Source: Candidatus Krumholzibacteriota bacterium (lineage in GTDB: Bacteria; Krumholzibacteriota; Krumholzibacteriia; JAJRXK01). From it: 64,000 bases of DNA. Both the position numbers and the translations under genes were made by a program. Below the pieces are notes generated by a model, which worked only from the letters and a program-made list of their open reading frames with translations, was not told the DNA's origin and made no database searches. The stretch lies in NCBI GenBank assembly GCA_963727455.1, contig CAVSGG010000001.1:66743-130742 (forward strand), in the 5' to 3' direction. Below, in pieces: positions 1 through 64,000 of the stretch. How positions within the stretch are numbered: position 1 is the first letter of the stretch; each line of letters opens with the position of its first letter.

Positions 1-1743
1 GCACGCTGCGAATACGAAGAGCTCAAGAATGGCCGCGAAGCGATCATCGTCACCGAGATTCCCTACTACGTGAACAAGTCGGAGTTGATCCAGAAGATCG
101 CCCAACACGTGCGCGCGGGGATTATCGAGGGAATCGCCGATCTGGCCGACGAGAGCGACCGCAAGGGAATGCGCATCGTAATTCAACTGAAGAAGGACGC
201 GCATCGCGACGTGGTACTCAACCAGCTCTTCAAACACACAAACCTTCAGTCGACCTTTGGCGTCAACAGCATCGCTCTGGTGGGTACGCAACCGAAGCTT
301 CTGAGCCTCAAGGACATGATGTCCGAGTACTTGAAGTTTCGCGAAGAGGTCGTGGTTCGAAGAACGGAATTCGAATTGCGCAAGGCCGAAGCGCGCGCGC
401 ACATCCTCGAGGGTTATCGTATCGCGCTGGAGAACATCGACGAAGTCGTCGAACTCATCAAGAAGAGCCCGGATGGGCCGACCGCCCGAGAGCGCCTCAT
501 GGAGCGCTTCGAACTCAGCGAGGTCCAAGCTCAGGCCATTCTCGACTTGCGTCTGCAGAGACTGACCGGCCTCGAACGCGACAAGATCGAAAAGGAGTAC
601 CTGGAACTCATTCAGGAAATCGAAAGACTGCGCAGCATTCTCGCCAGCCGCAGTATGCAACTCGGCATTATCCGGGACGAACTGCTCGAGGTACGCGAGA
701 GATTCGGGGACGAACGCCGCACCGAGATCGTGGATGTGGAGGGGGAACTCTCGATCGAAGATCTCATTCCCGAGGAAGACATGGTGGTGACCATCAGTCA
801 CGGTCAGTACGTGAAGCGGCTGCCGGTCGACACCTATCGCCTCCAGGGCCGCGGTGGACGTGGTGTGACGGGCGCGAGCTTGAAGGACGAGGATTGGGTC
901 GAGCACCTCTTCGTAGCCAACACGCACCAGTACCTGTTGGTCTTCACCAGTAGCGGCCGCTGCCATTGGCTGAAGGTACACCAGATCCCCCAGGCGGGCC
1001 GCGCCGCCAAGGGCAAGGCCATCGTGAATCTTTTGGCGCTGGAACGGGAAGAGTTGGTGCGCGCCATCGTGCCCGTGCCGGGAGAGTTCGACGAGAATCA
1101 TTACGTGCTGTTTGTCACCGAGGCGGGACTGGTCAAGCGGACCTCGCTGGATCAGTTCTCCAACATTCGCCGCTCGGGAATCCGGGCCATCGACATCGTC
1201 GAGGGGGACCGCCTCATGGGCGCGGCGCTCACCGACGGCAGCACCCACGTGATCCTCGGCGTGAGGTCGGGAAAGTCGATCCGCTTCGACGAGAACGACG
1301 TGCGGCCCATGGGGCGCACCGCCCGCGGAGTGAAGGGAATCGAGCTCTCCTCGGGCGACGACCGCGTGGTGGGGATGATCGTGACCGACCCCAACGAAGA
1401 GGTCAGCGTGCTCTCGGTGACCGAGAACGGGTATGGCAAGAGAACTCCGCTGACGGAGTATCGCCCGCAGGGTCGCGGGGGCAAGGGCATCATCACCATG
1501 AACATCACCAAGAGGAACGGTCCTCTGGTGGGAGTCCAGCTCGCGCGCGAGGAGGACAGCCTCATGGTGATCACCCGCAACGGGATCGTGATCAAGATGG
1601 CCATGGAGAGCATCTCCAGCATGGGCCGCAACACCCAGGGCGTCCGACTCATCAACCTGGACGAGGAGGATGTGGTGGCCACGGTGGCGCCGGTTGCGGA
1701 GAACTCCGAGCTGGAAGCGGAGGGCGAGGACGACGCGGAATAG
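1..1743 (+). CDS. gyrA: DNA gyrase subunit A (5'-truncated by window edge)
   Basis: Frame open from base 1 (IIVTEIPYYVNK); QAQAILDLRLQRLTGLE; GyrA-box QGRGGRG; C-terminal beta-pinwheel repeats; acidic tail. Confidence 0.96.
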   Translation, partial: ARCEYEELKNGREAIIVTEIPYYVNKSELIQKIAQHVRAGIIEGIADLADESDRKGMRIVIQLKKDAHRDVVLNQLFKHTNLQSTFGVNSIALVGTQPKLLSLKDMMSEYLKFREEVVVRRTEFELRKAEARAHILEGYRIALENIDEVVELIKKSPDGPTARERLMERFELSEVQAQAILDLRLQRLTGLERDKIEKEYLELIQEIERLRSILASRSMQLGIIRDELLEVRERFGDERRTEIVDVEGELSIEDLIPEEDMVVTISHGQYVKRLPVDTYRLQGRGGRGVTGASLKDEDWVEHLFVANTHQYLLVFTSSGRCHWLKVHQIPQAGRAAKGKAIVNLLALEREELVRAIVPVPGEFDENHYVLFVTEAGLVKRTSLDQFSNIRRSGIRAIDIVEGDRLMGAALTDGSTHVILGVRSGKSIRFDENDVRPMGRTARGVKGIELSSGDDRVVGMIVTDPNEEVSVLSVTENGYGKRTPLTEYRPQGRGGKGIITMNITKRNGPLVGVQLAREEDSLMVITRNGIVIKMAMESISSMGRNTQGVRLINLDEEDVVATVAPVAENSELEAEGEDDAE

Positions 1744-1746
1744 GCC

Positions 1747-2646
1747 CTAGTCGGCGCGCGGACTCGCCAAGAACGCGATCATGGGCCCCTCAGCCCGAGT
1801 GAAAGCGGAAGAACGCGCGAGGAAGGTCCACTCGCTGGCAGGAAAGAGCCGCTGGACCTCTTCGGGGGCAAGACGATAGCGGGTGCGGCGCGGGCCCGCG
1901 TGCGGGGCCCCGGGATCCAGCGACGATTCGCTCGCGTAGGTGCGCACGAATACGGCGCCCGCGGGCCTCAACCGCGCGCGCAGCCCTCTCATCAAAGTTT
2001 TTTCGTGGAATCGCACCATCAGCACCAGGCCGAAGGGCGCCTCGGGCAGCCGGGCAGAACTCGTCAAATTAATTTGATGAATTGTGATCCGATCCTCCAA
2101 TCCGTGGCGCCGCGCCCGGTCCTGGGCCAGAGACAGGGCATCAGGCAGGCGGTCGTAGAGATGGACCCGGTAGCCCAGGGCGGCCAGAAACACCGCATTC
2201 CGGCCATTTCCCGCCCCAAGATCCGCGACGGACCCCAGAGCGGGGGCCGGAAGCAGCGCCCGTTGCTCCTGGAGGTAAGGGTCGGGACTCCACAGGGCCC
2301 CGCGACAGGGTCCGGCCTGCAGGGGCAGCTCCTTGGCCGGCCCCGCGAAGTAGCGGGCGTCATGGCCGCGCTGCAGCAAGTACTGCGCGGCGGCGCGCGC
2401 GCGCTCGGGCTCGTCATCGAAGACGATGAGTGAGGAGTCCGTCACGGGCAGCATGTGGGCGGGAAGATCGGCTGCAAAATCCATGGCCTGACCCAAAGGC
2501 AGACACGCGCTCCCGGGGAGATGATTGGCGGCGGAAGGAGGGGGTGGGCGAAGGTCCAGGATGCGACAGCCCCAGTGCCGCGTTTCCTCGGCGAGGGCGA
2601 GAAGCTCGGAAATGCTCGCGGGGCTGAGGGCGGGGCGGGTATCCAT
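1747..2646 (-). CDS. Rhodanese-like domain fused to class I SAM-dependent methyltransferase (TehB-like)
   Basis: N-terminal ILDLR...HLPGS rhodanese pattern; SAM motif I DLGAGNGRNAVFLA. Confidence 0.7.
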   Translation of the reverse strand: MDTRPALSPASISELLALAEETRHWGCRILDLRPPPPSAANHLPGSACLPLGQAMDFAADLPAHMLPVTDSSLIVFDDEPERARAAAQYLLQRGHDARYFAGPAKELPLQAGPCRGALWSPDPYLQEQRALLPAPALGSVADLGAGNGRNAVFLAALGYRVHLYDRLPDALSLAQDRARRHGLEDRITIHQINLTSSARLPEAPFGLVLMVRFHEKTLMRGLRARLRPAGAVFVRTYASESSLDPGAPHAGPRRTRYRLAPEEVQRLFPASEWTFLARSSAFTRAEGPMIAFLASPRAD

Positions 2647-2654
2647 GGCGCGTT

Positions 2655-2663
2655 ACTCTAGCA
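2655..2663 (-). promoter_or_regulatory. Extended -10 promoter element, near-leaderless transcript
   Basis: Minus strand reads TGcTAGAGT, then 8 nt, then the ATG at 2646; no SD sequence. Confidence 0.45.
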
Positions 2664-2735
2664 GAGAACTTCTCTTCCGCGGTAGCGCCGCCCCACCCGC
2701 AGGCGCTAGTCTCCACGCGCGCCCCGGGAGGTAGC

Positions 2736-3974
2736 ATGGCCACCACGAAGATCAAGGATCCGGTCGAAGGGCTCATCGACCTGGACCGCCTGCCCGGCGT
2801 TCCCGCGGCGGCGGTGCGCGCCCTCATCGATACCCCTGAACTCCAGAGGCTGCGCCAGGTCAAGCAGCTCGGGTTCACCGAACTCGTCTACCCCGGCGCC
2901 ACCCATACGCGCTTCGCCCACAGCCTGGGCGCCTTCCAAGGTTGCCAGCGTACGATGCGCCAGCTGCGCGCTGCGGGAGCCGAGATCCCTCCCGAGTGGT
3001 TCGTCGCCACGGCCCTGGCCTGTCTGCTGCACGACCTGGGCCACGGTCCCTTCAGCCACACCTTCGAAGCCGTGGTGCAGCGCAAGCACGAGGAGTGGAC
3101 TCGAGAACTGGTGACGGGAGGCCCCGCCGTCCCCATGCGCCTCGAGGACATTCTTCCGGGCACGCTGGATCGCGTGCATCAGCTCCTGAGGGGAGCGGTG
3201 GAGGATCCGGAACTCGCATGGCTGGGAGACCTGGTGTCCAGCGCGCTCGACTGCGATCGCATGGACTATCTGCGGCGGGATTCCCTGCACACCGGCACGC
3301 GCTACGGTGCGATCGATCGGGACTGGCTGATCCGGGCCATGGTCCCCAGCCGCGACCGCCGCGCCATCCTGGTGGTCGAGCAGGGACGCAGCGCGGTGGA
3401 ACAGTATCTGATCGGGCGCTACCACATGTTTCAGAACGTCTACTTGCACAAGACCGGGCGTGGCTTCGAGACGGCCTTCCGCGGGCTGTGCCGCCGCTTG
3501 CAGATTCTCGGCCCCGGTGCGACTCCCAGAGAGTGCCGGGTCATGCACATCCTGCACGAGGAAACCCTCGGCTTGGAGCGGTATCTCACTCTGACCGACG
3601 CCCACTTCCTGGTCGATCTCGACGCCCTGGTTGCGCACGAAGACTTGACCGTCCGCGTCCTGGCCCAGGCGCTGCGCTTCCGCCGTCCCTTGCGCAGTAT
3701 CTCCTCCGACGGAGGGAGCGAAGCGCTCCAGGAGGAATTCGAGCGGCAGCGCGCTCGCGCGGACAAGGCCGGCCTGGATCCGGACTGCGCAGTGTGGGTG
3801 GATCGCGCAGCCGACGTTCCCTACCGCCCCTACTCACCGAGCGAGGGACGCAAGGGTCTGCGCGTGCGCACCGCATCCGGCCGTTTGGTGGACATCACCG
3901 AACTCAGCCCCACCCTCCGGGTGCTCGCGGAGCCGGTGGTGGTGCACCGGCTGTACTGGGTGGCTTTGCAGTGA
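2736..3974 (+). CDS. HD-domain phosphohydrolase (SAMHD1/YwfO-like dNTPase family)
   Basis: QRLRQVKQLG, HTRFAHSLG, LLHDLGHGPFSH, LDCDRMDYLRRD; SD GGGAGG. Confidence 0.88.
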   Translation: MATTKIKDPVEGLIDLDRLPGVPAAAVRALIDTPELQRLRQVKQLGFTELVYPGATHTRFAHSLGAFQGCQRTMRQLRAAGAEIPPEWFVATALACLLHDLGHGPFSHTFEAVVQRKHEEWTRELVTGGPAVPMRLEDILPGTLDRVHQLLRGAVEDPELAWLGDLVSSALDCDRMDYLRRDSLHTGTRYGAIDRDWLIRAMVPSRDRRAILVVEQGRSAVEQYLIGRYHMFQNVYLHKTGRGFETAFRGLCRRLQILGPGATPRECRVMHILHEETLGLERYLTLTDAHFLVDLDALVAHEDLTVRVLAQALRFRRPLRSISSDGGSEALQEEFERQRARADKAGLDPDCAVWVDRAADVPYRPYSPSEGRKGLRVRTASGRLVDITELSPTLRVLAEPVVVHRLYWVALQ

Positions 3975-4052
3975 AAACGCCCCCCGCCAGTGGCGGAGGG
4001 CGTTCCTCTCATCGATGGCGAAGGCTCTTGCCTCCGCGAATTCAGCGGCAGC

Positions 4053-5507
4053 TCAGAAGGATTCCTTCACCTCGTTGACGACTTCGGTGAGGACCTTCTT
4101 GGCGTCTCCGAACACCATGATCGCGTTGTCGTAGTCGAAGAGCTCGTTGCGGATGCCGGCAAACCCTGGCGACAGCGAACGCTTGATGATGAATACGGTC
4201 CGCGCCTCATGCACGTTGAGGATCGGCATCCCCGCAATGGGGCTGTTCGGATCGTTGATCGCCGCCGGATTGACCACGTCATTCGCCCCGAGAATGATCG
4301 CCACGTCGGTGGTCTTGAACTCGGGGTTGATATCGTCCATTTCGATGAGCTGCTCGTAGGGCACGTCGGCTTCCGCCAAGAGCACGTTCATGTGTCCTGG
4401 CATGCGCCCCGCCACTGGATGGATGGCGTAGGACACTTTGGAGCCGTGCTTCTCCAGGAGATTCGCGAGCTCTTTGGTGACGTGCTGGGCCTGCGCGACG
4501 GCCAGGCCGTAGCCAGGCACGAAGACCACCGATTCGGCGTCTTCGAGAATCATCGCCATTTCCTCCGGAGAGGACTGCTTGATGTTCGTGTAGCCCTCGC
4601 TGCCGCCGCCCGAGGTGTCACCTCCGAAGCCGCCGATGAGCACGTTGCCCAGGCTGCGATTCATCGCCTTGCACATGATCTCCGAGAGGATGATGCCCGA
4701 GGCGCCCACCAAGGAGCCCGAAACGATGAGCAGGTTGTTGCGCAGCACGAAGCCGGTCATCGCGGCCGCGATTCCCGAGTAGCTGTTCAAGAGCGAGATG
4801 ACTACCGGCATGTCGGCCCCGCCGATGGGAATGACGGCCAGGACACCCAGAATGAGCGAGGCTGCCAACACGGCGAGACAGAGGCCGAGGACGAAGGTGC
4901 CCGAGTAGCTGCCGAAGGCGAGCATCCCCGCCACTGCCAGCGCGAAGACGAAGAGCACCAGGTTCAGGATGTGCCGCCCCGGGAGGAGGATCGGGTTGCC
5001 GGTCATCTTGCCCGCCAGTTTGGCGTAGGCCACCAGGCTCCCGGTCAGAGTCACCGCTCCCACTAAGAGTGAAAGGACGGTGGACACCGCCACGTCCATC
5101 CCCCCCAGGACCTGATGGACTTCCAGGACTCCGGTGTGACCGGGCATGGCCATGGTGCTGTGCACCGCGCGCCACACTACGCTCAAGCCCACCAGAGCGG
5201 AGGCCATCCCTCCGAAGCCGTTGAACACGGCCACCATCTCGGGCATTTGAGTCATCTGCACCCGGATGGCCGCAACCGCTCCGAGCAGACTTCCCAAAAT
5301 CACGCCCGCGATCATGTAGCGGTAATCGACGGTTTGGGTCGCTCTCAGGTTGATGTCGAGCACGGTCAGTGCGATGGCCAGGAACATTCCGAAGCCAGCC
5401 AGCTGATTTCCGTGACGCGCCGTGCGCACCTTCGAGAGGCGCTTGATTCCAAAGATGAAGAACGCGGTGGATACCAGGTATCCCAGAGGAATGAGGTTGC
5501 TCTGCAT
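4053..5507 (-). CDS. pntB: NAD(P) transhydrogenase subunit beta
   Basis: PIGGADMPVVISLLNSYSG, VPGYGLAVAQAQH, HPVAGRMPGHMNVLLAEA, GANDVVNPAA. Confidence 0.96.
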   Translation of the reverse strand: MQSNLIPLGYLVSTAFFIFGIKRLSKVRTARHGNQLAGFGMFLAIALTVLDINLRATQTVDYRYMIAGVILGSLLGAVAAIRVQMTQMPEMVAVFNGFGGMASALVGLSVVWRAVHSTMAMPGHTGVLEVHQVLGGMDVAVSTVLSLLVGAVTLTGSLVAYAKLAGKMTGNPILLPGRHILNLVLFVFALAVAGMLAFGSYSGTFVLGLCLAVLAASLILGVLAVIPIGGADMPVVISLLNSYSGIAAAMTGFVLRNNLLIVSGSLVGASGIILSEIMCKAMNRSLGNVLIGGFGGDTSGGGSEGYTNIKQSSPEEMAMILEDAESVVFVPGYGLAVAQAQHVTKELANLLEKHGSKVSYAIHPVAGRMPGHMNVLLAEADVPYEQLIEMDDINPEFKTTDVAIILGANDVVNPAAINDPNSPIAGMPILNVHEARTVFIIKRSLSPGFAGIRNELFDYDNAIMVFGDAKKVLTEVVNEVKESF

Positions 5508-5510
5508 CGA

Positions 5511-5792
5511 TTACCCCTTCCTCTTGAACATCTGCAGCATGCGATCGGTCACCATGAAACCACCCACCACGTTGATCATGGCCACGGTGATGGCGACGAA
5601 GCCGAGAATGTTGGCCGTGCTCAGGCGCCCGGTCTGCGCGCAGTAGAGCGCGCCCACGATGGTGATGCCGGAAATGGCATTCGCTCCGGACATGAGCGGG
5701 GTGTGTAGAGTTGGCGGCACCTTCGTGATGAGCTCGACGCCCAGGAAGATGGCCAGCACGAAAACGGTGAGCCCCATCATGAATGGTGACAT
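5511..5792 (-). CDS. pntAB: NAD(P) transhydrogenase subunit alpha part 2 (membrane)
   Basis: VPPTLHTPLMSGANAISG, NVVGGFMVTDRML; start refined to MSPF. Confidence 0.93.
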   Translation of the reverse strand: MSPFMMGLTVFVLAIFLGVELITKVPPTLHTPLMSGANAISGITIVGALYCAQTGRLSTANILGFVAITVAMINVVGGFMVTDRMLQMFKRKG

Positions 5793-5794
5793 GG

Positions 5795-6952
5795 CTACTG
5801 TTCTCCCTTCTCGCCCAAGGCCTCGGCGGTGGCGGTGTGGATGACCTTGCCCTCGTGAAGGACGGTACATCCTCCGACGGCGGCGTCCTCGAGATCGACG
5901 CGGAAATTGCCCTCGCGATCTGTCATGTCGCTGATGAGGTTCAGAATGTTCTTGGCGTACATCTCCGAGGAGTTGACGGGGACGAGCCCCGGAACGTTCA
6001 TCATCCCAACCAGAGTGACCCCGTGTTTCACCACGGTCTCGCCGGGAACGCTCAGTTCGCAGTTTCCGCCGGTCTCGACTGCGAGGTCGACGATGACCGA
6101 ACCCACCCGCATGTTCTCCACCATCTCCGCGGTAACCAGCTTGGGGGCGGGCTTGCCCGGGATGGCCGCGGTGGTGATGACCACGTCGGCCTGTTCGATG
6201 CGTGCCTTCACCAGCTCGCGTTGCCTGGCGAGGAACTCCGCGCTCTGCTCCTTCGCATAGCCGTCCTTGTCCTCGACCTCTTGGGCATTCTCGTCGGGGG
6301 GAACCTCGATGTACTTTCCTCCCAGACTCTCCACCTGCTCCTTCACCGCCGGCCGCACGTCACTCACCTCGACGATCGCGCCCAGGCGCTTGGCCGTGGC
6401 GACCGCCTGCAGCCCCGCCACTCCGGCGCCCAAGATGACCACGTGCGCCGGCTTGATGGTCCCGGCCGGGGTTGTCATCATGGGGAAGATCTTCGGCAGA
6501 TGGTTGGCGGCCATGATCACGGCCTTGTAGCCGGAGATGTTGGCCTGGGAGCTGAGCGCGTCCATCTTCTGGGCGCGCGTGATACGCGGCATGCAATCCA
6601 TGGCCAAACAGCTCATCTTCTTGGCCTGGAGGGATCTCACCAGATCCAGATTGCGCGTGGGCCAGAGGAAGGAAATCAGCAGGCTACCCTGCTTCATCTG
6701 CTCCGCTTCCTCTTGCTGTGGCGGATGAAATTTGAGCACCAGATCGGCGGCGCCATAGCCCGCGGGGGCATCGGTCACGATCGTCGCCCCGGCCTTGCGG
6801 TAGGCGTCGTCGCTGATATAGGCCCCCTCACCGGCCTGGCTTTGAACCGAAACCGCGAAACCGGCCTTGATCAGCCGCGCCACGGTGTCAGGCGTCGCCG
6901 CCACCCGGGTCTCGCCAGGGTGTGTTTCCCTGGGAACGAAGGCGGTCAACAT
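5795..6952 (-). CDS. pntAA: NAD(P) transhydrogenase subunit alpha part 1 (NAD-binding domain)
   Basis: ETRVAATP, RITRAQKMDALSSQ, GAGVAGL, DLAVETGGNC; start refined to MLTAFVP. Confidence 0.94.
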   Translation of the reverse strand: MLTAFVPRETHPGETRVAATPDTVARLIKAGFAVSVQSQAGEGAYISDDAYRKAGATIVTDAPAGYGAADLVLKFHPPQQEEAEQMKQGSLLISFLWPTRNLDLVRSLQAKKMSCLAMDCMPRITRAQKMDALSSQANISGYKAVIMAANHLPKIFPMMTTPAGTIKPAHVVILGAGVAGLQAVATAKRLGAIVEVSDVRPAVKEQVESLGGKYIEVPPDENAQEVEDKDGYAKEQSAEFLARQRELVKARIEQADVVITTAAIPGKPAPKLVTAEMVENMRVGSVIVDLAVETGGNCELSVPGETVVKHGVTLVGMMNVPGLVPVNSSEMYAKNILNLISDMTDREGNFRVDLEDAAVGGCTVLHEGKVIHTATAEALGEKGEQ

Positions 6953-7090
6953 GAAGATTCCGTCCCGGTTAAAGGAATAGATCTGCAGCGATTTGCGCCC
7001 AAGAAGATAGTCGGACCCCTCCGGGGGTCCAAGACAATCCGTGGACGGCGTTTCGAATTCGAATCCGGCCCTTTTGACGCGCTGGCTTCC

Positions 7091-7120
7091 TTGACACCCC
7101 CCAAGGCCCGCGATTAGCTT
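7091..7120 (+). promoter_or_regulatory. sigma70 promoter for tRNA-His/hisS
   Basis: TTGACA-N18-TAGCTT ending 12 nt before the tRNA. Confidence 0.6.
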
Positions 7121-7132
7121 AGACGCCCACGT

Positions 7133-7209
7133 GCTGGCGTAGCTCAGCTGGTTAGAGCACCAGATTGTGGATCTGGGGGTCGGTGGTTCGAATCCACCCG
7201 CCAGTACCA
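7133..7209 (+). tRNA. tRNA-His(GTG), atypical: no encoded G-1, G1:U72, discriminator A73, CCA encoded
   Basis: Acceptor stem GCTGGCG/CGCCAGT then A-CCA; D arm GCTC/GAGC; anticodon arm CCAGA-TTGTGGA-TCTGG; T arm GGTGG-TTCGAAT-CCACC. Confidence 0.96.
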
Positions 7210-7250
7210 TGCATCCTCCCTCGGCCTTTGAGGGCCCCGAACTCTTGCTC

Positions 7251-8678
7251 ATGGCAAAGCGTATCGAAGCCAAGCTCGCCAAGGGAATGCGCGACATCGT
7301 CGGCGCGCCGATTCGGCGTAGACAGCGTATGATCGAGACCGTTCAGGGTGTGTTCGAGCGCTTTGGCTTCCAGCCCCTGGAAACGCCCGTCATCGAGGCC
7401 CGAGAAGTACTCGTGGGCGCCAAGGCCGGCGAGACCTCCCAGCGCATCTTCAGCTGGCGGCACGAGGAGGAGGATGCGGAGCTGGGGCTCCGTTTCGATC
7501 TCACCGTGCCTTTGGCGCGCTTCGTGGCCGCGCACCCCGAGCTGCGGCGGCCCTTCAAGCGCTATCAGGTGGGACCGGTCTTTCGGGTGGATAAGCCGGG
7601 CGCGGGGCGCTTTCGCGAATTCCTGCAGTTCGACATCGATACGGTGGGCAGCCGGTCCATGTTGGCCGACGCTGAGATCCTGGGCGCGATGAGCGAGGCT
7701 CTGAGAGCGCTGGGGCTGCCCTCGCACACCATTCGCTGGAACCACCGCGGCGTACTGAACGCCGCCCTGCGCCGCGCGAAGATCGAGCCCAGCCGGGCCG
7801 CCGGCGTCATTCGCATTCTGGACAAGGAAGACAAAATCGGAATCGAAGGGGTACGGGCGGAACTGGGAGGAGGGCGCATCGACGCGGAATCGGGCGCACC
7901 CATCCCCGGCCTCGGCCTCCCGGAGCCACAGATCCACGCACTGGGCGAGTTCCTCGAGCTGCATGACGAGACGGATGACGGGCTGGTCGAGAAATCCAAG
8001 CGCTTCTTGGCGGGCACGAAAAGCGCCGAGGCGGCACTGAAGGAAATCGACGAACTCAGGGCCCATCTGGAAGTCATGGGTTGCGCCGAGCGGGTGCGCT
8101 TCTCGCCCAATCTCGCGCGCGGGATGGACTACTACACCGGCCCCATCTTCGAGGCCACGCTCGATGAGCTGCCCGACTATGGATCGATCATGGGCGGAGG
8201 CCGCTACGACGAGCTCGTCTCCCGCTTCAGCGGCGAGCAGTTGCCCGGAGTGGGGGCCTCGATCGGGGTCGACCGCCTGCTGGCTGCGCTCGATCAACTC
8301 GAGAGCCGCAAGCAGAGCGGGACGGTCACCGAAGTGCTCGTTACCACGATGGACCGCAAGCTTACCCTTACTTACCAGGCCCTGGTTCGCGAGCTGCGCG
8401 AGGCCGGGCTGAATGCGGAAATCTATCTGAATCCCAAGGCGCGTCTGGGTGATCAGCTCAAGTACGCGTCCTTCTGGCAAATTCCCTATGCCGTCATCGT
8501 GGGCGAGGACGAGCTGAAGGAAGAAAAGGTCACGATCAAGGATCTCGAGGAAGGCGCGCGCGCGGCTTCCAAGATGGACGATCGGGCCGAGTGGGTCGAA
8601 CAACGTCCCGGACAGTTCTCATTGGATCGGGCGAGTTTGATTCCGACCCTCAAGAAGCTTCTCGGGCACGGAGGCTGA
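7251..8678 (+). CDS. hisS: Histidine--tRNA ligase (divergent alphaproteobacterial/Caulobacter-like type)
   Basis: KGMRD, LRFDLTVPLAR, motif 2 FRVDKPGAGRFREF, RGMDYYTG, GGGRYD, GASIGVDR; C-terminal anticodon-binding domain. Confidence 0.95.
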   Translation: MAKRIEAKLAKGMRDIVGAPIRRRQRMIETVQGVFERFGFQPLETPVIEAREVLVGAKAGETSQRIFSWRHEEEDAELGLRFDLTVPLARFVAAHPELRRPFKRYQVGPVFRVDKPGAGRFREFLQFDIDTVGSRSMLADAEILGAMSEALRALGLPSHTIRWNHRGVLNAALRRAKIEPSRAAGVIRILDKEDKIGIEGVRAELGGGRIDAESGAPIPGLGLPEPQIHALGEFLELHDETDDGLVEKSKRFLAGTKSAEAALKEIDELRAHLEVMGCAERVRFSPNLARGMDYYTGPIFEATLDELPDYGSIMGGGRYDELVSRFSGEQLPGVGASIGVDRLLAALDQLESRKQSGTVTEVLVTTMDRKLTLTYQALVRELREAGLNAEIYLNPKARLGDQLKYASFWQIPYAVIVGEDELKEEKVTIKDLEEGARAASKMDDRAEWVEQRPGQFSLDRASLIPTLKKLLGHGG

Positions 8679-8763
8679 AAGCCCGCACGCGCCCGGGGAA
8701 TCTCGCTGCACGCGCCTCCCCCGCGCGCCTGCTGGAATGCGCTGTGCTATACTTTTTCTTTCC

Positions 8764-9819
8764 ATGACCAGGTTTTCCGCATCCACTTTCCAACGAACGC
8801 TGGCCAGTTTCGGCGCAGTGGTCTTCGTGCTGCTCGCCATGGAGATCGTGCTGCGCTTGTTCATCGCAACCCCCTCCACCACCGAACCTGACCCGCAGTT
8901 CGAGTACTTTCAGCGCCCTTATTCACGCCAGGTATTCAGTTCGGAGGGCTACAGCAGAACTCGCCTCAATCGCTACGGCTTCAACGACAGCGATCCACTG
9001 CCGAAGAAGCCGCCCCTGCGGGCGTTGATCGTGGGAGATTCTTTCACCGAGGCGATGCAGGTGTATCCCGATCAGAACTTCGGGAGCATTGCCGAGTCGC
9101 AGGTAAACGGCCTGGAAGTCTGCAACGCGGGGCGTTCCGGTTGGGGACCACCGGATATCGCGGCCTTTGTGAAGCTGCGCGCGGCCGAGTTTCGCCCCGA
9201 CCTCCTGGTCATCCAATGCAACGATCTCGATCTCCAGGAGTTTACGCGCGACTGGGAAATCCATCTCCGCCGGACGGACGATGGATACCAGCTCGTCATC
9301 CCCAAGAAGCCCGCCGCCAGCAGTGGGGTTCAGCGCTGGGGCGCCGACCTGAAGCGCGCCTCTGCCCTATTCACGCTCATCCAGAGACGAATCGACGTCC
9401 TGACTCGCCTGGAGCGAGACCGGCTCGAGAAACACTTTTCTCCACCGCCCGCGCAGGCGGCCGAGAATTCCGATACCAATTTTCCTTCCGACGCGGTGGA
9501 CATGCTGGTGTATCTGTACCGTCAAATGTCCCGCATTTATCCCGACATCATCTATCTCTACATTCCGCGAATCGATTATTCCAAGAACGGGGGAGAGCTC
9601 ACCACGCCGCAGAACCGCGAGGTGTACTTGGAGTTTGCCAGGCGCTGTGGGGTTACGCTCATCGATCCCACCGACGCCCTCTTGAAGGAATACCATCGGA
9701 GCGGACAGCCCTGTCACGGCTTTCAAAACAGCGAAATGGGAAAGGGCCACATGAACGCGCGCGGTCACCGAGTGGTAGGCAAGTTGCTCGCTGAAGAGTT
9801 GAGGAAACATCTACCATGA
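8764..9819 (+). CDS. Membrane-anchored SGNH/GDSL-like protein (AlgJ/AlgX-type O-acetylation partner), paralog 1
   Basis: N-terminal TM helix; VGDSFTE block I; NAGRSG; C-terminal GHMNARGH; overlaps the MBOAT start (ATGA). Confidence 0.75.
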   Translation: MTRFSASTFQRTLASFGAVVFVLLAMEIVLRLFIATPSTTEPDPQFEYFQRPYSRQVFSSEGYSRTRLNRYGFNDSDPLPKKPPLRALIVGDSFTEAMQVYPDQNFGSIAESQVNGLEVCNAGRSGWGPPDIAAFVKLRAAEFRPDLLVIQCNDLDLQEFTRDWEIHLRRTDDGYQLVIPKKPAASSGVQRWGADLKRASALFTLIQRRIDVLTRLERDRLEKHFSPPPAQAAENSDTNFPSDAVDMLVYLYRQMSRIYPDIIYLYIPRIDYSKNGGELTTPQNREVYLEFARRCGVTLIDPTDALLKEYHRSGQPCHGFQNSEMGKGHMNARGHRVVGKLLAEELRKHLP

Positions 9820-11219
9820 TCTTCTCCTCGATCGAATTCTTCGTGTTCTTGGCCCTGGTCCTCTTGGGCTTGGGACTCTTGCGCAGGGAAGAGGGCCGGC
9901 GGAATCTCCTGCTGGTGTCCAGCTACGTATTCTACGGCTGGTGGGACTGGCGCTTCTGTTTCCTCATTCTCGCCTCGACCATCATCGACTATGCAGCCGG
10001 CCGTTTCATGGAACGCAGCTCGACGCAAGTCGCGCGCAAGCGCTGGCTCGTGGTGAGCCTGGTCGCGAACCTTGGCATTTTGAGCGTCTTCAAGTACGCC
10101 AATTTCTTCTTGGGCAACTTCAGGCCGCTGTTCGGTGCGGCGGGGGTGAACCTTCCTCACCTGAACATCATTCTGCCGGTGGGGGTCTCCTTCTTCACTT
10201 TCCAAACGATGAGCTACTCGATCGACGTCTACCGCAGGAAGTTGCCCGCCACGCACAATTTTCGCGACTTCGCGCTCTTCGTTTCCTTTTTCCCGCAACT
10301 GGTGGCGGGACCCATCGTCCGTGGCGCCGAATTCCTGCCTCAACTCGCGTTCGTACATCCCCTGAAACGCTCGAACATCCACGCGGGACTGGACATCTTT
10401 CTGCGCGGTTTCACCAAGAAGGTGTTGTTCGCGGACACCCTGGCGACCTACGTGGATCCCGTGTTCGCACACCCGGCCGCGTATTCCTCGGGAACGGCGT
10501 GGATGGCTGTCATCGCCTACGCCTTCCAGATCTATTACGACTTCTCCGGCTACAGCGACATGGCCATTGGCGTGGGCAAAATGATGGGCTTCGAGCTGCC
10601 GGTGAACTTCCGGCACCCTTATCGCAGTCTCAACGTCACCGAATTCTGGCGCCGCTGGCACATCACCCTCAGCGGGTGGTTGCGTGATTACCTTTACATT
10701 TCCTTGGGCGGAAACCGAAAGGGCCGCGGGCGCACTTACGTCAATCTGATGCTCACGATGTTGCTCGGCGGTCTCTGGCACGGGGCCTCCTGGAATTTCG
10801 TGGTATGGGGCGGGCTGCACGGAGCGGCTCTGGCTGTTCACAAACTCTACATGAGCTTGCGGGGAGAGAATGCCCCCGCCCCCGGCTTCGTGCGCAAGTT
10901 CTTCTCCTGGGCCGCGACCTACGTGTTCGTGCTCGTGACCTGGGTGTTCTTCCGCGCACAGAACTTCTCTACCGCGTGGACCTATTTGCAGAAGCTCGCC
11001 TTCGCGAACGCGCGCGGCATCGAATGGTATTACGTGCAGGCCATGGTGGTCATCGCGTTGGGGGCGGCGCTGCACATCGCGGTGGTTATGCGCGACGACC
11101 GCGAGCTCGTCATCGACTTCCGACGGCCCATCATGTGGGGCGTGGCCGTAGGTATGATGATCGTCATCCTCCTCTACTCCCCCTTCGGTAACAGCCCCTT
11201 CATCTACTTCCAGTTCTAG
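9816..11219 (+). CDS. MBOAT family O-acyltransferase (AlgI/PatA-like)
   Basis: LPVGVSFFTFQ, FFPQLVAGPI, QIYYDFSGYSDMA, FWRRWHITLS, GLWHGA. Confidence 0.93.
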   Translation: MIFSSIEFFVFLALVLLGLGLLRREEGRRNLLLVSSYVFYGWWDWRFCFLILASTIIDYAAGRFMERSSTQVARKRWLVVSLVANLGILSVFKYANFFLGNFRPLFGAAGVNLPHLNIILPVGVSFFTFQTMSYSIDVYRRKLPATHNFRDFALFVSFFPQLVAGPIVRGAEFLPQLAFVHPLKRSNIHAGLDIFLRGFTKKVLFADTLATYVDPVFAHPAAYSSGTAWMAVIAYAFQIYYDFSGYSDMAIGVGKMMGFELPVNFRHPYRSLNVTEFWRRWHITLSGWLRDYLYISLGGNRKGRGRTYVNLMLTMLLGGLWHGASWNFVVWGGLHGAALAVHKLYMSLRGENAPAPGFVRKFFSWAATYVFVLVTWVFFRAQNFSTAWTYLQKLAFANARGIEWYYVQAMVVIALGAALHIAVVMRDDRELVIDFRRPIMWGVAVGMMIVILLYSPFGNSPFIYFQF

Positions 11220-11276
11220 CTTACGGCGACACGCCTCCGCGCCTCTCAGCCACCCTATGCTATACTCTCTCTTGCC

Positions 11277-12359
11277 ATGATCAGACCACCGCGTCTCCTT
11301 TTTCGCCAGGCCATCGCCCGTTTAGGCGCGATCGCTTTCGTTTTGCTTTCCATGGAATTCGTGCTGCGTTTGTGGATTGCGACACCCGCGACCACCGAGC
11401 CTGATCCACAGTTCGAGTACTTTCAACGCCCCTATTCGCGGCAAGTGCACAGCTCGGAAGGCTATAGCCGCACGCACATGAACGAATTCGGTTTCAATGA
11501 CGAAGATCCTTGGCAGCAGGAACCGCGGCGCCGCGCCCTGCTTGTCGGCGATTCCTATACCGAAGCAATGCAGGTCTACCCGGGGCAGAATTTCGGCAGT
11601 GTGGCCGAGTCTCTGGTAGATGGCTTGGAGGTTTGCAACGCGGGACGCGCGGGGTGGGGGCCGCCCGATCTTGTGGCCTTCGCAAAAATCCGTGGAAGGC
11701 AATTTTCGCCGGACGTGGTGGTGATTCAGCTCAACGACGGCGATCTCAGGGAGTTTTTTAGGCCAGGGTCAGCCCACATGATTCCGGATCAGGATGGGTG
11801 GGAATTGGTGGTTCCTGAGATAAGAGCGGATGCCTCCTGGAGCCATGCCCTGCTGCGCTCGTTGATGCAGTCTTCTTCCTTGATCACCCTCCTGGGGTGG
11901 CGCAGTAGGACCCTGCTGAATCTCGAGAGGGGGCGTCTCCGCGAACGCTTCGTGCCCAGGGCGGTGCAGGCTGCCGGCTTGACTGGAAAATCCCGGACTG
12001 CGACGGATAGCCAGGGGGTACCTTTCGAAGCAACGGACATGCTCTGTGCTTTGCACTGGAGACTCAACGAGAGCTATCCCGATCCCATTTACGTCTGCAT
12101 TCCGCGCATCTCGTACCTGGATGACACCGTTGCCTATCCGCGGCGCCGCGCGATCTATCACGAATTTGCCGCGCGTACCGGCGCCGTGTTCATTGATCCC
12201 ACCGACGCGCTCCTGGCCGAGTACCATCTCCATGGGCAGCCCTGCCACGGATTCCAGAACAGCGAGATGGGGAAGGGGCACCTCAATGCACGGGGACATC
12301 GGGTGGTGGGCGAGCTTCTCGCGGCCGAACTGCGGAAGCGACTCCCAAAATCGAGGTAA
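11277..12359 (+). CDS. Membrane-anchored SGNH/GDSL-like protein, paralog 2
   Basis: Shares long identical blocks with 8764-9819 (TTEPDPQFEYFQRPYSRQ, GQPCHGFQNSEMGKGH); VGDSYTE. Confidence 0.75.
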   Translation: MIRPPRLLFRQAIARLGAIAFVLLSMEFVLRLWIATPATTEPDPQFEYFQRPYSRQVHSSEGYSRTHMNEFGFNDEDPWQQEPRRRALLVGDSYTEAMQVYPGQNFGSVAESLVDGLEVCNAGRAGWGPPDLVAFAKIRGRQFSPDVVVIQLNDGDLREFFRPGSAHMIPDQDGWELVVPEIRADASWSHALLRSLMQSSSLITLLGWRSRTLLNLERGRLRERFVPRAVQAAGLTGKSRTATDSQGVPFEATDMLCALHWRLNESYPDPIYVCIPRISYLDDTVAYPRRRAIYHEFAARTGAVFIDPTDALLAEYHLHGQPCHGFQNSEMGKGHLNARGHRVVGELLAAELRKRLPKSR

Positions 12360-12436
12360 GCCTTCCTTACTAGGAACGCGTCAGATGCTCATTCTTGCGC
12401 GGGCCGCCCTTCATCCTTTGTGTCGAGGTCCGGAAG

Positions 12437-13726
<1,290 letters not shown>

Positions 13727-13839
13727 GAAACTGCTCCCTGTTCTGAAGTGGGGCGGTGAAGTCGAGAATGGCGCCTCGACATTTACGGGCAGCTTCGATT
13801 CAAACAGTCGTTTCGAAGGATCCCGCCAAGGTGAATGAT

Positions 13840-15039
13840 ATGTCGCAAAAGAACGCTATCCAAGGAACAGATGCCCACGACGCCGATTTTCCGGCCGAGA
13901 ACGAAACGGACGCCAAGGAACCCCGCTGGGAGCTGGTTCGCATGGCGCGCAGCTTCTGGAAGCGGCTCCGCTGGACCGTCCGCCTTCTGGTCTTGGGCGC
14001 GGGAGTCTTGCTCGTCGCCCAGCTCTTCGCGCTCTATCGCGCACTCGCCGACCTGCATCCCTGGCTCGGTCTCGCGGGGGTGCTCGTGTTCGTGGGGCTC
14101 TTGGCTTGGCTGGTGGGCCGCCCCCTCGCGAGTGCGCTGCGTCTTCCCGGGGTGGTGACGCCGCCGCGCATGCCCGCGGCTCCGCAACGCACCGCTTCTG
14201 ACGCCCGGCGCCAGCTGAAGTACCTGGAGCGCTACCTGCGCGCGCAGCAGAGAAATCCGGCCCTGAGTGCGCAGAAGGAGAAGTTGCAGGAGTCACTGCG
14301 AGCGGTGGGCGAGTTGCGGCAGACGGCGCGAAAGCTCGACGATGCGCGGGAGCTCTCCGCGCGCATCACCCACGTGGAGCGCGAATATGTGCTCCCGCTC
14401 CTGGAGCCACTGGATCGTCGTGCCGAGACCCTCATCCATCGCGAGGCCCTGGCCATCGGGTCGATGACCGCTCTCTCTCCCAACGGCACCCTCGACGCAT
14501 TCTTGGTGCTATGGCGCAACATCAATCTCGTCGCGGCCCTGGCTCGTCTCTACTACGGACGTCCAGGATTGATCGGAACGGGACTCATCCTGCGGGACGT
14601 TTCCTCCGCCATCCTACTCTCCAGCGTGCTGGAGCAGATCAGCGACATGGGGGGCAGCCTCTTGCGCAAGCTCGGGGAGGGCGGGCGCAGCATTCCCCTT
14701 TTGGGGGCGCTGGTGGGGCCGGTCCTGGACGGCACGATCAACGGACTCATGACGATGAAGGTGGGATACCTGGCCCAGGAGCGGTGTCGCTCGTTTCGGG
14801 CTTGGGACGGCCGAACCAAGCGCGGTATCATCCGGCGGACCTTTCATCTGGTCGGTGATTCGGCCGCGCTCTTCATGGAGGAGCTCAACAAGTCGGTAGT
14901 GCAGTCGCTCAACTTGGTGAAATTCACCGCGGAAGCCGGCAAAGGCGCCGCCCACACCGTGAGCTCCAAGGCGCTCGCTCTGTGGAGGAGCATTCGTCGA
15001 GTGATGGGCCCGCAACCGTCCTGGGATCAAGAGTCATGA
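13840..15039 (+). CDS. YcjF/DUF697 family membrane protein
   Basis: Two N-terminal TM helices; TALSPNGTLDA...LYYGRPG and GTINGLMTMKVG patterns. Confidence 0.65.
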   Translation: MSQKNAIQGTDAHDADFPAENETDAKEPRWELVRMARSFWKRLRWTVRLLVLGAGVLLVAQLFALYRALADLHPWLGLAGVLVFVGLLAWLVGRPLASALRLPGVVTPPRMPAAPQRTASDARRQLKYLERYLRAQQRNPALSAQKEKLQESLRAVGELRQTARKLDDARELSARITHVEREYVLPLLEPLDRRAETLIHREALAIGSMTALSPNGTLDAFLVLWRNINLVAALARLYYGRPGLIGTGLILRDVSSAILLSSVLEQISDMGGSLLRKLGEGGRSIPLLGALVGPVLDGTINGLMTMKVGYLAQERCRSFRAWDGRTKRGIIRRTFHLVGDSAALFMEELNKSVVQSLNLVKFTAEAGKGAAHTVSSKALALWRSIRRVMGPQPSWDQES

Positions 15040-15554
15040 ATTCTTCCAAGCGACCGTCCGCAGAAGACCTTCCCGAAGCCTACCGCGGATATCTCGCCGA
15101 AGTCCCCGAGGGGGACATCGTTCTGAGCCTGGCCGTGGCGTGGACGGAGACCAAGGCTCTGTTGCGCGGGCTCAGCGAAGAGCGGGCGGGGCACCGCTAC
15201 CAGGAGGGAAAGTGGAGCATCAAAGAAATTTTGGTGCATCTGATGGACACGGAGAGAATTTTCGTCACGAGGGCCCTGCGTTTCGCTCGCGGCGACGCCA
15301 CCGAGCTACCCGGATACGACCAGGACCACTATGTAACGCACTGTAACGCGGGAATTCGTCCCACCGCAGAACTCATCGAAGAATTTCAATGGATGAGGGG
15401 TGGCCATCTCCGCTTCTGGCGTGGTCTTCCCGAGGCGGCCTGGCAGCGTCGCGGCGTCGCCAATGGGTGCGAATTCACGGTGGCAGCCATCGCTTGGATT
15501 CTCGCCGGGCACGAACGCCACCACCGCCGCATCATCCAGGAACGCTATCTCTGA
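15036..15554 (+). CDS. DinB family protein
   Basis: RYQEGKWSIKEILVHLMD...ILAGHERHH His triad. Confidence 0.85.
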   Translation: MNSSKRPSAEDLPEAYRGYLAEVPEGDIVLSLAVAWTETKALLRGLSEERAGHRYQEGKWSIKEILVHLMDTERIFVTRALRFARGDATELPGYDQDHYVTHCNAGIRPTAELIEEFQWMRGGHLRFWRGLPEAAWQRRGVANGCEFTVAAIAWILAGHERHHRRIIQERYL

Positions 15555-15633
15555 GGAGCTTGCCTGGGCGACACGCTGGCTCTAAGCTGGCGCGGTTCGC
15601 TCGCCCCCGTGTTCGCTTGAGGAGGCAGAAGAG

Positions 15634-16752
15634 GTGGGTCCGTCCGTTCTACTTACGATCGAGCTCGCGCTGGGGGTGGCGCTCGGACTTTTAGCGGCCC
15701 TGCTCTTTCTGCGGCGGCGCAGCACCCCGGCGGGTCTGACCCTGGCCTTCGTGGTGGTCCTGGCTCTGGCCGTGGTGCCCCCCGCCCTCCTGGGTCCCCG
15801 CATGGCGACGCGCCCGAGGCGCGTCCGCGTGGTGAGCGTTCTCGACCAGCCCACGACCCAGGCCCTGACCGAGGCTTTCACGCGACGCACCGGGATTGTC
15901 TGCGACGTGGATCCTTTCGCTGGAGGCACGCAGACCACGGCGGGTCTGATTCTCCAGGGGCGGCTCCACCCGGACGTTCTTTTGGGGGGAACGGTGGAGA
16001 TCCACGAGGAACTGGCCCAGAAGCAGCTTCTGGCCCCCCACGTCATTCGCCCAGATAGCAGGCGCACCAGTCTCTACGACGACCCCGATGGGCGCTGGAC
16101 TCCGCTCTATCTCGGGCTTTTGGGACTGGTCTACCGGCCTTTGCCGGAGTTCCAGGCACGCGCGCCGGACTGGCTCAGTCTGATTCAACCCCGCTTCAAG
16201 AACCGGGTCTCCATTCCCGCACCGGACAAATCCGGCGGGGGCCTGGTCTTTCTCGCCACCCAGCTGCAGCGGCAGAAAGAGATCGAGAAGTGCTGGGAGT
16301 ACCTGCAGCTCTTGGACGAAAACGAAGTCCACTGGGAGGACCGCTCGAGCGTGCCCATTTCCCGCGTGGCGGCGGGAACCATGGATCTTGGAGTGGCCTG
16401 GGCGCACGACGTCCTGCGACGCATCGAGAGCGAGCGACTCCCGGTGAAGATGACCATTCCGCGCGAAACCGGCTTCGAGGTGGGGGCGGCCAGCATCTTG
16501 GCCAACGCGACCGACCCGGAAGCCGCGCAGCGCTTTCTCGATTTTCTCACCGGCAAGGAGGCGGGGCGCATCCAGGCCGAGGTGGGCCATCGGGTGCCGC
16601 TGCGCACCGACATCGATCTCCCCGGCTATCTGGACCACTCGCTGCCCGATTTGAAGACCGGCAGTGGAGGGATGCACTACGACCGCGCGTTCGTGGTCAA
16701 GAACCAGGACGCGTGGATCAAACGCTGGAAGGCCATGCGCGCGCAGAGCTGA
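15634..16752 (+). CDS. Extracellular solute-binding protein (Fe3+/thiamine AfuA-like) with two N-terminal TM helices
   Basis: PDVLLGG, WLSLIQPRFKNRVSIPAPDKSG, AAQRFLDFL. Confidence 0.72.
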   Translation: MGPSVLLTIELALGVALGLLAALLFLRRRSTPAGLTLAFVVVLALAVVPPALLGPRMATRPRRVRVVSVLDQPTTQALTEAFTRRTGIVCDVDPFAGGTQTTAGLILQGRLHPDVLLGGTVEIHEELAQKQLLAPHVIRPDSRRTSLYDDPDGRWTPLYLGLLGLVYRPLPEFQARAPDWLSLIQPRFKNRVSIPAPDKSGGGLVFLATQLQRQKEIEKCWEYLQLLDENEVHWEDRSSVPISRVAAGTMDLGVAWAHDVLRRIESERLPVKMTIPRETGFEVGAASILANATDPEAAQRFLDFLTGKEAGRIQAEVGHRVPLRTDIDLPGYLDHSLPDLKTGSGGMHYDRAFVVKNQDAWIKRWKAMRAQS

Positions 16753-16803
16753 AGCGGCCAAAAGGCGAAAATCGCTCCACCGTTGCGGTCGAAGCGCTCG
16801 AAC

Positions 16804-16832
16804 TTGCGTCTTGCGGCCCGCCACCCTACACT
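16804..16832 (+). promoter_or_regulatory. sigma70 promoter upstream of HAD gene
   Basis: TTGCGT-N17-TACACT. Confidence 0.5.
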
Positions 16833-16931
16833 TCCTAGCCGGTTTGTGCCGTTTGCGGCGACTTTCATGCGCGGCCACTGGAAGCGGTGGTTCGCACCCC
16901 ACGTTCAAGCGAGAGACTCGTAAGGAATCCC

Positions 16932-17684
16932 ATGGCAACACTCGAACTGACCCGTCCGCTCGTTCTGGCGATCGATCTCGACGAGACCTTCCTGGAGGCG
17001 GATGCAAGCTCCAAGCAAGACCTCCTGGACCTTCTCGACGGTTCGCGGGAGCAATTGAATCTCATCTACATGAGCCACGACACGGCCGAGGGCTTGATCG
17101 GCCTGGCCGCGAAGGCCGAGCTTCCGGTTCCCGATGTCTTCCTTTCCGACAGCGGCACCACCGCTCTTAAGGGAGATGGAAGCGGGACCATCGACACCTT
17201 GCAGCGGAACATTATTCAACTGTGGCCAGGGAAGGCCGCGGTGAGTCGTGTGGTCGAGGCCATCGAAGGTGCACAGCTTCTGGAAGACGACTCGCCCTGC
17301 CGCCAGGCAGTCCACTACGACAACGATGAAGCCTACGAAGCTCTGGTGAAGGGCACGGACTCGATCGGTTGCCACCTGGTACTGCGTCGCAACAATCGGG
17401 TGGACGTCTTGCCCTACGGCGTGGACAAGGGATCGTCCCTGGGTCGATGGGTCGTGGAAGAAAACCACAATCCCATGAGCGTGTTGGCCTACGGCGAGAG
17501 CCTCGGCGACGTTTCACTCTTCGGCCGCGGGTGGCGCGGAGTCTGTTTTCCACACGGACCACAAGAGATGATCAAGGAGGCCACGCGCTTCCACAACGTG
17601 TACGTGGCCGAGGCGGATGGCCCCGCCGGCGTGCTCGATGGATTGCGTCACTTCGGGTGGATTCCCGCCACCGCCGGAGTTTGA
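16932..17684 (+). CDS. HAD-IIB hydrolase, sucrose-phosphatase-like
   Basis: DLDETFL motif I; DVLPYGVDKG; motif IV variant GESLGD. Confidence 0.7.
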   Translation: MATLELTRPLVLAIDLDETFLEADASSKQDLLDLLDGSREQLNLIYMSHDTAEGLIGLAAKAELPVPDVFLSDSGTTALKGDGSGTIDTLQRNIIQLWPGKAAVSRVVEAIEGAQLLEDDSPCRQAVHYDNDEAYEALVKGTDSIGCHLVLRRNNRVDVLPYGVDKGSSLGRWVVEENHNPMSVLAYGESLGDVSLFGRGWRGVCFPHGPQEMIKEATRFHNVYVAEADGPAGVLDGLRHFGWIPATAGV

Positions 17685-17728
17685 CGGCAGGGCGAAATTT
17701 CCCTGGAACACATCGCTAAGATGGAATT

Positions 17729-17755
17729 CCGGTCCCTTCACGGGGGCCGGTTTTT
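17729..17755 (+). terminator. Intrinsic terminator
   Basis: CCGGTCCCT-TCAC-GGGGGCCGG followed by TTTTT. Confidence 0.75.
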
Positions 17756-17810
17756 GTGTCCTCCCTTCGCGCCTCTTGGACAGGCCGGAGGCAAAAAGGG
17801 GGAGAAGACG

Positions 17811-17836
17811 GGAACTCATTTTCACCTCGCTCGTTG
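17811..17836 (+). promoter_or_regulatory. ECF (RpoE/SigH-type) promoter for degP
   Basis: GGAAC-N16-CGTTG about 40 nt upstream of the ATG. Confidence 0.6.
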
Positions 17837-17876
17837 AATCCGTGAGCCTGGTAACGAGACGGAAAGGTGGAACCCC

Positions 17877-19373
<1,497 letters not shown>

Positions 19374-19414
19374 TGTCGACCGCCGAGGGGCGGGAGACAT
19401 TGACAGTTTTCAGA

Positions 19415-19441
19415 AAGGGGCGGCCCCCAAGGTCGCCCCTT
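19415..19441. terminator. Hairpin between convergent degP and RDD genes (probable bidirectional terminator)
   Basis: AAGGGGCGGCC-CCCAA-GGTCGCCCCTT. Confidence 0.6.
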
Positions 19442-19464
19442 CGTTCATGAGCGCTCGGAGGATC

Positions 19465-20214
19465 TCAGAGTTTCTCGCAGAAGGTCCCCGCCACCATGTC
19501 GTGCAGGGCTTGCTTGCGTTCGTTGGTGAGGACCAACAAATAGCCGAAGAAGAACCAGCCAGACACGAAGTTCTTGATGAAAAAGCGGAGGCTCGCTCGG
19601 GCAAAGCTGCAGCGGCCACCCTCGGTGTCGACCACTTGAATTCCCATGGCGCGCTTTCCTACCGTGGCCTGCCAACTCGAGGACAAGAGCAGCGCCTCGT
19701 AGAGCCAGGCGATGACGGTGGAGACCGCGTAGTAGACCCAGGGCAGCGAGGCCCAAATTTCGTGAAAACTCAGGTGCTCAGCGGAGTCGGCCAGGGCCAT
19801 GTAATTGTCCAGTAGACCGAGAGCGTAGGCGATGAAGAACCAGATCATCCCTACGAAGCCCATGGCCAAGCCATCGATGATGAAGGCGCCGGCGCGAATC
19901 CAAAAGCCCGCGTACTCCACCGGGGCCTCATCCTCTTCGGCCAAAAAACCAGCAGATTCCGCGCTTTCCTGCACGAAGGGAGCTGCGGGCTGGTCTTGGC
20001 CCGAGACTGCGGGCGCGGAAAGCTCTTCTTGCGCGGATGGCGGATCCATGGCATGGGGGAAATCCATGACGCGCGTCCAGATCTGGTGCTGCTCATTCCA
20101 GATGTAATCCGTTGGCCCTAGGCGCCCGGACTGAACGAGTCGCTGGATTTCCTGAAAGGAGACGGGACCGTGCCGCACCCCCTGGATTCCGTACCAATAG
20201 CCGTTCTCGTTCAC
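19465..20214 (-). CDS. GYF_2 (DUF4339) plus RDD family membrane protein
   Basis: WY...HGPVS...W...W N-terminal domain; YAGFWIRAGAFIID, QATVGKRAMG, QALHDMVAGT; GTG start after GAGGAG (ATG at 20247 is an alternative). Confidence 0.82.
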   Translation of the reverse strand: MNENGYWYGIQGVRHGPVSFQEIQRLVQSGRLGPTDYIWNEQHQIWTRVMDFPHAMDPPSAQEELSAPAVSGQDQPAAPFVQESAESAGFLAEEDEAPVEYAGFWIRAGAFIIDGLAMGFVGMIWFFIAYALGLLDNYMALADSAEHLSFHEIWASLPWVYYAVSTVIAWLYEALLLSSSWQATVGKRAMGIQVVDTEGGRCSFARASLRFFIKNFVSGWFFFGYLLVLTNERKQALHDMVAGTFCEKL

Positions 20215-20313
20215 GACACCCTTCTCCTCGGCGGATCTTCCTCGCATGGACTCGGGGCTGAGTGTATCCTACTCAGCGCCGATCGACCACCACGCACGGG
20301 GAGCTTAGAGCCC

Positions 20314-20736
20314 ATGAGCGAAAAGAGCACTCGAGAACTGATCGAGGAATATTTGGAAGAAGGCCCTTACGCAGTCGTTGGCGCCTCTACCGACCGCAAC
20401 AAGTACGGCAACAAAGTGTTGCGTGCGTATCAACAGACCGGTCGTGATGTCTATCCGATCAATCCCAAGGCGGAAGAGGTCGAGGGGCTGAAGGCCTACC
20501 CCGATCTCGCCAGTCTTCCCTTGGTACCCCGCGGAATTTCCATCATCACCCCGCCCTCCGTTACGGAGAAGGTCGTCCTTCAAGCGGCCGAGCTCGGGGT
20601 GAGCTACGTGTGGATGCAGCCGGGCGCCGAGAGTGAAAAGGCGATCGAGAGCGGCAAGCGGGCCGGCCTCGGAGTCATTGGAGACGGGAGCTGCGCCTTG
20701 GTCGTGATGGGGTTTCATGAAGATCCGAGCAGTTGA
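20314..20736 (+). CDS. CoA-binding protein (YccU-like)
   Basis: AVVGAS, VYPINPK, VWMQPG. Confidence 0.87.
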   Translation: MSEKSTRELIEEYLEEGPYAVVGASTDRNKYGNKVLRAYQQTGRDVYPINPKAEEVEGLKAYPDLASLPLVPRGISIITPPSVTEKVVLQAAELGVSYVWMQPGAESEKAIESGKRAGLGVIGDGSCALVVMGFHEDPSS

Positions 20737-20793
20737 TCCAGCCTTAGGAAGGCGCGCGACTTCGCCGAGCGAACCACAGTGAGGAGAATTCCG

Positions 20794-23700
20794 ATGAGAC
20801 GCATTCCGTGGACCGTTGCCGCTTTGAGCCTGGCACTCAGCCTGGTTTGGGCCCAGTCCTCGCGCGCAGTCAAACCCCGCTATGAGCGCAAGGGCAACCA
20901 GGAGAACGAGGAGGCCAAGAAGAAGGGGGTCATGAGCGAGGACACCTTCAAAGGCCTCAGCTTTCGGGCATTGGGGCCGGCTCTCACCAGCGGGAGAGTT
21001 GGAGATCTGGCGGTCGACCCCAACAATCCCAAGCGCTATTTCGTGGCGGTTTGCTCAGGCAACGTGTGGAAGACCGAGAACGACGGGACGACCTTCGAGC
21101 CTGTCTTCGACAAATACGGCTCCTACAGCATCGGCTGCGTGACGCTGGATCCCAACGATCCGCACCTGGTTTGGGTTGGAACCGGAGAGAACAACTCGCA
21201 GCGCTCGGTGGCCTACGGGGACGGAGTCTACAAATCGACCGACGGTGGGCAAAACTTCAAGAACATGGGCTTGAAGGAAAGTGAACACATCGGAATGATC
21301 GCAGTGGATCCGCGCAACAGCGACGTGGTGTTCGTCGCGGCCCAGGGCCCTCTCTGGCGTAGCGGGGGAGATCGGGGTCTCTACCGCACCGAGGACGGCG
21401 GGGAAACTTGGGACAAGATCCTCGACATCGACGAAAACACAGGCGTCAACGAGGTTCATCTCGACCCGCGCAATCCGGACGTCATGTATGCCACCACCTA
21501 CCAACGGCGCCGTCACGTGTGGGTCCTTCTGGACGGCGGGCCAGGCAGCGGCATTTACAAGTCCACCGACGGTGGAGAGAACTGGGAGGAACTGACGAAC
21601 GGAATTCCCGATGTCGACAAGGGGCGCATCGGGCTCGCGATTTCCCCCGCCGACCCCGACTTTGTCTACGCCATCATCGAAGCCCAGGACAAAGAAGGTG
21701 GAGTCTTCCGTAGTACGGATGCCGGAGCCACCTGGAAGAAGATGTCCTCGACCATGTCGACCAGCCCGCAGTACTACAACGAGCTAGTTTGCGACCCGAA
21801 TGACCCGGACCGCGTCTACAGCATGGATACTTTCCTCAAGGTCAGCGAAGACGGCGGGGCGACCTTTTCGCGCGTGCCCGGCAAGTACAAGCACGTCGAC
21901 AACCACGTTCTGTGGATTGACCCCGACGATACGGACCACATGCGCGTGGGGTGTGACGGCGGTCTCTATGAAACTTGGGACCGCGCAGCGACCTGGCTGT
22001 TCAGAGCCAATCTGCCGGTCACGCAGTTCTACAAGATCGCCATCGACAACGATTCACCCTTCTACAATGTCTATGGCGGCACCCAGGACAACAACACCAT
22101 CGGCGGTCCGACCCGCACCAACAGCGCCAGTGGAATCCACAACTACGACTGGTACATCACGCTCGGTGGCGACGGCTTTGGGCCGGCGGTGGACCCCGAG
22201 GACCCCGATATCGTCTACTCGCAGTGGCAGTACGGCAATCTCGCCCGTTACGACCGGCGCAGCGGCGAAGTGCAGGACATCCAGCCTCAACCCGAGAAGG
22301 GCGAAGTTCTCAAGTGGAACTGGTCGTCGGCCCTCCTCATCAGTCCTCACGATCCGCATCGCCTCTACTATGGCGCGAACAAACTCTTCCGCAGCGACGA
22401 TCGCGGGGACAGCTGGGTGAAGGTGAGCGGCGATCTGACACGCCAGCTCGACCGGAACGCGCTTGGGGTGATGGGGCGGGTTTGGAGCGTGGACGCAGTC
22501 GCAAAGAACAACTCGACCTCGTATTACGGGACCATCGTGAGCCTTAGCGAATCGCCTCTGCAGGAGGGACTTCTCTACGTCGGTACCGACGACGGCCTCA
22601 TTCAGGTGAGCGAGGATGGAGGACAACACTGGCGAAAGCAGGAGAGCTTCTCGAACGTTCCCGACATGAGCTATGTCTCTTACATCATCGCTTCCTCGCA
22701 CGACGTGAACACCGTCTATGCATCCTTCGACAATCACAAACGAGGCGACTTCCAGCCCTACCTTCTCAAGAGCACGAATCGGGGCAAGGGCTGGGATTCG
22801 ATTAGCGGAGACCTTCCCGAGCGCGGCAGTGTCTACGCGATCGCCGAGGATTACCTCGATCCGAATCTTCTTTTCGCCGGTACCGAGTTCGGCGTGTTCT
22901 TCACGGTGGATGGAGGCGAGCACTGGATCCAGCTCGAGGGAGGCATCCCCACCATTGCCTGCCGCGATCTCAAAATCCAACGCCGCGAGAGCGATCTCGT
23001 GGTGGGAACGATGGGTCGCGGGATTTACGTGCTGGACGACTACAGCCCGCTGCGCTCGGCGAGTCGGGAGACTCTGGAGCACGAGGCGCTTCTGTTTCCG
23101 GTGAAGAAGGCGGAACTCTATCATCCCGCGACTCCTCTGGGCGGCAACGGCAAGTCGAGCTTGGGCGACGCGTTCTTTGTGGCGGAAAACCCTCCTTTCG
23201 GCGCTGTCTTCAGTTACTACCTCAAGGACGGCTATCAGAGTTTGCGCGAGGAGCGCAGGAAGAATGAGAAGGAGATCGAGAAGAAGGGCGGAGACAACCC
23301 CTATCCCTCTTGGGAAGAGTTGCGGAAGGAAGACGAAGAGGAGGCACCGGCCGTCGTCCTGGTCGTTCGCGACGAGGCCGGCAAGGTCGTCCGGCGTGTC
23401 GTGGGAGAAAGCGGGAAGGGGATCCACCGTACTGCCTGGGACCTGCGCTTTCCCGCTCCGGATCCTTCCTCTACCAAGGAATGGAAGGCGCCCGATCCCT
23501 GGACTGCTCAACCCGCGGGGCCTCCCGTCCTCCCCGGTTCCTACACGGTGCAGCTCATGGCTCGGGTGCGCGGCGAGACGAAAACTCTGAGTGAGGAGGT
23601 TCCGTTCACGGTCGAAGCGCTGAATCTGGCGAAGTTACCCGCAAAGGACGGCGCAAAGAACCTGCAATTCCGCAAAGAGACTGCGGAACTGCGACGCGCG

Positions 23701-24120
23701 GTTTTGGGCGCGCGCCGCTCGATGAAAGAAATCCAAGATCGCATCGATCACATGCGAGTTGCGCTCCGCGATACGCCGGGCGCGGACAAATCCCTCACCA
23801 ACGAACTCGACGGTATCGAGGCGCGCCTGCGAAAGCTGCGCACGCTCATGAACGGAGATCACACGATCTCCTCGCGTAGCGAAGCGACCACGCCGGGTTT
23901 GGTAGAGAGAATGGATCGAGCGACCTGGGGCTGGAGCAACTCCTCGGCTCCGACGGAGACGCAGCGCCAAACCTTCCAGATCGCGCGCGACCAGTTCAAG
24001 AACGAGGTACTACCCGAGCTCCAAGAGCTCATGAATTCGGTACTGCCGGACTTCGAGCAGAAACTCGAGGAGCTGGGCGCGCCGTGGACGCCGGGACGCG
24101 TGCCAGAGTATCAGGGTTGA
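20794..24120 (+). CDS. Secreted VPS10/sortilin-like BNR-repeat beta-propeller protein (putative glycosyl hydrolase), paralog 1
   Basis: Signal peptide; GPALTSGRV; many [ST]xDGGxxW Asp-box repeats; YGGTQDN; C-terminal coiled coil. Confidence 0.82.
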   Translation: MRRIPWTVAALSLALSLVWAQSSRAVKPRYERKGNQENEEAKKKGVMSEDTFKGLSFRALGPALTSGRVGDLAVDPNNPKRYFVAVCSGNVWKTENDGTTFEPVFDKYGSYSIGCVTLDPNDPHLVWVGTGENNSQRSVAYGDGVYKSTDGGQNFKNMGLKESEHIGMIAVDPRNSDVVFVAAQGPLWRSGGDRGLYRTEDGGETWDKILDIDENTGVNEVHLDPRNPDVMYATTYQRRRHVWVLLDGGPGSGIYKSTDGGENWEELTNGIPDVDKGRIGLAISPADPDFVYAIIEAQDKEGGVFRSTDAGATWKKMSSTMSTSPQYYNELVCDPNDPDRVYSMDTFLKVSEDGGATFSRVPGKYKHVDNHVLWIDPDDTDHMRVGCDGGLYETWDRAATWLFRANLPVTQFYKIAIDNDSPFYNVYGGTQDNNTIGGPTRTNSASGIHNYDWYITLGGDGFGPAVDPEDPDIVYSQWQYGNLARYDRRSGEVQDIQPQPEKGEVLKWNWSSALLISPHDPHRLYYGANKLFRSDDRGDSWVKVSGDLTRQLDRNALGVMGRVWSVDAVAKNNSTSYYGTIVSLSESPLQEGLLYVGTDDGLIQVSEDGGQHWRKQESFSNVPDMSYVSYIIASSHDVNTVYASFDNHKRGDFQPYLLKSTNRGKGWDSISGDLPERGSVYAIAEDYLDPNLLFAGTEFGVFFTVDGGEHWIQLEGGIPTIACRDLKIQRRESDLVVGTMGRGIYVLDDYSPLRSASRETLEHEALLFPVKKAELYHPATPLGGNGKSSLGDAFFVAENPPFGAVFSYYLKDGYQSLREERRKNEKEIEKKGGDNPYPSWEELRKEDEEEAPAVVLVVRDEAGKVVRRVVGESGKGIHRTAWDLRFPAPDPSSTKEWKAPDPWTAQPAGPPVLPGSYTVQLMARVRGETKTLSEEVPFTVEALNLAKLPAKDGAKNLQFRKETAELRRAVLGARRSMKEIQDRIDHMRVALRDTPGADKSLTNELDGIEARLRKLRTLMNGDHTISSRSEATTPGLVERMDRATWGWSNSSAPTETQRQTFQIARDQFKNEVLPELQELMNSVLPDFEQKLEELGAPWTPGRVPEYQG

Positions 24121-24166
24121 GTCGCGTTCTTTTCCGCGTGTTGAGTCCTGGGCTCCCAAGCACCGT

Positions 24167-25375
24167 TCAGGAGTCCAGGACCTTCACAACCAGTGCGGTC
24201 AGATCGTCCTCTTGGAGGTAGGAACCCAGGAACTCGCAAACCGCGCGGTGCAGCGCGCCCACGATTTTCGCGGCGCTTTCGAAGCGGTGCTGTCGCACCA
24301 CGTCCACAGCGCGCTCTGGCCCGAAGAATTCTTCCTCTCCTCGCGCCGCCTCGATGACTCCATCGGTGAGCACGACGAGGATGTCGCCGCATTTGAATTC
24401 GATCGCCTCCATCGGGGTGATCGACATCTTCTCGAACAGCCCGAGCGGCGTGGTCGTGCTTCTCAGGCTCGTTCGGATTTCTCCTGAAGCATTCAGAATG
24501 TAGGCGGTTTCGTGCCCAGCGCTGGTGTATTGGAAACGGCGGCGATGCGGGTCGAGCTCTCCCAGGAACAGGGTGACGAACTTGTCCGCATCCGTGTCCC
24601 GGTAGAGATAATCGTTGGCGCGCTGTAAAATTCCGTGCAGCCCATGCCCCTCGCGCGCCAGGGCTCGCAAGTAGGCGCGGGTTTCCGCCATCAACATGGC
24701 CGGCCCCACGCCGTGGCCGCTCACGTCTCCCACCACGAGGCCAATGGTTTCCCTTTGCATGCTGATGTAGTCGAAGTAGTCGCCGGCCACGGATTCGGCG
24801 GGGTTGGTCTGCCCCGCGATCTCGTAACCGCTCAAGTGGGGCGCTCTCGCGGGAAAAAGCCGCTTCTGGATCTGACGCGCGCTGGCAAGCTGCCGCGAGT
24901 TGTGGCGGTCGGCGGTGACATCGAGTGCGATCCCGACGCTGCCGAAAATCGTTCGGTCGCTGGCGAACAAGGGTTTGACGCTGACCGCGAAGTCGCGCCC
25001 GCACCAATGCCATTCGTAGGAAGAAGATATTCCCTCGATGGCCTTGAGCTGATGGGCCAGGGGCTTGAAATTGAAATCGCTGGTGCGAAAGACCTCCTGC
25101 ATGGTCCGATTCACGATCTCGTCGGGGTCTTGGTGAAGCAGAGCCAGGCCGGAACCCTGGACCGAGTTGAGGCGCAGAGCGCAGTCCGTCGTCCATACGA
25201 CGGCAGGGAGGCGATCGATGAGACCCTGAAGGCGTTGCTGGTTGGAGAGCAGCCTTTTCTCGGTCGAGACGAAGGACGGGCCGCTTCCTCCGGTGCCTTG
25301 CCCCCTCTTGATCCTGCGCAAGCGGGTCGTGAATTTCCTCATCCGGGTTTTGTCGTTGACTCTGAGGGCTTGCAT
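24167..25375 (-). CDS. PAS plus PP2C/SpoIIE (RsbU-like) serine phosphatase
   Basis: AGDYFD, GDVSGHG, LTDGVIEA, EDDLT; PAS-like N-terminal region; start uncertain. Confidence 0.85.
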   Translation of the reverse strand: MQALRVNDKTRMRKFTTRLRRIKRGQGTGGSGPSFVSTEKRLLSNQQRLQGLIDRLPAVVWTTDCALRLNSVQGSGLALLHQDPDEIVNRTMQEVFRTSDFNFKPLAHQLKAIEGISSSYEWHWCGRDFAVSVKPLFASDRTIFGSVGIALDVTADRHNSRQLASARQIQKRLFPARAPHLSGYEIAGQTNPAESVAGDYFDYISMQRETIGLVVGDVSGHGVGPAMLMAETRAYLRALAREGHGLHGILQRANDYLYRDTDADKFVTLFLGELDPHRRRFQYTSAGHETAYILNASGEIRTSLRSTTTPLGLFEKMSITPMEAIEFKCGDILVVLTDGVIEAARGEEEFFGPERAVDVVRQHRFESAAKIVGALHRAVCEFLGSYLQEDDLTALVVKVLDS

Positions 25376-25635
25376 CTTGAGACCTCGCGGGCGCGGGGAA
25401 AATGGAAGGTGAATGAATGAGAAGTTCCTTCGAAGGAACGGTTCTCCATCCAGGCGAGAGCTCAATACTCTCTAAGACGATAAGATCCAGCTTCTTCCCC
25501 CCAAAAGGTGAATGGCACTCAGATCGCGCGCGTGGGCCGGACGATCCGCCACTGGAATTACGCCGCGAAATGGTGTTTCATGGGTTCAGCTCGAATCCCC
25601 AGGTATTCCATTGATCTGCAGTTTTGGGAGGATCC

Positions 25636-28600
25636 ATGCTTCGCGAAGCTCCGCGCGTTCGTCGTCTCACGCTGTATTTTCTCTTTGCTCTCGCTCTACT
25701 CGCGCTCGCCCCCCCTTCTCTCTGCCGGGCTAGGTTCGACCCCGGACTATTGGCGGGCATGAAGGCGCGCTCGATCGGGCCGGCCGGGATGTCGGGCCGC
25801 ATCGTTGCCATCGCCTCGGTACCCCAAGACGAAAACCTCATCTACTTGGGAACGGCGACGGGGGGACTGTGGAAGTCGGTGAACGGCGGCCTGAATTTCG
25901 AACCCGTCTTCGACGACCAAGCGGTCGCGTCCATCGGAGCCATCGCTCTGGAGCCGGGCAACCCGGACGTCGTGTGGGTGGGCACCGGTGAATCCAATCC
26001 GCGCAACAGCGCTTCGGTCGGCGACGGCGTGTACAAGAGTCTCGACGGTGGTCGCACCTGGCACCACTTGGGACTCGAGAAGAGTGAGCACATCCGCCGT
26101 ATCGTCATCGACCCGCGCGATCCCGACCGGGTGTACGTGGCGAGCTTGGGCCCGGCGTGGAGCGATGGCGGGGACCGCGGCCTCTACCGAACCACGGACG
26201 GCGGCAAGAGTTGGAAGAAGATCCTGGGAGCCAACGATCGCACCGGTTGCACCGAACTGGTCATGGATCCGTCCAATCCCAACAAGCTCTTCGCGGCTCT
26301 CTGGGAATATCGCCGCTGGCCCTGGTTCTTCGAGAGTGGCGGAAAGGGATCCGGTCTTTTCGTGAGCTACGACGCGGGCGACAGCTGGGAGCAGCTGAGC
26401 GAGGAGGACGGGCTTCCCGCGGGAGAGTTGGGCCGCATCGCGATGGCATTCTCTCCCAGCGATCCGAAGATCCTCTACGCGCTCGTCGAGGCCGAGGACA
26501 ATGTACTTCTGCGCAGCGAGGATGGGGGCCACTCCTTCAAGCTCGCGAGTAAGGGAGACAATATCGGCAACCGCCCCTTCTACTTCAGCGACATCCATGT
26601 CGATCCCGCCTGGCCCAACCGGGTGTATAGCCTCTGGTCACAGGTGAGCGTGAGCATGGACTCGGGCAAGAGCTTTCAGGTCCTGGTGAGCTGGAGCAAG
26701 GCCCATCCGGATCACCACGCCATGTGGATCGATCCTAAGAATCCGCGCCGTTTGATCCTTGGCAACGACGGTGGAGTGTATCTCAGTCAAGACCGCGGGC
26801 AGAGCTGGCGCTTCGTCAGCAATCTTCCTCTGGCCCAGTACTATCACATCGCGGTCGACGACGATCAGCCCTACCACGTCTACGGGGGCATGCAGGACAA
26901 CGGCTCGTGGCGCGGCCCCAACACGGTGTGGGAGAACGGCGGCATCCGGAACTACCAGTGGGAAGAGGTGGGCTACGGCGATGGTTTCGATACCCGCCCC
27001 TATCCGCGCGATTCCATGGTCGGCTATTCCATGAGTCAAGAGGGCTATCTCATCCGCTGGAACCTGCACACGGGCGAACGCAAGAGCATCCGCCCCGCCC
27101 CGCCGAGCGATGAAAAACTGCGCTTCAACTGGAACGCAGGCTTCTCCCTGGACCCTTTCGATTCCGATACGATTTATCTAGGAAGCCAGTATCTGCACAA
27201 GAGCAGTGATCGTGGCGAACACTGGACCATCATCTCTCCCGATCTTACGTCCAACAACCCGGATTGGCAGAATCAGGACGAGAGCGGCGGATTGACCCCC
27301 GACGTGACGGGCGCGGAGAACTTCACCACGATCGTCGCCATCGAACCGAGCCCGCTCAAGAAGGGTGTAATCTGGGTGGGCACCGACGACGGGAGACTGC
27401 AGCTCACCCGCGACGGCGGCGACCACTGGGAAAGCCTGGAGGGCCATGCGAAGGGCGTTCCGGACAACACCTGGATTCCCTGTATCTACGCGTCGACCCA
27501 CGAGCCCGGCACGGCCTTCGTGCTCTTCGAAGACCACCGACGAGGTAACTGGACCCCCTATGTGTACCGAGTCGACGACTACGGAAAGCACTGGAGGAAC
27601 TTGGCCACCGACGATATCCGGGGCTACTGCCTGAGCGTGGTGCAGGACCCCGTCGACCCGCAGCTCTTGTTCTTGGGCACTGAATTCGGTCTCTACTTCA
27701 GCCTTGACGGCGGTGAGCACTGGATGAAGTGGACCCACGGGATCCCCACGGTTTCCGTCATGGGCCTGGCCATTCAGACGCGCGAGAACGACCTCGTGGT
27801 GGGTACACACGGACGCTCAGCCTACGTGATCGACGACATACGCCCGCTTCGTACGATGAGTGAATCTCTTCTGCAGGAGCCCCTACATCTTTTTTCCATT
27901 CCCAGCGCGGTCGAGTATCAGGTGAAGCAAGCCGGAGCCTCACGCTTTCCCGGCGACGGGGAATTTCGCGGCAAATCCCAAGCGCGTGGCGCCATGATCA
28001 CGGTGGCGGTGCACGATGCGGAGCTTCCCTATCCCGATGAAAAGGTGGAGAAGCAGCGCAAGAAGAAGGAAAGCGATGCTGACGATACCGAGGCCGAAAA
28101 ACCCGAGAAGCTGCAGGTGACGGTGCGCAATGCGCGGGGAGAGCGAGTGCGCCACTTCAAGCGCGAAGTGAAACAGGGCGTCAATCGCATCGTTTGGTCC
28201 CTGGACAGCGATGCCTTCAAGAAGATTCCCGGGAACAAGAGCGAGGAGGAAGAGGAATCCGACGTCAAGGGAGGTGGTCCGCAGGTAATGCCCGGCACCT
28301 ACACCGTCACTCTGAGCTACAAGGACTCCAAGGTCGAGGGCGAGCTAAGGGTGCTTCCGGATCCCAGAATTCCGATCGGCGAGAAGGATCGGCAAGAAGC
28401 ATGGTCCACTCAGGAGCGTTTGGGTCACCTACAGGAGACCATCGCCGAGGCGGTCGAACGAATCCACGCGGCGGACAAGGATTGCGATTTCGTGCTCGCC
28501 AAGATCGCGAGACTGAAGTCGGAGGCGAAGTCGCAGGAGAACGAGTCCGCTGATGCGGGCGTGGATTCCACACGCTGGCAGGATCTGAAGAAGAAAACCG

Positions 28601-28929
28601 AGGACCTACAGAAGGGACTCAAGGGACTGGAAGAGCGCCTGCGCGGGCCCCTGAAACCCAAGGGCTACATCGGCGGGGAATGGCCTTCACGACGCATGGA
28701 CCGCGCGCGTTGGCTGCTCGGTCCGAGCTGGCAGAAGCCCACCGAAGCCGGACTTCGCTACCTGCAGTTGGCCGAAGATGATACGCGTCCCGTGCTGGAC
28801 GACCTGAACCACTTCTTCGAGAACGAGGTTGCTGCCTTCAGGACGGAGGTGGCGTCGTCGGGATTGACCCTGTTCCCTGAGCGAGATCCGATCGAACTCA
28901 GCCCAGAAGGAAGTGGAGCAAAGGAGTGA
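25636..28929 (+). CDS. Secreted VPS10/sortilin-like BNR-repeat beta-propeller protein, paralog 2
   Basis: Signal peptide; IGPAGMSGRI; Asp-box repeats; YGGMQDNG; same architecture as 20794-24120. Confidence 0.82.
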   Translation: MLREAPRVRRLTLYFLFALALLALAPPSLCRARFDPGLLAGMKARSIGPAGMSGRIVAIASVPQDENLIYLGTATGGLWKSVNGGLNFEPVFDDQAVASIGAIALEPGNPDVVWVGTGESNPRNSASVGDGVYKSLDGGRTWHHLGLEKSEHIRRIVIDPRDPDRVYVASLGPAWSDGGDRGLYRTTDGGKSWKKILGANDRTGCTELVMDPSNPNKLFAALWEYRRWPWFFESGGKGSGLFVSYDAGDSWEQLSEEDGLPAGELGRIAMAFSPSDPKILYALVEAEDNVLLRSEDGGHSFKLASKGDNIGNRPFYFSDIHVDPAWPNRVYSLWSQVSVSMDSGKSFQVLVSWSKAHPDHHAMWIDPKNPRRLILGNDGGVYLSQDRGQSWRFVSNLPLAQYYHIAVDDDQPYHVYGGMQDNGSWRGPNTVWENGGIRNYQWEEVGYGDGFDTRPYPRDSMVGYSMSQEGYLIRWNLHTGERKSIRPAPPSDEKLRFNWNAGFSLDPFDSDTIYLGSQYLHKSSDRGEHWTIISPDLTSNNPDWQNQDESGGLTPDVTGAENFTTIVAIEPSPLKKGVIWVGTDDGRLQLTRDGGDHWESLEGHAKGVPDNTWIPCIYASTHEPGTAFVLFEDHRRGNWTPYVYRVDDYGKHWRNLATDDIRGYCLSVVQDPVDPQLLFLGTEFGLYFSLDGGEHWMKWTHGIPTVSVMGLAIQTRENDLVVGTHGRSAYVIDDIRPLRTMSESLLQEPLHLFSIPSAVEYQVKQAGASRFPGDGEFRGKSQARGAMITVAVHDAELPYPDEKVEKQRKKKESDADDTEAEKPEKLQVTVRNARGERVRHFKREVKQGVNRIVWSLDSDAFKKIPGNKSEEEEESDVKGGGPQVMPGTYTVTLSYKDSKVEGELRVLPDPRIPIGEKDRQEAWSTQERLGHLQETIAEAVERIHAADKDCDFVLAKIARLKSEAKSQENESADAGVDSTRWQDLKKKTEDLQKGLKGLEERLRGPLKPKGYIGGEWPSRRMDRARWLLGPSWQKPTEAGLRYLQLAEDDTRPVLDDLNHFFENEVAAFRTEVASSGLTLFPERDPIELSPEGSGAKE

Positions 28930-29815
28930 GGGTCAAAGGGCTCGCCAACATGGTACAGAACACGGCGGTTGCCACGAACGAAGGTTCGACATCGTACTCG
29001 GTGGCGAGGATGGTATTCAGGACGGCCGAGGGCATAGCCATCTCCAGTACCCCGGCCTGGTAGTTGGCGCCCTGGAGATGGAAGAGCTGTGCCAGGAGGA
29101 GTCCGGCGCCGGCGCCTCCCACTAGCCGGAAGATCACCGCGGTGCACAGGGCCTTCGGGTGGTGGCGTGGGCTGGCGCGGCGCAGCTGCATGCCCAGAAT
29201 CACCAGGAATACCGGAATGGTCGCCTCGGCCAAGAGATCCACGGTACGCTGAAGACCAGAGGGCAGTTCTGTCCCGGTTCCGCGCATCAGAAAGGCAAGG
29301 GGAACGGCCCAAACCGCGGGCACGGCTACCAGTTTGCGCAGTGCGGTGCCGATGCTCTCCTTCCCCATCGAGGCGACCACGACGCCGAGGGAATACCCCA
29401 GGATGGACATGGTCACGAAGATCAAGCCGGCACGCGCTTCGGCTTCGCGACCGAAGGAAAAGAGACTGGCGGCCATTCCGAAACTGCCGGAGTTCGGCAG
29501 GAGCACGCAGAGAAAGATCGCGGCCTTGAGGGAGCGGGAGAGCTTCAGCCGCTGGGCGACCAGCAGGGCTAGGCCGGAGGTCGCCCCGTAGGTCGCTAAG
29601 GCAAAGCCGCTCAGACGCAGGAAATCGTGCGGAGAGATCGCGCTGCCCGTGATCAAGGTGAAGATGAGGCAGGGGGAAAAAACGTGAAATCCCACCTGAC
29701 TCAGAGGCTTTGCGGAAACTCCCTTCCACACCGCGAGAGTCCAGCCGATACCCGCGATGAGGAAGATGGGAAGGAGATTCTCTCCGAAGAGACGCAAGAA
29801 TGCCGTCGCGATCAC
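28898..29815 (-). CDS. AEC (auxin efflux carrier) family transporter
   Basis: About 10 TM helices; PNSGSFG; AMPSAV. Confidence 0.82.
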   Translation of the reverse strand: MIATAFLRLFGENLLPIFLIAGIGWTLAVWKGVSAKPLSQVGFHVFSPCLIFTLITGSAISPHDFLRLSGFALATYGATSGLALLVAQRLKLSRSLKAAIFLCVLLPNSGSFGMAASLFSFGREAEARAGLIFVTMSILGYSLGVVVASMGKESIGTALRKLVAVPAVWAVPLAFLMRGTGTELPSGLQRTVDLLAEATIPVFLVILGMQLRRASPRHHPKALCTAVIFRLVGGAGAGLLLAQLFHLQGANYQAGVLEMAMPSAVLNTILATEYDVEPSFVATAVFCTMLASPLTLTPLLHFLLG

Positions 29816-30951
29816 TCCTTCTGCGCCTCGTGCCAGACTGCCAGCACTTTCTCCTCCTTCTCCGCCGCAAGACCGGCCCGTAGCTTCTCGCGACGCTCCT
29901 TAGGAAGGGTTCGCCACCAGTCCAAGGTATCGCGAACCGTCTCGGAGATGGGACGGAAGGAGAGGCCGTGGCGAATGGCGCGCTCGGATTTCACCTGGTT
30001 GAAGCCGGCGTACTCGCCCTCGGGCGGCATCCAGCAGGTCATCTCCGACCAGCCCTGCACCTCGTGATCCTCGAGGAACTTGCTCGAGGCCCAGGTGAAG
30101 GAAGCGTCACTCCCGGAAACCCGCTTGCAGGTGTTCAGAAGTCCGCCCATGTCGAGCCAGCCGGGAGGGGAAACCGCGTTGTAAACGCCCACTACTTTGT
30201 TCTCCAGGCAATAGACGATCCACTCGCCCAGATCGTTCACATCCATGATCTGGATGCCGTCCTTGGGTGAATTTGGGGCGAGCACCTCGCCGCCCTTGCT
30301 CACGCGCACCGGCCAATAGGTGAAACGATCGCTGCGATCTCGCGGCCCCACGATGAGTCCGGGACGAATGTTCGTGACGCGTCCGGGGAGGGCCTTTTCC
30401 GCCGCCTGCTCGCACAGCGCCTTGAGAGGACCATAGCTCCCCTCGGTGATTTTCTCGACGGTGGGATCCTCGATCGTTCCCACCGGGGAATTCTCGTCCG
30501 TGCCGGGTTTGTCGAAGCTCGCGTAGACGGAGATCGTGGAAATGAATGCGTACTGTCCCACGTGATCGGCCAAAAGACGGGCGGAGTCCTTCACCAGGCG
30601 AGGGAAGTACCCCGAAGTATCCACCACCGCGTCCCAGTCCCTGCCCTTCAGCGGGTCGAGCTTTCCGTCGCGATCGCCGATGAGAGTCTCGATGTCGGGG
30701 AAGAGGCCCGGGTTCGTGTGTCCCCGGTTGAAGAGTGTGAGCGTATGACCGCGCCTGCGAGCGGCGTAGACCACGGCCGGTCCCAGAAACGCGGTTCCGC
30801 CCAAGATGAGGATCTTCAGCTTCCTCTCCGCCTGTGTGTAGTGAGCGTTTGCGAAGCGCGGCGAAAGCCCTACCAGTCCCAGGGAAGAACCCGCGGCCAG
30901 GACGCCGCCGGTAAGTGCACCTTTGAGAAAGTCACGACGATCCAGACTCAT
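29812..30951 (-). CDS. Tat-signal NAD-dependent epimerase/dehydratase (isoflavone-reductase-like SDR)
   Basis: SLDRRDFLK twin-arginine signal; ILGGTAFLG; YGPLK; RPGLIVGP. Confidence 0.85.
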   Translation of the reverse strand: MSLDRRDFLKGALTGGVLAAGSSLGLVGLSPRFANAHYTQAERKLKILILGGTAFLGPAVVYAARRRGHTLTLFNRGHTNPGLFPDIETLIGDRDGKLDPLKGRDWDAVVDTSGYFPRLVKDSARLLADHVGQYAFISTISVYASFDKPGTDENSPVGTIEDPTVEKITEGSYGPLKALCEQAAEKALPGRVTNIRPGLIVGPRDRSDRFTYWPVRVSKGGEVLAPNSPKDGIQIMDVNDLGEWIVYCLENKVVGVYNAVSPPGWLDMGGLLNTCKRVSGSDASFTWASSKFLEDHEVQGWSEMTCWMPPEGEYAGFNQVKSERAIRHGLSFRPISETVRDTLDWWRTLPKERREKLRAGLAAEKEEKVLAVWHEAQKE

Positions 30952-32248
30952 ATGCCAGCTCCTTTTGTCTGAGACCCAAGTAGCGTCCTACGATCCCCCA
31001 GAGCAAGCTCAGAGGAACCGCCGCGAACGCGAGTGCGGAGAGACTCACGCCGATTCCACTGAAGATACCGAAGAGCGCGGAAGCCATGGCGTCCCCTCCC
31101 CGGTAGACGAAGGTGTCGAGGAAACTCTTGGCTTTGTACTTTTCAGCAAGGCCCAAAATTGTAAACAGAGTCTCTCGCGCAGGCCGCATGATCGCATAAT
31201 TTCCCGCGCGGCGAGAGACCTGGAAAATGACGAGCACGCTCAAGCTCGGGCTCAGTCCGAGCATGAAGAATCCCAGCGCTGAAAGTAGCGGAACGAGAAT
31301 CAGAGCCCAGCCGACGCCCAGTCGGCTCATGATCTGAGCCGTGACAAAGATCTGCAAGAGCACGGTGATGAGATTCACCCAGAGATCGATGCGGGCGAAG
31401 AGAGCCGCCCGCGCGGCGCGATCTGCGACGGCCTTGGCCACGATGTTGGCCTGTTCGAAGTAGAGAATCGTGGAGGCAAAGCTGTAGCAAAAGAGAAAGA
31501 TCGCGATCGCGAGCAAGTACCGCGAGCGGATGACGAGCAAGAGTCCTTCCCACAACGAAGGACGAGGAGCGGGATTTAGAGACCGTACGCTACGAGTCGG
31601 CGCCGGCGGTCTTCCGGAAGAAGCCAACTCGCTCTCCTTTCGTCTTCGATCGAAGCGCCGTCGCAAAGTTCCTACGATACGAACTGCGACCTCCAAGAGT
31701 ACCACCGAGATCAAAATGAGATTTACGCGCCCCAGAATTCCCACCAGAAATGCAGTGAGGGCAGCCCCGAGGGTCGCACCCAAGCTGCCTCCTACCGCGA
31801 TGACCCCAAACAGCCGCTTGCTCTGGTTCAAGCCGAAACCATCGGCCATGAACGCCCAGAACAGGGAGACCAAGAACATGTTGAAGACGCTGATCCAGAC
31901 GTAGAACACCCGACCGAGAACGATCTCCGCGTCCTTCGGCAGGACCTTCAAGAGCAAGAGGAAGACGAGCAGGTTCGCGCCGAAGAAGCGGTAGGTGTAG
32001 ACGAGAAACTTGCGGCTCTGAAATCGTCGCGTCATCCAGCCGAATACGGGGGTGGCCAAGAGGGTCGCCAAGAGGGTGATCTGAAATAGCCAGGGGAGGT
32101 TCCGTGTGCCGCCGGCGATTCCCATTTCTTCGCGCAAAGGGCGCAGGATGTAGTAACTGCACAGGAGGAAGAAGAATAGCGCCGCGGCGAGCAGAACCGT
32201 GCCCAGCTCCTTCCTTTCGACGCGGGTGAGCCTGGTGAGTAGGTCCAA
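30932..32248 (-). CDS. MFS-fold NTP/NDP exchange transporter (Npt/AAA family-like)
   Basis: SYYILRPLRE, SLFWAFMAD, RPARETLFT...KYKAKSFLDTFVYRGGD; start codon uncertain. Confidence 0.8.
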   Translation of the reverse strand: MDLLTRLTRVERKELGTVLLAAALFFFLLCSYYILRPLREEMGIAGGTRNLPWLFQITLLATLLATPVFGWMTRRFQSRKFLVYTYRFFGANLLVFLLLLKVLPKDAEIVLGRVFYVWISVFNMFLVSLFWAFMADGFGLNQSKRLFGVIAVGGSLGATLGAALTAFLVGILGRVNLILISVVLLEVAVRIVGTLRRRFDRRRKESELASSGRPPAPTRSVRSLNPAPRPSLWEGLLLVIRSRYLLAIAIFLFCYSFASTILYFEQANIVAKAVADRAARAALFARIDLWVNLITVLLQIFVTAQIMSRLGVGWALILVPLLSALGFFMLGLSPSLSVLVIFQVSRRAGNYAIMRPARETLFTILGLAEKYKAKSFLDTFVYRGGDAMASALFGIFSGIGVSLSALAFAAVPLSLLWGIVGRYLGLRQKELAYESGSS

Positions 32249-32419
32249 GGGTGCTGGGCGGCCGCCGCCCGAGGCGAGGGGGAAGGTGGTAGACGAGCAA
32301 GTCCTCCTCTTACGAGGAAAACCAGAAAAAGATTCTATCCTTTCACGGGCCTCTCTTCCATGGGCCCCTGGCCGCAAGAACGGCCTTGACCGCGCGCCAG
32401 GGTAGGCCATCTTCAGCCC

Positions 32420-33073
32420 ATGTTTGGATTCGCGGTACTCGCATTCAGCTCGCTCTTCGCGGTCATCGACCCACCGGGCTGTATCCCCTTTTTCAGCGGG
32501 CTCACCGCGCGCATGGAGGAGCGTGCGCGCAAGCGCGTGCTGCGCAAGGCGCTTCTCACCGCCTTCCTGGTGCTCCTGGTGTTCACCTTGGCCGGACAGG
32601 CCCTGCTTTCCGTGTTTGGCATCACTCTGGGTGCATTCCGCATTGCCGGAGGAGTCATCTTTTTCGGCATCGGTCTGGACATGTTGCAGTCCCGGGCCAG
32701 ACGCTGGCGCACCGGGATCAACGCCGCGGCCAGCCGCGATCACATCGAGGCGGGCCTGCTTGAGGAAGAAGATCCTTCCATCACTCCGCTGGCCGTTCCT
32801 CTGATCGCGGGTCCCGGCTCCATCACCACGGTCATGGTGCTTTGCGCCGAAGGCGATCAGACCCTCCTCACCAAGTCGATCGTGATTTCCGCCACCCTGC
32901 TAATTTTGCTGCTCACCGGAGGAATCCTCATCGGTGCGGACATGGTCTTGCGCCGCGTTGGACACACCGGCCTCAAGATCGTCGAGAAGCTCATGGGGCT
33001 CCTGCTGACGGTCATCGCCGTTCAGTTCATTCTCAACGGCCTGCGCCCCTATATCGAGGGCTTCATCAAGTAG
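32420..33073 (+). CDS. marC: MarC family integral membrane protein
   Basis: FAVIDPPG, FRIAGG, PLAVPLIAGPGSI, KLMGLLL. Confidence 0.88.
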   Translation: MFGFAVLAFSSLFAVIDPPGCIPFFSGLTARMEERARKRVLRKALLTAFLVLLVFTLAGQALLSVFGITLGAFRIAGGVIFFGIGLDMLQSRARRWRTGINAAASRDHIEAGLLEEEDPSITPLAVPLIAGPGSITTVMVLCAEGDQTLLTKSIVISATLLILLLTGGILIGADMVLRRVGHTGLKIVEKLMGLLLTVIAVQFILNGLRPYIEGFIK

Positions 33074-33161
33074 GGGACCTGGGGAACTCCTATCTCCCGT
33101 GTCGCATTTACCCAGAGTGGAGTAAATTAGGTGGAGGTCTCTCCCGCATGAGGACGCGCCC

Positions 33162-35822
33162 ATGTCCGAACTGCCCGAAATGCTTGGCCGCCAGCGTGAG
33201 CGCGCCAATCTGGAGTCCGCAGCGGCGGATGCGCTCTCGGGCGGCGGGGGGCTCGTTCTGCTCTGCGGTGAGGCGGGAATGGGCACCACCCACCTCGCGC
33301 AGCAGTTTCTCGGACACGGGGATCTGGTCACTCTGATCGCCCGCGCCCAGGAAGATCACGCTCCCTCCTACGGAATCTTCCGGACCCTCTTGGAGCAAGC
33401 GCTCGATCGTTTGCAGGCACGGGAAATCGAAGAGCTTTCCGGATCACGCTTTCTCAATCTGCTCTTGCCCGCGCGCGGGCCGGCTCCAGGAGAGTTCGAG
33501 TCCTCCGAGTTGGTTGATGCAGTCTGTGAGGTGTTTCGGCGCCTCTCGCGCAAGGCGCCACTCTGTATTTTCTTGGACGACTTGCACTGGTCCGACCATG
33601 CGAGCATCGAAATGCTGAGTCTCATGCCGCCGCGTCTCCGCGGGGAATCCATTCTCTTTCTCGTGACCTACCGTAACGACGTAGTCCGCGGGGAACATCC
33701 GCTGCGAGGTCTGAGGGAGGGCTTGCTTGGAACCGATCAGCTTTACGAAATCGTTCTGGAACCCCTGCGACCCAGAGATGCCTCGGAGCTCGTCCGCAGG
33801 ACGCTTGGAGCACCGCCCTCCCCTCAGCTCCTGAATTTGCTGCTGCAGAGCAGCCACGGGATTCCCCTGCACTTGGAGGAGATCGCTCTCGCGCTGTACC
33901 ACAGTGGCCGCTTGCGCGAGGAGAAGGGCGGGTTCGTCCTGGTATCCGAGCCGTCCTCGTTTCAGATGGGGAGCCTGCAGGATGCCATGCTCAACAAGAT
34001 CGATCGGCTTTCGGCCGCGGCCCGAGAGCTTTCCGAAGCCGCCGCCATCGTGGGACAGGACCGCGAACTCGAGCTCGTATTCTCGGTGGCGGGAAGCTCG
34101 GAGGGGATCGCCGAGCTCTTCGAAGCCGGGGTCCTGCTCGAGACCCAGCCCGGCAAGGTCTCGTTCCGCCATTGCCTCACCCGGCAGGCCATTCTCAGCC
34201 AGATTTCGTGGACGCGGGCCAAGCTTTTACACAAGCGATACACCGAGGTCTTGCAATCACGCCACGCCGAACCGGAGATCCTGAGCGTCCACCTGTTGGC
34301 ATCGGGGCAGACGACGGAAGCGAGGCGCAGCTTCATGGAGGCCGCGCAAGCCGCGTGCGATCTTCACGCGTATCACGACGCGATGCTCTGGGCCAACCAG
34401 GCGCTCGAACTCTGGCCGGAGGAGGTGGAGGAAGAGCATCGTCTGGAGGTCCTAGAACAGCTCAGTCATTGCGCGCGCGAAAGCGGTCACTTCAAGGATG
34501 CGGCGCGTGCGCTACGCGAAGTGGTGAGCTCGCGGCGCCTGCACCGAAAGCCTGAACGCCGCGCGCGTGCGCTACGCGCGCTGGCCGAGGTACGATACGA
34601 ACAGGGTCTATACGAGCACGCTTTGACCACGAAACGTAGCGCGGCCGAGGCCTTCCTCGAGGCGAAGGAGCCGGCGGAAGCGGCCGAAGAATATCTTGGG
34701 ATCGCCAATCAGCTCGTCGTCGGCCTGCGCCACGGCGATGCCGAGAAAGCCTGCTTACGCGCGCATAGCTGCGCTTCCGATTCAGAGAACTTCCAACTGA
34801 GAACGCGCGTCGAGATCCTGCTGGGTCAGGTGCTGGCAATGCGCGGCCGCGGGAAAGAGGGGCAGGCCAAGTTGGAGGCGGCACTCGACTCCGCCCGCCA
34901 GCGAGAAAGCGCTCGCCTGGTTTGTGAGGCGAGTCACGGCTTGGCGACGACGGCCGAATATGCCTCGTTGTACCCGCGCGCGCGTGTGCTCTATCGGACG
35001 GCCCAAGAAGTGTGTGACAAGAGCGGCCTGCCGGGCATGGCGCAGCTGAGCTCGGGAAGATTGTCCTGGGTCCTGTTTCGTTTGGGCGAGTGGGAAGATG
35101 CGGCAACGCTGGCGCGCGCCGCTCTGCGCGACCCGCTGCACGCCGAACGCCTGCGCGGAATCTTCGAGGGGATCCTCGGCCTCATCGCCGCGCATCGCGG
35201 GAACCTCGCCGCCCGGGCTCATTTGAAGGAGAGCTTGCGCTACGCGCGTCGCCATCATGCCGTGCTGGTGGAACTCTTGGATTTCTGGGGTCTGGCGGTT
35301 CACTACGAACACGAGGGAAGCGCGTCGGATGCGGCGGAGAACTATCGCCGCATGCTGGGGCTCTGGCAACGCTGCGAAGATCGGCACGACCTCGTCGCGG
35401 GAATCTGCGCCGCCGCGGGCTTCTTCGTGCGCCAAAGCGATCTCCTGCAACTCACGCGTTGCCTCGACACCATCATCACCATGCAGCGTGCGGGTGACAA
35501 TCCCGAATGTGCAGCCGCGCTTGCTTACGTACGCGCCGAGCAGACTCTTCAGAATGGTCGGAGTGAGGAAGCTTGCGAGCATTTCCACGAAGCAGTGAGG
35601 GGCTTCAGCGAGTTGAAGCTCCCCTTGGAACAAGCCCGGAGCCTGTTGGGACTGGCGCGGGCGCTGGTGGGCTGTCAACGAAAGCATGAGGCCCTGACTG
35701 TGCTCGAGCGAGCACGGACCATCAGTATGAAACTCCACGCGCACCCAATCCGAGAACAGATCGAGGCAGAGATTTTCCTGCACGAAAAGGGCACGGAAGA
35801 CGAGGCGGCGGATGGGGCCTGA
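33162..35822 (+). CDS. AAA_16/STAND-like ATPase with TPR-like helical repeats, no effector domain
   Basis: LGRQRE, GEAGMGTT (Walker A Lys replaced), FLDDLHWSD, GIPLHLEE, FRHCL. Confidence 0.75.
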   Translation: MSELPEMLGRQRERANLESAAADALSGGGGLVLLCGEAGMGTTHLAQQFLGHGDLVTLIARAQEDHAPSYGIFRTLLEQALDRLQAREIEELSGSRFLNLLLPARGPAPGEFESSELVDAVCEVFRRLSRKAPLCIFLDDLHWSDHASIEMLSLMPPRLRGESILFLVTYRNDVVRGEHPLRGLREGLLGTDQLYEIVLEPLRPRDASELVRRTLGAPPSPQLLNLLLQSSHGIPLHLEEIALALYHSGRLREEKGGFVLVSEPSSFQMGSLQDAMLNKIDRLSAAARELSEAAAIVGQDRELELVFSVAGSSEGIAELFEAGVLLETQPGKVSFRHCLTRQAILSQISWTRAKLLHKRYTEVLQSRHAEPEILSVHLLASGQTTEARRSFMEAAQAACDLHAYHDAMLWANQALELWPEEVEEEHRLEVLEQLSHCARESGHFKDAARALREVVSSRRLHRKPERRARALRALAEVRYEQGLYEHALTTKRSAAEAFLEAKEPAEAAEEYLGIANQLVVGLRHGDAEKACLRAHSCASDSENFQLRTRVEILLGQVLAMRGRGKEGQAKLEAALDSARQRESARLVCEASHGLATTAEYASLYPRARVLYRTAQEVCDKSGLPGMAQLSSGRLSWVLFRLGEWEDAATLARAALRDPLHAERLRGIFEGILGLIAAHRGNLAARAHLKESLRYARRHHAVLVELLDFWGLAVHYEHEGSASDAAENYRRMLGLWQRCEDRHDLVAGICAAAGFFVRQSDLLQLTRCLDTIITMQRAGDNPECAAALAYVRAEQTLQNGRSEEACEHFHEAVRGFSELKLPLEQARSLLGLARALVGCQRKHEALTVLERARTISMKLHAHPIREQIEAEIFLHEKGTEDEAADGA

Positions 35823-38591
35823 TCAGGCGATGAGCGACGGTACCGTTTCGCCGTCGCGGAGGTCCCACAGGCCGGCGCGAAGAATCTCTTGAGGACCAAG
35901 CTGCAGCGAGTCGTCGCCCAGAAGCGCTCGAAGCACCTCTACCGGCTTGATGGAATAGCTGAGGTCGATGCGCAAACGCAAGAAGAGACAGAGCGAGGGT
36001 AAGTGCGCGGCCAAGGCCCCGGGAAGGCTGCTCCTGTCCTCTTCAGTGGCGATACGACATTCCTCCACCACGGCACGTGCGTCGACGACACGCTGCTTGC
36101 GTTTGCGCACGATGGTGATCTCGTGCGAGTCGGAGGCGAGAAAGCGCGCGATGCGCATCTTCCATCCCTCCTCGGATCGGTCCGACGAGCCCCTACTGAG
36201 CCCATCGATCTTCAAAAAATAATCGGCGCGGGCCAAACACTTGCTGAGTCCCCTCTCTCCTTCCTCCAGGATGCGGCATCCAGTGAAGACGAGCCCCTCT
36301 TCGCTCACCTCGTTGAGACGCTGCAGAATTTCCTGCGGAGCAATTCGCTCGCGCAGTTTCACCTCTGCCAGTTCGCCCGCGCTCTCGATACCCAAGGAGA
36401 GGGCGGGCCCGAAGGAGACGGCGGGCTTGGGGTGGTAGCCCTGCGTGTAGTACACCGGCAGCTGAGCTCGCTTCAGGGTGCGAGGGAACTTGCGCACCAG
36501 ATCGAGGTGTCCGGTGAGGGCGTCGGCACCCGTCTTTTGGAATTGGAGCCGCACGCGCACGGGGCTTCCCTGCTGAAAATCGTGGGGCGCTGCCCCGGGG
36601 TTGGACCTTGCACTTGCGCCTAGCTCCTCGGGCTCGGCATTTGGCCGGTGGCCGGGCTCGAGGGCGCCGAGGGATCGCAAGTAGTCCGCGCGCTCCTCGC
36701 GCATCGCGGTCATGTCGCAGGTAACGCCGCAGTTGTAGCAGACAAGCTTGCGTCGATCGGCTTCGTGCTCCTTCAGATTCGTGTGGTGAACCTGGGCGCC
36801 GACCGGTTTCCCGCAGGGCGGAGCCAAACGGCCGCGCATGGAAATTCGGTAGTCACGCAGCAGAAACTTCGGATCGAGCGCCATGTCAAGATGATCCCAG
36901 GGAAGCCGCACGTCGGTGGCGATGGTCCCCAGATACAGGGCGGGGTCGATGCCGCTCTCCTCGATGGCTTCCTTCCATGCGTCCCATTGCAGAAGTTCGC
37001 TCCACCCGTCGAAGCGCGCACCCTTTCGCCAGGCCGACTCGATTACTTGCGCCACGCGCCGGTCACCGCGTCCGATGAGCCCTTCCAGGAAAGAGGTGCG
37101 CGGATCGTGCCGGCGAAATTCCAGCCGATAACGGCGGGCAAGTTGAAAGAGGATGTCCTGCTTGCGCTCGATTTCGCCGATGGAATCCATGGCCGCCCAC
37201 TGGAAGGGAGTATGGGGCTTGGGCACGTGACTGCTCACGGCGACGGTAACGCCCGCCTTGCCGCGATGATAGCCGCGCCCGATCTCCTTCATTCTGTGAC
37301 TCATTTCCATGATCCCGCTCACGTCATCATCCTCTTCGCTGGGGAGACCGATCATGAAATAGAGCTTCATGCGGCTCCAGCCGCGCGAGAACACGCGATG
37401 GGCGGTTCGTGTAATGTCGTCCTCGCTGATGTTCTTGTTGATGACGTCGCGCATGCGCTGGCTGCCCGCTTCTGGGGCAAAGGTGAGGCCAGTGGCGCGG
37501 ACGCTGGAGATCTCGTCCAGAAGCTCCTCGTCCAAGCCGTAAGCGCGCAGGGACGCGATGGAGAGTGAGACCTTGTCCGGGCGCAGCTTCTCCATGACCC
37601 GCTTGATGAGCGGAGAGATACAGGAATAGTCGGCGGTGCTCAGAGTAGTGAGTCCCGCCTCGTCGTAGCCGCCCTTCTCGAGAGCCGAGACCAGGGTGTC
37701 GACGATCTGCTGAGGCTCGCGCTCCCGGACCGGACGGTAGATCATTCCCGCCTGGCAAAAGCGGCAACCCTCGGTGCAACCGCGCGCGATTTCCACGCTC
37801 ATCCGGTCAAAAATGGCCTCCGCCGCGGCAACCGGCGAGTCGTCCGGAAAAGGGTAGCGGTCGAGATCCTCGACGATGCAACGCCTCGGATGGGCGGGTA
37901 CTTCCGCGTAGCGAGGCGCAGTCACGACTTCGAAACCGCCGCGATCGACCACCGCGGTTTCGTAGAGGGCGGGGCAGTAGAGCCCGTCCAGTTTGGCGAG
38001 GGCAATTAGGGTGTCGTGACGCGATAGTCCTTCCTGCTTGCAATCCGCCAGCTTCGTGAGCAGCTCGGGCAACTTTTCCTCTGCGTCGCCAATCAGAAAG
38101 ACGTCGACGAAGGGAGCCATGGCCTCGGGCTGTGTCGCCACGGGACCGCCGGCCAGGATCAGAGGATGGCTTTCGTTTCGCACTTCCCCCCGCAGGGGAA
38201 TGCCGCACAGATCCAGGATGTTCAGAAGATTGGTGAAGGTGAGCTCGTACTGCAGGGAGAAACCCACGGCGTCGAATTCGGCGAGACTGCGGTGAGTCTC
38301 CAGGGAGAGGACGGGAAGTCCCCGCGTACGCAGTTGGGCCTCCATGTCCGGCCAGGGCGCAAAGGCCCTTTCGCAGAGCATGTCTTCCCGCTTGTTGACC
38401 AGCGAGTAGAGAATCTTTGTGCCCAGATGACTCATCCCAATGTCGTAGAGATCGGGGAACGCCAGGGCCAACTGCACGCGGACCGCCTTCGGGTCCTTCA
38501 CGATCTGGTTGTATTCCCCACCGATGTATCGGGCCGGTTTTTCGACCTCGTGGAGGAAGGAAGCGTAAGGATGCGCTTGCAGACTGGACAT
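35823..38591 (-). CDS. TIGR03960-type B12-binding radical SAM protein fused to DUF2344/TIGR03936 domain
   Basis: KPARYIGGE, FPDLYDIGMSHLG, CTEGCRFC, PKPHTPFQW; C-terminal YTQGYHPKPAVSFGPAL. Confidence 0.88.
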   Translation of the reverse strand: MSSLQAHPYASFLHEVEKPARYIGGEYNQIVKDPKAVRVQLALAFPDLYDIGMSHLGTKILYSLVNKREDMLCERAFAPWPDMEAQLRTRGLPVLSLETHRSLAEFDAVGFSLQYELTFTNLLNILDLCGIPLRGEVRNESHPLILAGGPVATQPEAMAPFVDVFLIGDAEEKLPELLTKLADCKQEGLSRHDTLIALAKLDGLYCPALYETAVVDRGGFEVVTAPRYAEVPAHPRRCIVEDLDRYPFPDDSPVAAAEAIFDRMSVEIARGCTEGCRFCQAGMIYRPVREREPQQIVDTLVSALEKGGYDEAGLTTLSTADYSCISPLIKRVMEKLRPDKVSLSIASLRAYGLDEELLDEISSVRATGLTFAPEAGSQRMRDVINKNISEDDITRTAHRVFSRGWSRMKLYFMIGLPSEEDDDVSGIMEMSHRMKEIGRGYHRGKAGVTVAVSSHVPKPHTPFQWAAMDSIGEIERKQDILFQLARRYRLEFRRHDPRTSFLEGLIGRGDRRVAQVIESAWRKGARFDGWSELLQWDAWKEAIEESGIDPALYLGTIATDVRLPWDHLDMALDPKFLLRDYRISMRGRLAPPCGKPVGAQVHHTNLKEHEADRRKLVCYNCGVTCDMTAMREERADYLRSLGALEPGHRPNAEPEELGASARSNPGAAPHDFQQGSPVRVRLQFQKTGADALTGHLDLVRKFPRTLKRAQLPVYYTQGYHPKPAVSFGPALSLGIESAGELAEVKLRERIAPQEILQRLNEVSEEGLVFTGCRILEEGERGLSKCLARADYFLKIDGLSRGSSDRSEEGWKMRIARFLASDSHEITIVRKRKQRVVDARAVVEECRIATEEDRSSLPGALAAHLPSLCLFLRLRIDLSYSIKPVEVLRALLGDDSLQLGPQEILRAGLWDLRDGETVPSLIA

Positions 38592-38640
38592 GAGCTCGGC
38601 GATTCGAAACGGGGAAACGGAATCTAGACGGAGCGCCGTT

Positions 38641-40185
38641 TCAGCGCATGGACGATACCACGGTTTCCACCGGCCGCGGGCTGGTGCTTCGTCGCGCCAA
38701 TTCGCGCCTCGTCAGGTCCTTGAAGAGCTGGTAGCGCCGCAGGACCTGCCGGACATAGGCTACGGTCTCGGTGCCGCGGACGTAACCGTAGCGTACCTGA
38801 CGATGATATTCGGGCTTGCGCAACAACAGCAAGCTCTCTTCGACCGAGCCATCCCATCGGTTGGGATCCTTTTCACGCATGACCGAGAGGATGCGGGCAT
38901 CGTCGACGTGGCCCATTCCCGCGTTGTAGGCGGCGAGGGTGAACTTCAAGCGCTGTTTGTCCGGAAGGTAGCCGTAGGCGTCGTAGAGTTTGCGCAGGAA
39001 CGCCGCGCCGACGTCGAGGTTCACGCTAGGAATCGTCAGACTGTCTGCACTAGCGCCGTGCGCGGTGGGCATGACTTGCATGAGTCCAACCGCTCCCGCC
39101 CAGGAGGTGCGATTCGGATCGAAGTGGCTCTCCTGAAAACACACGCTCGCCAAGAGACGCCAATCGAGGTCGTGATCCTCAGCCGCTTTCTGCAGGAGAT
39201 CATCGTACGGAGAGATGCGGCCGGTGCGCGCCAGGTGAAATGGGTTCTCCGCGCGCCGCAAGATTTGCCGTTCGTCTTTGAAATATTTGTCGACCAGAAC
39301 GTTGTACAGTTTCGATCCGGCCACCTCGCCATTTTCCTTGATCGAATAGTTGCGCGCGAGGAAGCGGTTGACCGCGGCCAGTAGTTTGGGGCTGTTCTTT
39401 CGCGTGGCCCAACTCACGCTCTGATTCTCTCCTAGAGCGAAGGCGATGGATAGCTCGGGACGAAGGGTCATTGCGGCGCGCGCCACGCGACTGCTCGCGA
39501 TCGCAGCCTGATAGGTTCCGTCGGCGACCATGTCCAAAATATCTTCGGTCGAAACGTCCGGCGGGAGGTAGACGATGCCCACGTCGATGCCGCGGATTCT
39601 CAGCTGAGTCAAGAGCTCCTGCTCGTTGGAATAGCGCTGTACCGCCACCACGCGGCCCTGGAGATCCTTCTCGCTGCGGTAGAAGTGCAGATAGTCGTGC
39701 GGGACCACCAGAACCGGCTGGATTTCATTGTAGGGCCGGCTGAAGGCGGCTGCCTTCTTCAGGGACTCGGTGGGAACGATGGGAGCAGCGACCAGATCGC
39801 CCAGGCCGCGGTTGAGCATACTCAACATACTACTCTGACTGTCGGCCACGACGACTTCGAGTTTCACGTGCAGCTCTTTGGCCAGGTCGTCGGCCAGCTC
39901 ATACTCGAAGCCCAGCTCTTCGCCGCGCAGAATCAGGTAGGAGCTGCTGTTGTTGCGAGTGAGAATGCGCAGAACGCCGGACGCGCGAATCGCGTCGAGA
40001 TCCCGATCCACCGTGGGTTCGCTCACCGCGATGCTGGTATCGGCTTCTTCATGACCTGGTTGGGGGGCCTGCGTACCGCAAGAGGACAAGAGACCCAGCA
40101 ATGCCACCGAAAAGAGCACACCTCCGCCCATGATGCGAAGCATCCACTGTGCGATCAAATGGTCCTGCCGTTGGCGTGGCGTCAT
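38641..40185 (-). CDS. mltF: Membrane-bound lytic murein transglycosylase MltF-like (SBP plus SLT), lipoprotein
   Basis: Lipobox LLSSC; GFEYELA; QESHF, GAVGLMQ, AAYNAG, GYVRGTE. Confidence 0.85.
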   Translation of the reverse strand: MTPRQRQDHLIAQWMLRIMGGGVLFSVALLGLLSSCGTQAPQPGHEEADTSIAVSEPTVDRDLDAIRASGVLRILTRNNSSSYLILRGEELGFEYELADDLAKELHVKLEVVVADSQSSMLSMLNRGLGDLVAAPIVPTESLKKAAAFSRPYNEIQPVLVVPHDYLHFYRSEKDLQGRVVAVQRYSNEQELLTQLRIRGIDVGIVYLPPDVSTEDILDMVADGTYQAAIASSRVARAAMTLRPELSIAFALGENQSVSWATRKNSPKLLAAVNRFLARNYSIKENGEVAGSKLYNVLVDKYFKDERQILRRAENPFHLARTGRISPYDDLLQKAAEDHDLDWRLLASVCFQESHFDPNRTSWAGAVGLMQVMPTAHGASADSLTIPSVNLDVGAAFLRKLYDAYGYLPDKQRLKFTLAAYNAGMGHVDDARILSVMREKDPNRWDGSVEESLLLLRKPEYHRQVRYGYVRGTETVAYVRQVLRRYQLFKDLTRRELARRSTSPRPVETVVSSMR

Positions 40186-40350
40186 GATTCGGTGACTTGG
40201 TGAGAGGAAAGGTAAGGGGCTTCGTGAAAGTACGAATTCGGGTGAGAGGACATTACCCCTGCCAAAAAGCTTGAACCATCCGGGGGGCGCAAGTCAAGGG
40301 GGCGCCTACAATGCAGGAACGAAGTTCGGCCTCCGCCAGAAGATTTCTGG

Positions 40351-40429
40351 GGAAAGCAGGAAAGCACGGGAAAGCAGGGGGCCGGATTCGCCCCGATCCA
40401 GCCGGTTGGCAGCGGATTTACGGCGGATT
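40351..40429. repeat. Short direct repeats in the mltF/kinase intergenic region
   Basis: GGAAAGCA x3 (40351, 40359, 40369) and CGGATT x3 (40383, 40413, 40424). Confidence 0.55.
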
Positions 40430-40548
40430 CACGCCAATGGGTATTGCTGAGAAAGGAAGCGCCGGTACGGGCGATTTCAGCCGACTTACTAATAAAGGAT
40501 GGCGGCTCTCACTTGTCGCGCTGACGGGGGCGGATTTAAGCTCTGTCC

Positions 40549-41658
40549 ATGGATTCCAACACGCCGCGCGAGCCGGACTCTTCGCCTCGCGCTTCTCATT
40601 CTACTCGTTGCATTTGCATTACTGCTGGTGTCGGCGCTGCACTACGGTACGCCGCGCGGAGCTTCTTACCATGCGCTGCATGATGTTTGGCGACGACTGT
40701 ATTACGTACCCATCGTCCTGGGCGCCTTTCACTACGGATTGAAGGGCGGAGTACTCACCGCACTCGCGGCGACGCTTCTCTACCTTCCCCACGTCCTCTT
40801 TCAATGGGGGGGCATGGCCGGCGGGAATCAGTATTTGGAAATTATCATGTTCAACGTGATCGGTTTGGTGACGGGAACTCTCGCGGGAGAGCTGCGCGTC
40901 CAAGCGCGAGGAAGCGCGCGTTGCTTATGAGCGACTCGCCGCGAGCTTCGAGCGCAGCAAAGAGGCCGAGCGTCTGGCCGCCATGGGTCAGCTCTCCGCC
41001 TCCTTGGCCCACGAAATCCGCAATCCTTTGGCGAGCCTCAAGGGCAGCATGCCCATTCTTACCGAGGGCATCCCGAGCGAGGATTCGCGGCAGGAATTCG
41101 TGCAGATCGTCGAGAAGGAGATCCAGCGACTGGAGGGGCTTACCGGCCAATTTTTGAACTATGCCAAGCCCCCTGGTCCGAGCCTGGGCGGAGGACGATC
41201 TGGACGCGATGGTCCTGGGGGTGGCGCGCCTGGTGGAGAAACAGGCGCAACGACATCAGGTGAAGATCGAGACGGCATTTGGCCGGGAATCTTCCTCTGT
41301 CGCGCATGGACTCTTCGCGCATGCGTCAGGTGATTCTCAATCTGGCGCTCAATGCCGTCGAGGCCATGCCCCAAGGGTGGAGTTTTGCGCTTCATGACCG
41401 AACACGATCCTCGCGCCGGAGCTCTGGTGCTCGTGGTCGAGGATACGGGGCCGGGAATCGATGCCCAAGGTGCGCTCCCATCTATTCGAGCCCTTCGTTT
41501 CCACCAAAGAGAAGGGCACCGGACTCGGTCTGGCCGTCGTTTACCAGTGCGTACAGCTGCACCAAGGGGAGATCGAGGTGGGAGAATCCGAAGAAGGTGG
41601 CGCGCGCTTCACCATCAGTCTGCCTCTTTATCCCGACGAAGCGGCTCCCGGAGCTTAG
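40549..41658 (+). CDS. Sensor histidine kinase with His-containing intramembrane input domain; about 6 frameshifts (sequencing error or pseudogene)
   Basis: Consecutive fragments give LHYGT..YHALHDVWRRLYYVPI TM region, H-box AHEIRNPL, N-box NLALNAVEA, G1 DTGPGI, F/G2 FEPFVSTKEKGTGLGL. Confidence 0.82.
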
Positions 41659-41740
41659 AGCTGCGCGCAATTCCCTGGAATCCACCTCCTCGGTTTTCTA
41701 TTGTTGCTCTCAGAGATTCCCCATAACCCAGGAGAGCACG

Positions 41741-42985
41741 ATGGCAGCCGACAATACCGAGCGCACGAAATCACACGAGCATCACGGCCCGAGCTTCGCC
41801 CCCGCGACTCTCTGCGTACAGGCGGGCACTCAAGACGATCCCATCACCGGCGCCGTCGGAACTCCTATTTTTCAGACTTCGACCTTTCACTTCACGGCCG
41901 AAACCTACGAAGCCATGCGCATCGGGAAGCAGCGCGATCATCTCCTCTACACGAGATACGGCAATCCCAGTCAATGGTCCGTGCAGCGGAAGATCGCCGC
42001 GCTGGAGGGCACGGAGAGCGGGCTCCTCTTTTCTTCGGGCATGGCCGCCATCTCCACCACGCTCCTGAGCCTGATGAAGTCCGGCGATCACATGGTGACC
42101 ACCCATGACATCTATGGGGGTACTTCCGGTTTGCTCATCAACCACTTCCCCAAGTGGGGAATCGAGGCGAGCTACGTGGATCTCGAGGATCTGGCCGCCG
42201 TCGAAGCCGCCATCACCCCCAAGACCAAGCTGCTCTACTTCGAGGCCCTGACCAACCCCCTGCTCAAGTACGCGGACATCAAGGGCCTCGCGGCCATCGC
42301 CCGGCGACACGGCCTGAAGCTAGTGATCGATGCGACCTTCCTCACCCCCATCGGAATCAGGCCCATCTCGCTGGGTGCCGACCTGGTGATTCACTCCGCG
42401 ACGAAATACCTCAACGGACACAGTGATCTCTGCGCGGGCGTGGTCGCGGGCAGCAAGGAGCTCGTCGACGAGATCTGGGGTCGCATGATCTACCTCGGAG
42501 GATCCCTCGATCCGCACGCGGCGTTTCTGCTCGAACGCGGATTGAAGACGCTTCACTTGCGCATGCGCGCGCACCACGAGAACGCGTTGAAAATCGCTCG
42601 TTTCCTCGAGGGCCATCCCCACGTGAACAAGGTCATCCATCCCCTTCTGAGGAGCCATCCGGAGTACGAGCGAACGAGTCGCGAACTGGCCGGGATGGCG
42701 GGCGGAATGGTGACCTTCTTCGTGGAGGGCGGAGACGAGGCCGGACTCACCGTGTGTCACGAGACGAAAGTGGCTCGGGAAGCGACGAGTCTGGGTGGAG
42801 TGGAGACGCTGATCAGCATGCCCTTCAATTCTTCGCACATCCAGCTCACGCAAGAAGAGCGCGAGGCGGTGGGGATCCTTCCCGGATGCATTCGACTTTC
42901 GGTGGGAGTGGAGGATGCCCAGGACCTGATCGCGGATCTCGATCAGGCTCTGATGAAAGCACACGCTGTGGCGGGAGCGCATTGA
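41741..42985 (+). CDS. PLP-dependent trans-sulfuration enzyme (cystathionine gamma-synthase/lyase or methionine gamma-lyase family)
   Basis: YTRYGNP, FSSGMAAI, HSATKYLNGHSD, SLGGVETL, IRLSVGVE. Confidence 0.9.
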   Translation: MAADNTERTKSHEHHGPSFAPATLCVQAGTQDDPITGAVGTPIFQTSTFHFTAETYEAMRIGKQRDHLLYTRYGNPSQWSVQRKIAALEGTESGLLFSSGMAAISTTLLSLMKSGDHMVTTHDIYGGTSGLLINHFPKWGIEASYVDLEDLAAVEAAITPKTKLLYFEALTNPLLKYADIKGLAAIARRHGLKLVIDATFLTPIGIRPISLGADLVIHSATKYLNGHSDLCAGVVAGSKELVDEIWGRMIYLGGSLDPHAAFLLERGLKTLHLRMRAHHENALKIARFLEGHPHVNKVIHPLLRSHPEYERTSRELAGMAGGMVTFFVEGGDEAGLTVCHETKVAREATSLGGVETLISMPFNSSHIQLTQEEREAVGILPGCIRLSVGVEDAQDLIADLDQALMKAHAVAGAH

Positions 42986-43113
42986 TCAGGCTCTGCGGCC
43001 GCTGAATTTCACGCTCCATAGCTTTCCCGCTGCTTGCTCGAGCTGCGCGTCGAGTACTCCCGCGTGTTCGGGCGCTTGACCGGCGCCGCTTGGCGGACGA
43101 TGCTGGGTCCACC

Positions 43114-44506
43114 ATGACTGCCGCCCGCATCTTTCTGGTCGACGACGATGAGAGTCTGCGTCGGGTGACCTCCTATCACCTCGAGCAGGCCGGATTCGCC
43201 GTGACCCGGCTCGCCTCGGCCGAGGAGGCGCTCCGGGCTCTCGAAGCGGCCGAGCGCAAGCTTCCCTCATCGGCCTTCCCCCAGATTCTCATCACGGACG
43301 TGCGCATGCCCGGCATGGACGGGCTCAGTCTCTTGCGACTCTTGAAAGAGCGCTGGCCCCAGCTGGGAGTGATCGTGATCACGGCCCACGGCAGCGTGGA
43401 GGACGCGGTTGACGCCATGCGTGCGGGCGCGCACGACTACCTCTTGAAGCCCTTCGAGCACGAGACGCTGCGGCTCTCGGTGGACAAGTCGCTGCGCCTG
43501 AGCGAATTGCTGCGGGAAAATCGGCGTCTGCGCGCTCTCGCGGGCGATCGGCTTCGCCTGGAGAACATGATCGCATCGAGCGAGGCCATGGACGAGCTTC
43601 TACGGATGGCGGCGCAGGTGGCTCCCCGCACCACCACCGTTCTTCTTTTGGGCGAGAGCGGCACCGGGAAAGAAGTTTTGGCGCGCGCCATCCATCACGC
43701 CAGCGAACGACGCGAGGGTCCCTTCGTGGCGATCAGCGCCGGCTCGCTCCCCGAATCCCTGATCGACAGCGAACTCTTCGGGCACCGCAAGGGCGCGTTC
43801 ACCGGAGCCGATCGTGATCGCAAAGGGAAGTTCGAACTGGCCGAGGGGGGCACGCTCTTCTTGGACGAGATCGGTGAGTTGCACCCCGAACTTCAGGTGA
43901 AGCTCCTGCGGGCCCTGCAAGAGAGGGAAGTCGACCCCCTTGGCGCCAGTGCCTCGGTCAAGGTCGACGTACGGGTCATCGCGGCCACCAATCGCGACCT
44001 GGAGGCGATGGTGTCCGAGGGCAGCTTTCGCGAAGACCTCTACTATCGCCTCGCCGTCGTCACCCTGGTTCTTCCTCCTCTGCGCGAACGACGCGACGAC
44101 ATCCTGCCTCTTATCGCGCCATTTCGCGGCGCGGATTGCCGCGGCGAACGATCAGTCCGTTCCTGCGATCACCGCCGAGGCGGAACGGGCGCTGAACGCA
44201 TACGACTGGCCGGGTAACGTGCGTGAACTGGAAAACGTCATGGAACGCGCGTTGGCGCTTCACCCGGAAGGTCCCATCGAAGCGCAGGACCTTCCCGCCC
44301 GCTTGCGGAGCCAGGAGAACGCTTCGCCGCTGAGCATCGCTCTGCCCGAGGATGGACTCGACCTCACGGCGCTGGAGAAGGAGCTCATCCAGCGCGCTCT
44401 GGTGAAGTGCAAGGGAAACCGCAGCGCGACCGCGCGCTATCTGGGGCTGACCCGCAATACCCTCAACTACCGCCTGGAGAAGTACGGCATCAGTGATCCG
44501 GACTGA
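43114..44506 (+). CDS. sigma54-dependent NtrC-family response regulator (one frameshift near 44120)
   Basis: Receiver LVDDD/TDVRMP/KPF; GESGTGKE; GAFTGA; LFLDEIG; WPGNVREL; Fis-type HTH. Confidence 0.9.
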
Positions 44507-44523
44507 GGCTGACGCCCTAGAGA

Positions 44524-44919
44524 TTAGAGCTTGTCGATGGCGGCCTGCAGCTTGGCGCGCACTTGCTCCACCAGCTCGTTCATGCCCTCGTTCTGCACGA
44601 TCTTGAAGGCCTCTCTGGGATCGACGGCGGACACCGTCGTGCCCCCCTCCTTGCGCGCGGCCACGATCACGTTACAGGGGAGGAGAAGTCCGATGCCCGG
44701 CTCGGCCAAAAGAGCCTGGTGCGCGAAGGGCGGATTGCAAGTGCCCAGGATGAGATAGGGCGGGAAGTCCACATCGAGTTTCTTCCTCAGGGTCGCCCGC
44801 ACGTCGATCTCGCAGAGTACGCCGAAGCCCTCTTCCTTGAACGCGGCGGTGACTCGCTCGACGGCTTCGTCGAACTCGGTGTCGGGTAACTCACGGGTGA
44901 TGCCGTACGAAGGATTCAC
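44524..44919 (-). CDS. DUF302 domain protein
   Basis: GFGVLCEID, ILGTCNP, GLLLPCN; GTG start after AGAGG. Confidence 0.85.
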   Translation of the reverse strand: MNPSYGITRELPDTEFDEAVERVTAAFKEEGFGVLCEIDVRATLRKKLDVDFPPYLILGTCNPPFAHQALLAEPGIGLLLPCNVIVAARKEGGTTVSAVDPREAFKIVQNEGMNELVEQVRAKLQAAIDKL

Positions 44920-45393
44920 GATCGCCTCTTTGGTTGGGGTGGAAGCCGTGTCGCCCAATCTAAGCCCTCCATGTCTTCGGGCAAGCTGCCGGCGCTTCGC
45001 AGGGAGGGAGCGGCCGGGAGCCCGAATCGCGAAATCGAGAATGTGAAGGAGAGCTCCAAGAAGTCCGAATTGGAGCGATGCAATGCGGACTTTCACCATT
45101 TCTCGCTATTGCGACGGCGAGAAATCGGAACTCGCCCCCCCAGGGCCGAGTTCAAGAGGGGTCCATGGGGCAAGAGATGGCGCCCAGTCACCTGGATCCC
45201 CGGAGGACCCTCATGCTGCAGAAGCCATTCGATGCTTCGACTCCTTCCCCCCTGCGGTTTTGCACTCCGAGTTCCAAGCTTGCGGTTCGCGCGAGGCGAA
45301 GCGTGAAACTGGTGAACGCCTCCAAATCCCCGTGCAAGACATTCCCCAGAGGCGGCAATTCAGCCGCAGCGACGATTGGAAGGAGCGGACACG

Positions 45394-45978
45394 ATGAATA
45401 GACGGAGAATCGTATTCTTCGCGACCATGATCATTCTCTTCCCGGTGCTGGCATTGGCTGACACCCAAGCGATGCCGATGCAGGCCGCCGTGGCGCACTA
45501 CGCGGCCATGGCGAGAACGCTGTCGCAGGATTCCACCGAGGGGATCCAGGGACATGCCACCGCGCTGCTCGCCTTCATGGATGACCATGCCGACATGATG
45601 AAGTCGATGAAGGGTCAGAACATGAAGGAGATGCACAAGAAGATGATGAGCGATGACCCCGCGGCCGAAGCGAAGACGGACGTGCAGAGTCCGGACATGC
45701 AGATGCGCGCTGCGCTGACCACCCTGAGTTCCAAGGACCTCGGTCTGGAAAAGGCCCGTAGCGCCTTCGAGGATCTCAGCGCGCAGTTCATTCCCATGGC
45801 GCAAAAGATGTATCACCAGAGCGGGAATGCTCCCACCTGGGTCGTCATGAACTGTCCCGTGGTCAAAGCGGACTGGATTCAGACCAAAGGCGACGTTCGC
45901 AATCCCTATCTGGGCTCGAAAAAGCTGAGCTGCGGCAAGCAGATCGGCGTGTTGGGCGCGGAAGAAGCGCACTCCTAA
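45394..45978 (+). CDS. Exported Met-rich DUF3347-like metal-binding protein
   Basis: Signal peptide; Met-rich segment; CPVVKADW...VRNPYLG..KLSCG. Confidence 0.75.
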   Translation: MNRRRIVFFATMIILFPVLALADTQAMPMQAAVAHYAAMARTLSQDSTEGIQGHATALLAFMDDHADMMKSMKGQNMKEMHKKMMSDDPAAEAKTDVQSPDMQMRAALTTLSSKDLGLEKARSAFEDLSAQFIPMAQKMYHQSGNAPTWVVMNCPVVKADWIQTKGDVRNPYLGSKKLSCGKQIGVLGAEEAHS

Positions 45979-46068
45979 TTCGCTGAGGCCGTGATGCAAG
46001 GAGTTCGCATGACCCGCTAGAACCTTGCTTTGCGGCGAGTGGGGCAAACGAAGGACCCCACCGAAAGA

Positions 46069-46101
46069 AGGCCGGCCCCCCAGGGGGCCGGCCTCCCTTT
46101 T
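46069..46101. terminator. Bidirectional intrinsic terminator
   Basis: AGGCCGGCCCC-CCAG-GGGGCCGGCCT flanked by A/T runs, between convergent genes. Confidence 0.7.
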
Positions 46102-46139
46102 GCCATCGAATTGGCACGGACTCAGACGGAGTTTGGATC

Positions 46140-47195
46140 TCAGTGCTGACCGCTGGATCCGCCACTGCCGCTCCCGTCCATACCGCCACCGCCACCACCC
46201 ATGCCGCCACCGTCTCCGCCCATGCCACCTCCACCTTGCATGCCATCACCATGGTGCCCGCCACCCATCACTTCATCCACCGGGCTTCCACCGCCGTAAT
46301 CGTGCCCCATTTGGCGCGGTCCCATCCAACCCTGGCCCTGCATGGCCTGCATCATCTGACCCATCTGCTCGCGCTGCTGGATCCGCTGCTGCAATTCGTT
46401 GCAGAGCTGATTCTCGTCGCCGCCGTTCATGTGAGCCGCCATGAACATCTGACCGATCTGCCGCATCTCGCGACCCTCATAGCCCTGTTGCAGAGCCTCG
46501 CCGCAGAGTCCGAGCGCGCGTTCGGAAGGAAGCCCCAACTCTTTGAGCTCGGTGGCGGTTTCGCTCGCCGCCGCGAGATCGACGAGCGTACAGGAACCAT
46601 CCCGCAGACGATCCCGGGCCCGGTCGCGCAGCTGATCCAGTTCCGCTTCGTTCAGACCGCGCCACATGTTCAGGGCCACGCCGCGTTCCAGCTGACGCCG
46701 CACGCGGGGACCTCCCAGCTCCTCGATCCCTTCTTCACGCGCCTGATTCAAGTACTGGTGGGCGTGGCGGGTGAAGCCCTCCATGCGAGTGACCGCCCCT
46801 TCCACCGCCGCTTCGGGCGCATGCTTCATGGAACCTTCGGCGATCTTGTCGCAGAGGAGGTCGGTGGGCATTCCCTTGCGCGCGAGTTCCAGCACGGAGT
46901 TCTGCATTTTCAGGCGAGCCTGCGCGGAGTATTGCTGCGCATCTTCGGGAAAGAGAACCTCGAGCTGATCCTGCGGAATCTGAAGCTCGACACAATCCTT
47001 CAGATTCTGGCGCAGGCGATCGCGCTGCTGGTCGCTCGTCTTGTCGTACTCGTTCACCCGGTCCATGTAGCGGGTGAGAAGCTGGTCGCGGGTCTGAAGC
47101 TGATCGCCGGGCGACTGCGCCCAGGCCACGCTGCTCGTGAGAACGAGCAGGGCGAACAGAGCCAGGCTCACGAGGGTGTGAAAACGCTTTTTCAT
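46140..47195 (-). CDS. Secreted alpha-helical hypothetical protein with Met/Gly/His-rich tail
   Basis: Signal peptide ending AWA|Q; SD AAGGA; tail MGGGHHGDGMQGGGGMGG. Confidence 0.75.
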   Translation of the reverse strand: MKKRFHTLVSLALFALLVLTSSVAWAQSPGDQLQTRDQLLTRYMDRVNEYDKTSDQQRDRLRQNLKDCVELQIPQDQLEVLFPEDAQQYSAQARLKMQNSVLELARKGMPTDLLCDKIAEGSMKHAPEAAVEGAVTRMEGFTRHAHQYLNQAREEGIEELGGPRVRRQLERGVALNMWRGLNEAELDQLRDRARDRLRDGSCTLVDLAAASETATELKELGLPSERALGLCGEALQQGYEGREMRQIGQMFMAAHMNGGDENQLCNELQQRIQQREQMGQMMQAMQGQGWMGPRQMGHDYGGGSPVDEVMGGGHHGDGMQGGGGMGGDGGGMGGGGGGMDGSGSGGSSGQH

Positions 47196-47256
47196 GACGG
47201 AGTTCCTTTCCTGGTTCCGGCGTGACCGTGGGCTCCCGGTTCGCCGCTCTCAGAAA

Positions 47257-47287
47257 ATGAGACGCTCAAAGCTCTGGCGCGTTACGA
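47257..47287 (-). promoter_or_regulatory. ECF sigma promoter (copy 2)
   Basis: Minus strand TCGTAAC-N16-CGTCTCAT; matches the copy at 50188-50218. Confidence 0.7.
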
Positions 47288-47347
47288 GAAAAGTGGGTCC
47301 GGAGAGCTTCCCCGAGATTTCCTCCACGGCCTGGTCGATCCCCTTCC

Positions 47348-48675
47348 TCAAGGAATCTCCAAGAGGCCATTCTGGCCGCCGAAGCCATCGTCCACCCGCA
47401 ACACGCTCTCCGGCGGAGTCAGAGCCTTCCCGTCCACGAAATAGAGGTACTGGTACTGGCCAGGCGGAATCTTCACCGTCAGCTGCCACCAGCCGTCTCC
47501 CTCGGGTTTCAGCTCGTATTCGCTCTGCCGCCAGCCATTGAAATCGCCGCTGACACTGACCCGGTGGGCCTTCGGGGCCAGCACGCGAAACACCGTTCCC
47601 TCCGCCACTTGCTCGGACCGGGAGGGGTGACACTCCTGAAATCCGAAGTCGAGGGCAATGGCGGGCGCGAGCTCTGGGGCGACGAGGAGCCCAAACGCAG
47701 AGCGAATTCGATGCGATCGGTATCCTGTTGGAGTCCCTGCGGATCGGTATAGCTGCCCTGGGAGTAGCGCAGGCTCAAACTGGCTTTGGAAACGATCTCG
47801 TAGCTGGCGCCTACGCCCCACTGCTCGTAGTGATCGTCGTCGAGAGAAGCTGCGCGCTTGCCGAAGCTGCGGTCCTGGCGTCCGTAATCCAGGTCCAGCC
47901 GAAGGCGCCGTTGCGGCAGCCAGCGCAAGCTGAGCTCGCTGAGGATTGCGTTGCCGTCGTAGAGGGGATCCACGGAGTTCGTGCTGCGCCCGACGAAGGA
48001 AGCTCGCGCGAAGATTCTCGGAGTGAGCGAGGCGGTGACGACCAGTCCCAGATTGAGGCGAGCCTCCCGGTAGCTGGTGGACTGCCCCGAGTCGTTCAGA
48101 GCGTCCGCGCGAGGGTAGGAGGTCCCGCGTCCGCCAACGAAGCCTTCCACGCTGAGACGATTGAGCATGTAGCCGATGCCGACCTCTCCCCCGCCTCCAA
48201 TGCGGCGAAGAGTGCTCAGCTGGGTGTCGTTGAAGTAGTCGCCCGAAAGCGAGAAGCGCAAACGCGTCCGTACGGAGAGGGCATAGAAGAGATCGCCCCA
48301 GGCCACCTGCCCGTAGAGAGTGCGATCCTCGTCATTGAGAAAGCGCTCCGCGGTGGCGCGCATGCCCAAATGCAGATCGAGCCGCGGCGTGGGTTGACGC
48401 GTCGCTTCGATTCCCGGCGAAAAGTCCAGGAACGCCCCTCCGGGAACCACGATGGCGGCCCCGGCCGGGTCGAGCAGATAGTTGGTTTCGTGACCTCCCG
48501 AGACCCAGACGAAGGGTGAGAGTGTCCAGGGGGTTTGCGCCATGACGGGCGCGGCACCGAAAAGGAGCACGAATGCGGTCAGAAACGAGCCCGCAATGAC
48601 CGCGAGGGAGCCGGTCCCACGATGCCGCGCCCAAGAGTTCTCGCCCGAAGCGAAGTGGTAATCAATCCCCTGCAC
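47348..48675 (-). CDS. Predicted outer-membrane beta-barrel with C-terminal CBM48/AMPK-beta-type glycogen-binding domain (one frameshift near 47660)
   Basis: Signal peptide; alternating amphipathic strands; second frame gives VSVSGDFNGW...IPPGQYQYLYFVDG...DDGFGGQN. Confidence 0.68.
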
Positions 48676-48716
48676 GACCTCGCCCCCCCAGACCGAGTGC
48701 CAATGATCGTTCTTGC

Positions 48717-49481
48717 TCAGGCGCCCAATTCAAGCACGGCGTTACGATTCCCGAATCCGTCATCGCGAGTAAGGGGAGCCAAGGGATCGGTGACCCAACG
48801 CTTGCCGTCCTCGACGAACATGTACTCGTAGGCTCCCGGAGGGAGCACGAGATTCATCGTCCACACGGCGCCATTTTTCTGCATGGGAAGACCGTGCGCG
48901 TTCCATCCGTTGAAAGAGCCGGCCACCGTGACCGATTGCACATCCTCGTGCTGGGGCGCGTAAATGAGATGCACGACGCGAAAGCTCTCCGCGTTCGAGG
49001 CAGCGCCCGCGTTCACCAAAGAGGCGGACTCCGCTCGGGGTTGTTGCGCCAAATTCAGCGTGGCGGGGAGCTGCGCGATCCGCGCGGAGGAAGCCGGGGC
49101 TTCGATGCGCTCATTCGAACCGGAGACCGTCAAGCGGCCCAAGACGAAGGCCAGAACGAGGACCGCGGCCACCGCCAGGCCCTGGCGCCAGGAAAGCGAG
49201 AAGCCGCGCGCGCGCGTACCGGGCAGTTTCTGCGAGGCGCGCGAAGGCCGTTGCGCCGCGAGCTGCGCGGGCTCCGAGGCGATACGGTCCATTACCGCGT
49301 CGGCAAATCCCAGAGGGGCTTCGGACTGCTTCAGTTGATGGGCGCGGGCCAGGATGCGCTCGTAATCGTGCAGTTCGCTGGCCAATTCCGGGTCCTCTTG
49401 CAGCCGCTGCAAAAGCGCGCGGCCCTCGTTTTCGCTGAGTTCGCCGTCGAGATAACGAGCCAAGAGTGCGTCCATGTCCAT
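48717..49481 (-). CDS. Anti-sigma factor with TM helix and extracytoplasmic CBM48 domain
   Basis: LARYLDGEL...APLGFADAVM anti-sigma-like N-terminus; one TM; VAGSFNGW...LPPGAYEYMF...DDGFGNRN. Confidence 0.8.
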   Translation of the reverse strand: MDMDALLARYLDGELSENEGRALLQRLQEDPELASELHDYERILARAHQLKQSEAPLGFADAVMDRIASEPAQLAAQRPSRASQKLPGTRARGFSLSWRQGLAVAAVLVLAFVLGRLTVSGSNERIEAPASSARIAQLPATLNLAQQPRAESASLVNAGAASNAESFRVVHLIYAPQHEDVQSVTVAGSFNGWNAHGLPMQKNGAVWTMNLVLPPGAYEYMFVEDGKRWVTDPLAPLTRDDGFGNRNAVLELGA

Positions 49482-49527
49482 TCTCCTCTCACCCACATGC
49501 CCAAAGGTCGGGCGTTTTGTGCCGCGG

Positions 49528-50127
49528 TCAGGATCGTTTTGCGCGAAGCGAGCGCGGGGTCGGCCGCTCGCGCAAGAACTCGCGCAGGAGCTTGCGCGCC
49601 CGGTGCGATCGCACCTTGAGCGAGCCCACGCTGCTTTTGGTCAACGCGGCGATTTGCTCGTAGCCCAGTTCCTCCAAGTGCCGGAGCACGAAAACTTCTC
49701 GATAGTCCGCGGGCAAGCTCTCGAGCCCCTTTTGCAGCCGCGCATTGAACTCGCTCTCGCTCAGTTCAGCGAGCGGGTCGAAGGCGCTCCGGGTTTCCTC
49801 GAGCTTCGCCTCGTGTCCGCGGCGCTCCTCCAGCTCGTTCAAGGAGATGATCTTCGTGCGCTCCTTACTGCGCTGCCGGTCGCGAGCGGCGTGGAGGGCG
49901 ATCTGAACCAGCCAGGTGCTGAAGCGCGCCTCCCCCCGAAAGCCGCTCAGCGAGCGATAGGCCCGCACGAAAGTCTCTTGGGCGAGTTCTTCCGCACTGT
50001 CGGGATCGTTCACCAGGCGCAGCAGCATCCCGTAGACCGTATTTTGGTGCCTTTCGACCAGATGGCGAAATGCCTCGGTGTCGCCGCCGCGCACGCTCTC
50101 CACGATCTGTTCGTCGCTTCGGGTCAT
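49528..50127 (-). CDS. ECF (sigma24-type) RNA polymerase sigma factor
   Basis: AEELAQETFVRAY, FSTWLVQIA, YEQIA...VGSLKVRSHRAR. Confidence 0.92.
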   Translation of the reverse strand: MTRSDEQIVESVRGGDTEAFRHLVERHQNTVYGMLLRLVNDPDSAEELAQETFVRAYRSLSGFRGEARFSTWLVQIALHAARDRQRSKERTKIISLNELEERRGHEAKLEETRSAFDPLAELSESEFNARLQKGLESLPADYREVFVLRHLEELGYEQIAALTKSSVGSLKVRSHRARKLLREFLRERPTPRSLRAKRS

Positions 50128-50187
50128 CGATGTCCCCGTTCTGAGCGCTCGGCCGTGCGAGGCCGAACCGAAGGTGGGCCTCTGTGG

Positions 50188-50218
50188 ATGAGAAGCCGTC
50201 AGCGAGCGAAAGTTACGA
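50188..50218 (-). promoter_or_regulatory. ECF sigma autoregulatory promoter (copy 1)
   Basis: Minus strand TCGTAAC-N16-CTTCTCAT, 60 nt upstream of the sigma ATG. Confidence 0.68.
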
Positions 50219-50255
50219 ACTTTCTCGGCGGCAGGAAAAATTCTCTCGCCTTCGG

Positions 50256-52645
50256 TCACAGCTCCTGCCGGCGCAGGCGCAGTGCGTTGCTGATGACGGA
50301 GACCGAGCTGAAGCTCATGGCCGCCGCGGCGATCATGGGATTCAAGAGCAATCCGAACACGGGGTAGAGGACGCCGGCCGCCAGGGGGATTCCCAGCGTG
50401 TTGTAGCCAAAGGCGAAGAAGAGATTCTGCCGGATGTTGCTCATGGTGAGCTCGCTCAGGCGACGGGCCCTGAGAATGCCGCTCAGCTCGCCCCTGACCA
50501 GCGTGACGGCAGCGCTCTCCATGGCGACGTCGGTACCGGTGCCCATGGCGATTCCCACGTCCGCCCGCGCGAGGGCGGGCGCGTCGTTGATGCCGTCTCC
50601 CGCCATGGCCACGATTCTTCCCTGCGCCTGGAGTTCCCGCACCACTTCCTCTTTGCGGTCCGGGAGCACGCCGGCCTCGACTTCGGTGATCTGCAGTTCC
50701 GACGCCACCGCGCGCGCGGTCACCGGATTGTCGCCGGTGAGCATGACGACCCGCATTCCACTCTCGCGCAGTTCCTTGATCGTCTCGGTCGCACCTTCTT
50801 TGATCGGATCAGCCACCACGAGCAGCCCCGCCAGGGCGCCATCGAGAGCGACGAACATCACGGTCTGGCCCTTCGAACGCAGCGAGTTCACGCGGGAATC
50901 ATCCTGAGTTCCCCCCACGCCCAAATCCTGCAGAAGGCTCTCGTTGCCCAGGGCGACATTCCTGCCCTGCACTCTGCCGCTGACCCCCTGACCGGTATGA
51001 CTTTGAAAGTCCTTGGCCTCCGCCAGCTCGAGTTCACGCTCACGGGCCGCGTCGACGATTGCCTGAGCCAGGGGGTGCTCGCTGCCGCGCTCGAGACTGG
51101 CGGCCAGGCGCAATACTTCCTCTTCGGGATGGCCACGCAGTGGGTGCACCGCGACCAGGCGCGGCTTGCCCTCGGTCAGAGTCCCGGTCTTGTCCACGAC
51201 CAGAGTGTCGACCTTGCGCAAATGTTCGATGGCCTCGGCATTCTTGAAGAGCACGCCCACGGTGGCGCCCTTTCCCGTCGCGACCATGATCGACATGGGA
51301 GTGGCCAGTCCCAGGGCACAGGGACACGCGATGATGAGCACTGCCACCGCGTTGATGAGCGCGTAGACCATTCTGGGCTCGGGGCCGACGAGGGCCCAGA
51401 CGACGAAGGTCACGATGGCGGCCAAGATGACGCTGGGGACGAAGTACGCGGCCACCCTGTCCGCGACTCTCTGGATGGGAGCGCGGCTGCGTTGGGCGGC
51501 CGCCTACCATCTGGACGATTTGCGAGAGGAGAGTTTCGCTGCCCACCTTCTCCGCCCGAATCACCATGGACCCGGTGGCGTTGAGGGTGGCGCCGATGAC
51601 CGAGTTGCCCGGCCCCTTCTCCACCGGCATGGGTTCGCCGGTGACCATGCTCTCGTCGACCGAGCTACGCCCCTCCTCGACGCTTCCGTCGATCGGGATC
51701 TTTTCTCCGGGACGTACCCGCAAACGATCGCCGAGCTCGACTTGGTCGAGCGGAATCTCCTCGTCGTTGCCGCTGGAATCGATGCGTCGCGCGGTCTTGG
51801 GCGCGAGGCCCAAGAGACTTCGGATGGCGGCGCCGGTGCTGCTGCGCGCGCGCAGTTCGAGCACTTGTCCCAAAAGGACCAAAGTGGTGATCACTGCGGC
51901 CGCCTCGAAGTAGACCGCGACGGTCCCTCCCTCGCCCCGAAAGGAGGCCGGGAAACGCGAGGGGATGCTCATGGCCACCACGCTGTAGCTCCAGGCCACC
52001 CCCACGCCGAATCCGATGAGAGTGAACATGTTCAAGGAGAAATGAAGGATCGAGTTCCAGGCGCGCACCAAGAGGGGCCAGCCGCAGTAGAGAACCACCG
52101 GCGTGCTCAAGGCGAATTCCAAAATGATGCGCGCCCTGGTGGGTGATGAGTCCGCCGAAGGCGTGGGACACGAAGTCGCCGGCCATGGCGCTCAGCAAGA
52201 CGGGCAGACTCAGGGCCGCCGCGATCCAGAAGCGGCGCCTCATGTCCAGGTACTCCGCGCGGCTAAAGTCGTCCTCCTCCTCGCTCACTTCCATCGGCTC
52301 GAGCGCCATCCCGCATTTGGGACAGGAACCGGGGCCATCGTTCACCACTTCCGGGTCCATGGGACAGGTGTACTTCGCGCCCGAGGCGGCCGCTCTCGCC
52401 TTCGACTTGGCGGGTCCATCGCCCCCTGCAGCGTGTCGTGCGGGTTCGTGGTGCGCGGCATGGGACTCATCCGCGGTGCGCGACTTGAGGTACTTCTCGG
52501 GCTCGGCATCGAATTTCTGTTTGCAGCCGCCGCAGCAGAACTCGTAGCGCTGGCCCTCGTGCACCGAATGCGGATTGTCCGGGTTCGCAGTGATCGTCAT
52601 CCCGCAAACGGGATCTTTCATCGTCTTGGAGGTCTCTTCCCTCAT
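50256..52645 (-). CDS. copA: Cu(I)-translocating P1B-type ATPase with YHS and heavy-metal-binding domains (frameshifted)
   Basis: KDPVCGM/CCGGC, CPMDP..CPKCGM, TGEP, ACPCALG, DKTGT, SEHP, GDGIND, YN and MSFSS; spread over three ORF fragments. Confidence 0.9.
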
Positions 52646-55600
52646 GCTAGTTCTCCGACTTTCCTGAACTTCTGCCCCAATTCGGCTTTCCAGCAATAGA
52701 GTACAGGTACGATGAATTGGGTGATGAGCGCCAAGACCATTCCCCCGAAGGAGGGGATGGCCATGGGCACCATGATGTCGCTCCCGCGTCCCGTCGAACT
52801 CAGAACCGGTAGCAGGGCCAAGACGGTGGTCGCCGTGGTCATCAGGCAGGGACGAATCCGGCGCGTGCCCGCCACGACCGTGGCCTCACGAATCTCCGCC
52901 ACCGACTGTGGCCGGTGCTGGCGAAAGGACTGTTGTAAGTAGACTGCGACAACCACTCCGTTGTCACTGGCGATTCCGAAGAGCGCGATGAATCCCACCC
53001 AGATGGCCACGCTGAGATTGATGGGATGGACCTGAAAGAGGTCGCGCAGATTCGTGCCGAAGACCGAGAAGTTCAAGAACCAGGGCTGGCCGTAGAGTCC
53101 GATCATGAGAAAGCCGCCGGCCCAGGCCACGAAGATTCCCGAGAACACCATCAGGGTGGTGGAGACCGAGCGGAACTGGAAGTAGAGGATGAGGAAGATG
53201 AGGAAGAGGGCCAGAGGCAAGACGACCTTCAGGCGTCTCTCGCTGCGCACCTGGTTCTGGTAGCTGCCGGCGAAGGAATAGCTCACACCCTTGGGCAGAA
53301 CCAGCTCACCGGAGTCGATCTTCCCCTGGATGATTTTCCTCGCGTCGTTCACCACCTCCACCTCGGCATGTCCGGGCTTCTTGTCGAAGAGCACGTAGCC
53401 CACGAGGAAGGTGTCCTCGCTCTTGATTACCTGGGGGCCGCGCACGTAGCGGATCTTCGCGAGCTGGATGAGGGGAATCTGCGCGCCCTGGGGTGAGGGC
53501 ACGAGAATGCCGCCCAGACTCTCGATGCTGTCGCGCAGTTCGCGCTGGTAACGCACGCGCACCGGATAGCGCTCGCGGCCTTCCACCGTGGTGGTGATGC
53601 GTTTGCCACCAATCGCGACTTCGATCACGTTCTGCACGTCTTGCACGTGCAAGCCGTAGCGGGCAATTTCATCGCGGTCGATTTCGATCTCCAGGTAGGG
53701 CTTGCCCACGATACGATCGGCGAACACCGCCGAGGGTTCCACCGAGGGGACCGTCTTGAGAATCCCTTCGAGCTTCAGGCCGACATCCTGAATGGTCTGA
53801 AGGTCGGGACCCTTCACCTTGATGCCCATGGGGGCGCGCATCCCGCTCTGCAGCATGACGATGCGCGCCGCGATGGGCTGTAACTTGGGTGCCGAGGTGG
53901 TGCCGGGAATCTTGGCGACCTTGACGATCTCATTCCAGATGTCGTCGGCGGAATGGATGGAGTCGCGCCACTGGCGATAGGGACGCCCGCGGGAGTCGGG
54001 AATGAGCTGTCCGGCGTCATCGCGCACATAATCACCGTCGCGGTACTTGAAACGCAGGCGATGTCCGTTCACGTCGACGCGGTACTCGGGGAGATAGTTG
54101 ATCACCGCTTCCACCATCGAAATGGGGGCGGGATCGAGCGGAGTGTCGGCGCGGCCGATCTTCCCTACCACCGACTCCACTTCGGGAATCGACTGAATCG
54201 CCTCGTCGAGCTTGGCCACGACGTCGAGCGATTCCCCGATGGACGCGTGCGGCATGGTAGTGGGCATGTAGAGGAAGCTGCCCTCATCCAGATCGGGCAT
54301 GAACTCCTTGCCCAGCCCGCGCCACACCTGCCAACCCAGGACCATGAGAATGACGGGCAGGCTCAGAAAGAGCAGCTTGTGCGAGAGGCACCAGCGAAGA
54401 ATGCGGCCGTAGGCGCGGATGAAGAACGAGAAAAGAAAGAGCAGTCCCAGGATGATGGCGAAGAGGAAGATGGCATTGCGCAGCGAAGCCCTTGGCCGGA
54501 CCCAGCGGAAGCCAGGTGGAGGTCAAGAGCAGGCCGACCGCGATCAGAACGATCCAGTTGGCGGAAGCGGACAGCGCGCGGCGCACTCGCGTGAAGAGTC
54601 TCCCGGGCGCACCGGACTTCCAGGCGAGCACCGGCTTGAAGAACGCAGCCGGTTTGCGCTGAGCGCTCGGGCTTGAAGGGCAAGCGTAGTTTGCCGCGTC
54701 CTCCCAAGAGCATGTGGGCGAAGGCCGGCATCAGGGTCAGAGAGACGATGAGCGAGGCGACCAGCGCGAAGGTCTTGGTGTAGGCCAGGGGCTTGAAGAG
54801 TTTTCCTTCGGCGGCGGTCATGGTGAAGACGGGCAGAAAGCTCACCACCGTGGTGGCGACTGCCGTGACCACTGCCCCGCCGACTTCGCTGGCCGCGCCA
54901 AAGATGATCTCTCTCTTGTTCGCGCCGGGAGGAGCTTCGGCCAAATGGCGCAACATGTTTTCGCTCAGGATCACCCCCATGTCGACCATGGTGCCGATCG
55001 CGATCGCGATGCCCGAAAGTGCGACGACGTTGGCGTCGACGTGAAAGAGCTTCATGGCGATGAAGGCCATGAGCACCGCCACCGGCAAGAGCCCCGAGAC
55101 CAGCATGCTGGTCTTCAAGTGCCGCACCATGAAGATCACCACGATGATGGTGATCAGGATTTCCAGAATCAGGGCTTCCTGGAGCGTCCCCAGGGTCTCG
55201 TGGATGAGACCGGTGCGATCGTAGAAGGGGACGATGGTAACTTTCGACACCGTGCCATCGGGGAGGGTCTTGGAGGGCAGCCCGGGGGCGATCTCGGCGA
55301 TCTTCTTTTTCAGGCGATCGATGGTGGCCAGCGGATTCTCGCCGTAGCGAACCACGACCACTCCGCCCACCGCTTCGGCGCCGCCCTTGTCCAGGGCGCC
55401 ACGGCGCAGTGCCGGCCCCAGACTGACGGTGGCGATGTCCTTGATGGTGACCGGAGTGTTGTCCACTTGGGTGACGACCGACTTTTCGATGTCCCCCAGG
55501 TTCTTGATGAAGCCGATGCCGCGGATCACGTACTCGGCCTTGTTTACTTCGATGGTGCGCGCGCCCACGTCGACGTTGGATTCGCGCACCGACTGAAACA

Positions 55601-56276
55601 CTTGCTCGAGCGTGACCCCATAGGCGCGCATCGCATCGGGATCGACGTCGATCTGGTACTCCTTGACGAAGCCACCCACCGAGGCAACTTCCGAGACTCC
55701 CTCCACCCCCTGCAGGGCGTAGCGCACGTACCAGTCCTGCACCGAGCGAAGTTCGTCGAGATCCCAGCCCCCGGCGGGATTTCCCTGAGGATCGCGCCCT
55801 TCCAGGGTGTACCAGTACACCTGTCCCAACGCCGTTGCATCCGGACCGAGTTGCGGTTGCACCCCTTGCGGCAGGGTTCCCGCCGGCAGACTGTTCAACT
55901 TCTCCAAGAGGCGGGAGCGCGACCAGTAGAACTCCACGTTTTCCTTGAAGATCACGTAGACGGTGGAGAAGCCGAACATCGAATAGCTGCGGATGGTCTT
56001 CACGCCCGGAATTCCCAAAAGGGCAACCGTGAGCGGATAACCGATCTGGTCCTCGACGTCCTGTGGACTGCGGCCGGGCCAGGCGGTGAACACGATCTGT
56101 TGGTTCTCCCCGATGTCGGGGATGGCGTCGACGGGAACCGGATCACGCGGCAGGCCGTGCGCGTTCCAGGGGAAGGGCGCCACCATGATACCCCAGACGA
56201 TCACCGCCAAAAGGCCCAGAACCACCACCAGTTTGTTGTCCATGCAGAAGCGGATGATGCGGTCGGTCAGACTCAC
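52642..56276 (-). CDS. cusA: CusA/CzcA family heavy-metal RND permease (frameshifted near 54480-54660)
   Basis: DAIPDIGENQQIV, GPDATALGQ, AIAIGTMVD, FMPDLDEG, RIRPCLMT. Confidence 0.9.
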
Positions 56277-57851
56277 TGCTCATCCCCCTCGTGCTCGTGC
56301 ATGGAAGGCATCGACTTCTGCGTGGAGTCCTTACTCGTCGCCGAGTCTTCGTCGGGGGAGGACATCATGGAGGGCTTTGCCTGAATCTGCATGGCGCTGT
56401 CGATCTTGAATGCCCCGTTCGTCACCACGAGTTCGCCTTCGCGCAGGCCCTCGTTGACGATGTACTGGTCGCCAGCGCGCGGGCCGAGCACCACCTCGCG
56501 TCCCTCGAAGCGCGGCTCGTCTCCCGGAAGGCGGACATACACCACGGCGCGTTTACCGGTGATGAGCGGGGCGGAGGCGGGAATGAGCAGTGGCGGCTTT
56601 TCGTTCGCGCCCACCACCGAGTAGCCCAGGCTCTTGGCGGTCACCAGAGTCATGCCGCAGATGTCGCAGTTGCCCGGTTTGTCCTTCACCACATCGGGAT
56701 GCATGGGGCAGATCCACTTGCCAGCCAAATCCGCTTCCATCACGCGTCCCTGGGCGGCGATGGTGCTGCGAACGGTAGCGTGTACGAAGACCCCGGGCTT
56801 GAGCAGCTCGCCCTCGTTCTTCACGTTCACGCGCACTTTGGCGGTGCGGGTCCTGGGATCGAGCACGGGCGAGATGAACGAGATGCGACCCTCGAATTTC
56901 CTTCCCGGATAGGCCTCGGCGGTGAACTCGACCTTCTGACCGTAGCGAATCCACACCAGGTCGCTCTCATAGGCGTCCAGATTCACCCAAAGTTGAGTGA
57001 GGTCGGCGATCTCGTAGATGACCTGCCCGGTCTTCACGTAATCCCCCTGCATGGCGCTCTTTTTCACCACCACGCCATCCAGAGGCGCGTAAATGGTCAC
57101 GTGATCCTCGGCGTGCTCTCTTTTCTCGATGCGCGCGATCTGCTCTTCGGTGAGGCCGAACAGCCGCAGCTTCTCACGCGCGGCACCCACCGTCTCTTTG
57201 GCCGTGCTCTTCAACAGCTTGATCGAGCTGCCCTGAAGACTCTCCTGCGCGCGAAGAGCTTGGATGAGCTCCTCCTGCGTGCTCACGAGCTCGGGACTGT
57301 AAATCGAGACCAGGTGATCGCCCTTGCGCACGCGAATGCCGGTGTAGTCGACGTAGAGGCGGTCGAGGCGGCCGGGAACCCAGGCCGAGATGGTCTTCAG
57401 CTTGGTCTCGTCGAAGTCGATCTTCCCCACCAGGCGCACCTGCTTCTCCGCGTCCCCGCGCACCACCGGCGTGGTCTGGATTTCCGCCAGGGCCACCGCG
57501 TCCCTGGAGAGGCTCAGGGTGGGAGGGCCGGTCTCCGTGCCCTCCCCCATGCTCGTCTTCGCATCCGGCGTTCACGCTGCCCCCTCCGGCTGCGCCGGAC
57601 TCGGTCTTCACCGGAATGAGATCCATCCCGCAGATCGGGCACTTGCCCGGATGCGGCAACTTGATCTGCGGGTGCATCGAACAGGTCCAGAGGGTCTCCG
57701 CGCCGCCGCCGGTGTCGGACGCGGCTTGGTCATGCGCGTTGCTCACCGCGGTGTCCTCGTGTCCGTGGGTGTGGAGGAGTTGCCCGCCCAGAAAGCCCAC
57801 GACCAGAATGGCCAGGCCGAGAACGATCAATACGTCGGTGCGGCGTGTCAT
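56273..57851 (-). CDS. cusB: CusB-like RND periplasmic adaptor with two heavy-metal-binding domains (frameshift near 57570)
   Basis: WTCSMHP..CPICGM; IYSPEL; TRTAKVR; WICPMHP..CDICGM. Confidence 0.88.
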
Positions 57852-59269
57852 TGCGGATCTCCTTCGTCATCCAGGGACTTCCCCATCAGCGAGGCAAGCT
57901 GCACGATTCGCTCCCCGCGATCGGCTTCGGCGCGCGCGTGCTCCAATTCGAATTGCAGCAGGGTGCGTTGCGCGTCGATGTAATCCAGATAGCTGAGATT
58001 GCCGGTCTGAAATCCGGTCGCGCTGGCCTGCAACGCCTGCTTGGCCTTGGGCACCAGATCTTTCCCGTAGAGCTCGATCTTTCGTTCCGCGTCGTGCAAT
58101 TGGAAGACGGTCTCGTCGACCTTGGCGAGCAGCGCCAGCTCCTTTGCGGCGCGTTCGTGTTGTGCCTGACGCTTGCGCGCGCGCTGCGCGTTCACCTCGC
58201 CGGAGTATTTCCCGCGCCACAGAGGTAGCTTCACCGCCACGGTCGCCATCCAGGCATCCTTGCCCTGGCCGGGGAAGCTGGTCAGCTCGGACGTGCCGGT
58301 GAGAATGGTCGAAACACCCAAGGTGAAGTCGGGATAGCCGTCGCGTTTGGCGGCGGTGATGCTCTTGCTCAGAGCGTCGAGTCGATGATCGATGGCCTTC
58401 AGCTCAGGATTGTTTTGGGCGAGGGCGCGGTGGAGTTCGTCCTCCGTGGGAGGAGTGAACGCAGGTTGCTCGAGTGAGACCGGCCAGGGAAGCGGGGCAT
58501 CGGCGCCGCGACCCAGAGTTTCGTTCAGGCGTGAGGCGAGGGGCCGTCGGCGGTCCTTCAAAGTGCGCAGGCGATCTTCGAGTACTCCCAGCTCCACCTG
58601 GGCCTTGATGACGTTCGCGTAGGAAGCGGACTCGGTGCGGTAGCGCGCGCGCATGACGCTCTCCTGGTAGCGCATGAGCTCCAGGTTTTCCTGGGTGACC
58701 GCGATGGCCGAGCCGAGGTAGGCGTACTCATAGTAGGCCTTGGCCACCCGCTCGAAGAGATCGAGTCGCGCCTGCTCGAGCGATGCGCGGGCGGCCTTGG
58801 CTCGTTCTGCCTGGGCGTCGCTGCGCGCCGAGAGCTTGCCGAACCAAGGGATGGCCTGGCTGAGGGCGATGCGCTGCTCCTGCGGGCCGACCGCGGTCTC
58901 CACCGACTGCAGGTAGTAGCCATAACTCAGCACCGGATCGGGCCAGCCGCCGGCCTGGGCCACCAGGCTCAATTGCGCCTGCCAATTTTCGTAACGCGCA
59001 GCCAGGCCGGGGTTGTTCAGCGCGGCCAGGTGGAAGAAGTCCTCGAGGCGCGGGTTGGCCGGCAGCTGCGCCTCTTGACCGGGCGTGGGCGCGGACGCGG
59101 GTGCGGACGCGGGCGGGCTGGCTTCCGCGATGGCAGCGCTCGCGCTCGCCTGGGAGCGGAGGGGCAAGCAGATGAGGAGGCCGAGAAACAGCGCGAGGAG
59201 GCTGAGTCGGCCCCGCGGATCGTGGATCTTGGATTGGATACAGAAGAAGAGCGTGCGCGCATTGCTCAT
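57848..59269 (-). CDS. TolC/CusC family outer-membrane efflux protein
   Basis: NNPGL, PDPVL, SQAIPWFGK, YPDF, LPLW OEP repeats; overlaps the cusB start (ATGA). Confidence 0.87.
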   Translation of the reverse strand: MSNARTLFFCIQSKIHDPRGRLSLLALFLGLLICLPLRSQASASAAIAEASPPASAPASAPTPGQEAQLPANPRLEDFFHLAALNNPGLAARYENWQAQLSLVAQAGGWPDPVLSYGYYLQSVETAVGPQEQRIALSQAIPWFGKLSARSDAQAERAKAARASLEQARLDLFERVAKAYYEYAYLGSAIAVTQENLELMRYQESVMRARYRTESASYANVIKAQVELGVLEDRLRTLKDRRRPLASRLNETLGRGADAPLPWPVSLEQPAFTPPTEDELHRALAQNNPELKAIDHRLDALSKSITAAKRDGYPDFTLGVSTILTGTSELTSFPGQGKDAWMATVAVKLPLWRGKYSGEVNAQRARKRQAQHERAAKELALLAKVDETVFQLHDAERKIELYGKDLVPKAKQALQASATGFQTGNLSYLDYIDAQRTLLQFELEHARAEADRGERIVQLASLMGKSLDDEGDPQ

Positions 59270-59309
59270 ACTGGATTCCCGGGCTGAGGGGAGAATAATC
59301 CCTTGCAGG

Positions 59310-59324
59310 GCATTGAGGATGCCA
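59310..59324 (-). promoter_or_regulatory. sigma54 -24/-12 promoter for cusCBA-copA
   Basis: Minus strand TGGCATCCTCAATGC (GG-N10-GC), 40 nt upstream of cusC. Confidence 0.62.
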
Positions 59325-59407
59325 GAGCAAGGAGCATCCAGTAAGTTCTTTTATGACTGTAGGTTCCCTGGCCGAGGGGGGCTCGGCCCCAGAGCATATG
59401 TGTTGGA

Positions 59408-59420
59408 TATCAAGCAATTG
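59408..59420 (+). promoter_or_regulatory. IHF binding site
   Basis: TATCAAGCAATTG is an exact match to WATCAANNNNTTR. Confidence 0.55.
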
Positions 59421-59482
59421 GTCTCAGGATTGATGCATATCCAACGGGCGGGCTTCAGGGTCCCCGGGTCGGGCGCCGCCGA

Positions 59483-59660
59483 TTTCTCGCCGGCGACAAA
59501 ACTCAAGTCCTTGTCATGGAAGCCGATGGGCGGGGACCGCTTGTCTACCCGGGTACACTCGTTCCGTGGCGTACTTGTCTACCCGGGTACACGCCCGCAG
59601 GGCTCCGCGATCTACCCGGGTACACTCGTCTCGTAAGGTACTTTTATAGCCGGCTATAAA
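59483..59660. repeat. Array of five 18-bp CCGG-centred near-palindromes, four phased at 33-34 bp
   Basis: Copies at 59483, 59542, 59576, 59609, 59643; core TCTACCCGGGTACAC present three times. Confidence 0.85.
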
Positions 59661-59706
59661 CCGGAGGGCGGAAGTGCGTGCGAACCCGCGCGCGCCTTGG
59701 CTCGCG

Positions 59707-60888
59707 CTAGTGCCCACTGAAACGCGCTTTGAGCTTCCCAAAGCTCGTGCCTTCTGCTGGGACCGGCTCTCCTGCGAAGGGCTCGAAATCAATCAAGGCC
59801 GCGCAGTGTGATGCTGTCATCGTGATTGTCCCAGATCGCGATCGGCGATTACCGCCGGATCTGTCGTTCCCCAGTAGTTGTTCGTGAAATCGTAGTGCTT
59901 AATCTCGTACTGCGGGTGTCCGGTCAGATAGGCCAGATATCCCTGTGGAGAGATCAGATCATTGGAATTGATGTGAACTGTGCTTGGAGAGCGAATCCAT
60001 ATCCCATAGAGCTGTGAGTCCAGCAGTCTGTTCTGATGCATGTCGACTGTGGCATAGCTGTTGATGTCGAAGTGCCAGCCGTTGTTGCGCAGGGTGTTGT
60101 CGGCGATCGTCACTACCGTGCCGCTCTCGATCAGAGTGATCCCTCCGTACTGAACGTTCTCAATTATGCAATTCTCCACAACTCCGGGACAGTTGTCGAA
60201 CAAGATGCCTCCCCTTCCACCTACAAAATGGTAGTCCGCTAACATGAGCCTCTTCGTGAGAGTTAAAGCTAATCCCGCTCTTGTTGTCGACAAAGTCACA
60301 ATGGGTGATTTGCGCCGCCGAAGAGGTGTAAACAACGCCAACTCCATTGTCATTGGTGCTTACGAAGCACTTGTCAATCGTCACTGGACCCTCGGCTGTA
60401 ACTCCTTCCATACAGTATTGAGCTACACAGTCTTCGATATAGAAGTCACCCAGCGTGTATGCGCCAACCCAAGTGTTCTCAAATGTCAGTTTTTCAATGT
60501 GAGTGGTGCCGACGTTTTCGGCGACCACTAGTCCCACAGGATCTCCTTGGGCGGTAGCGGGAACACTCGGGCCGATAATGACAGAATCTCGGTCCATCCC
60601 CATGATGGTCAGATTGTCCACCCTCACTACGAGATGGGCATCGCGGGGTACTCCGCTGTTGAAAGCAAAGTCCGTGACTTCTTCGTATCGTCCCGGCCCA
60701 ATCAGCAGAGTGTCTCCCGCCGCTGCGGCATCCGCTGCTGGCTGCAGTAAGGTGTAATCTCCGCTTCCGTCCTTCATCACGGTGATGGTGTTGGACCAGG
60801 CCACGCCGGCGCTCTGGCAGAGAAGCCAAAGCACTGCCGCGGCCAAAGACGAGTTCCAGTTCCCTGCAATTGCGATGAGCCTGCGCAT
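59707..60888 (-). CDS. Secreted right-handed parallel beta-helix protein (about 3 frameshifts) with C-terminal SFGKLKARF motif
   Basis: Signal peptide; TITVMKDGSGDY..LQ.A.DAAAAGDTLLIGPG.Y cap; Asn-rich repeats; NNYWG; visibly lower GC than flanks. Confidence 0.72.
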
Positions 60889-61122
60889 AAAAGGGCCTTC
60901 AGTCGCAGTTCCGTGGGCTTCAAGCTCGCCGAGGGCCGCAATCGGCCAACGCGCTGCCCTCCCCCAGCGCTCGAAGCCAGTTCTCGAGCTCCATTCTAGC
61001 ACAGCCTGCGGCGAGGCCGATCCCCCATTGGCGGGCCTGGAAGACGGGCTTAGACTACTGCCCAACCAAAACGAAGAGAAAGAAGCCGCGGAGAAGACAC
61101 AACCGCCACAAAAGGAGTCCAC

Positions 61123-62133
61123 ATGACAAGAGCCATCCCCGCCTCCATTCGCAAGCTCGCCAAGACCGAGCTCCACCAGCACGTCGACGGATCCATTCCT
61201 GCCGCGGTGACCTGGCGCATCATGAAACGCTACGGACTCAACCCGGTGGACAACCTACGCGAGATGAAGAAGCTCCTGGTGCTGCAGCCCCAAGAAGAGG
61301 GCTCGCTGCTGAGCTACCTCGACAAGTTCCACTACCCGATGTGGATCACCCAGTTCTACGAGAACATCACCCAGGTCACTTCCGCCATTTGCGCCGAAGC
61401 GGCCAAGAACGGGGTGACCACACTCGAGCTGCGCTACTCCCCCATCATCCACATCTACGGCGGGCTCACCATTCGTCAGTCCATTCGCGCCGTACTCTCG
61501 GCTCTGAACCGCGCCGAACGAGAATACAAGATCAGGACCGGCCTCATCGTCATCGCCATGCGTCATCACGGTCCGCACATCGCCAAGATCCTGGCCCGCG
61601 GCGCCGCGGGAGACGTCCAGCACTTGCACGACCGGTGCGGGGTGATCGGCTTCGACATCGCCGGTGCGGAAAAGGGCAACGCGCCGCACCTCTTCAACAA
61701 GGCCTACGAAATCGCCGCCCGCGCGGGACTGGGACTCACCGCGCACGCGGGTGAGGCGGAGGGCCCGGCCTACATTTGGGAGGCCATCGATACCCTGGGC
61801 TGCACCCGCATCGGCCACGGTTGCAGCGCGGTGCAGGACAAGGCGCTCTTGAGGCGACTGGCCAAGGATCAGATCCTCGTGGAATGCGCCCCCAGCTCGA
61901 ACTACCAAACCGGCGCCGTCGCCCGCGGGGAGCGCCATCCCATTTTCACCTTCCTGGAGCACGGCATCCCCGTGGCGCTGTGCACCGACAACACCACGGT
62001 GAGCGCGACCAGCCAAAACCGTGAGAGCGCGCTGTTCTTGCAGGAACTCGGCCTGGACGCAATCAAGGAAATCCACCGCAGCGCGGTACAGCACAGCTTC
62101 ATTGCAAAGTCACACGGCAAGAAGGCGGCATGA
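61123..62133 (+). CDS. add: Adenosine deaminase
   Basis: KTELHQHVDGS, ELRYSP, DIAGAE, HAGE, RIGHG, CTDN. Confidence 0.9.
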   Translation: MTRAIPASIRKLAKTELHQHVDGSIPAAVTWRIMKRYGLNPVDNLREMKKLLVLQPQEEGSLLSYLDKFHYPMWITQFYENITQVTSAICAEAAKNGVTTLELRYSPIIHIYGGLTIRQSIRAVLSALNRAEREYKIRTGLIVIAMRHHGPHIAKILARGAAGDVQHLHDRCGVIGFDIAGAEKGNAPHLFNKAYEIAARAGLGLTAHAGEAEGPAYIWEAIDTLGCTRIGHGCSAVQDKALLRRLAKDQILVECAPSSNYQTGAVARGERHPIFTFLEHGIPVALCTDNTTVSATSQNRESALFLQELGLDAIKEIHRSAVQHSFIAKSHGKKAA

Positions 62134-63662
62134 TGCGCCGGCGCGGGCTGATTCTTCTGCTCGCGGGATTCGCGCTTTCGGCCTCAGGCTGTCTGCGCTT
62201 CGGCTGGGACCGGCTCTCCACCAAGGTGCCCTCGGCCGTTCTCGCCACCATGAAAGCCGAGGACATCGCCAAGGACCTGCACGCGCTGGAGGGTGAGGGC
62301 CACGCCCAACGTCCTCCCTTCGGCGAGACGGAACGCCGTACCCTGCGCCACCTCACGCGGCGCTTCGCCCAGATCGGCCTGAAGGGAGCCGGCGACAACG
62401 GGAAGTTCCTCGAGGCCGTTCCCGCCGTGGCCACGCAGGTGCGCGAGGCTGAACTTCAGGTGGGCTCCATCAAATTGCGCCAGGGTGACAATCTGCTGCT
62501 GTCTGCCCGTAGCGACAGCACGCGCATCACGATCCCTTCGAGCCAACTCGTCTTTGCCGGCCGCGGTGTGGTGGCGCCGGAACGCCGTCGCGACGACTAC
62601 AGCGGACTCTTGGTGGCGGGACGCGTCGTGCTGCTCTTCGCCGATTTCGCTGCCGCTTCGCCCGACACCACGGACTGGTATTCGCACTGGCAGTATCAGG
62701 TCGCCGAAGCCAAGCGCCACGGGGCCCTGGGAGTGTTGCTCATGCCCGACTCCACGCGGAGCGCGCAAGAATGGCAGCTATATAAGGATCGCTTCGAGAG
62801 CTTCGCGCTCTTTCGCAGCGAGGAGCTGAAGGAGCACTGCCGCTTTCAGGCCTGGATTTCCGCCGAGGCCGGCACTCGCATCCTCAAAGAAGCAAAGATC
62901 GAATTCGCGCGCGCCCGTTGGGCCGCGCACACGCGCGGCTTTCGCGGGCGCATGCTCGAGCCCAAGGTTCGAGGCACGGTCGAACTCGATGTGCGCCAGT
63001 CCCGATCCTTCAACGTGGTAGGGGAAATTCCGGGCCGCTATGACGCGGAACAGAGCATCGTCGTCTGCGCGCCGTGGGACGGCGGCAGCGCGAACGCGCA
63101 GGCCACGGCGGGGCTCTTGGCTCTGGCCACTTCGTTCTCGGCGCTGCCGCAGCGTCCGGCGCGTTCGGTCGTGTTCGTGGCGACCACTTTGAGCACGCGC
63201 GGCCAGCTCGGCGCCGAACATTTCGCGCACTTCTCCTCGCGCTCTTTGGAGCGTTGCGCCGGGGCCTTGGTTCTTCGCGGGGAGATCGAGGATGCGACAG
63301 GGGCGGCGGCCGTCCCGACAGCAAGCGGCGCGCACCGGGCGGCCTCCTCCGACACTCTTCAGGTCGAAGGCACGGGCGACAACGAGTTGGGGAAGTTCCT
63401 GAGCGAGGCGGCGGGAATGGACGGGCTGGCCGTGCGCGCGAGCAGGGATGAGAGCGCGTGGTTTGATTCGGGCGCGGTGGCTTTCGCGCGCCGGGGCGTT
63501 CCCAGCGCGCTGATCGGGTCCCAGATGAGCGACTTACGCATGGCGCTGCGAGCCGGCTACCGCATGGCGCAGACGCGCGGCGGCCCCCGTTGGGATGCCA
63601 ACAGCTGCTTTCGTTTTTACCCGCGAGAATCCCTCGTGGCCTACGCCGATTCCCTGCGCTGA
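62130..63662 (+). CDS. M28 peptidase-like lipoprotein with PA domain, zinc ligands degenerate
   Basis: Lipobox ASGC; LVFAGRGVVAPE..DDY PA domain; SFNVVGEIPG; RSVVF. Confidence 0.68.
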   Translation: MMRRRGLILLLAGFALSASGCLRFGWDRLSTKVPSAVLATMKAEDIAKDLHALEGEGHAQRPPFGETERRTLRHLTRRFAQIGLKGAGDNGKFLEAVPAVATQVREAELQVGSIKLRQGDNLLLSARSDSTRITIPSSQLVFAGRGVVAPERRRDDYSGLLVAGRVVLLFADFAAASPDTTDWYSHWQYQVAEAKRHGALGVLLMPDSTRSAQEWQLYKDRFESFALFRSEELKEHCRFQAWISAEAGTRILKEAKIEFARARWAAHTRGFRGRMLEPKVRGTVELDVRQSRSFNVVGEIPGRYDAEQSIVVCAPWDGGSANAQATAGLLALATSFSALPQRPARSVVFVATTLSTRGQLGAEHFAHFSSRSLERCAGALVLRGEIEDATGAAAVPTASGAHRAASSDTLQVEGTGDNELGKFLSEAAGMDGLAVRASRDESAWFDSGAVAFARRGVPSALIGSQMSDLRMALRAGYRMAQTRGGPRWDANSCFRFYPRESLVAYADSLR

Positions 63663-63676
63663 AAGAAACTCTCGGG

Positions 63677-63826
63677 CAAAGAGAAGGCGACCCAAAGGGC
63701 CGCCTCCCGACATGTCCGATGCTGTAGTGACAAGACTCCGAGGCTCAGGTCTGTTACCAGAGTCCCAGCAGAGCGATTCGCTCAGCCCGGAGTGTTCGGC
63801 TAACATCTGAAGCCGTTTCCAGCCTC
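63677..63826 (-). ncRNA. Candidate stand-alone structured ncRNA of unknown family
   Basis: TATAAT 6 nt upstream; 5' GAAA-tetraloop hairpin; multi-stem core with GTAA tetraloop; 3' terminator; G:U pairs only on the minus strand. Confidence 0.55.
63678..63708 (-). terminator. Intrinsic terminator hairpin
   Basis: GGGAGGCGGCCC-TTT-GGGTCGCCTTCT-CTTT. Confidence 0.62.
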
Positions 63827-63832
63827 ATGTTC

Positions 63833-63838
63833 ATTATA
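63833..63838 (-). promoter_or_regulatory. Consensus -10 box
   Basis: Perfect TATAAT on the minus strand in GC-rich DNA; TTGGCT 19 nt upstream. Confidence 0.5.
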
Positions 63839-64000
63839 CGGAATCGCGGGCCTTTTGAGCCAAGTCAGGCCAAATTTTCTATTTCGAGCACGAAATCGGC
63901 CGATTCGGGGCTGAATCCGAAGATCTGGCCGTAGAACGAGAGTTCCGCCGCGAAGCTCCGCACGATGTTTTTCTGGCGGCGGAAGCCGTGCCCTTCCCCC

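Follow-up and report, generated by a model that had tools for sequence, protein, structure and literature searches.

A tRNA-His and histidyl-tRNA synthetase pair from Candidatus Krumholzibacteriota that probably works without G-1, and its relatives in several phyla

We found that a 64-kb stretch of DNA (the window, meaning the whole stretch analysed) carries a tRNA-His gene directly followed by hisS, and that both genes resemble those of the Caulobacter pair. The pair most likely works like that of Caulobacter, without using G-1, and there is a similarly strong case for the joint proposition that it works in this way and is the native, housekeeping pair of its host. Among tRNA identity marks, G-1 of tRNA-His is regarded as one of the most universal. 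A passage of PMC4338351 names one alphaproteobacterial lineage as the sole bacterial exception known at that time, and a 2023 review (PMC9976931) gives the same picture, with the alphaproteobacterial lineage as the bacterial exception. Judging from the sequences compared here, this exception extends far beyond what has been described: the HisRS family to which the window enzyme belongs spans several phyla and contains the alphaproteobacterial version as a nested branch, and the pair often travels as a linked tRNA-synthetase cassette. A literature search that left subscription journals outside its scope returned no published report of a Caulobacter-type pair outside Alphaproteobacteria.

The tRNA-His(GTG) gene lies at positions 7133-7209 on the + strand (ARAGORN; Rfam tRNA, 71.5 bits at 7133-7206), and ARAGORN calls no second tRNA in the 64-kb window. 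Reading the ends of the gene, we found T at 7132 (position -1), G7133 opposite T7205 (G1:U72) and A7206 as the discriminator (A73), exactly as the original prediction had described them. Pairs 2-7 of the acceptor stem are all Watson-Crick, C2:G71 included, the 3:70 pair is U:A, and CCA is encoded at 7207-7209. The D-loop (AGCTGGTTA) is 9 nt long and has the extra U20a of the Caulobacter-type pair; PMC3064791 (Yuan et al. 2010/2011) gives A73, G1-U72 and a D-loop of 9 nt that includes U20a as marks of the G-1-less group. Where the canonical bacterial identity set has an encoded G-1:C73 and a motif-2 Gln, the window has T-1, A73 and Gly117. The tRNA is 99% identical to that of contig L009, the relative of the window to which we refer throughout. 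When we compared 19 tRNA-His genes (that of the window, 17 from genome-contig loci and one from Sinorhizobium, L089), G1:U72, C2:G71 and A73 were present in all 19, C73 and a G-1:C73 pair were present in none, and the D-loop was 9 nt long in 16. With these features present in every one of the 19 genes, chance is not a concern. In a blastn search of the tRNA against a plasmid collection, mostly other tRNAs were matched, and the Sinorhizobium match (H34) was confirmed as tRNA-His.

RNase P would make its usual cut in the precursor between U-1 and G1 and so give a mature tRNA with a 7-bp acceptor stem, G1:U72, A73 and the encoded CCA. T stands at -1 of 16 of the 19 tRNA-His genes and of 7 of 12 other tRNAs encoded at these loci, a pattern compatible with normal processing by RNase P. 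When the precursor is folded to minimum energy, U-1:A73 and G-2:C74 pairs form, and therefore an extended stem and a shifted cut are possible from the sequence: if RNase P cut one or two bases upstream, the mature tRNA would retain U-1 (or G-2 U-1) in a lengthened acceptor helix. The bases at these positions also favor this, as G is found at -2 in 14 of the 19 tRNA-His genes, in addition to the frequent T at -1, and GT precedes only 2 of the 12 other tRNAs. However, T is the commonest base at -1 of the other tRNAs as well, the precursor fold is modestly better than shuffles (z -1.98, with 8 of 200 shuffles as good), and the Sinorhizobium gene has the same GT context in a lineage whose mature tRNA-His reportedly carries no extra nucleotide. 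We therefore regard a shifted cut as very unlikely and cleavage at the ordinary site as the probable route to the mature tRNA.

A tRNA cut in this way could still acquire the usual identity element if G-1 were added post-transcriptionally by a Thg1-like 3'-5' polymerase. Eukaryotic tRNA-His receives its G-1 from a Thg1-like polymerase and, like the window tRNA, has A73 as its discriminator; the solved HisRS structures nearest to the window enzyme are eukaryote-like as well. Our evidence covers 64 kb of the genome, and a family search of window ORFs (42 against NCBIfam, 28 against Pfam and a further 2 against NCBIfam) gave no Thg1-like match. The Sinorhizobium gene shares the layout of T-1, G1:U72 and A73, and the mature tRNA-His of Sinorhizobium and of Caulobacter is said to have no extra nucleotide. 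Thg1-like proteins do occur in some bacteria according to PMC3061083, but the window HisRS is without the Gln that a portion of PMC3937112 associates with reading of G-1. Addition of G-1 is, on this evidence, extremely improbable, and a pair that does without G-1 is the reading that we carry forward.

The enzyme itself is encoded by hisS (7251-8678, + strand), a class II HisRS of 475 aa (P0001) of the type with a motif-2 Gly and two insertions. P0001 scores 363.6 bits on TIGR00442 (cut-off 286.75) and contains the Pfam domains tRNA-synt_His and HGTP_anticodon; there is no second HisRS among the scanned ORFs of the 64-kb window. In the motif-2 loop (7584-7622, residues 112-124; RVDKPGAGRFREF) we read the RVDKPGAGRF that had been predicted, and the alignment confirms that Gly117 occupies the position of Gln in Gln-type enzymes. 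Gln is found at this position in 0 of 127 HisRS rows with both insertions and in 96 of the 122 rows scored that are without at least one insertion. According to the legend of Figure S1 in PMC3937112, the motif-2 Gly replaces a Gln that interacts with G-1:C73.

Both of the insertions noticed in the original prediction are real relative to HisRS of Bacteroidota, Bacillus and archaea, although the second is not placed as had been thought. Insertion 1 (7866-7916, residues 206-222; GGGRIDAESGAPIPGLG), which includes the GRIDAESG motif, is a predicted beta hairpin of the insertion domain with strands at 208-210 and 217-219 in the AlphaFold model; in the alignment it is missing in the Phocaeicola, Bacillus and Haladaptatus enzymes and found in the alphaproteobacterial ones. 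Insertion 2 (8565-8618, residues about 439-456; ..DDRAEWVEQRPGQF) had been described as an extended C-terminus with W..RP.Q, but it is internal to the anticodon-binding domain and no simple tail at the C-terminus. Alignment A1 shows no variation at its residues W448, R452 and Q455, and AlphaFold predicts a helix (445-451) and a strand (455-459) in or beside it and a further helix (432-439) directly before it. The model (pLDDT 86.4) confirms, at the level of prediction, the HisRS fold and that the insertions are ordered, and the enzyme has its best solved relatives in human, Nostoc and Elizabethkingia HisRS; neither the model nor the fold search is informative on tRNA contacts. In the proposed mechanism, Gly would stand in for the canonical Gln that reads G-1:C73 and the anticodon-binding domain would contribute an extra element, and the enzyme would recognize its tRNA through the anticodon GUG and through U72 and A73, by analogy with the experimentally studied HisRS of Caulobacter crescentus.

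The tRNA-His gene and hisS are probably transcribed as a single unit from a promoter immediately 5' of the tRNA. The candidate is a promoter-like stretch (7091-7120, + strand) with TTGACA at 7091-7096, an 18-nt spacer and TAGCTT at 7115-7120, which stops 12 nt upstream of the tRNA. Both boxes are kept in L009, though the sequence immediately upstream has diverged, and other tRNA-hisS cassettes have similar boxes immediately 5' of the tRNA. The idea of a single TTGACA promoter thus stands as far as the conserved TTGACA box is concerned, but a sigma-70 scan of 6800-8900 called no complete promoter, because the -10 box TAGCTT is weak (3/6 consensus matches). As predicted, hisS starts 41 nt past the CCA, with its ATG at 7251. 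The spacer between the genes (7210-7250, + strand) is 41 nt long in the window, in L009 and in L011, and 42 nt long in L014; a scan of 6800-8900 found no terminator-like site on the + strand, in the spacer or elsewhere. We rejected a regulatory structure in the spacer, as shuffled versions fold just as well (z +1.08). We also rejected an alternative start at the in-frame ATG 7209, which overlaps the CCA, because L009 (an 86%-identical relative) has an in-frame TAG between 7209 and the MAK start. HisRS homologues begin at MAK or MT in the alignment, consistent with ATG 7251.

To whom this pair belongs is indicated by the surroundings of hisS. Across gyrA, pntAB, hisS and the citrate synthase gene gltA, the window and the L009 contig are collinear at 80-82% DNA identity; L009 belongs to a MAG labelled Candidatus Krumholzibacteriota, and the closest named HisRS (95% identity) is labelled Candidatus Krumholzibacteria. 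This collinearity and the names of the close HisRS homologues agree with the earlier suspicion that the host is not alphaproteobacterial. Few of the at least 120 citrate synthase matches are named, and they added nothing to the placement of the host. The cassette could nevertheless be an extra, horizontally acquired pair, with the main load carried by a canonical G-1:C73 tRNA-His and Gln-type HisRS encoded at another place in the genome; its form is suited to transfer, the HisRS tree departs from phylum labels, and the evidence is limited to 64 kb of the genome. Against such an acquisition, the gene order gyrA-pntAB-hisS-gltA is kept with L009, there are no mobile-element genes among the scanned ORFs of the window, and GC content is even (0.60-0.65). 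Furthermore, the 43 closest proteins among the matches listed (64-100% identity, query included) all have the Gly form, and two clusters of the window HisRS clade contain proteins labelled Krumholzibacteria; the HisRS type therefore looks fixed in the clade. We consider an extra pair distinctly unlikely, and a native pair of the host remains the preferred reading.

To place the window HisRS among other enzymes, we used two sets of trees. The insertion-bearing HisRS family falls on one side of a branch, apart from the Gln-type enzymes, with a support of 96 in FastTree (147 rows), and the same split has an SH-aLRT of 93 in IQ-TREE (72 rows). The window HisRS accordingly groups with the alphaproteobacterial enzymes and not with the canonical Gln-type, the outcome of a phylogenetic check on which the original prediction had depended. 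Within the insertion-bearing family, the alphaproteobacterial HisRS form a single nested clade beside Planctomycetota sequences, and an AU test rejects the alternative to this nesting (p 1.6e-15). The window HisRS is placed outside the alphaproteobacterial clade by IQ-TREE. The Krumholzibacteria clade is sister to the rest of the family in FastTree, whereas the mixture-model tree does not resolve the base, and the HisRS tree as a whole is out of step with phylum labels.

In a scan of genome contigs, the HisRS type was found in Acidobacteriota, Planctomycetota, Zixibacteria, Ignavibacteriota, Hydrogenedentota and others. A tRNA-His gene lies directly upstream of hisS in 13 of 29 non-alphaproteobacterial loci with this HisRS type, and so the linked tRNA-synthetase cassette recurs beyond the window, as the notion of a cassette had implied. 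Among alphaproteobacterial loci, 48 of 50 are without tRNA-His within 400 nt of hisS; the cassette is found in Pelagibacteraceae and in one other alphaproteobacterial MAG.

Because the alphaproteobacterial clade is nested in a wider family, the finding bears on the origin of the alphaproteobacterial pair, an implication that had been raised from the window sequence and is borne out by the trees. That origin is disputed: a part of PMC3937112 assumes transfer of a eukaryote-derived HisRS, and PMC5370408 mentions a later study that gave no support to such a transfer, and suggests convergence. We lean, by a little, towards the view that the G-1-less system is an older cassette of several phyla (Krumholzibacteriota, Acidobacteriota, Planctomycetota and others) and not an alphaproteobacterial invention, and that an ancestor of Rhizobiales, Rhodobacterales, Caulobacterales and SAR11 acquired both tRNA and enzyme at once, the donor being close to present-day Planctomycetota sequences. 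If this is true, a co-acquired cassette would take the place both of convergence and of a eukaryote-derived HisRS to which the resident tRNA then adapted in place. Where the alphaproteobacterial pair came from becomes a testable question. The cassettes also provide a set of natural pairs, maybe orthogonal to the canonical system, that are candidates for genetic-code engineering, and both tRNA annotation rules and the use of the G-1-less trait as a taxonomic marker need the caveat of a wider spread.

The canonical bacterial system combines an encoded G-1:C73, a shifted RNase P cut and a Gln-type HisRS. The window pair has in common with it the fold of a class II HisRS and the catalytic motifs, but G-1, C73 and the motif-2 Gln are missing. 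Independence from G-1 is also known in eukaryotes: according to a portion of PMC4338351, the tRNA-His of Trypanosoma brucei and Acanthamoeba castellanii is without G-1 and HisRS relies strongly on the anticodon; the authors consider these eukaryotic enzymes to have arisen independently, and this portion describes no G1:U72 preference for them. Among the solved structures matched to the window HisRS, those of trypanosomatid HisRS are more distant than those of human, Nostoc or Elizabethkingia. Pelagibacteraceae (SAR11; locus L073) have the same cassette as the window, with tRNA-His 32 nt upstream of hisS and with T-1, G1:U72 and A73, and a passage of PMC3937112 mentions a discussion by Wang et al. 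of the joint transfer of the tRNA and its synthetase into SAR11. However, SAR11 HisRS falls within the alphaproteobacterial clade, and the window HisRS falls in a separate deep clade of the family.

The closest likeness is to the pair of the Rhizobiales-Rhodobacterales-Caulobacterales-Parvularculales alphaproteobacteria, which is reportedly independent of G-1. Like the window, the Caulobacter and alphaproteobacterial pair has no encoded G-1, G1:U72, A73 and a 9-nt D-loop. The excerpt of PMC3064791 gives the anticodon and U72 as the major recognition elements of the Caulobacter crescentus pair, with a smaller contribution of A73, and describes several inserts in Caulobacter-type HisRS, one of them unique to the anticodon-binding domain. 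Caulobacter HisRS itself is in no alignment, and other Hyphomicrobiales and Rhodobacterales enzymes serve as stand-ins: the HisRS of Cereibacter, Sinorhizobium, Methylobacterium, Ruegeria and Paracoccus can be aligned with that of the window and have the motif-2 Gly and both insertions, and the best plasmid-collection matches, hisS of Rhodobacterales and Hyphomicrobiales, are 36-41% identical over 88-99% of the length. Together with the tree grouping, the replacement of Gln by Gly, the two insertions and these matches support the assignment of a Caulobacter-type HisRS that had been made from the window sequence. All five of the alphaproteobacterial enzymes aligned have two further insertions that are absent from the window HisRS, and because of this absence and the identity of only 36-41%, the recognition rules of the window enzyme may differ in detail. 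The loci differ as well, since tRNA-His is directly upstream of hisS in the window, whereas in alphaproteobacterial loci hisS is mostly without it and is followed by hisZ and hisG. The U:A at 3:70 of the window tRNA is another difference from the alphaproteobacterial pair. Finally, the trait has been described as a character of single origin in an alphaproteobacterial clade, and the host of the window pair belongs instead to Krumholzibacteriota.

The only tRNA that ARAGORN calls in the 64-kb window is tRNA-His(GTG) at 7133–7209 on the + strand, and the Rfam tRNA model scores 71.5 bits at 7133–7206. The original prediction was a tRNA-His of the Caulobacter type, lacking the extra 5' guanine (G-1), and each base that it named is there when read from the sequence: base 7132 (position –1) is T, G7133 pairs with T7205 as G1:U72, and the discriminator is A7206. 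The remaining six acceptor pairs are all Watson-Crick, the D-loop has nine bases and the CCA is gene-encoded. The hisS gene (7251–8678, + strand) starts at ATG 7251, 41 nt past the CCA as predicted, and its 475-aa product (P0001) scores 363.6 bits on NCBIfam TIGR00442 (cut-off 286.75) and contains the HisRS core and anticodon-binding domains of Pfam. An in-frame ATG at 7209 was ruled out as the hisS start because in a close relative, locus L009, a TAG interrupts the frame between the two ATGs. Only part of the predicted TTGACA promoter held: TTGACA is present at 7091–7096, but a sigma-70 scan reports no complete promoter. A weak –10-like TAGCTT lies 18 nt after the TTGACA; both elements are kept in L009, and the sequence immediately upstream has diverged. 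In the same scan, no terminator-like site was found between tRNA-His and hisS on the + strand. On the – strand, in the pntA leader, the scan called a terminator-like site at 7011–7032, a GC-rich hairpin followed by a T-rich run, and the hairpin is kept in L009 with one loop change.

When we compared the window HisRS with a plasmid collection, which includes mislabelled chromosomes and chromids, 110 records matched, and the top 18 rows were all hisS of Rhodobacterales or Hyphomicrobiales at 35.8–41.0% identity (query coverage 98–99% in 17, 88% in one). The next rows (Bacillota, Bacteroidota and an archaeon) have 30–34% identity, except for one actinobacterial match (37% over 80%). We aligned the window HisRS with the Cereibacter, Sinorhizobium, Methylobacterium, Ruegeria and Paracoccus enzymes. 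The claimed motif-2 loop RVDKPGAGRF is present in P0001, its Gly (KPG.GRFR) is common to all six enzymes, and all six carry the claimed insertion in the form G-R-x-D-(x)-E-S-G...G-x-G. The W..RP.Q stretch is also shared with the five alphaproteobacterial enzymes; however, it had been described as an extended C-terminus and is instead an insertion within the anticodon-binding domain (..R/N-x-E/A-W...R-P-x-Q..). In contrast, neither insertion occurs in the Phocaeicola, Bacillus and Haladaptatus HisRS, whose motif-2 residue is Gln or a different one. The aligned alphaproteobacterial enzymes have two further insertions, which the window HisRS does not share.

Across 249 HisRS rows (the window, 88 loci, and 149 + 11 representatives from two homologue listings), both insertions are present in 127, none of which has Gln at the motif-2 position; the motif-2 reading is PG in 95 of them, PD in 20 and other residues in the remainder. 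Gln is found at this position in 96 of the 122 rows scored without at least one insertion, a set that includes L025, a family member clipped by its contig end. The insertions and the non-Gln motif-2 residue covary strongly across the 249 rows, and we call the enzymes that combine them the family and those with the motif-2 Gln Gln-type. According to PMC3937112, the motif-2 Gly is a derived state that replaces the Gln interacting with G-1:C73, and is called unique to the alphaproteobacterial clade. In an AlphaFold model of the window HisRS (mean pLDDT 86.4), insertion 1 is predicted to be a beta hairpin, and a helix and a strand are predicted in or beside insertion 2, with another helix just ahead. 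Among solved structures, those of human cytosolic, Nostoc and Elizabethkingia HisRS come closest, with Thermus and E. coli HisRS ranking behind.

The host had been said not to look alphaproteobacterial. The nearest named HisRS, at 95% identity, is labelled Candidatus Krumholzibacteria, a label also borne by one protein in the cluster of P0025, a homologue 65% identical to the window HisRS. L009, from our genome-contig scan, has 86% HisRS identity and comes from a MAG labelled Candidatus Krumholzibacteriota, in which its contig is 216 kb long. By blastn, this contig is collinear with window 1–11220 at 82.4% and 12437–18553 at 80.4%, a stretch that holds gyrA, pntB, pntA, the tRNA, hisS, an acyltransferase, citrate synthase and further genes. 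The GC content of the window is even (0.60–0.65). From the HisRS labels, the L009 collinearity and the even GC content, we therefore place the pair among conserved housekeeping genes of a genome that is not alphaproteobacterial and whose phylum name rests on MAG labels. The hisS–citrate synthase link (7251–13726) seems to be kept in the clade, and contigs of the same size (10292, 71747 and 500985 bases) carry close homologues of both HisRS and citrate synthase. Elsewhere in the window, two paralogues of ~1100 aa with Sortilin/BNR repeats and an F510_1955-type glycosylhydrolase signature (20779–24120 and 25624–28929, + strand) flank a SpoIIE-type phosphatase gene. On the – strand, three reading frames (50256–51455, 51040–52122 and 51665–52696; region 50256–52696) together make up a copper P-type ATPase, and two (52642–54345 and 54363–56276; region 52642–56276) a CusA/CzcA-type RND pump; these are either frameshifted genes or assembly indel errors.

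The genome-contig scan, queried with alignment A1 of 15 family members, yielded at least 597 relatives among 599 candidate stretches, and we analysed the best 80, labelled by record title. Of these 80 loci, 50 are Pseudomonadota (47 labelled alphaproteobacterial and 3 without a class label: two phylum-level titles and one Pseudooctadecabacter MAG), 13 Acidobacteriota, 7 Planctomycetota and 3 Bacteroidota (one, L083, a Gln-type enzyme); Krumholzibacteriota, Ignavibacteriota, Zixibacteria, Hydrogenedentota and Nitrospirota have one locus each, and 2 are unlabelled. We scored a cassette where ARAGORN called a tRNA-His on the same strand as hisS and at most 400 nt upstream. Among the best 80 of at least 597 relatives, cassettes are found in 13 of 29 non-alphaproteobacterial family loci (L009, L011, L014, L016, L020, L022, L023, L024, L025, L027, L033, L062 and L071), and 4 of the 16 cassette-negative ones have less than 250 nt of upstream sequence and hence are not judgeable. 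Cassettes are found in 2 of the 50 alphaproteobacterial loci of the best 80 (L050 and Pelagibacteraceae L073); in Rhizomicrobium (L040), tRNA-His lies 4.8 kb upstream of hisS. Several phylum labels rest on short contigs, and mis-binning may lie behind them; long contigs also bear cassettes (216 kb, Krumholzibacteriota; 173 kb, Planctomycetota; 67 kb, Holophagales). In L071, a Thermoanaerobaculia MAG, one hisS is preceded by two tandem tRNA-His genes (9564–9640 and 9814–9890) whose anticodon stems are not identical. The gene after hisS in Rhodobacterales is hisZ (L001 4464–5561; L004 4468–6242), which encodes a HisRS-like regulatory subunit of ATP phosphoribosyltransferase, and Ruegeria also has hisG; the window has no such neighbours.

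We compared 19 tRNA-His genes: the window, 17 from scan loci and Sinorhizobium (L089) as reference. G1:U72, C2:G71, A73 and an acceptor stem of seven pairs are common to all 19, and C73 is found in none of them; a 9-nt D-loop is present in 16 and an encoded CCA in 15. At –1, 16 of the genes have T; L011 and L022 have G there, and L033 has A. G is found at –2 in 14 of the 19, across phyla (window 7131–7132; L009–L089 leaders), and GT at –2/–1 precedes only 2 of 12 other tRNAs of these loci. Two Acidobacteriota cassettes, L011 (9885–9959, Thermoanaerobaculia) and L022 (9832–9906, Holophagales), have a gene-encoded G-1 opposite A73 and a 7-nt D-loop, and this G-1:A73 layout is eukaryote-like at the gene level.

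Trees were built on selected subsets of the 249 HisRS rows, with a root that relies on Gln-type outgroups. In a FastTree tree of 147 rows, the insertion-bearing family forms one group (support 96), as do the seven rows of the Krumholzibacteria-labelled clade (100), and every alphaproteobacterial row falls in one nested group (99). We also ran IQ-TREE (LG+C20 mixture model, short search) on 72 rows: 17 of 55 alphaproteobacterial rows, 13 Gln-type outgroup rows and 42 other family rows. This phylogeny, a check that the original prediction had proposed, separates the family from the outgroup (SH-aLRT 93) and places the window HisRS apart from the Gln-type enzymes. The Krumholzibacteria-labelled clade has support 100, the 17 alphaproteobacterial rows form one clade (98), and the group enclosing that clade (99) contains four Planctomycetota-labelled sequences (L033, L045, L038 and L049), L062 and four representatives without a name; branching at the family base is not settled. 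Forcing the 42 non-alphaproteobacterial family rows into one clade lowers the log-likelihood by 149.2 units (p-AU 1.6e-15), in an AU test that was run after the first tree was seen and on a grouping that is the natural taxonomic one. At the 3:70 pair, the window shares U:A with L009 and L062. A:U occurs in Planctomycetota L033 and in 3 of 4 alphaproteobacterial tRNA-His genes, and Acidobacteriota-type cassettes have C:G; among these is 'Planctomycetota' L014, with a HisRS that falls among the Acidobacteriota enzymes. This distribution fits joint inheritance of tRNA and enzyme. Some labels clash with HisRS clades (L012, L014, L069, L018, L027 and L068): three enzymes labelled 'Planctomycetota' fall with Acidobacteriota, the tree positions of a 'Chitinophagales' and an Ignavibacteriota enzyme are almost the same, and the cluster of P0031, a homologue in the Krumholzibacteria-labelled clade, has a member labelled Polyangiaceae. 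Such clashes reflect either gene transfer or mis-binned short contigs.

Sequence analysis establishes the tRNA–hisS pair and its features, together with its relatives and their linkage. In the mechanism that we propose, the promoter-like site would drive co-transcription of tRNA-His and hisS, RNase P would make its ordinary cut at U-1/G1, tRNA-His would be released from the hisS message, and charging would be independent of G-1, leaning on the anticodon-binding insertion. As for the ordinary cut, T is the commonest –1 base before the other tRNAs of these loci as well (7 of 12). PMC3064791 reports for Caulobacter that recognition depends mainly on the anticodon and U72 and less on A73, and that an added G-1 gives no help. 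The main uncertainty of the proposed mechanism is the 5' end of the mature tRNA-His. The predicted minimum-energy fold of the precursor lengthens the acceptor helix by U-1:A73 and G-2:C74, and GT at –2/–1 is frequent among the tRNA-His genes. The Sinorhizobium tRNA-His gene has the same GT context at –2/–1 as the window, and Wang et al. in 2007 reportedly described the Sinorhizobium lineage as being without the extra tRNA-His nucleotide.

An alphaproteobacterial lineage is treated as the only bacterial exception in PMC4338351, PMC9976931 and PMC3937112, and for the origin of its pair the literature weighs transfer of a eukaryote-like enzyme against convergence (PMC5370408). We found no reports of a G-1-less system in other phyla in a full-text literature search, outside which lay subscription journals and the two founding papers; the nearest report describes alphaproteobacterial phages and one alphaproteobacterium in which a G-1-less tRNA-His has an 8/4 structure (PMC5389517). 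The window pair has every sequence-level feature that defines the Caulobacter-type pair, and the sole point on which it differs is that it lies outside that alphaproteobacterial clade. These data show that the Caulobacter-type kind is multi-phylum and cassette-borne, with the alphaproteobacterial pair as a nested branch.

Follow-up and report, generated by a model that had tools for sequence, protein, structure and literature searches.

Several described systems resemble parts of the module studied here. ECF278 (Casas-Pastor et al. 2021, PMC7826278) is a small group of ECF sigma factors whose anti-sigma factor carries, on its periplasmic side, the glycogen-recognition domain of AMPK. According to the accessible part of its entry, the members came solely from Desulfovibrio, Syntrophobacter and Chloracidobacterium, the promoter reads GTGAC (-35) and GTATA (-10), and glycogen sensing is offered as a guess (PMC7826278). 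In this study, we analysed a 64,000-nucleotide stretch of DNA from a Candidatus Krumholzibacteriota bacterium, hereafter the window. Judged from the group description and promoter, the module in the window was similar to ECF278 in having an ECF sigma factor, a single-pass anti-sigma factor at position +1 with a periplasmic AMPK glycogen-recognition domain, and an AAC-type -35 element (GTGAC in ECF278, GTAAC in the module). However, the two -35 elements are one base apart and the -10 elements differ (GTATA in ECF278, CGTCTCA in the module). The initial annotation had called the module uncharacterised. The 2021 supplement already contains such an anti-sigma factor, but the accessible part of the ECF278 entry lists no second CBM48, barrel, lipoprotein, helical protein or experiment, and the module was therefore not matched to a characterised ECF group with a known signal. 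No experimental work on such a module was found in the literature.

The module also shares with FecA/FecR/FecI an outer-membrane (OM) barrel with a periplasmic domain and an inner-membrane (IM) anti-sigma-type regulator, encoded together with an ECF sigma factor. It differs in that the TonB-dependent 22-strand receptor, plug and TonB box are absent, the extra domain is C-terminal, whereas the FecA type has an N-terminal signalling domain, and a lipoprotein can take the place of the barrel. FecA/FecR/FecI-type signalling was ruled against by the 14 strands of the barrel, the lack of a plug and the lack of matches to the TonB receptor family or, in a Pfam search of the anti-sigma factor, to FecR or DUF4880/4974, in line with the earlier claim that no TonB-type receptor is present.

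In RcsF-IgaA and NlpE-CpxA, an OM-targeted periplasmic protein signals to an IM protein, and envelope or copper stress is reported when that protein is mislocalised or released. In RseB-RseA of E. coli sigma-E, a periplasmic partner modulates proteolysis of the anti-sigma factor. The module has no sequence or fold relation to these systems and, unlike them, carries a CBM48-like fold on both partners and has an ECF sigma factor as its output. CnrYXH (nickel/cobalt) and CpxP/Spy/ZraP are ECF or envelope-stress systems with a helical periplasmic protein, often beside metal-efflux genes. The helical protein of the module, designated HEL, differs from theirs in being a helical repeat of ~270 residues, not a four-helix sensor or LTXXQ protein.

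Composition and conservation of the four-gene module

The module consists of an ECF sigma factor, a single-pass CBM48 anti-sigma factor, a 14-strand OM barrel with a second CBM48, and the secreted helical HEL. In the window sequence, all four genes were co-directional on the minus strand, at the coordinates that had been assigned to them. The ECF sigma gene (49528..50127) encodes 199 aa from the ATG at 50127. Its product matched Sigma70_r2 (E 8.8e-19) and Sigma70_r4_2/r4 (E 1.6e-13 for Sigma70_r4_2), with no Pfam match for region 3, as in ECF (group IV) sigma-70 factors, and the anti-sigma gene lies directly downstream, also as in that group. Among NCBIfam models, only the sigma70-ECF superfamily was above its cut-off (TIGR02937, 106.6 bits; cut-off 42.9); scores for RpoE, SigW and other equivalogs were under theirs.

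In the anti-sigma factor (48717..49475; P0001, 252 aa), a putative anti-sigma domain at the N-terminus is followed by one membrane helix, ~46 aa of periplasmic linker and a CBM48/AMPK-beta-like domain at the C-terminus. The N-terminus matched RseA_N at 26.8 bits, barely over the cut-off of 24, and the protein scored 42.6 bits against the NCBIfam antisigma model (cut-off 100). The C-terminus matched AMPK1_CBM (E 1e-11, 45.3 bits; cut-off 26.8) and CBM_48 (E 3.5e-8, 34.1 bits; cut-off 22.4), and hydropathy showed a single hydrophobic segment between the RseA_N and CBM48 domains. The motifs AGSFNGW, PGAYEY and DDGFGN were present as previously quoted. Metagenome proteins contained 661 relatives, and 22 of the 31 invariant alignment columns fell within the C-terminal domain. 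Residues 1-60 contained no Cys or His motif of the ZAS type (H-x3-C-x2-C), and zf-HC2 reached E 0.039 at best.

The barrel gene (47348..48675) was split over two frames in the window: 47509-48675 (388 aa), with a weak OMP_b-brl match, and 47348-47821, with a Pfam match to CBM_48 (E 2.4e-13). The initial annotation had marked a frameshift for repair. Alignment with 11 full-length homologs placed the frame switch between '...PPGP' and 'EQVAEG...', at ~47614, where one base is missing. All 15 matches besides the window's own ORF were single proteins of 399-471 aa with the CBM48 at the end, and the region is thus one gene broken by a one-base frameshift near 47614. The CBM48 of this gene scored 50.6 bits for CBM_48 and 40.7 bits for AMPK1_CBM (cut-offs 22.4 and 26.8) and contained SGDFNGW, PGQYQY and DDGFGGQN. 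The structure was modelled on the full-length homolog P0124 (74% identical), not on the broken window gene. The AlphaFold model (pLDDT 85; mostly >90 in the barrel) had 14 strands, a disordered segment at residues 295-322 and a beta-sandwich at 325-406. Foldseek matched it to OmpG (TM 0.64), CymA (0.59), FadL and porins with a probability of 1.00. With its signal peptide, even strand number and closed barrel, P0124 is predicted to be an OM beta-barrel, in agreement with the fold first proposed; taken together, the homologs and the model give a barrel joined by a flexible linker to a periplasmic CBM48-like domain at the C-terminus.

HEL (46140..47195, 351 aa) is a secreted alpha-solenoid protein by its visible signal peptide and all-helical AlphaFold prediction (pLDDT 84, helices 29-297), as had been claimed for the fourth gene. 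Its tail (~313-351) is disordered (pLDDT <50) and Gly/Met/His-rich; the Met content was 6.0% in the core and 11.4% in the tail, compared to 2.2% in neighbouring ORFs. The family had 600 cluster representatives at E<=0.001 and no Pfam or NCBIfam match, including to CpxP/Spy/ZraP and CnrX types. Foldseek gave 0 PDB matches at E<=0.001, and the sequence matched nothing in the PDB below E 0.38. A simple pattern scan found a terminator-like hairpin after HEL on the same strand (46054..46073), a weak candidate since the region held 4 such hairpins against 3.4 expected.

We then considered 80 related loci. The complete four-part set was found in 65 of them, across at least eight phyla, and 11 of the remaining 15 were interrupted by contig ends. 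The sigma factor was found in 79 loci, the CBM48 anti-sigma factor in 78 (both in 77), the second CBM48 gene in 75 and HEL in 69. Carriers include Krumholzibacteriota, Eisenbacteria, Latescibacteria, Fibrobacter-like MAGs, Balneolaceae, Nitrospirota, Vicinamibacterales and Myxococcota, and the flanking regions vary from phylum to phylum. Fodinibius roseus DSM 21986 and Aliifodinibius salipaludis are carriers available in culture. In one Gemmatimonadetes locus with ample flanks (L058), the sigma and anti-sigma genes were present and the second CBM48 and HEL were both missing, indicating that the sigma/anti-sigma pair is able to exist alone. The gene content originally claimed was borne out by Pfam matches, structure models and coordinates, and joint conservation across phyla by this survey. 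These results show that the module in the window is a genuine four-gene switch spread over many bacterial phyla.

The second CBM48 and its anchor

The second CBM48 was found as a barrel recognised by HMM in 24 loci, a long form (370 aa or more) in 21, and a small stand-alone CBM48 in 30. Sixteen Balneolales-type long forms, once aligned, were homologous over both barrel and CBM (hhalign 99.3%, E 1.3e-20, 374 columns). A regular expression detected a lipobox Cys 10-16 residues ahead of the domain in 26 of the 30 small ORFs, and another one (L028) has a lipobox, LPAC, that escaped the expression. In Nitrospirota and Vicinamibacterales, a predicted lipoprotein anchor stands in place of the barrel, so what is conserved is the tether and not a channel. 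These lipoproteins may lie in the OM or in the IM, since in these phyla sequence does not tell the two apart. In lipoprotein-type loci, both linkers are short, with median lengths of 22 and 12 residues, which would make a static span of the periplasm marginal in these cases.

In a tree, lipoprotein and barrel CBM48s fell on one branch, separate from the anti-sigma CBM48s (SH-aLRT 93), with the exception of the Balneolaceae barrel CBM48, which clustered with the anti-sigma copies and not with the other OM copies. The position of the second CBM48 gene also changes, upstream in Nitrospirota and downstream elsewhere. The DDGFG..N motif was invariant in anti-sigma and second CBM48 copies alike. The idea of paired OM and IM CBM48 domains was strengthened by the exchange of barrel for lipoprotein; the physical link between them would be a matter of prediction.

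In the predicted topology, the anti-sigma factor holds its CBM48-like domain in the periplasm on an IM linker, and the second CBM48 is tethered elsewhere in the envelope. We propose, with a probability of roughly 0.4, that the four genes form an autoregulated and self-contained ECF sigma/anti-sigma system whose two sister CBM48-like domains report the state of the envelope. The tethered second CBM48 may act as a co-sensor on the anti-sigma CBM48, directly or through a common ligand. If this arrangement were disturbed by trouble in OM or lipoprotein biogenesis, or by metal or other envelope damage, the sigma factor would be freed, presumably through proteolysis of the anti-sigma factor. The freed sigma factor would then make more of its own operon and of HEL, and this periplasmic helical protein could serve as a protective output, a feedback element, or both. 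Both the signal and the CBM48–CBM48 contact are ones that we infer.

Promoter motif and candidate signals

A motif scan gave two candidate ECF-type promoters on the minus strand: P1, GTAAC-N16-CTTCTCA, ahead of the sigma gene (50189..50216), and P2, GTAAC-N16-CGTCTCA, in the gap between the barrel and HEL reading frames (47258..47285). GTAAC-N16-CKTCTCA matched the window exactly twice, at these sites, with 0.00 matches expected (100 shuffles). In the related loci, the strict form GTAAC-N16-CGTC had 106 sites followed by an ORF: 52 preceded sigma, 25 HEL, and 29 other genes, mostly for secreted proteins without known function. P1 of the window reads CTTC and falls outside the strict form. The observed -10 forms were CGTCTCA/CGTCTAA. 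The strict motif was missing in all ten loci with a small CBM48 gene after the anti-sigma gene (nine titled Vicinamibacterales or Vicinamibacteria, plus L025). The sigma upstream region fits an autoregulatory ECF pattern (AAC -35 and CGT -10; GTAAC-N16-C(G/T)TCTCA), and the sigma operon and the HEL gene have one promoter motif in common.

The module, like P1, begins ~40 nt past the copA stop, with cusA upstream, and the position behind copA had been put forward as a hint of a metal or envelope-stress signal. A dedicated copper/silver system would, in the window's lineage, sense periplasmic Cu(I)/Ag(I) or the resulting damage and induce HEL as a Met/His-rich periplasmic metal buffer beside CusCBA and CopA. 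CusA/CopA-type genes also adjoin the module in five Krumholzibacteriota loci (L001, L002, L016, L017 and L019), an adjacency that persists down to ~37-43% anti-sigma identity, and three of these (L016, L017 and L019) have the most Met-rich HELs, with 11-16% Met in the core. HEL tails read GGMGG/HH, and in the window a Met-rich DUF3347-like protein (9% Met) is encoded just downstream of the module. In Nitrospirota, the lipoproteins that follow the motif have 12-13% Met, and L028 neighbours a P1B ATPase with an HMA domain and a two-component system. However, a CopA- or CusA-like gene was within 7 kb in only 11 of 80 loci; five of these had ~33% partial matches only, and the two checked with Pfam (L051 and L053) were P2-type ATPases. 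HEL is not Met/His-rich everywhere (Met 1-3% in Vicinamibacterales, 3-5% in Balneolaceae) and has no conserved Cys, His or Met cluster, with Cys 202 kept in 37% of 57 proteins. The anti-sigma factor has no known metal-sensing domain, and the motif was not found ahead of copA or cusA in the window. The metal-efflux neighbours are largely lineage-specific: the copA adjacency held for the window's lineage and a few others, not for the module overall, and a dedicated copper/silver system is improbable, if the best placed of the alternatives.

The module could also be a glycan sensor, in which the anti-sigma CBM48 binds an alpha-glucan that arrives through the barrel or builds up in the periplasm, such as maltodextrin, cyclodextrin or a glycogen-like polymer, and binding controls the sigma factor; the second CBM48 would capture or present the ligand. 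Both domains pass the AMPK1_CBM and CBM_48 cut-offs, and their nearest solved relatives by sequence were pullulanase, AMPK beta CBMs, branching enzymes and SEX4. Both copies always have the first aromatic platform residue, the Trp of FNGW, as in AMPK beta and isoamylase-type CBM48s; in the anti-sigma copy, the second Trp (DG.RW) and the DDGFG..N Asn showed no variation either. Among 14-strand barrels, CymA, a cyclodextrin channel, matches the fold well (TM 0.56-0.59), and the accessible ECF278 entry makes the same guess. On the other hand, unlike those CBM48s, the copies are tethered to a membrane, lie in the periplasm and are attached to neither an enzyme nor a kinase, and the window's barrel copy has lost the second Trp. 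The Lys of AMPK 'qykff', which we take to be K126 of AMPK beta1 (sugar contacts W100, K126 and W133), is replaced by Met in the anti-sigma factor and, in the barrel copy, by Leu or Val. In AMPK beta1, K126Q abolishes glycogen binding (PMC6274970); a Lys needed for binding there would thus be replaced in both copies. A channel is not required, since 30 loci have a lipid anchor instead of a barrel. In the related loci, no glycoside hydrolase or sugar transporter lies behind the promoter motif, GH13 was within 7 kb in just 4 of 80, as expected from the lack of a glucan-active neighbour noted at the outset, and carriers include chemolithotroph-type Nitrospirota. These results place a glycan sensor behind a copper/silver system and make nutrient alpha-glucan sensing unlikely.

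Least probable, and doubtful in our view, is that the anti-sigma factor senses alone and the porin-like barrel-CBM48 and periplasmic HEL are regulon members produced when needed that take no part in signalling: HEL has a separate sigma-type promoter, L058 retains only the pair, and many ECF operons have their targets adjacent, but a second copy of the sensor fold, kept beside the anti-sigma factor in 75 of 80 loci with the same invariant DDGFG..N despite changes of anchor and position, is hard to explain as unrelated cargo.

The best reading of the module is a stress system that acts across the envelope independently of TonB and has HEL as its output. Since copper/silver efflux genes adjoin it and HEL is Met/His-enriched there, the likeliest local trigger in the window's lineage is copper-type stress.

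Gene content and conservation of the module

The initial annotation described four co-directional genes for an ECF sigma factor, a CBM48 anti-sigma factor, a CBM48 beta-barrel and a secreted protein. This gene set was confirmed, with all four genes on the minus strand. The sigma gene (49528-50127) carries Pfam Sigma70_r2 and r4_2 domains. The anti-sigma gene (48717-49475) encodes a borderline RseA_N domain at the N-terminus and an AMPK1_CBM/CBM_48 domain at the C-terminus. The third gene is spread over two frames, the longer (47509-48675) matching OMP_b-brl weakly and the shorter (47348-47821) matching CBM_48 with an E-value of 2.4e-13. The fourth gene (46140-47195), whose secreted all-helical product is designated HEL, matched no Pfam family.

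Each of 15 relatives of the third gene, the window's own ORF excluded, encodes one protein of 399-471 aa with a C-terminal CBM48. Alignment with 11 relatives placed the frame switch in the window's gene between '...PPGP' and 'EQVAEG...', at about 47614, where the window is one base short relative to the reading frame of the homologs. Split or overlapping frames were also observed in the neighbouring copA (50256-52696, three ORFs) and cusA (52642-56276, two ORFs), and in 43090-44506 and 40499-41730, an apparent sigma-54 response regulator and histidine kinase. At L001, the closest of the related loci kept from our genome survey (L001-L080), copA is an intact, single 802-aa ORF and the cusA-type gene one 1192-aa ORF. 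Because both genes are unbroken there, the split frames in the window are more likely, short of proof, to be assembly indel errors than decay.

Relatives of the anti-sigma factor numbered 661 among metagenome proteins, and a survey of one genome per species gave 410 confirmed matches in at least eight phyla. Locus counts refer to the best 80 of these 410 matches, and parts were scored over all ORFs of the 80 loci by profiles from our own alignments. Among these best 80 loci, the sigma factor was found in 79, the anti-sigma factor with CBM48 in 78, the second CBM48 gene in 75 and HEL in 69. All four parts occurred jointly in 65 of the 80, in multiple phyla, and conservation of the proposed four-gene set was thereby verified. 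A contig end cuts 11 of the 15 incomplete loci; L056 and L058 lack parts though flank room suffices, and L066 and L071 (Myxococcota) are incomplete and divergent. L058, from a Gemmatimonadetes MAG, holds only the sigma and CBM48 anti-sigma genes (6388-7642); over 6 kb of flanking sequence contains no second CBM48 or HEL, which makes the locus a natural minimal form of the module. On a Vicinamibacterales chromosome, the module is immediately preceded by transposase genes of the ISL3 and rve types (L029:1327-3992).

Promoter motif and its targets

A common motif stands upstream of the sigma genes: GTAAC, then a 16-base spacer and CGTCTCA or CGTCTAA. In the best 80 loci plus the window, 106 GTAAC-N16-CGTC sites had an ORF behind them, of which 52 preceded sigma, 25 HEL and 29 other genes. 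The window contains two matches to GTAAC-N16-CKTCTCA against 0.00 expected, one before the sigma gene (50189-50216) and one before the HEL gene (47258-47285). The strict motif was not found in any of the 10 loci with a small CBM48 gene after the anti-sigma gene (nine titled Vicinamibacterales or Vicinamibacteria, plus L025). Autoregulation is usual among ECF sigma factors. These results firmly support an autoregulated, conserved four-part ECF module with HEL as a direct target, whose promoters would depend on the module's own sigma factor because of the site positions and this usual autoregulation. Its targets are defined by a clean promoter signature.

In Balneolaceae, HEL is followed by a protein with DUF4382 and CarboxypepD_reg domains, found in 15 Balneolales-type loci and L072 (L062:10044-10868, L070:10348-11187 and 13 further Balneolales-type loci). 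In each of the 14 loci with a motif hit, a separate copy of the sigma-type promoter precedes the gene for this protein, which is a fifth module gene in this family. DUF5666 proteins stand behind the motif in two loci, one from a Nitrospirota MAG and the other unclassified. Motif targets in Nitrospirota include lipoproteins without a family (L027:4864-5826, L030:2203-3177, L032:4099-5841 and L053:4395-5357). Those of L027, L030 and L032 contain 12-13% Met. Runs like MMGG and GGMSMMGGG occur in these lipoproteins, and all four are candidate buffers of Cu(I)/Ag(I) or oxidants.

The HEL model (pLDDT 84) is helical over residues 29-297 and ends in a disordered tail. The family falls outside every Pfam and NCBIfam model, a PDB sequence search returned no match, and a PDB fold search gave none at E<=0.001. 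The best look-alikes in the protein atlas (0.83) were hypothetical-protein clusters from Krumholzibacteriota and Thermodesulfobacteriota, and none of these sources yielded a function. The family comprises 600 cluster representatives at E<=0.001 and 194 at E<=1e-10. A second, weaker HEL-like gene lies directly after the first in some Nitrospirota (L027:8457-9251, L028:8578-9369, L032:8562-9281), with tail repeats such as GMDHG and DRDHMG.

Literature searches for an anti-sigma factor with an AMPK1_CBM or periplasmic glycogen-binding domain and for ECF278 by name found nothing, none of the papers listed for an ECF anti-sigma factor with CBM48 contained that term, and a search for Krumholzibacteriota sigma factors found nothing relevant. 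ECF278 is a small group of the ECF classification 2.0 (Casas-Pastor et al. 2021). Its entry lists members in Desulfovibrio, Syntrophobacter and Chloracidobacterium, an anti-sigma factor with a periplasmic AMPK glycogen-recognition domain and a GTGAC/GTATA promoter, and the description there contains neither gene neighbours nor experiments (PMC7826278). The listed -35/-10 elements differ from those of the module, GTAAC and CGTCTCA or CGTCTAA. The Thermodesulfobacteriota clusters among the HEL look-alikes, a lead only, fit ECF278 belonging to the same system. Going by that entry, the module is a variant of ECF signalling previously catalogued merely in passing.

The barrel and the two CBM48 domains

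The barrel was modelled on P0124, a full-length homolog (74% identical; alignment of 32) of the window's frameshifted third gene. In the model (pLDDT 85), 14 long strands run antiparallel, and a disordered linker (295-322) connects them to a beta-sandwich (325-406). Foldseek matched it exclusively to outer-membrane barrels, with top target-normalised scores for the 14-strand OmpG (0.64) and CymA (0.56-0.59). The predicted structure and its matches thus bear out the beta-barrel proposed for this gene. Barrels with an even strand number have both ends on the periplasmic side, so the ends and the C-terminal domain would be periplasmic here.

The second CBM48 was compared among the best 80 loci. 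It is a barrel fusion in 24 (Krumholzibacteriota, Eisenbacteria, Latescibacteria and Fibrobacter-like MAGs), a long form of >=370 aa in 21 (mostly Balneolaceae) and a stand-alone domain of ~120 aa in 30. Sixteen Balneolales-type long forms align with barrel plus CBM (hhalign 99.3%, E 1.3e-20, 374 columns). In Nitrospirota the stand-alone gene precedes sigma, in Vicinamibacterales it follows the anti-sigma gene, and 26 of the 30 products have a lipobox cysteine ~10-16 residues ahead of the domain. Since the second CBM48 occurs in barrel, long or lipobox form, what has been conserved is not a channel but a second copy of the sensor fold on a tether. A cargo-only role of the barrel and HEL would agree with HEL as a direct target; the recurrence of the tethered CBM48 favours instead its action on the anti-sigma factor's CBM48, as we infer.

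In a weakly resolved 88-column tree, lipoprotein and barrel CBM48s formed one branch (SH-aLRT 93) that was separate from those of the anti-sigma factors. Balneolaceae barrel CBM48s (rows L041-L080) nested among the anti-sigma copies in the same tree, which could be domain replacement, gene conversion or a short-alignment artefact. Median linkers in barrel-type loci were 37 residues for the anti-sigma periplasmic linker and 29 for the barrel; in lipoprotein-type loci they were 22 and, for the lipoprotein, 12. A periplasm-spanning bridge is feasible in the former and marginal in the latter. Compensating linkers as a sign of a physical bridge were ruled out, both being long or both short together. 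Co-folding of the anti-sigma CBM48 (160-252) with the window's barrel CBM48 gave 0.00 in both runs, which, without controls, counts neither way.

HMMER aligned both domains to AMPK beta CBMs, a pullulanase, branching enzymes and SEX4. We take the AMPK beta1 residues W100, K126 and W133 to match the motif letters. The FNGW Trp is invariant in both copies, and the 'DG.RW' Trp and DDGFG..N Asn are invariant in the anti-sigma copy. The position of the AMPK 'qykff' Lys is Met in the anti-sigma factor and Leu in the barrel copy, and the second Trp is absent from the window's barrel CBM48. In AMPK beta1, glycogen binding is abolished by W100G and K126Q and weakened by W133L (PMC6274970). Judged by these residues, the anti-sigma CBM48 could bind sugar, and binding by the barrel CBM48 is doubtful.

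Signal and proposed mechanism

Pfam analysis of the flanks of 23 loci gave no neighbour common across phyla, and since flanks vary by phylum, deriving function from them was dropped. A dedicated metal system would explain the copA adjacency pointed out in the initial annotation, which recurs in five Krumholzibacteriota loci (L001, L002, L016, L017 and L019; 62-93% identity to the window's genes). It does not extend to the module at large, a CopA- or CusA-like gene lying within 7 kb in just 11 of the best 80 loci. L028 has a P1B ATPase with an HMA domain and a two-component system alongside. Five Nitrospirota matches are partial (~33%), and Pfam identified the two analysed (L051, L053) as P2-type cation ATPases. 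Met in the ordered part of HEL has a median of 4.2% versus 2.3% in adjoining ORFs, and reaches 11-16% in L016, L017 and L019. The window's HEL has 6.0% Met in its core, and its tail is 11.4% Met and 6.8% His; the tails of Balneolaceae are rich in Gly, Asn and Pro and those of Vicinamibacterales in Pro, Glu and Arg. Across 57 HEL proteins, none of the Cys, His or Met positions is conserved, which ruled out a universal metal site. Convergent with HEL in the window is a secreted protein of 9% Met (45376-45978, plus strand), which matches DUF3347 at borderline level (24.5 bits against a cut-off of 25.5) and the LIC13259 family weakly. Together with a DUF302 protein (44524-45099), it fits a copper/silver resistance island.

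Glucan sensing, which the possible sugar binding of the anti-sigma CBM48 would allow, is disfavoured by GH13 occurring in only 4 of the best 80 loci, all Balneolaceae, in agreement with the initial remark that a glucan-active neighbour was missing. The stimulus would be an envelope or metal stress and not a nutrient glucan, and in the window's lineage it is probably copper-type stress.

ECF sigma systems are a major bacterial route for sensing the outside. To our knowledge, the signal of most ECF groups is not known, and no characterised ECF system carries a matching pair of sensor folds, one at each membrane. We give roughly one chance in four to a TonB-independent form of cell-surface signalling. 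Paralogous CBM48-like domains, one held at the outer membrane by a barrel or lipid and one on the inner-membrane anti-sigma factor, would come together in the periplasm, either by direct contact or through an envelope glycan bound by both. ECF sigma activity would then report the integrity or spacing of the two membranes, and a new family of alpha-solenoid proteins would be the effector. Since cultured carriers exist (Fodinibius roseus and Aliifodinibius species), the question is testable. At stake are a first function for periplasmic CBM48-like domains and a first function for the unnamed helical family of ~600 cluster representatives to which HEL belongs.

Follow-up and report, generated by a model that had tools for sequence, protein, structure and literature searches.

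What occupies the 202-nt gap that separates the stop codons of two convergent peptidase genes at the end of a contig of Candidatus Krumholzibacteriota? The stretch of DNA analysed here, hereafter the window, covers 64,000 nucleotides (G000:C1:66743-130742), and the initial annotation had proposed that the minus strand of this gap carries a novel structured RNA of about 150 nt with a promoter and a terminator of its own. Based on sequence comparison, our preferred reading is that the element is a small non-coding RNA gene of ~150 nt that belongs to one genus-level clade of Krumholzibacteriota and is located directly behind a gene of the S9 peptidase family. We give this reading a probability of roughly one half. 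Stated more broadly, the comparative evidence makes it very probable that the element is either a small RNA or an RNA derived from a 3′ UTR, young and restricted to this lineage.

The window comes from a genome of 3.46 Mb (88.85% complete; G000), which was compared with that of a sister species of the same genus (96% complete; G001). Next to the element, on the same strand, lies the 3′ end of an S9 prolyl-oligopeptidase-family gene (63865..64000, minus strand), represented by its last 44 codons and the stop codon at 63867-63865. This reading frame is open to the end of the window, which coincides with the end of contig C1, so that both window and contig end inside the gene; its remainder is found at the start of contig C4. 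The family assignment comes from the full-length ortholog of the sister species, which matches Pfam Peptidase_S9 with an E-value of 1.3e-45. On the other side of the gap, an M28-family peptidase gene (62130..63662, plus strand; Pfam Peptidase_M28, 3.1e-08) runs towards the element, and its stop codon is 15 nt away from the foot of the terminal hairpin described below. This gene is preceded by an adenosine deaminase gene (61123-62133, plus strand; Pfam, 7.5e-70). The element had been judged not to be the leader of a gene on its own strand and this holds true, as the next gene is M28, which is convergent in all five loci where the element was found.

Some irregularities of the S9 gene were also observed. 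The end of C1 and the start of C4 are directly adjacent bases of this gene, with neither gap nor overlap, and the metagenome contig L052 reads through the junction. A contig of genome G003 (end of L034, G003:C28) breaks at the same S9 base as C1, just before a GGGGG run. The shared break point looks like an artefact of assembly or contig splitting and not like biology. Moreover, the S9 gene of the source genome is divided over two overlapping frames, 905..2083 and 3..1217 (L046, which is G000:C4, minus strand; overlap 905-1217), and the shift of frame falls where the sister species reads ...RLVFLGGSPT... This split could reflect a genuine frameshift or else a sequencing error in a homopolymer.

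Read on the minus strand from 63827 to 63678, the element folds into a 5′ hairpin with a GNRA loop, followed by a stem that surrounds a tight three-way junction and by a terminal hairpin of 12 bp. Every feature listed by the initial annotation could be located in the minus-strand sequence. The 5′ hairpin P1 (63808..63827, minus strand) was delimited from the fold and the pair counts and comprises 8 bp, made of GAGGCUG-GAAA-CGGCUUC (63826-63809) and a flanking U-A pair, such that 63827-63820 pairs with 63815-63808. Its start coincides with the expected transcription start, at about 63826. The core domain P2-P5 (63718..63807, minus strand) was derived from the consensus fold, the pair counts, and the minimum-energy fold of the source sequence. 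Within it, an outer stem P2 (GAUGUU/AGCAUC; 63807-63802 with 63723-63718) and an inner stem P3 (ACUCCG/CGGAGU; 63793-63788 with 63740-63735), both read from the minus-strand sequence, are separated by an internal loop containing four weak pairs. The outer stem has a two-pair extension (AG with CU) that is lost in the sister species. P3 closes the three-way junction, which has linkers of 1, 1, and 0 nt and bears the hairpins P4 and P5. P4 (63786-63768, minus strand; sequence and consensus fold) reads GC-U-GAGCG-AAU-CGCUC-U-GC, with an AAU triloop and one U-U mismatch, while P5 (63766-63741, minus strand; consensus fold) carries a variable loop.

The core is joined to the terminal hairpin by a single-stranded linker of 9 nt (63709..63717, minus strand), which according to the alignment reads GGACAUGUC in the source genome and GGACACUUC in every other sequence, and which is the longest conserved unpaired stretch of the element. 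The terminal hairpin (63678..63708, minus strand; fold and pair counts) has a stem of 12 bp, including 3 G-U pairs, formed by 63708-63697 with 63693-63682. It has a 3-nt loop and is followed by C-UUU-G. When a 159-nt version of the source sequence was folded, its minimum-energy structure retained P1, the extended outer stem, the inner stem, and both inner hairpins.

The comparison with the sister lineage altered one part of the original structural proposal. In place of the hairpin TCTG-GTAA-CAGA, which is not conserved, the sister lineage has UUCAGG-CGCCAGGU-CCUGAA, and this supports CUCUGG/CCUGAG as the P5 stem of the source genome instead. From the source to the sister lineage, a C-G pair of P5 becomes U-A, a U-A pair becomes C-G, and a U-U mismatch becomes A-U. 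Of the two GNRA loops that had been proposed, the one capping P1 is conserved, as GAAA in the source and GCAA in the sister lineage, but the second is not.

The fold depends on the strand, as had been claimed. Folding of the minus strand yielded -68.1 kcal/mol (z -4.02), a value as good as which was reached by none of 200 shuffled sequences, whereas the plus strand yielded a z of only -1.67, with 11 of 200 shuffles as good. The ortholog of the sister species folded on the minus strand with a z of -4.63. In addition, G-U pairs occur in at least one sequence at 11 positions of the consensus structure, whose plus-strand counterparts would be A-C mismatches; the G-U switches thus fit the minus strand only.

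Next, we consider whether the element belongs to a described RNA family. The comparison made use of the 4227 covariance models of Rfam 15, with the gathering threshold of each family as the criterion. At these thresholds, the whole window matched nothing but a tRNA at 7133-7206. When E-values up to 10 were allowed between 63500 and 64000, the only match was mir-1281, with 16.4 bits against a threshold of 70. The orthologous loci L051, L088, and L081, searched with E-values up to 5, gave seven weak matches, all below threshold; those lying over the RNA were RMST_3 (20.7 against 55) and STnc70 (18.5 against 40). The element was thus rightly called novel, with none of the 4227 families reaching its threshold. 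The same is true of the statement that it is neither SRP RNA nor 6S RNA. The source genome encodes its own SRP RNA (RF00169; G000:C5:156930-157028, 78.4 bits) and its own 6S RNA (RF00013; G000:C5:583654-583833, 60.2 bits), and the element matches neither model. Both RNAs were detected in each of the five genomes of the genus. Because these genes are present elsewhere in the genome, the element is not a divergent copy of either one.

Coding and mobile origins were considered as well. Two open reading frames overlap the element, one of 90 aa on the minus strand (63534-63806) and one of 71 aa on the plus strand (63595-63810), and neither is conserved. Two 1-nt indels between the source genome and the sister species shift both frames, and one of these causes the 90-aa frame to stop after 7 codons in the sister species. 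The element is present in a single copy in the source genome, and blastn returned no match in plasmids or phages. Three viral contigs share only an 18-mer hairpin with it, and none of the three matches the covariance model (best score of 13 bits).

The distribution of the element is narrow. Among 61 related genomes, blastn detected one full-length match, in the sister species (84% identity over 186 nt, E-value 7.6e-51), while all other matches were of 44 nt or less. Likewise, when 185,579 species genomes were scanned for an exact 20-mer, only this sister species was recovered. The two sequences were used to build a covariance model, which gave hits in 2 of the 10 genomes of the family and, in a phylum-level sample of 151 genomes, again in 2. 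Metagenome contigs extended this set: an exact 18-mer scan yielded 69 loci, of which three matched the model over its full length (134.8-136.1 bits), namely L052, which is identical to the source genome, L081, a close variant of it, and L088, which is of the sister type. The remaining 66 loci are unrelated, with scores of 21.4 bits or less.

All five loci display the same order of S9 gene, element, and convergent M28 gene. Outside of them, an unfiltered model search beside the S9 and M28 orthologs of G002-G005 recovered no element, and the best score outside the sister species was 11.1 bits. In G004, the S9 ortholog (67% identical) converges at a distance of ~30 nt on a gene of 360 aa (L035, G004:C4 1459-1494) that takes the place of the adenosine deaminase, an assignment made by position alone; this locus has neither the M28 gene nor the element. 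In G002, an M28 ortholog (48% identical) occurs elsewhere in the genome, where the gene that follows it is on the same strand, and no element is found there. More distant M28 homologs were detected in 25 of 208 genomes of the phylum, and the unfiltered model recovered no element beside the 22 of them that were searched (best score of 14 bits). The contig of G003 ends 44 codons before the S9 stop codon, and its last bases match L081. In the genomes examined, the element is thus seen only where an M28 gene stands between two older neighbours, and it therefore looks young. This pattern suggests a joint gain of the M28 gene and the element in the lineage of the source and sister species, or else their joint loss in G004.

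The L081 lineage displays an extra insertion of ~44 nt, which separates the terminal hairpin from the M28 stop codon (see also the X3 loose end, 63662). This insertion is G+C-rich and forms a hairpin, and it may be a separate terminator of the M28 gene.

The pattern of variation provided insights into the constraints acting on the element. Four distinct sequences and a consensus of 52 pairs entered the pair analysis, the structure having itself been inferred from the same four. Standard pairs occupy every one of the 208 pair cells (208/208) and none is broken; in a control in which the 3′ partners were slid by 1-3 columns, only 36-51% of cells paired. Invariant pairs make up 44 of the 52. Two pairs, both in P5, have changed on both sides, and six have changed on one side, always by switches between G-U and G-C or between U-A and U-G. 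P2, P3, and P4 are invariant, whereas P5 contains one pair changed on one side in addition to the two changed on both, and four of the eight pairs of P1 switch between G-C and G-U or between U-A and U-G without any being broken. By hand count, variable columns amount to 10 of 104 among paired positions compared with 14 of 43 among unpaired ones (Fisher p = 0.0012). The check for covariation proposed at the outset thus had a mixed outcome: two double-sided changes and no broken pair speak for the structure, but the four sequences stem from essentially a single deep split, supplemented by close variants, and the covariation score was reached by 15 of 500 shuffles. Covariation is therefore suggestive and not statistically secure, since only four distinct sequences, representing essentially two lineages, are available.

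At shorter distance, between the source genome and L081, the RNA body is identical at 120 of 120 positions, compared with 123 of 133 at the coding end of S9 and 239 of 263 at the coding end of M28. Between the source genome and the sister species, the identity of the RNA body (98 of 119) is no better than that of the S9 coding end (108 of 133). Contigs from four public sequencing runs differ from the source within the RNA only at 63711-63712, in the linker, and not at all in 63713-63844. Over 365 nt, the contig X7 record 10 differs by 19 mismatches and 2 indels, all of them outside 63713-63844; for 21 events spread over 365 positions, we calculate a probability of about 8e-5 that every one would miss these 132. 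In the flanks of these contigs, differences are spaced at intervals of 3 nt, the pattern that coding DNA should show. Strain variants therefore retain an unchanged RNA body next to coding DNA that is 7-9% different. These data support the view that the element exists as a structured, strand-specific feature, that it does not code for protein, and that purifying selection acts on it.

Is the element also transcribed from a promoter of its own, as had been proposed? The alignment reveals a -10 hexamer TATAAT (63833..63838, minus strand) that matches the consensus at all six positions and has an invariant upstream flank, ATTCCG. It is located 27 nt after the S9 stop codon, which itself stands 37 nt before P1 (63827), and it lies 6 nt upstream of the hairpin start at 63826 and 5 nt from P1. 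The hexamer is invariant in the five aligned loci and in the covering contigs of the four public sequencing runs. The genome of 3.46 Mb contains 57 copies of TATAAT, counting both strands, and 7 of these, including that of the element, have a TTG about 16-22 nt upstream. For the element, this corresponds to a possible -35 hexamer TTGGCT (63858..63863, minus strand), which matches TTGACA at four of six positions, reads CTGGCT in the sister species and in L088, and is separated from TATAAT by a spacer of 19 nt. The sequence of the spacer varies while its length is kept, and one strain variant combines a 1-nt deletion and a 1-nt insertion placed 6 nt apart. The tRNA genes of the source genome are preceded by clear TTGACA-N16-18-TAnnnT promoters, and the organism therefore uses promoters of the sigma-70 type. 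A consensus scan of the region that allowed spacers of 16-18 nt returned no sigma-70 promoter and did not accept the TTGGCT site. The proposed promoter is thus borne out in its perfect and conserved TATAAT, but its -35 hexamer is weak, its spacer is long at 19 nt, and the scan found nothing. A search for sequencing runs that contain this stretch listed none of RNA.

Two further observations concern these promoter motifs. The 13-mer AAGGCCCGCGATT occurs in exactly two copies in the 3.46-Mb genome, both of them in the window (63854-63842, minus strand, and 7103-7115, plus strand). One copy sits in the candidate promoter spacer and the other in the TTGACA-N18-TAGCTT spacer of the tRNA-His gene (7133-7206). 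This sharing could be due to chance or to a common promoter-associated site. Separately, some of the TATAAT copies cluster in short, very A+T-rich islands outside high-GC3 gene calls (for example C9:244633-244645, C9:341639-341659, and C14:46541-46562), which may be foreign or mobile DNA.

The termination signal is likewise clear in one half and poor in the other. The 12-bp hairpin is strong and conserved, its stem is rich in G+C as a terminator requires, and in the sister lineage one G-U pair switches to G-C, a change that fits the minus strand only. The tail that follows contains only 3-4 U, read either as C-UUU-G after a 12-bp stem or as CUCUUUGC after a 10-bp stem, and a terminator consensus scan of the region (U run of at least 5 of 8) returned no intrinsic terminator and did not accept this hairpin. 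The terminator of the initial annotation thus stands as regards its stem, but not as regards its U-tail. No hairpin or terminator was found between the S9 stop codon and the element; transcripts of S9 therefore include the element, which makes up at least part of the 3′ UTR of this gene. The terminal hairpin is likely a terminator shared by the small RNA and the S9 mRNA.

From these features, a mode of action can be postulated for the small RNA. RNA polymerase would start ~7 nt after the conserved TATAAT, at about 63826, and the transcript would fold at once into the GNRA-capped 5′ hairpin, the long stem, and the rigid three-way junction. Transcription would end at the 12-bp terminal hairpin, before the convergent M28 gene. 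The same RNA would also make up the 3′ end of the S9 mRNA, from which processing could release it. The folded body of the RNA would then be its active part, binding a protein or making short contacts by way of loops and linker. Such action is expected because pairing is nearly total, only about 9 nt are single-stranded, and neither Hfq (Pfam PF17209) nor CsrA (Pfam PF02599) was found in the two genomes searched, the source genome being 88.85% and the sister genome 96% complete, such that either gene could still have escaped detection. No long accessible seed was found in the RNA, and a classical antisense regulator with a long seed and a dependence on Hfq would not be expected. In an RNAduplex scan against 3703 crude start regions, the RNA (best value of -72.6) performed no better than two shuffled RNAs (-68.7 and -69.6), and the duplexes were unrealistically long and looped. 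Action in trans, as inferred by the initial annotation, is a prediction.

A separate small RNA is not the only possible explanation. The element might act solely in cis, as a 3′ UTR that terminates or stabilises the S9 mRNA, for instance as a barrier to 3′ exonucleases or to transcription arriving from the convergent M28 gene, in which case TATAAT would not be a promoter and no separate RNA would exist. We regard this as a tentative alternative with perhaps half the weight of a small RNA gene. It draws on the fact that the element always follows this S9 gene, on a -35 hexamer and spacing outside the range seen at the tRNA promoters, and on the short distance between the S9 stop codon and TATAAT, across which S9 transcripts must enter the element in the absence of a terminator. 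An mRNA end of this kind would, however, hardly call for an elaborate invariant structure of ~110 nt, far beyond the needs of a terminator or stabiliser, nor for a TATAAT that is rare in the genome (57 copies), invariant, and held at a fixed distance from TTGGCT by compensating indels. Besides, the S9 ortholog of G004 manages without the element, with only ~30 nt to the convergent gene, and in the source genome the S9 frame appears broken while the element is intact. A lack of any function is improbable by comparison. On that account, the element would be a young intergenic remnant of the M28 insertion that folds well by accident, and it would look conserved because little time has passed since divergence or because of recombination. 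The small set of four distinct sequences, the 44 of 52 pairs that are invariant, and the derivation of the structure from these same sequences are compatible with such a remnant, as is the absence of the element from G002 and G004, the remaining congeners in which this could be assessed. Yet strains whose flanking coding DNA has diverged by 7-9% share an unchanged RNA body, pairing is kept in all 10 variable paired columns with variation concentrated in loops, and the strand-specific stability, with a z near -4, recurs in two species.

Least probable of all, in our judgement, is an antisense switch directed at the neighbouring operon. Here a sensor fold, composed of the GNRA-capped hairpin and the rigid three-way junction and acting like a riboswitch or as a protein-controlled attenuator, would gate the weak terminator, and the read-through transcript, antisense to the M28 and adenosine deaminase operon, would lower its expression. 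The parts are arranged as such a switch would need them, with a promoter, a structured domain, a hairpin with a weak U-tail, and a convergent operon 15 nt away. Among the genomes examined, the element is also found only where M28 lies between adenosine deaminase and S9 (in the source and sister species), and in G004, where these neighbours are directly convergent, both M28 and the element are missing. Nevertheless, no known aptamer matches the element, its junction linkers of 1, 1, and 0 nt leave no obvious pocket for a ligand, and an anti-terminator pairing sought by eye amounted to 5 nt (GCCUC with GAGGC), which is unconvincing. Riboswitch classes are usually widespread, whereas the element was detected in 2 of 151 genomes of the phylum. 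If true, the switch would represent a new class of aptamer or protein-responsive attenuator that arose recently within a single genus of an uncultured phylum.

The predicted small RNA gene can be compared with systems known from other bacteria. DapZ of Salmonella and MicL of E. coli are small RNAs encoded at the 3′ end of protein-coding genes, which have their own promoters, depend on Hfq, and make use of a single-stranded seed. The element is similar to them in being a putative RNA gene on the same strand at the end of a coding gene, with a candidate promoter by the stop codon and a terminator in common with the upstream mRNA. It differs from them in that it is almost wholly paired and Hfq was found in neither of the two genomes, in that no relationship exists at the level of sequence or Rfam family, and in that its transcription is only predicted. 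Meanwhile, 6S RNA (RF00013) and SRP RNA (RF00169) are small, highly paired, stand-alone RNAs that bind proteins and have their own promoters, traits that the element would share if its predicted binding and expression are correct. Those families are nearly universal, whereas the element is confined to one genus-level clade. Finally, AspocR of Listeria, which depends on B12, and EutX of Enterococcus are antisense RNAs controlled by riboswitches. Like these, the element combines a candidate promoter, a structured domain, and a terminator that faces a convergent gene or operon, but it contains no known aptamer fold, its tight junction has no evident pocket, and its distribution is very narrow.

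Candidatus Krumholzibacteriota is a phylum known only from metagenomes. Our full-text literature search for Krumholzibacteriota together with noncoding RNA returned no paper, and in the parts of the literature covered by a further search with related terms, no paper named this phylum. The element is new as a family and ordinary as a kind, being a small structured RNA behind a gene. Its practical value is limited, considering that it is present in few species of an uncultured organism, has no target that can be named, and is of a familiar type. Seen where the M28 gene separates two older neighbours and missing in G004, where these adjoin, the element also illustrates how young small RNA genes can arise. 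Should it be expressed, it would, to the extent of these searches, be the first candidate for a specific regulatory RNA to be described in Candidatus Krumholzibacteriota.
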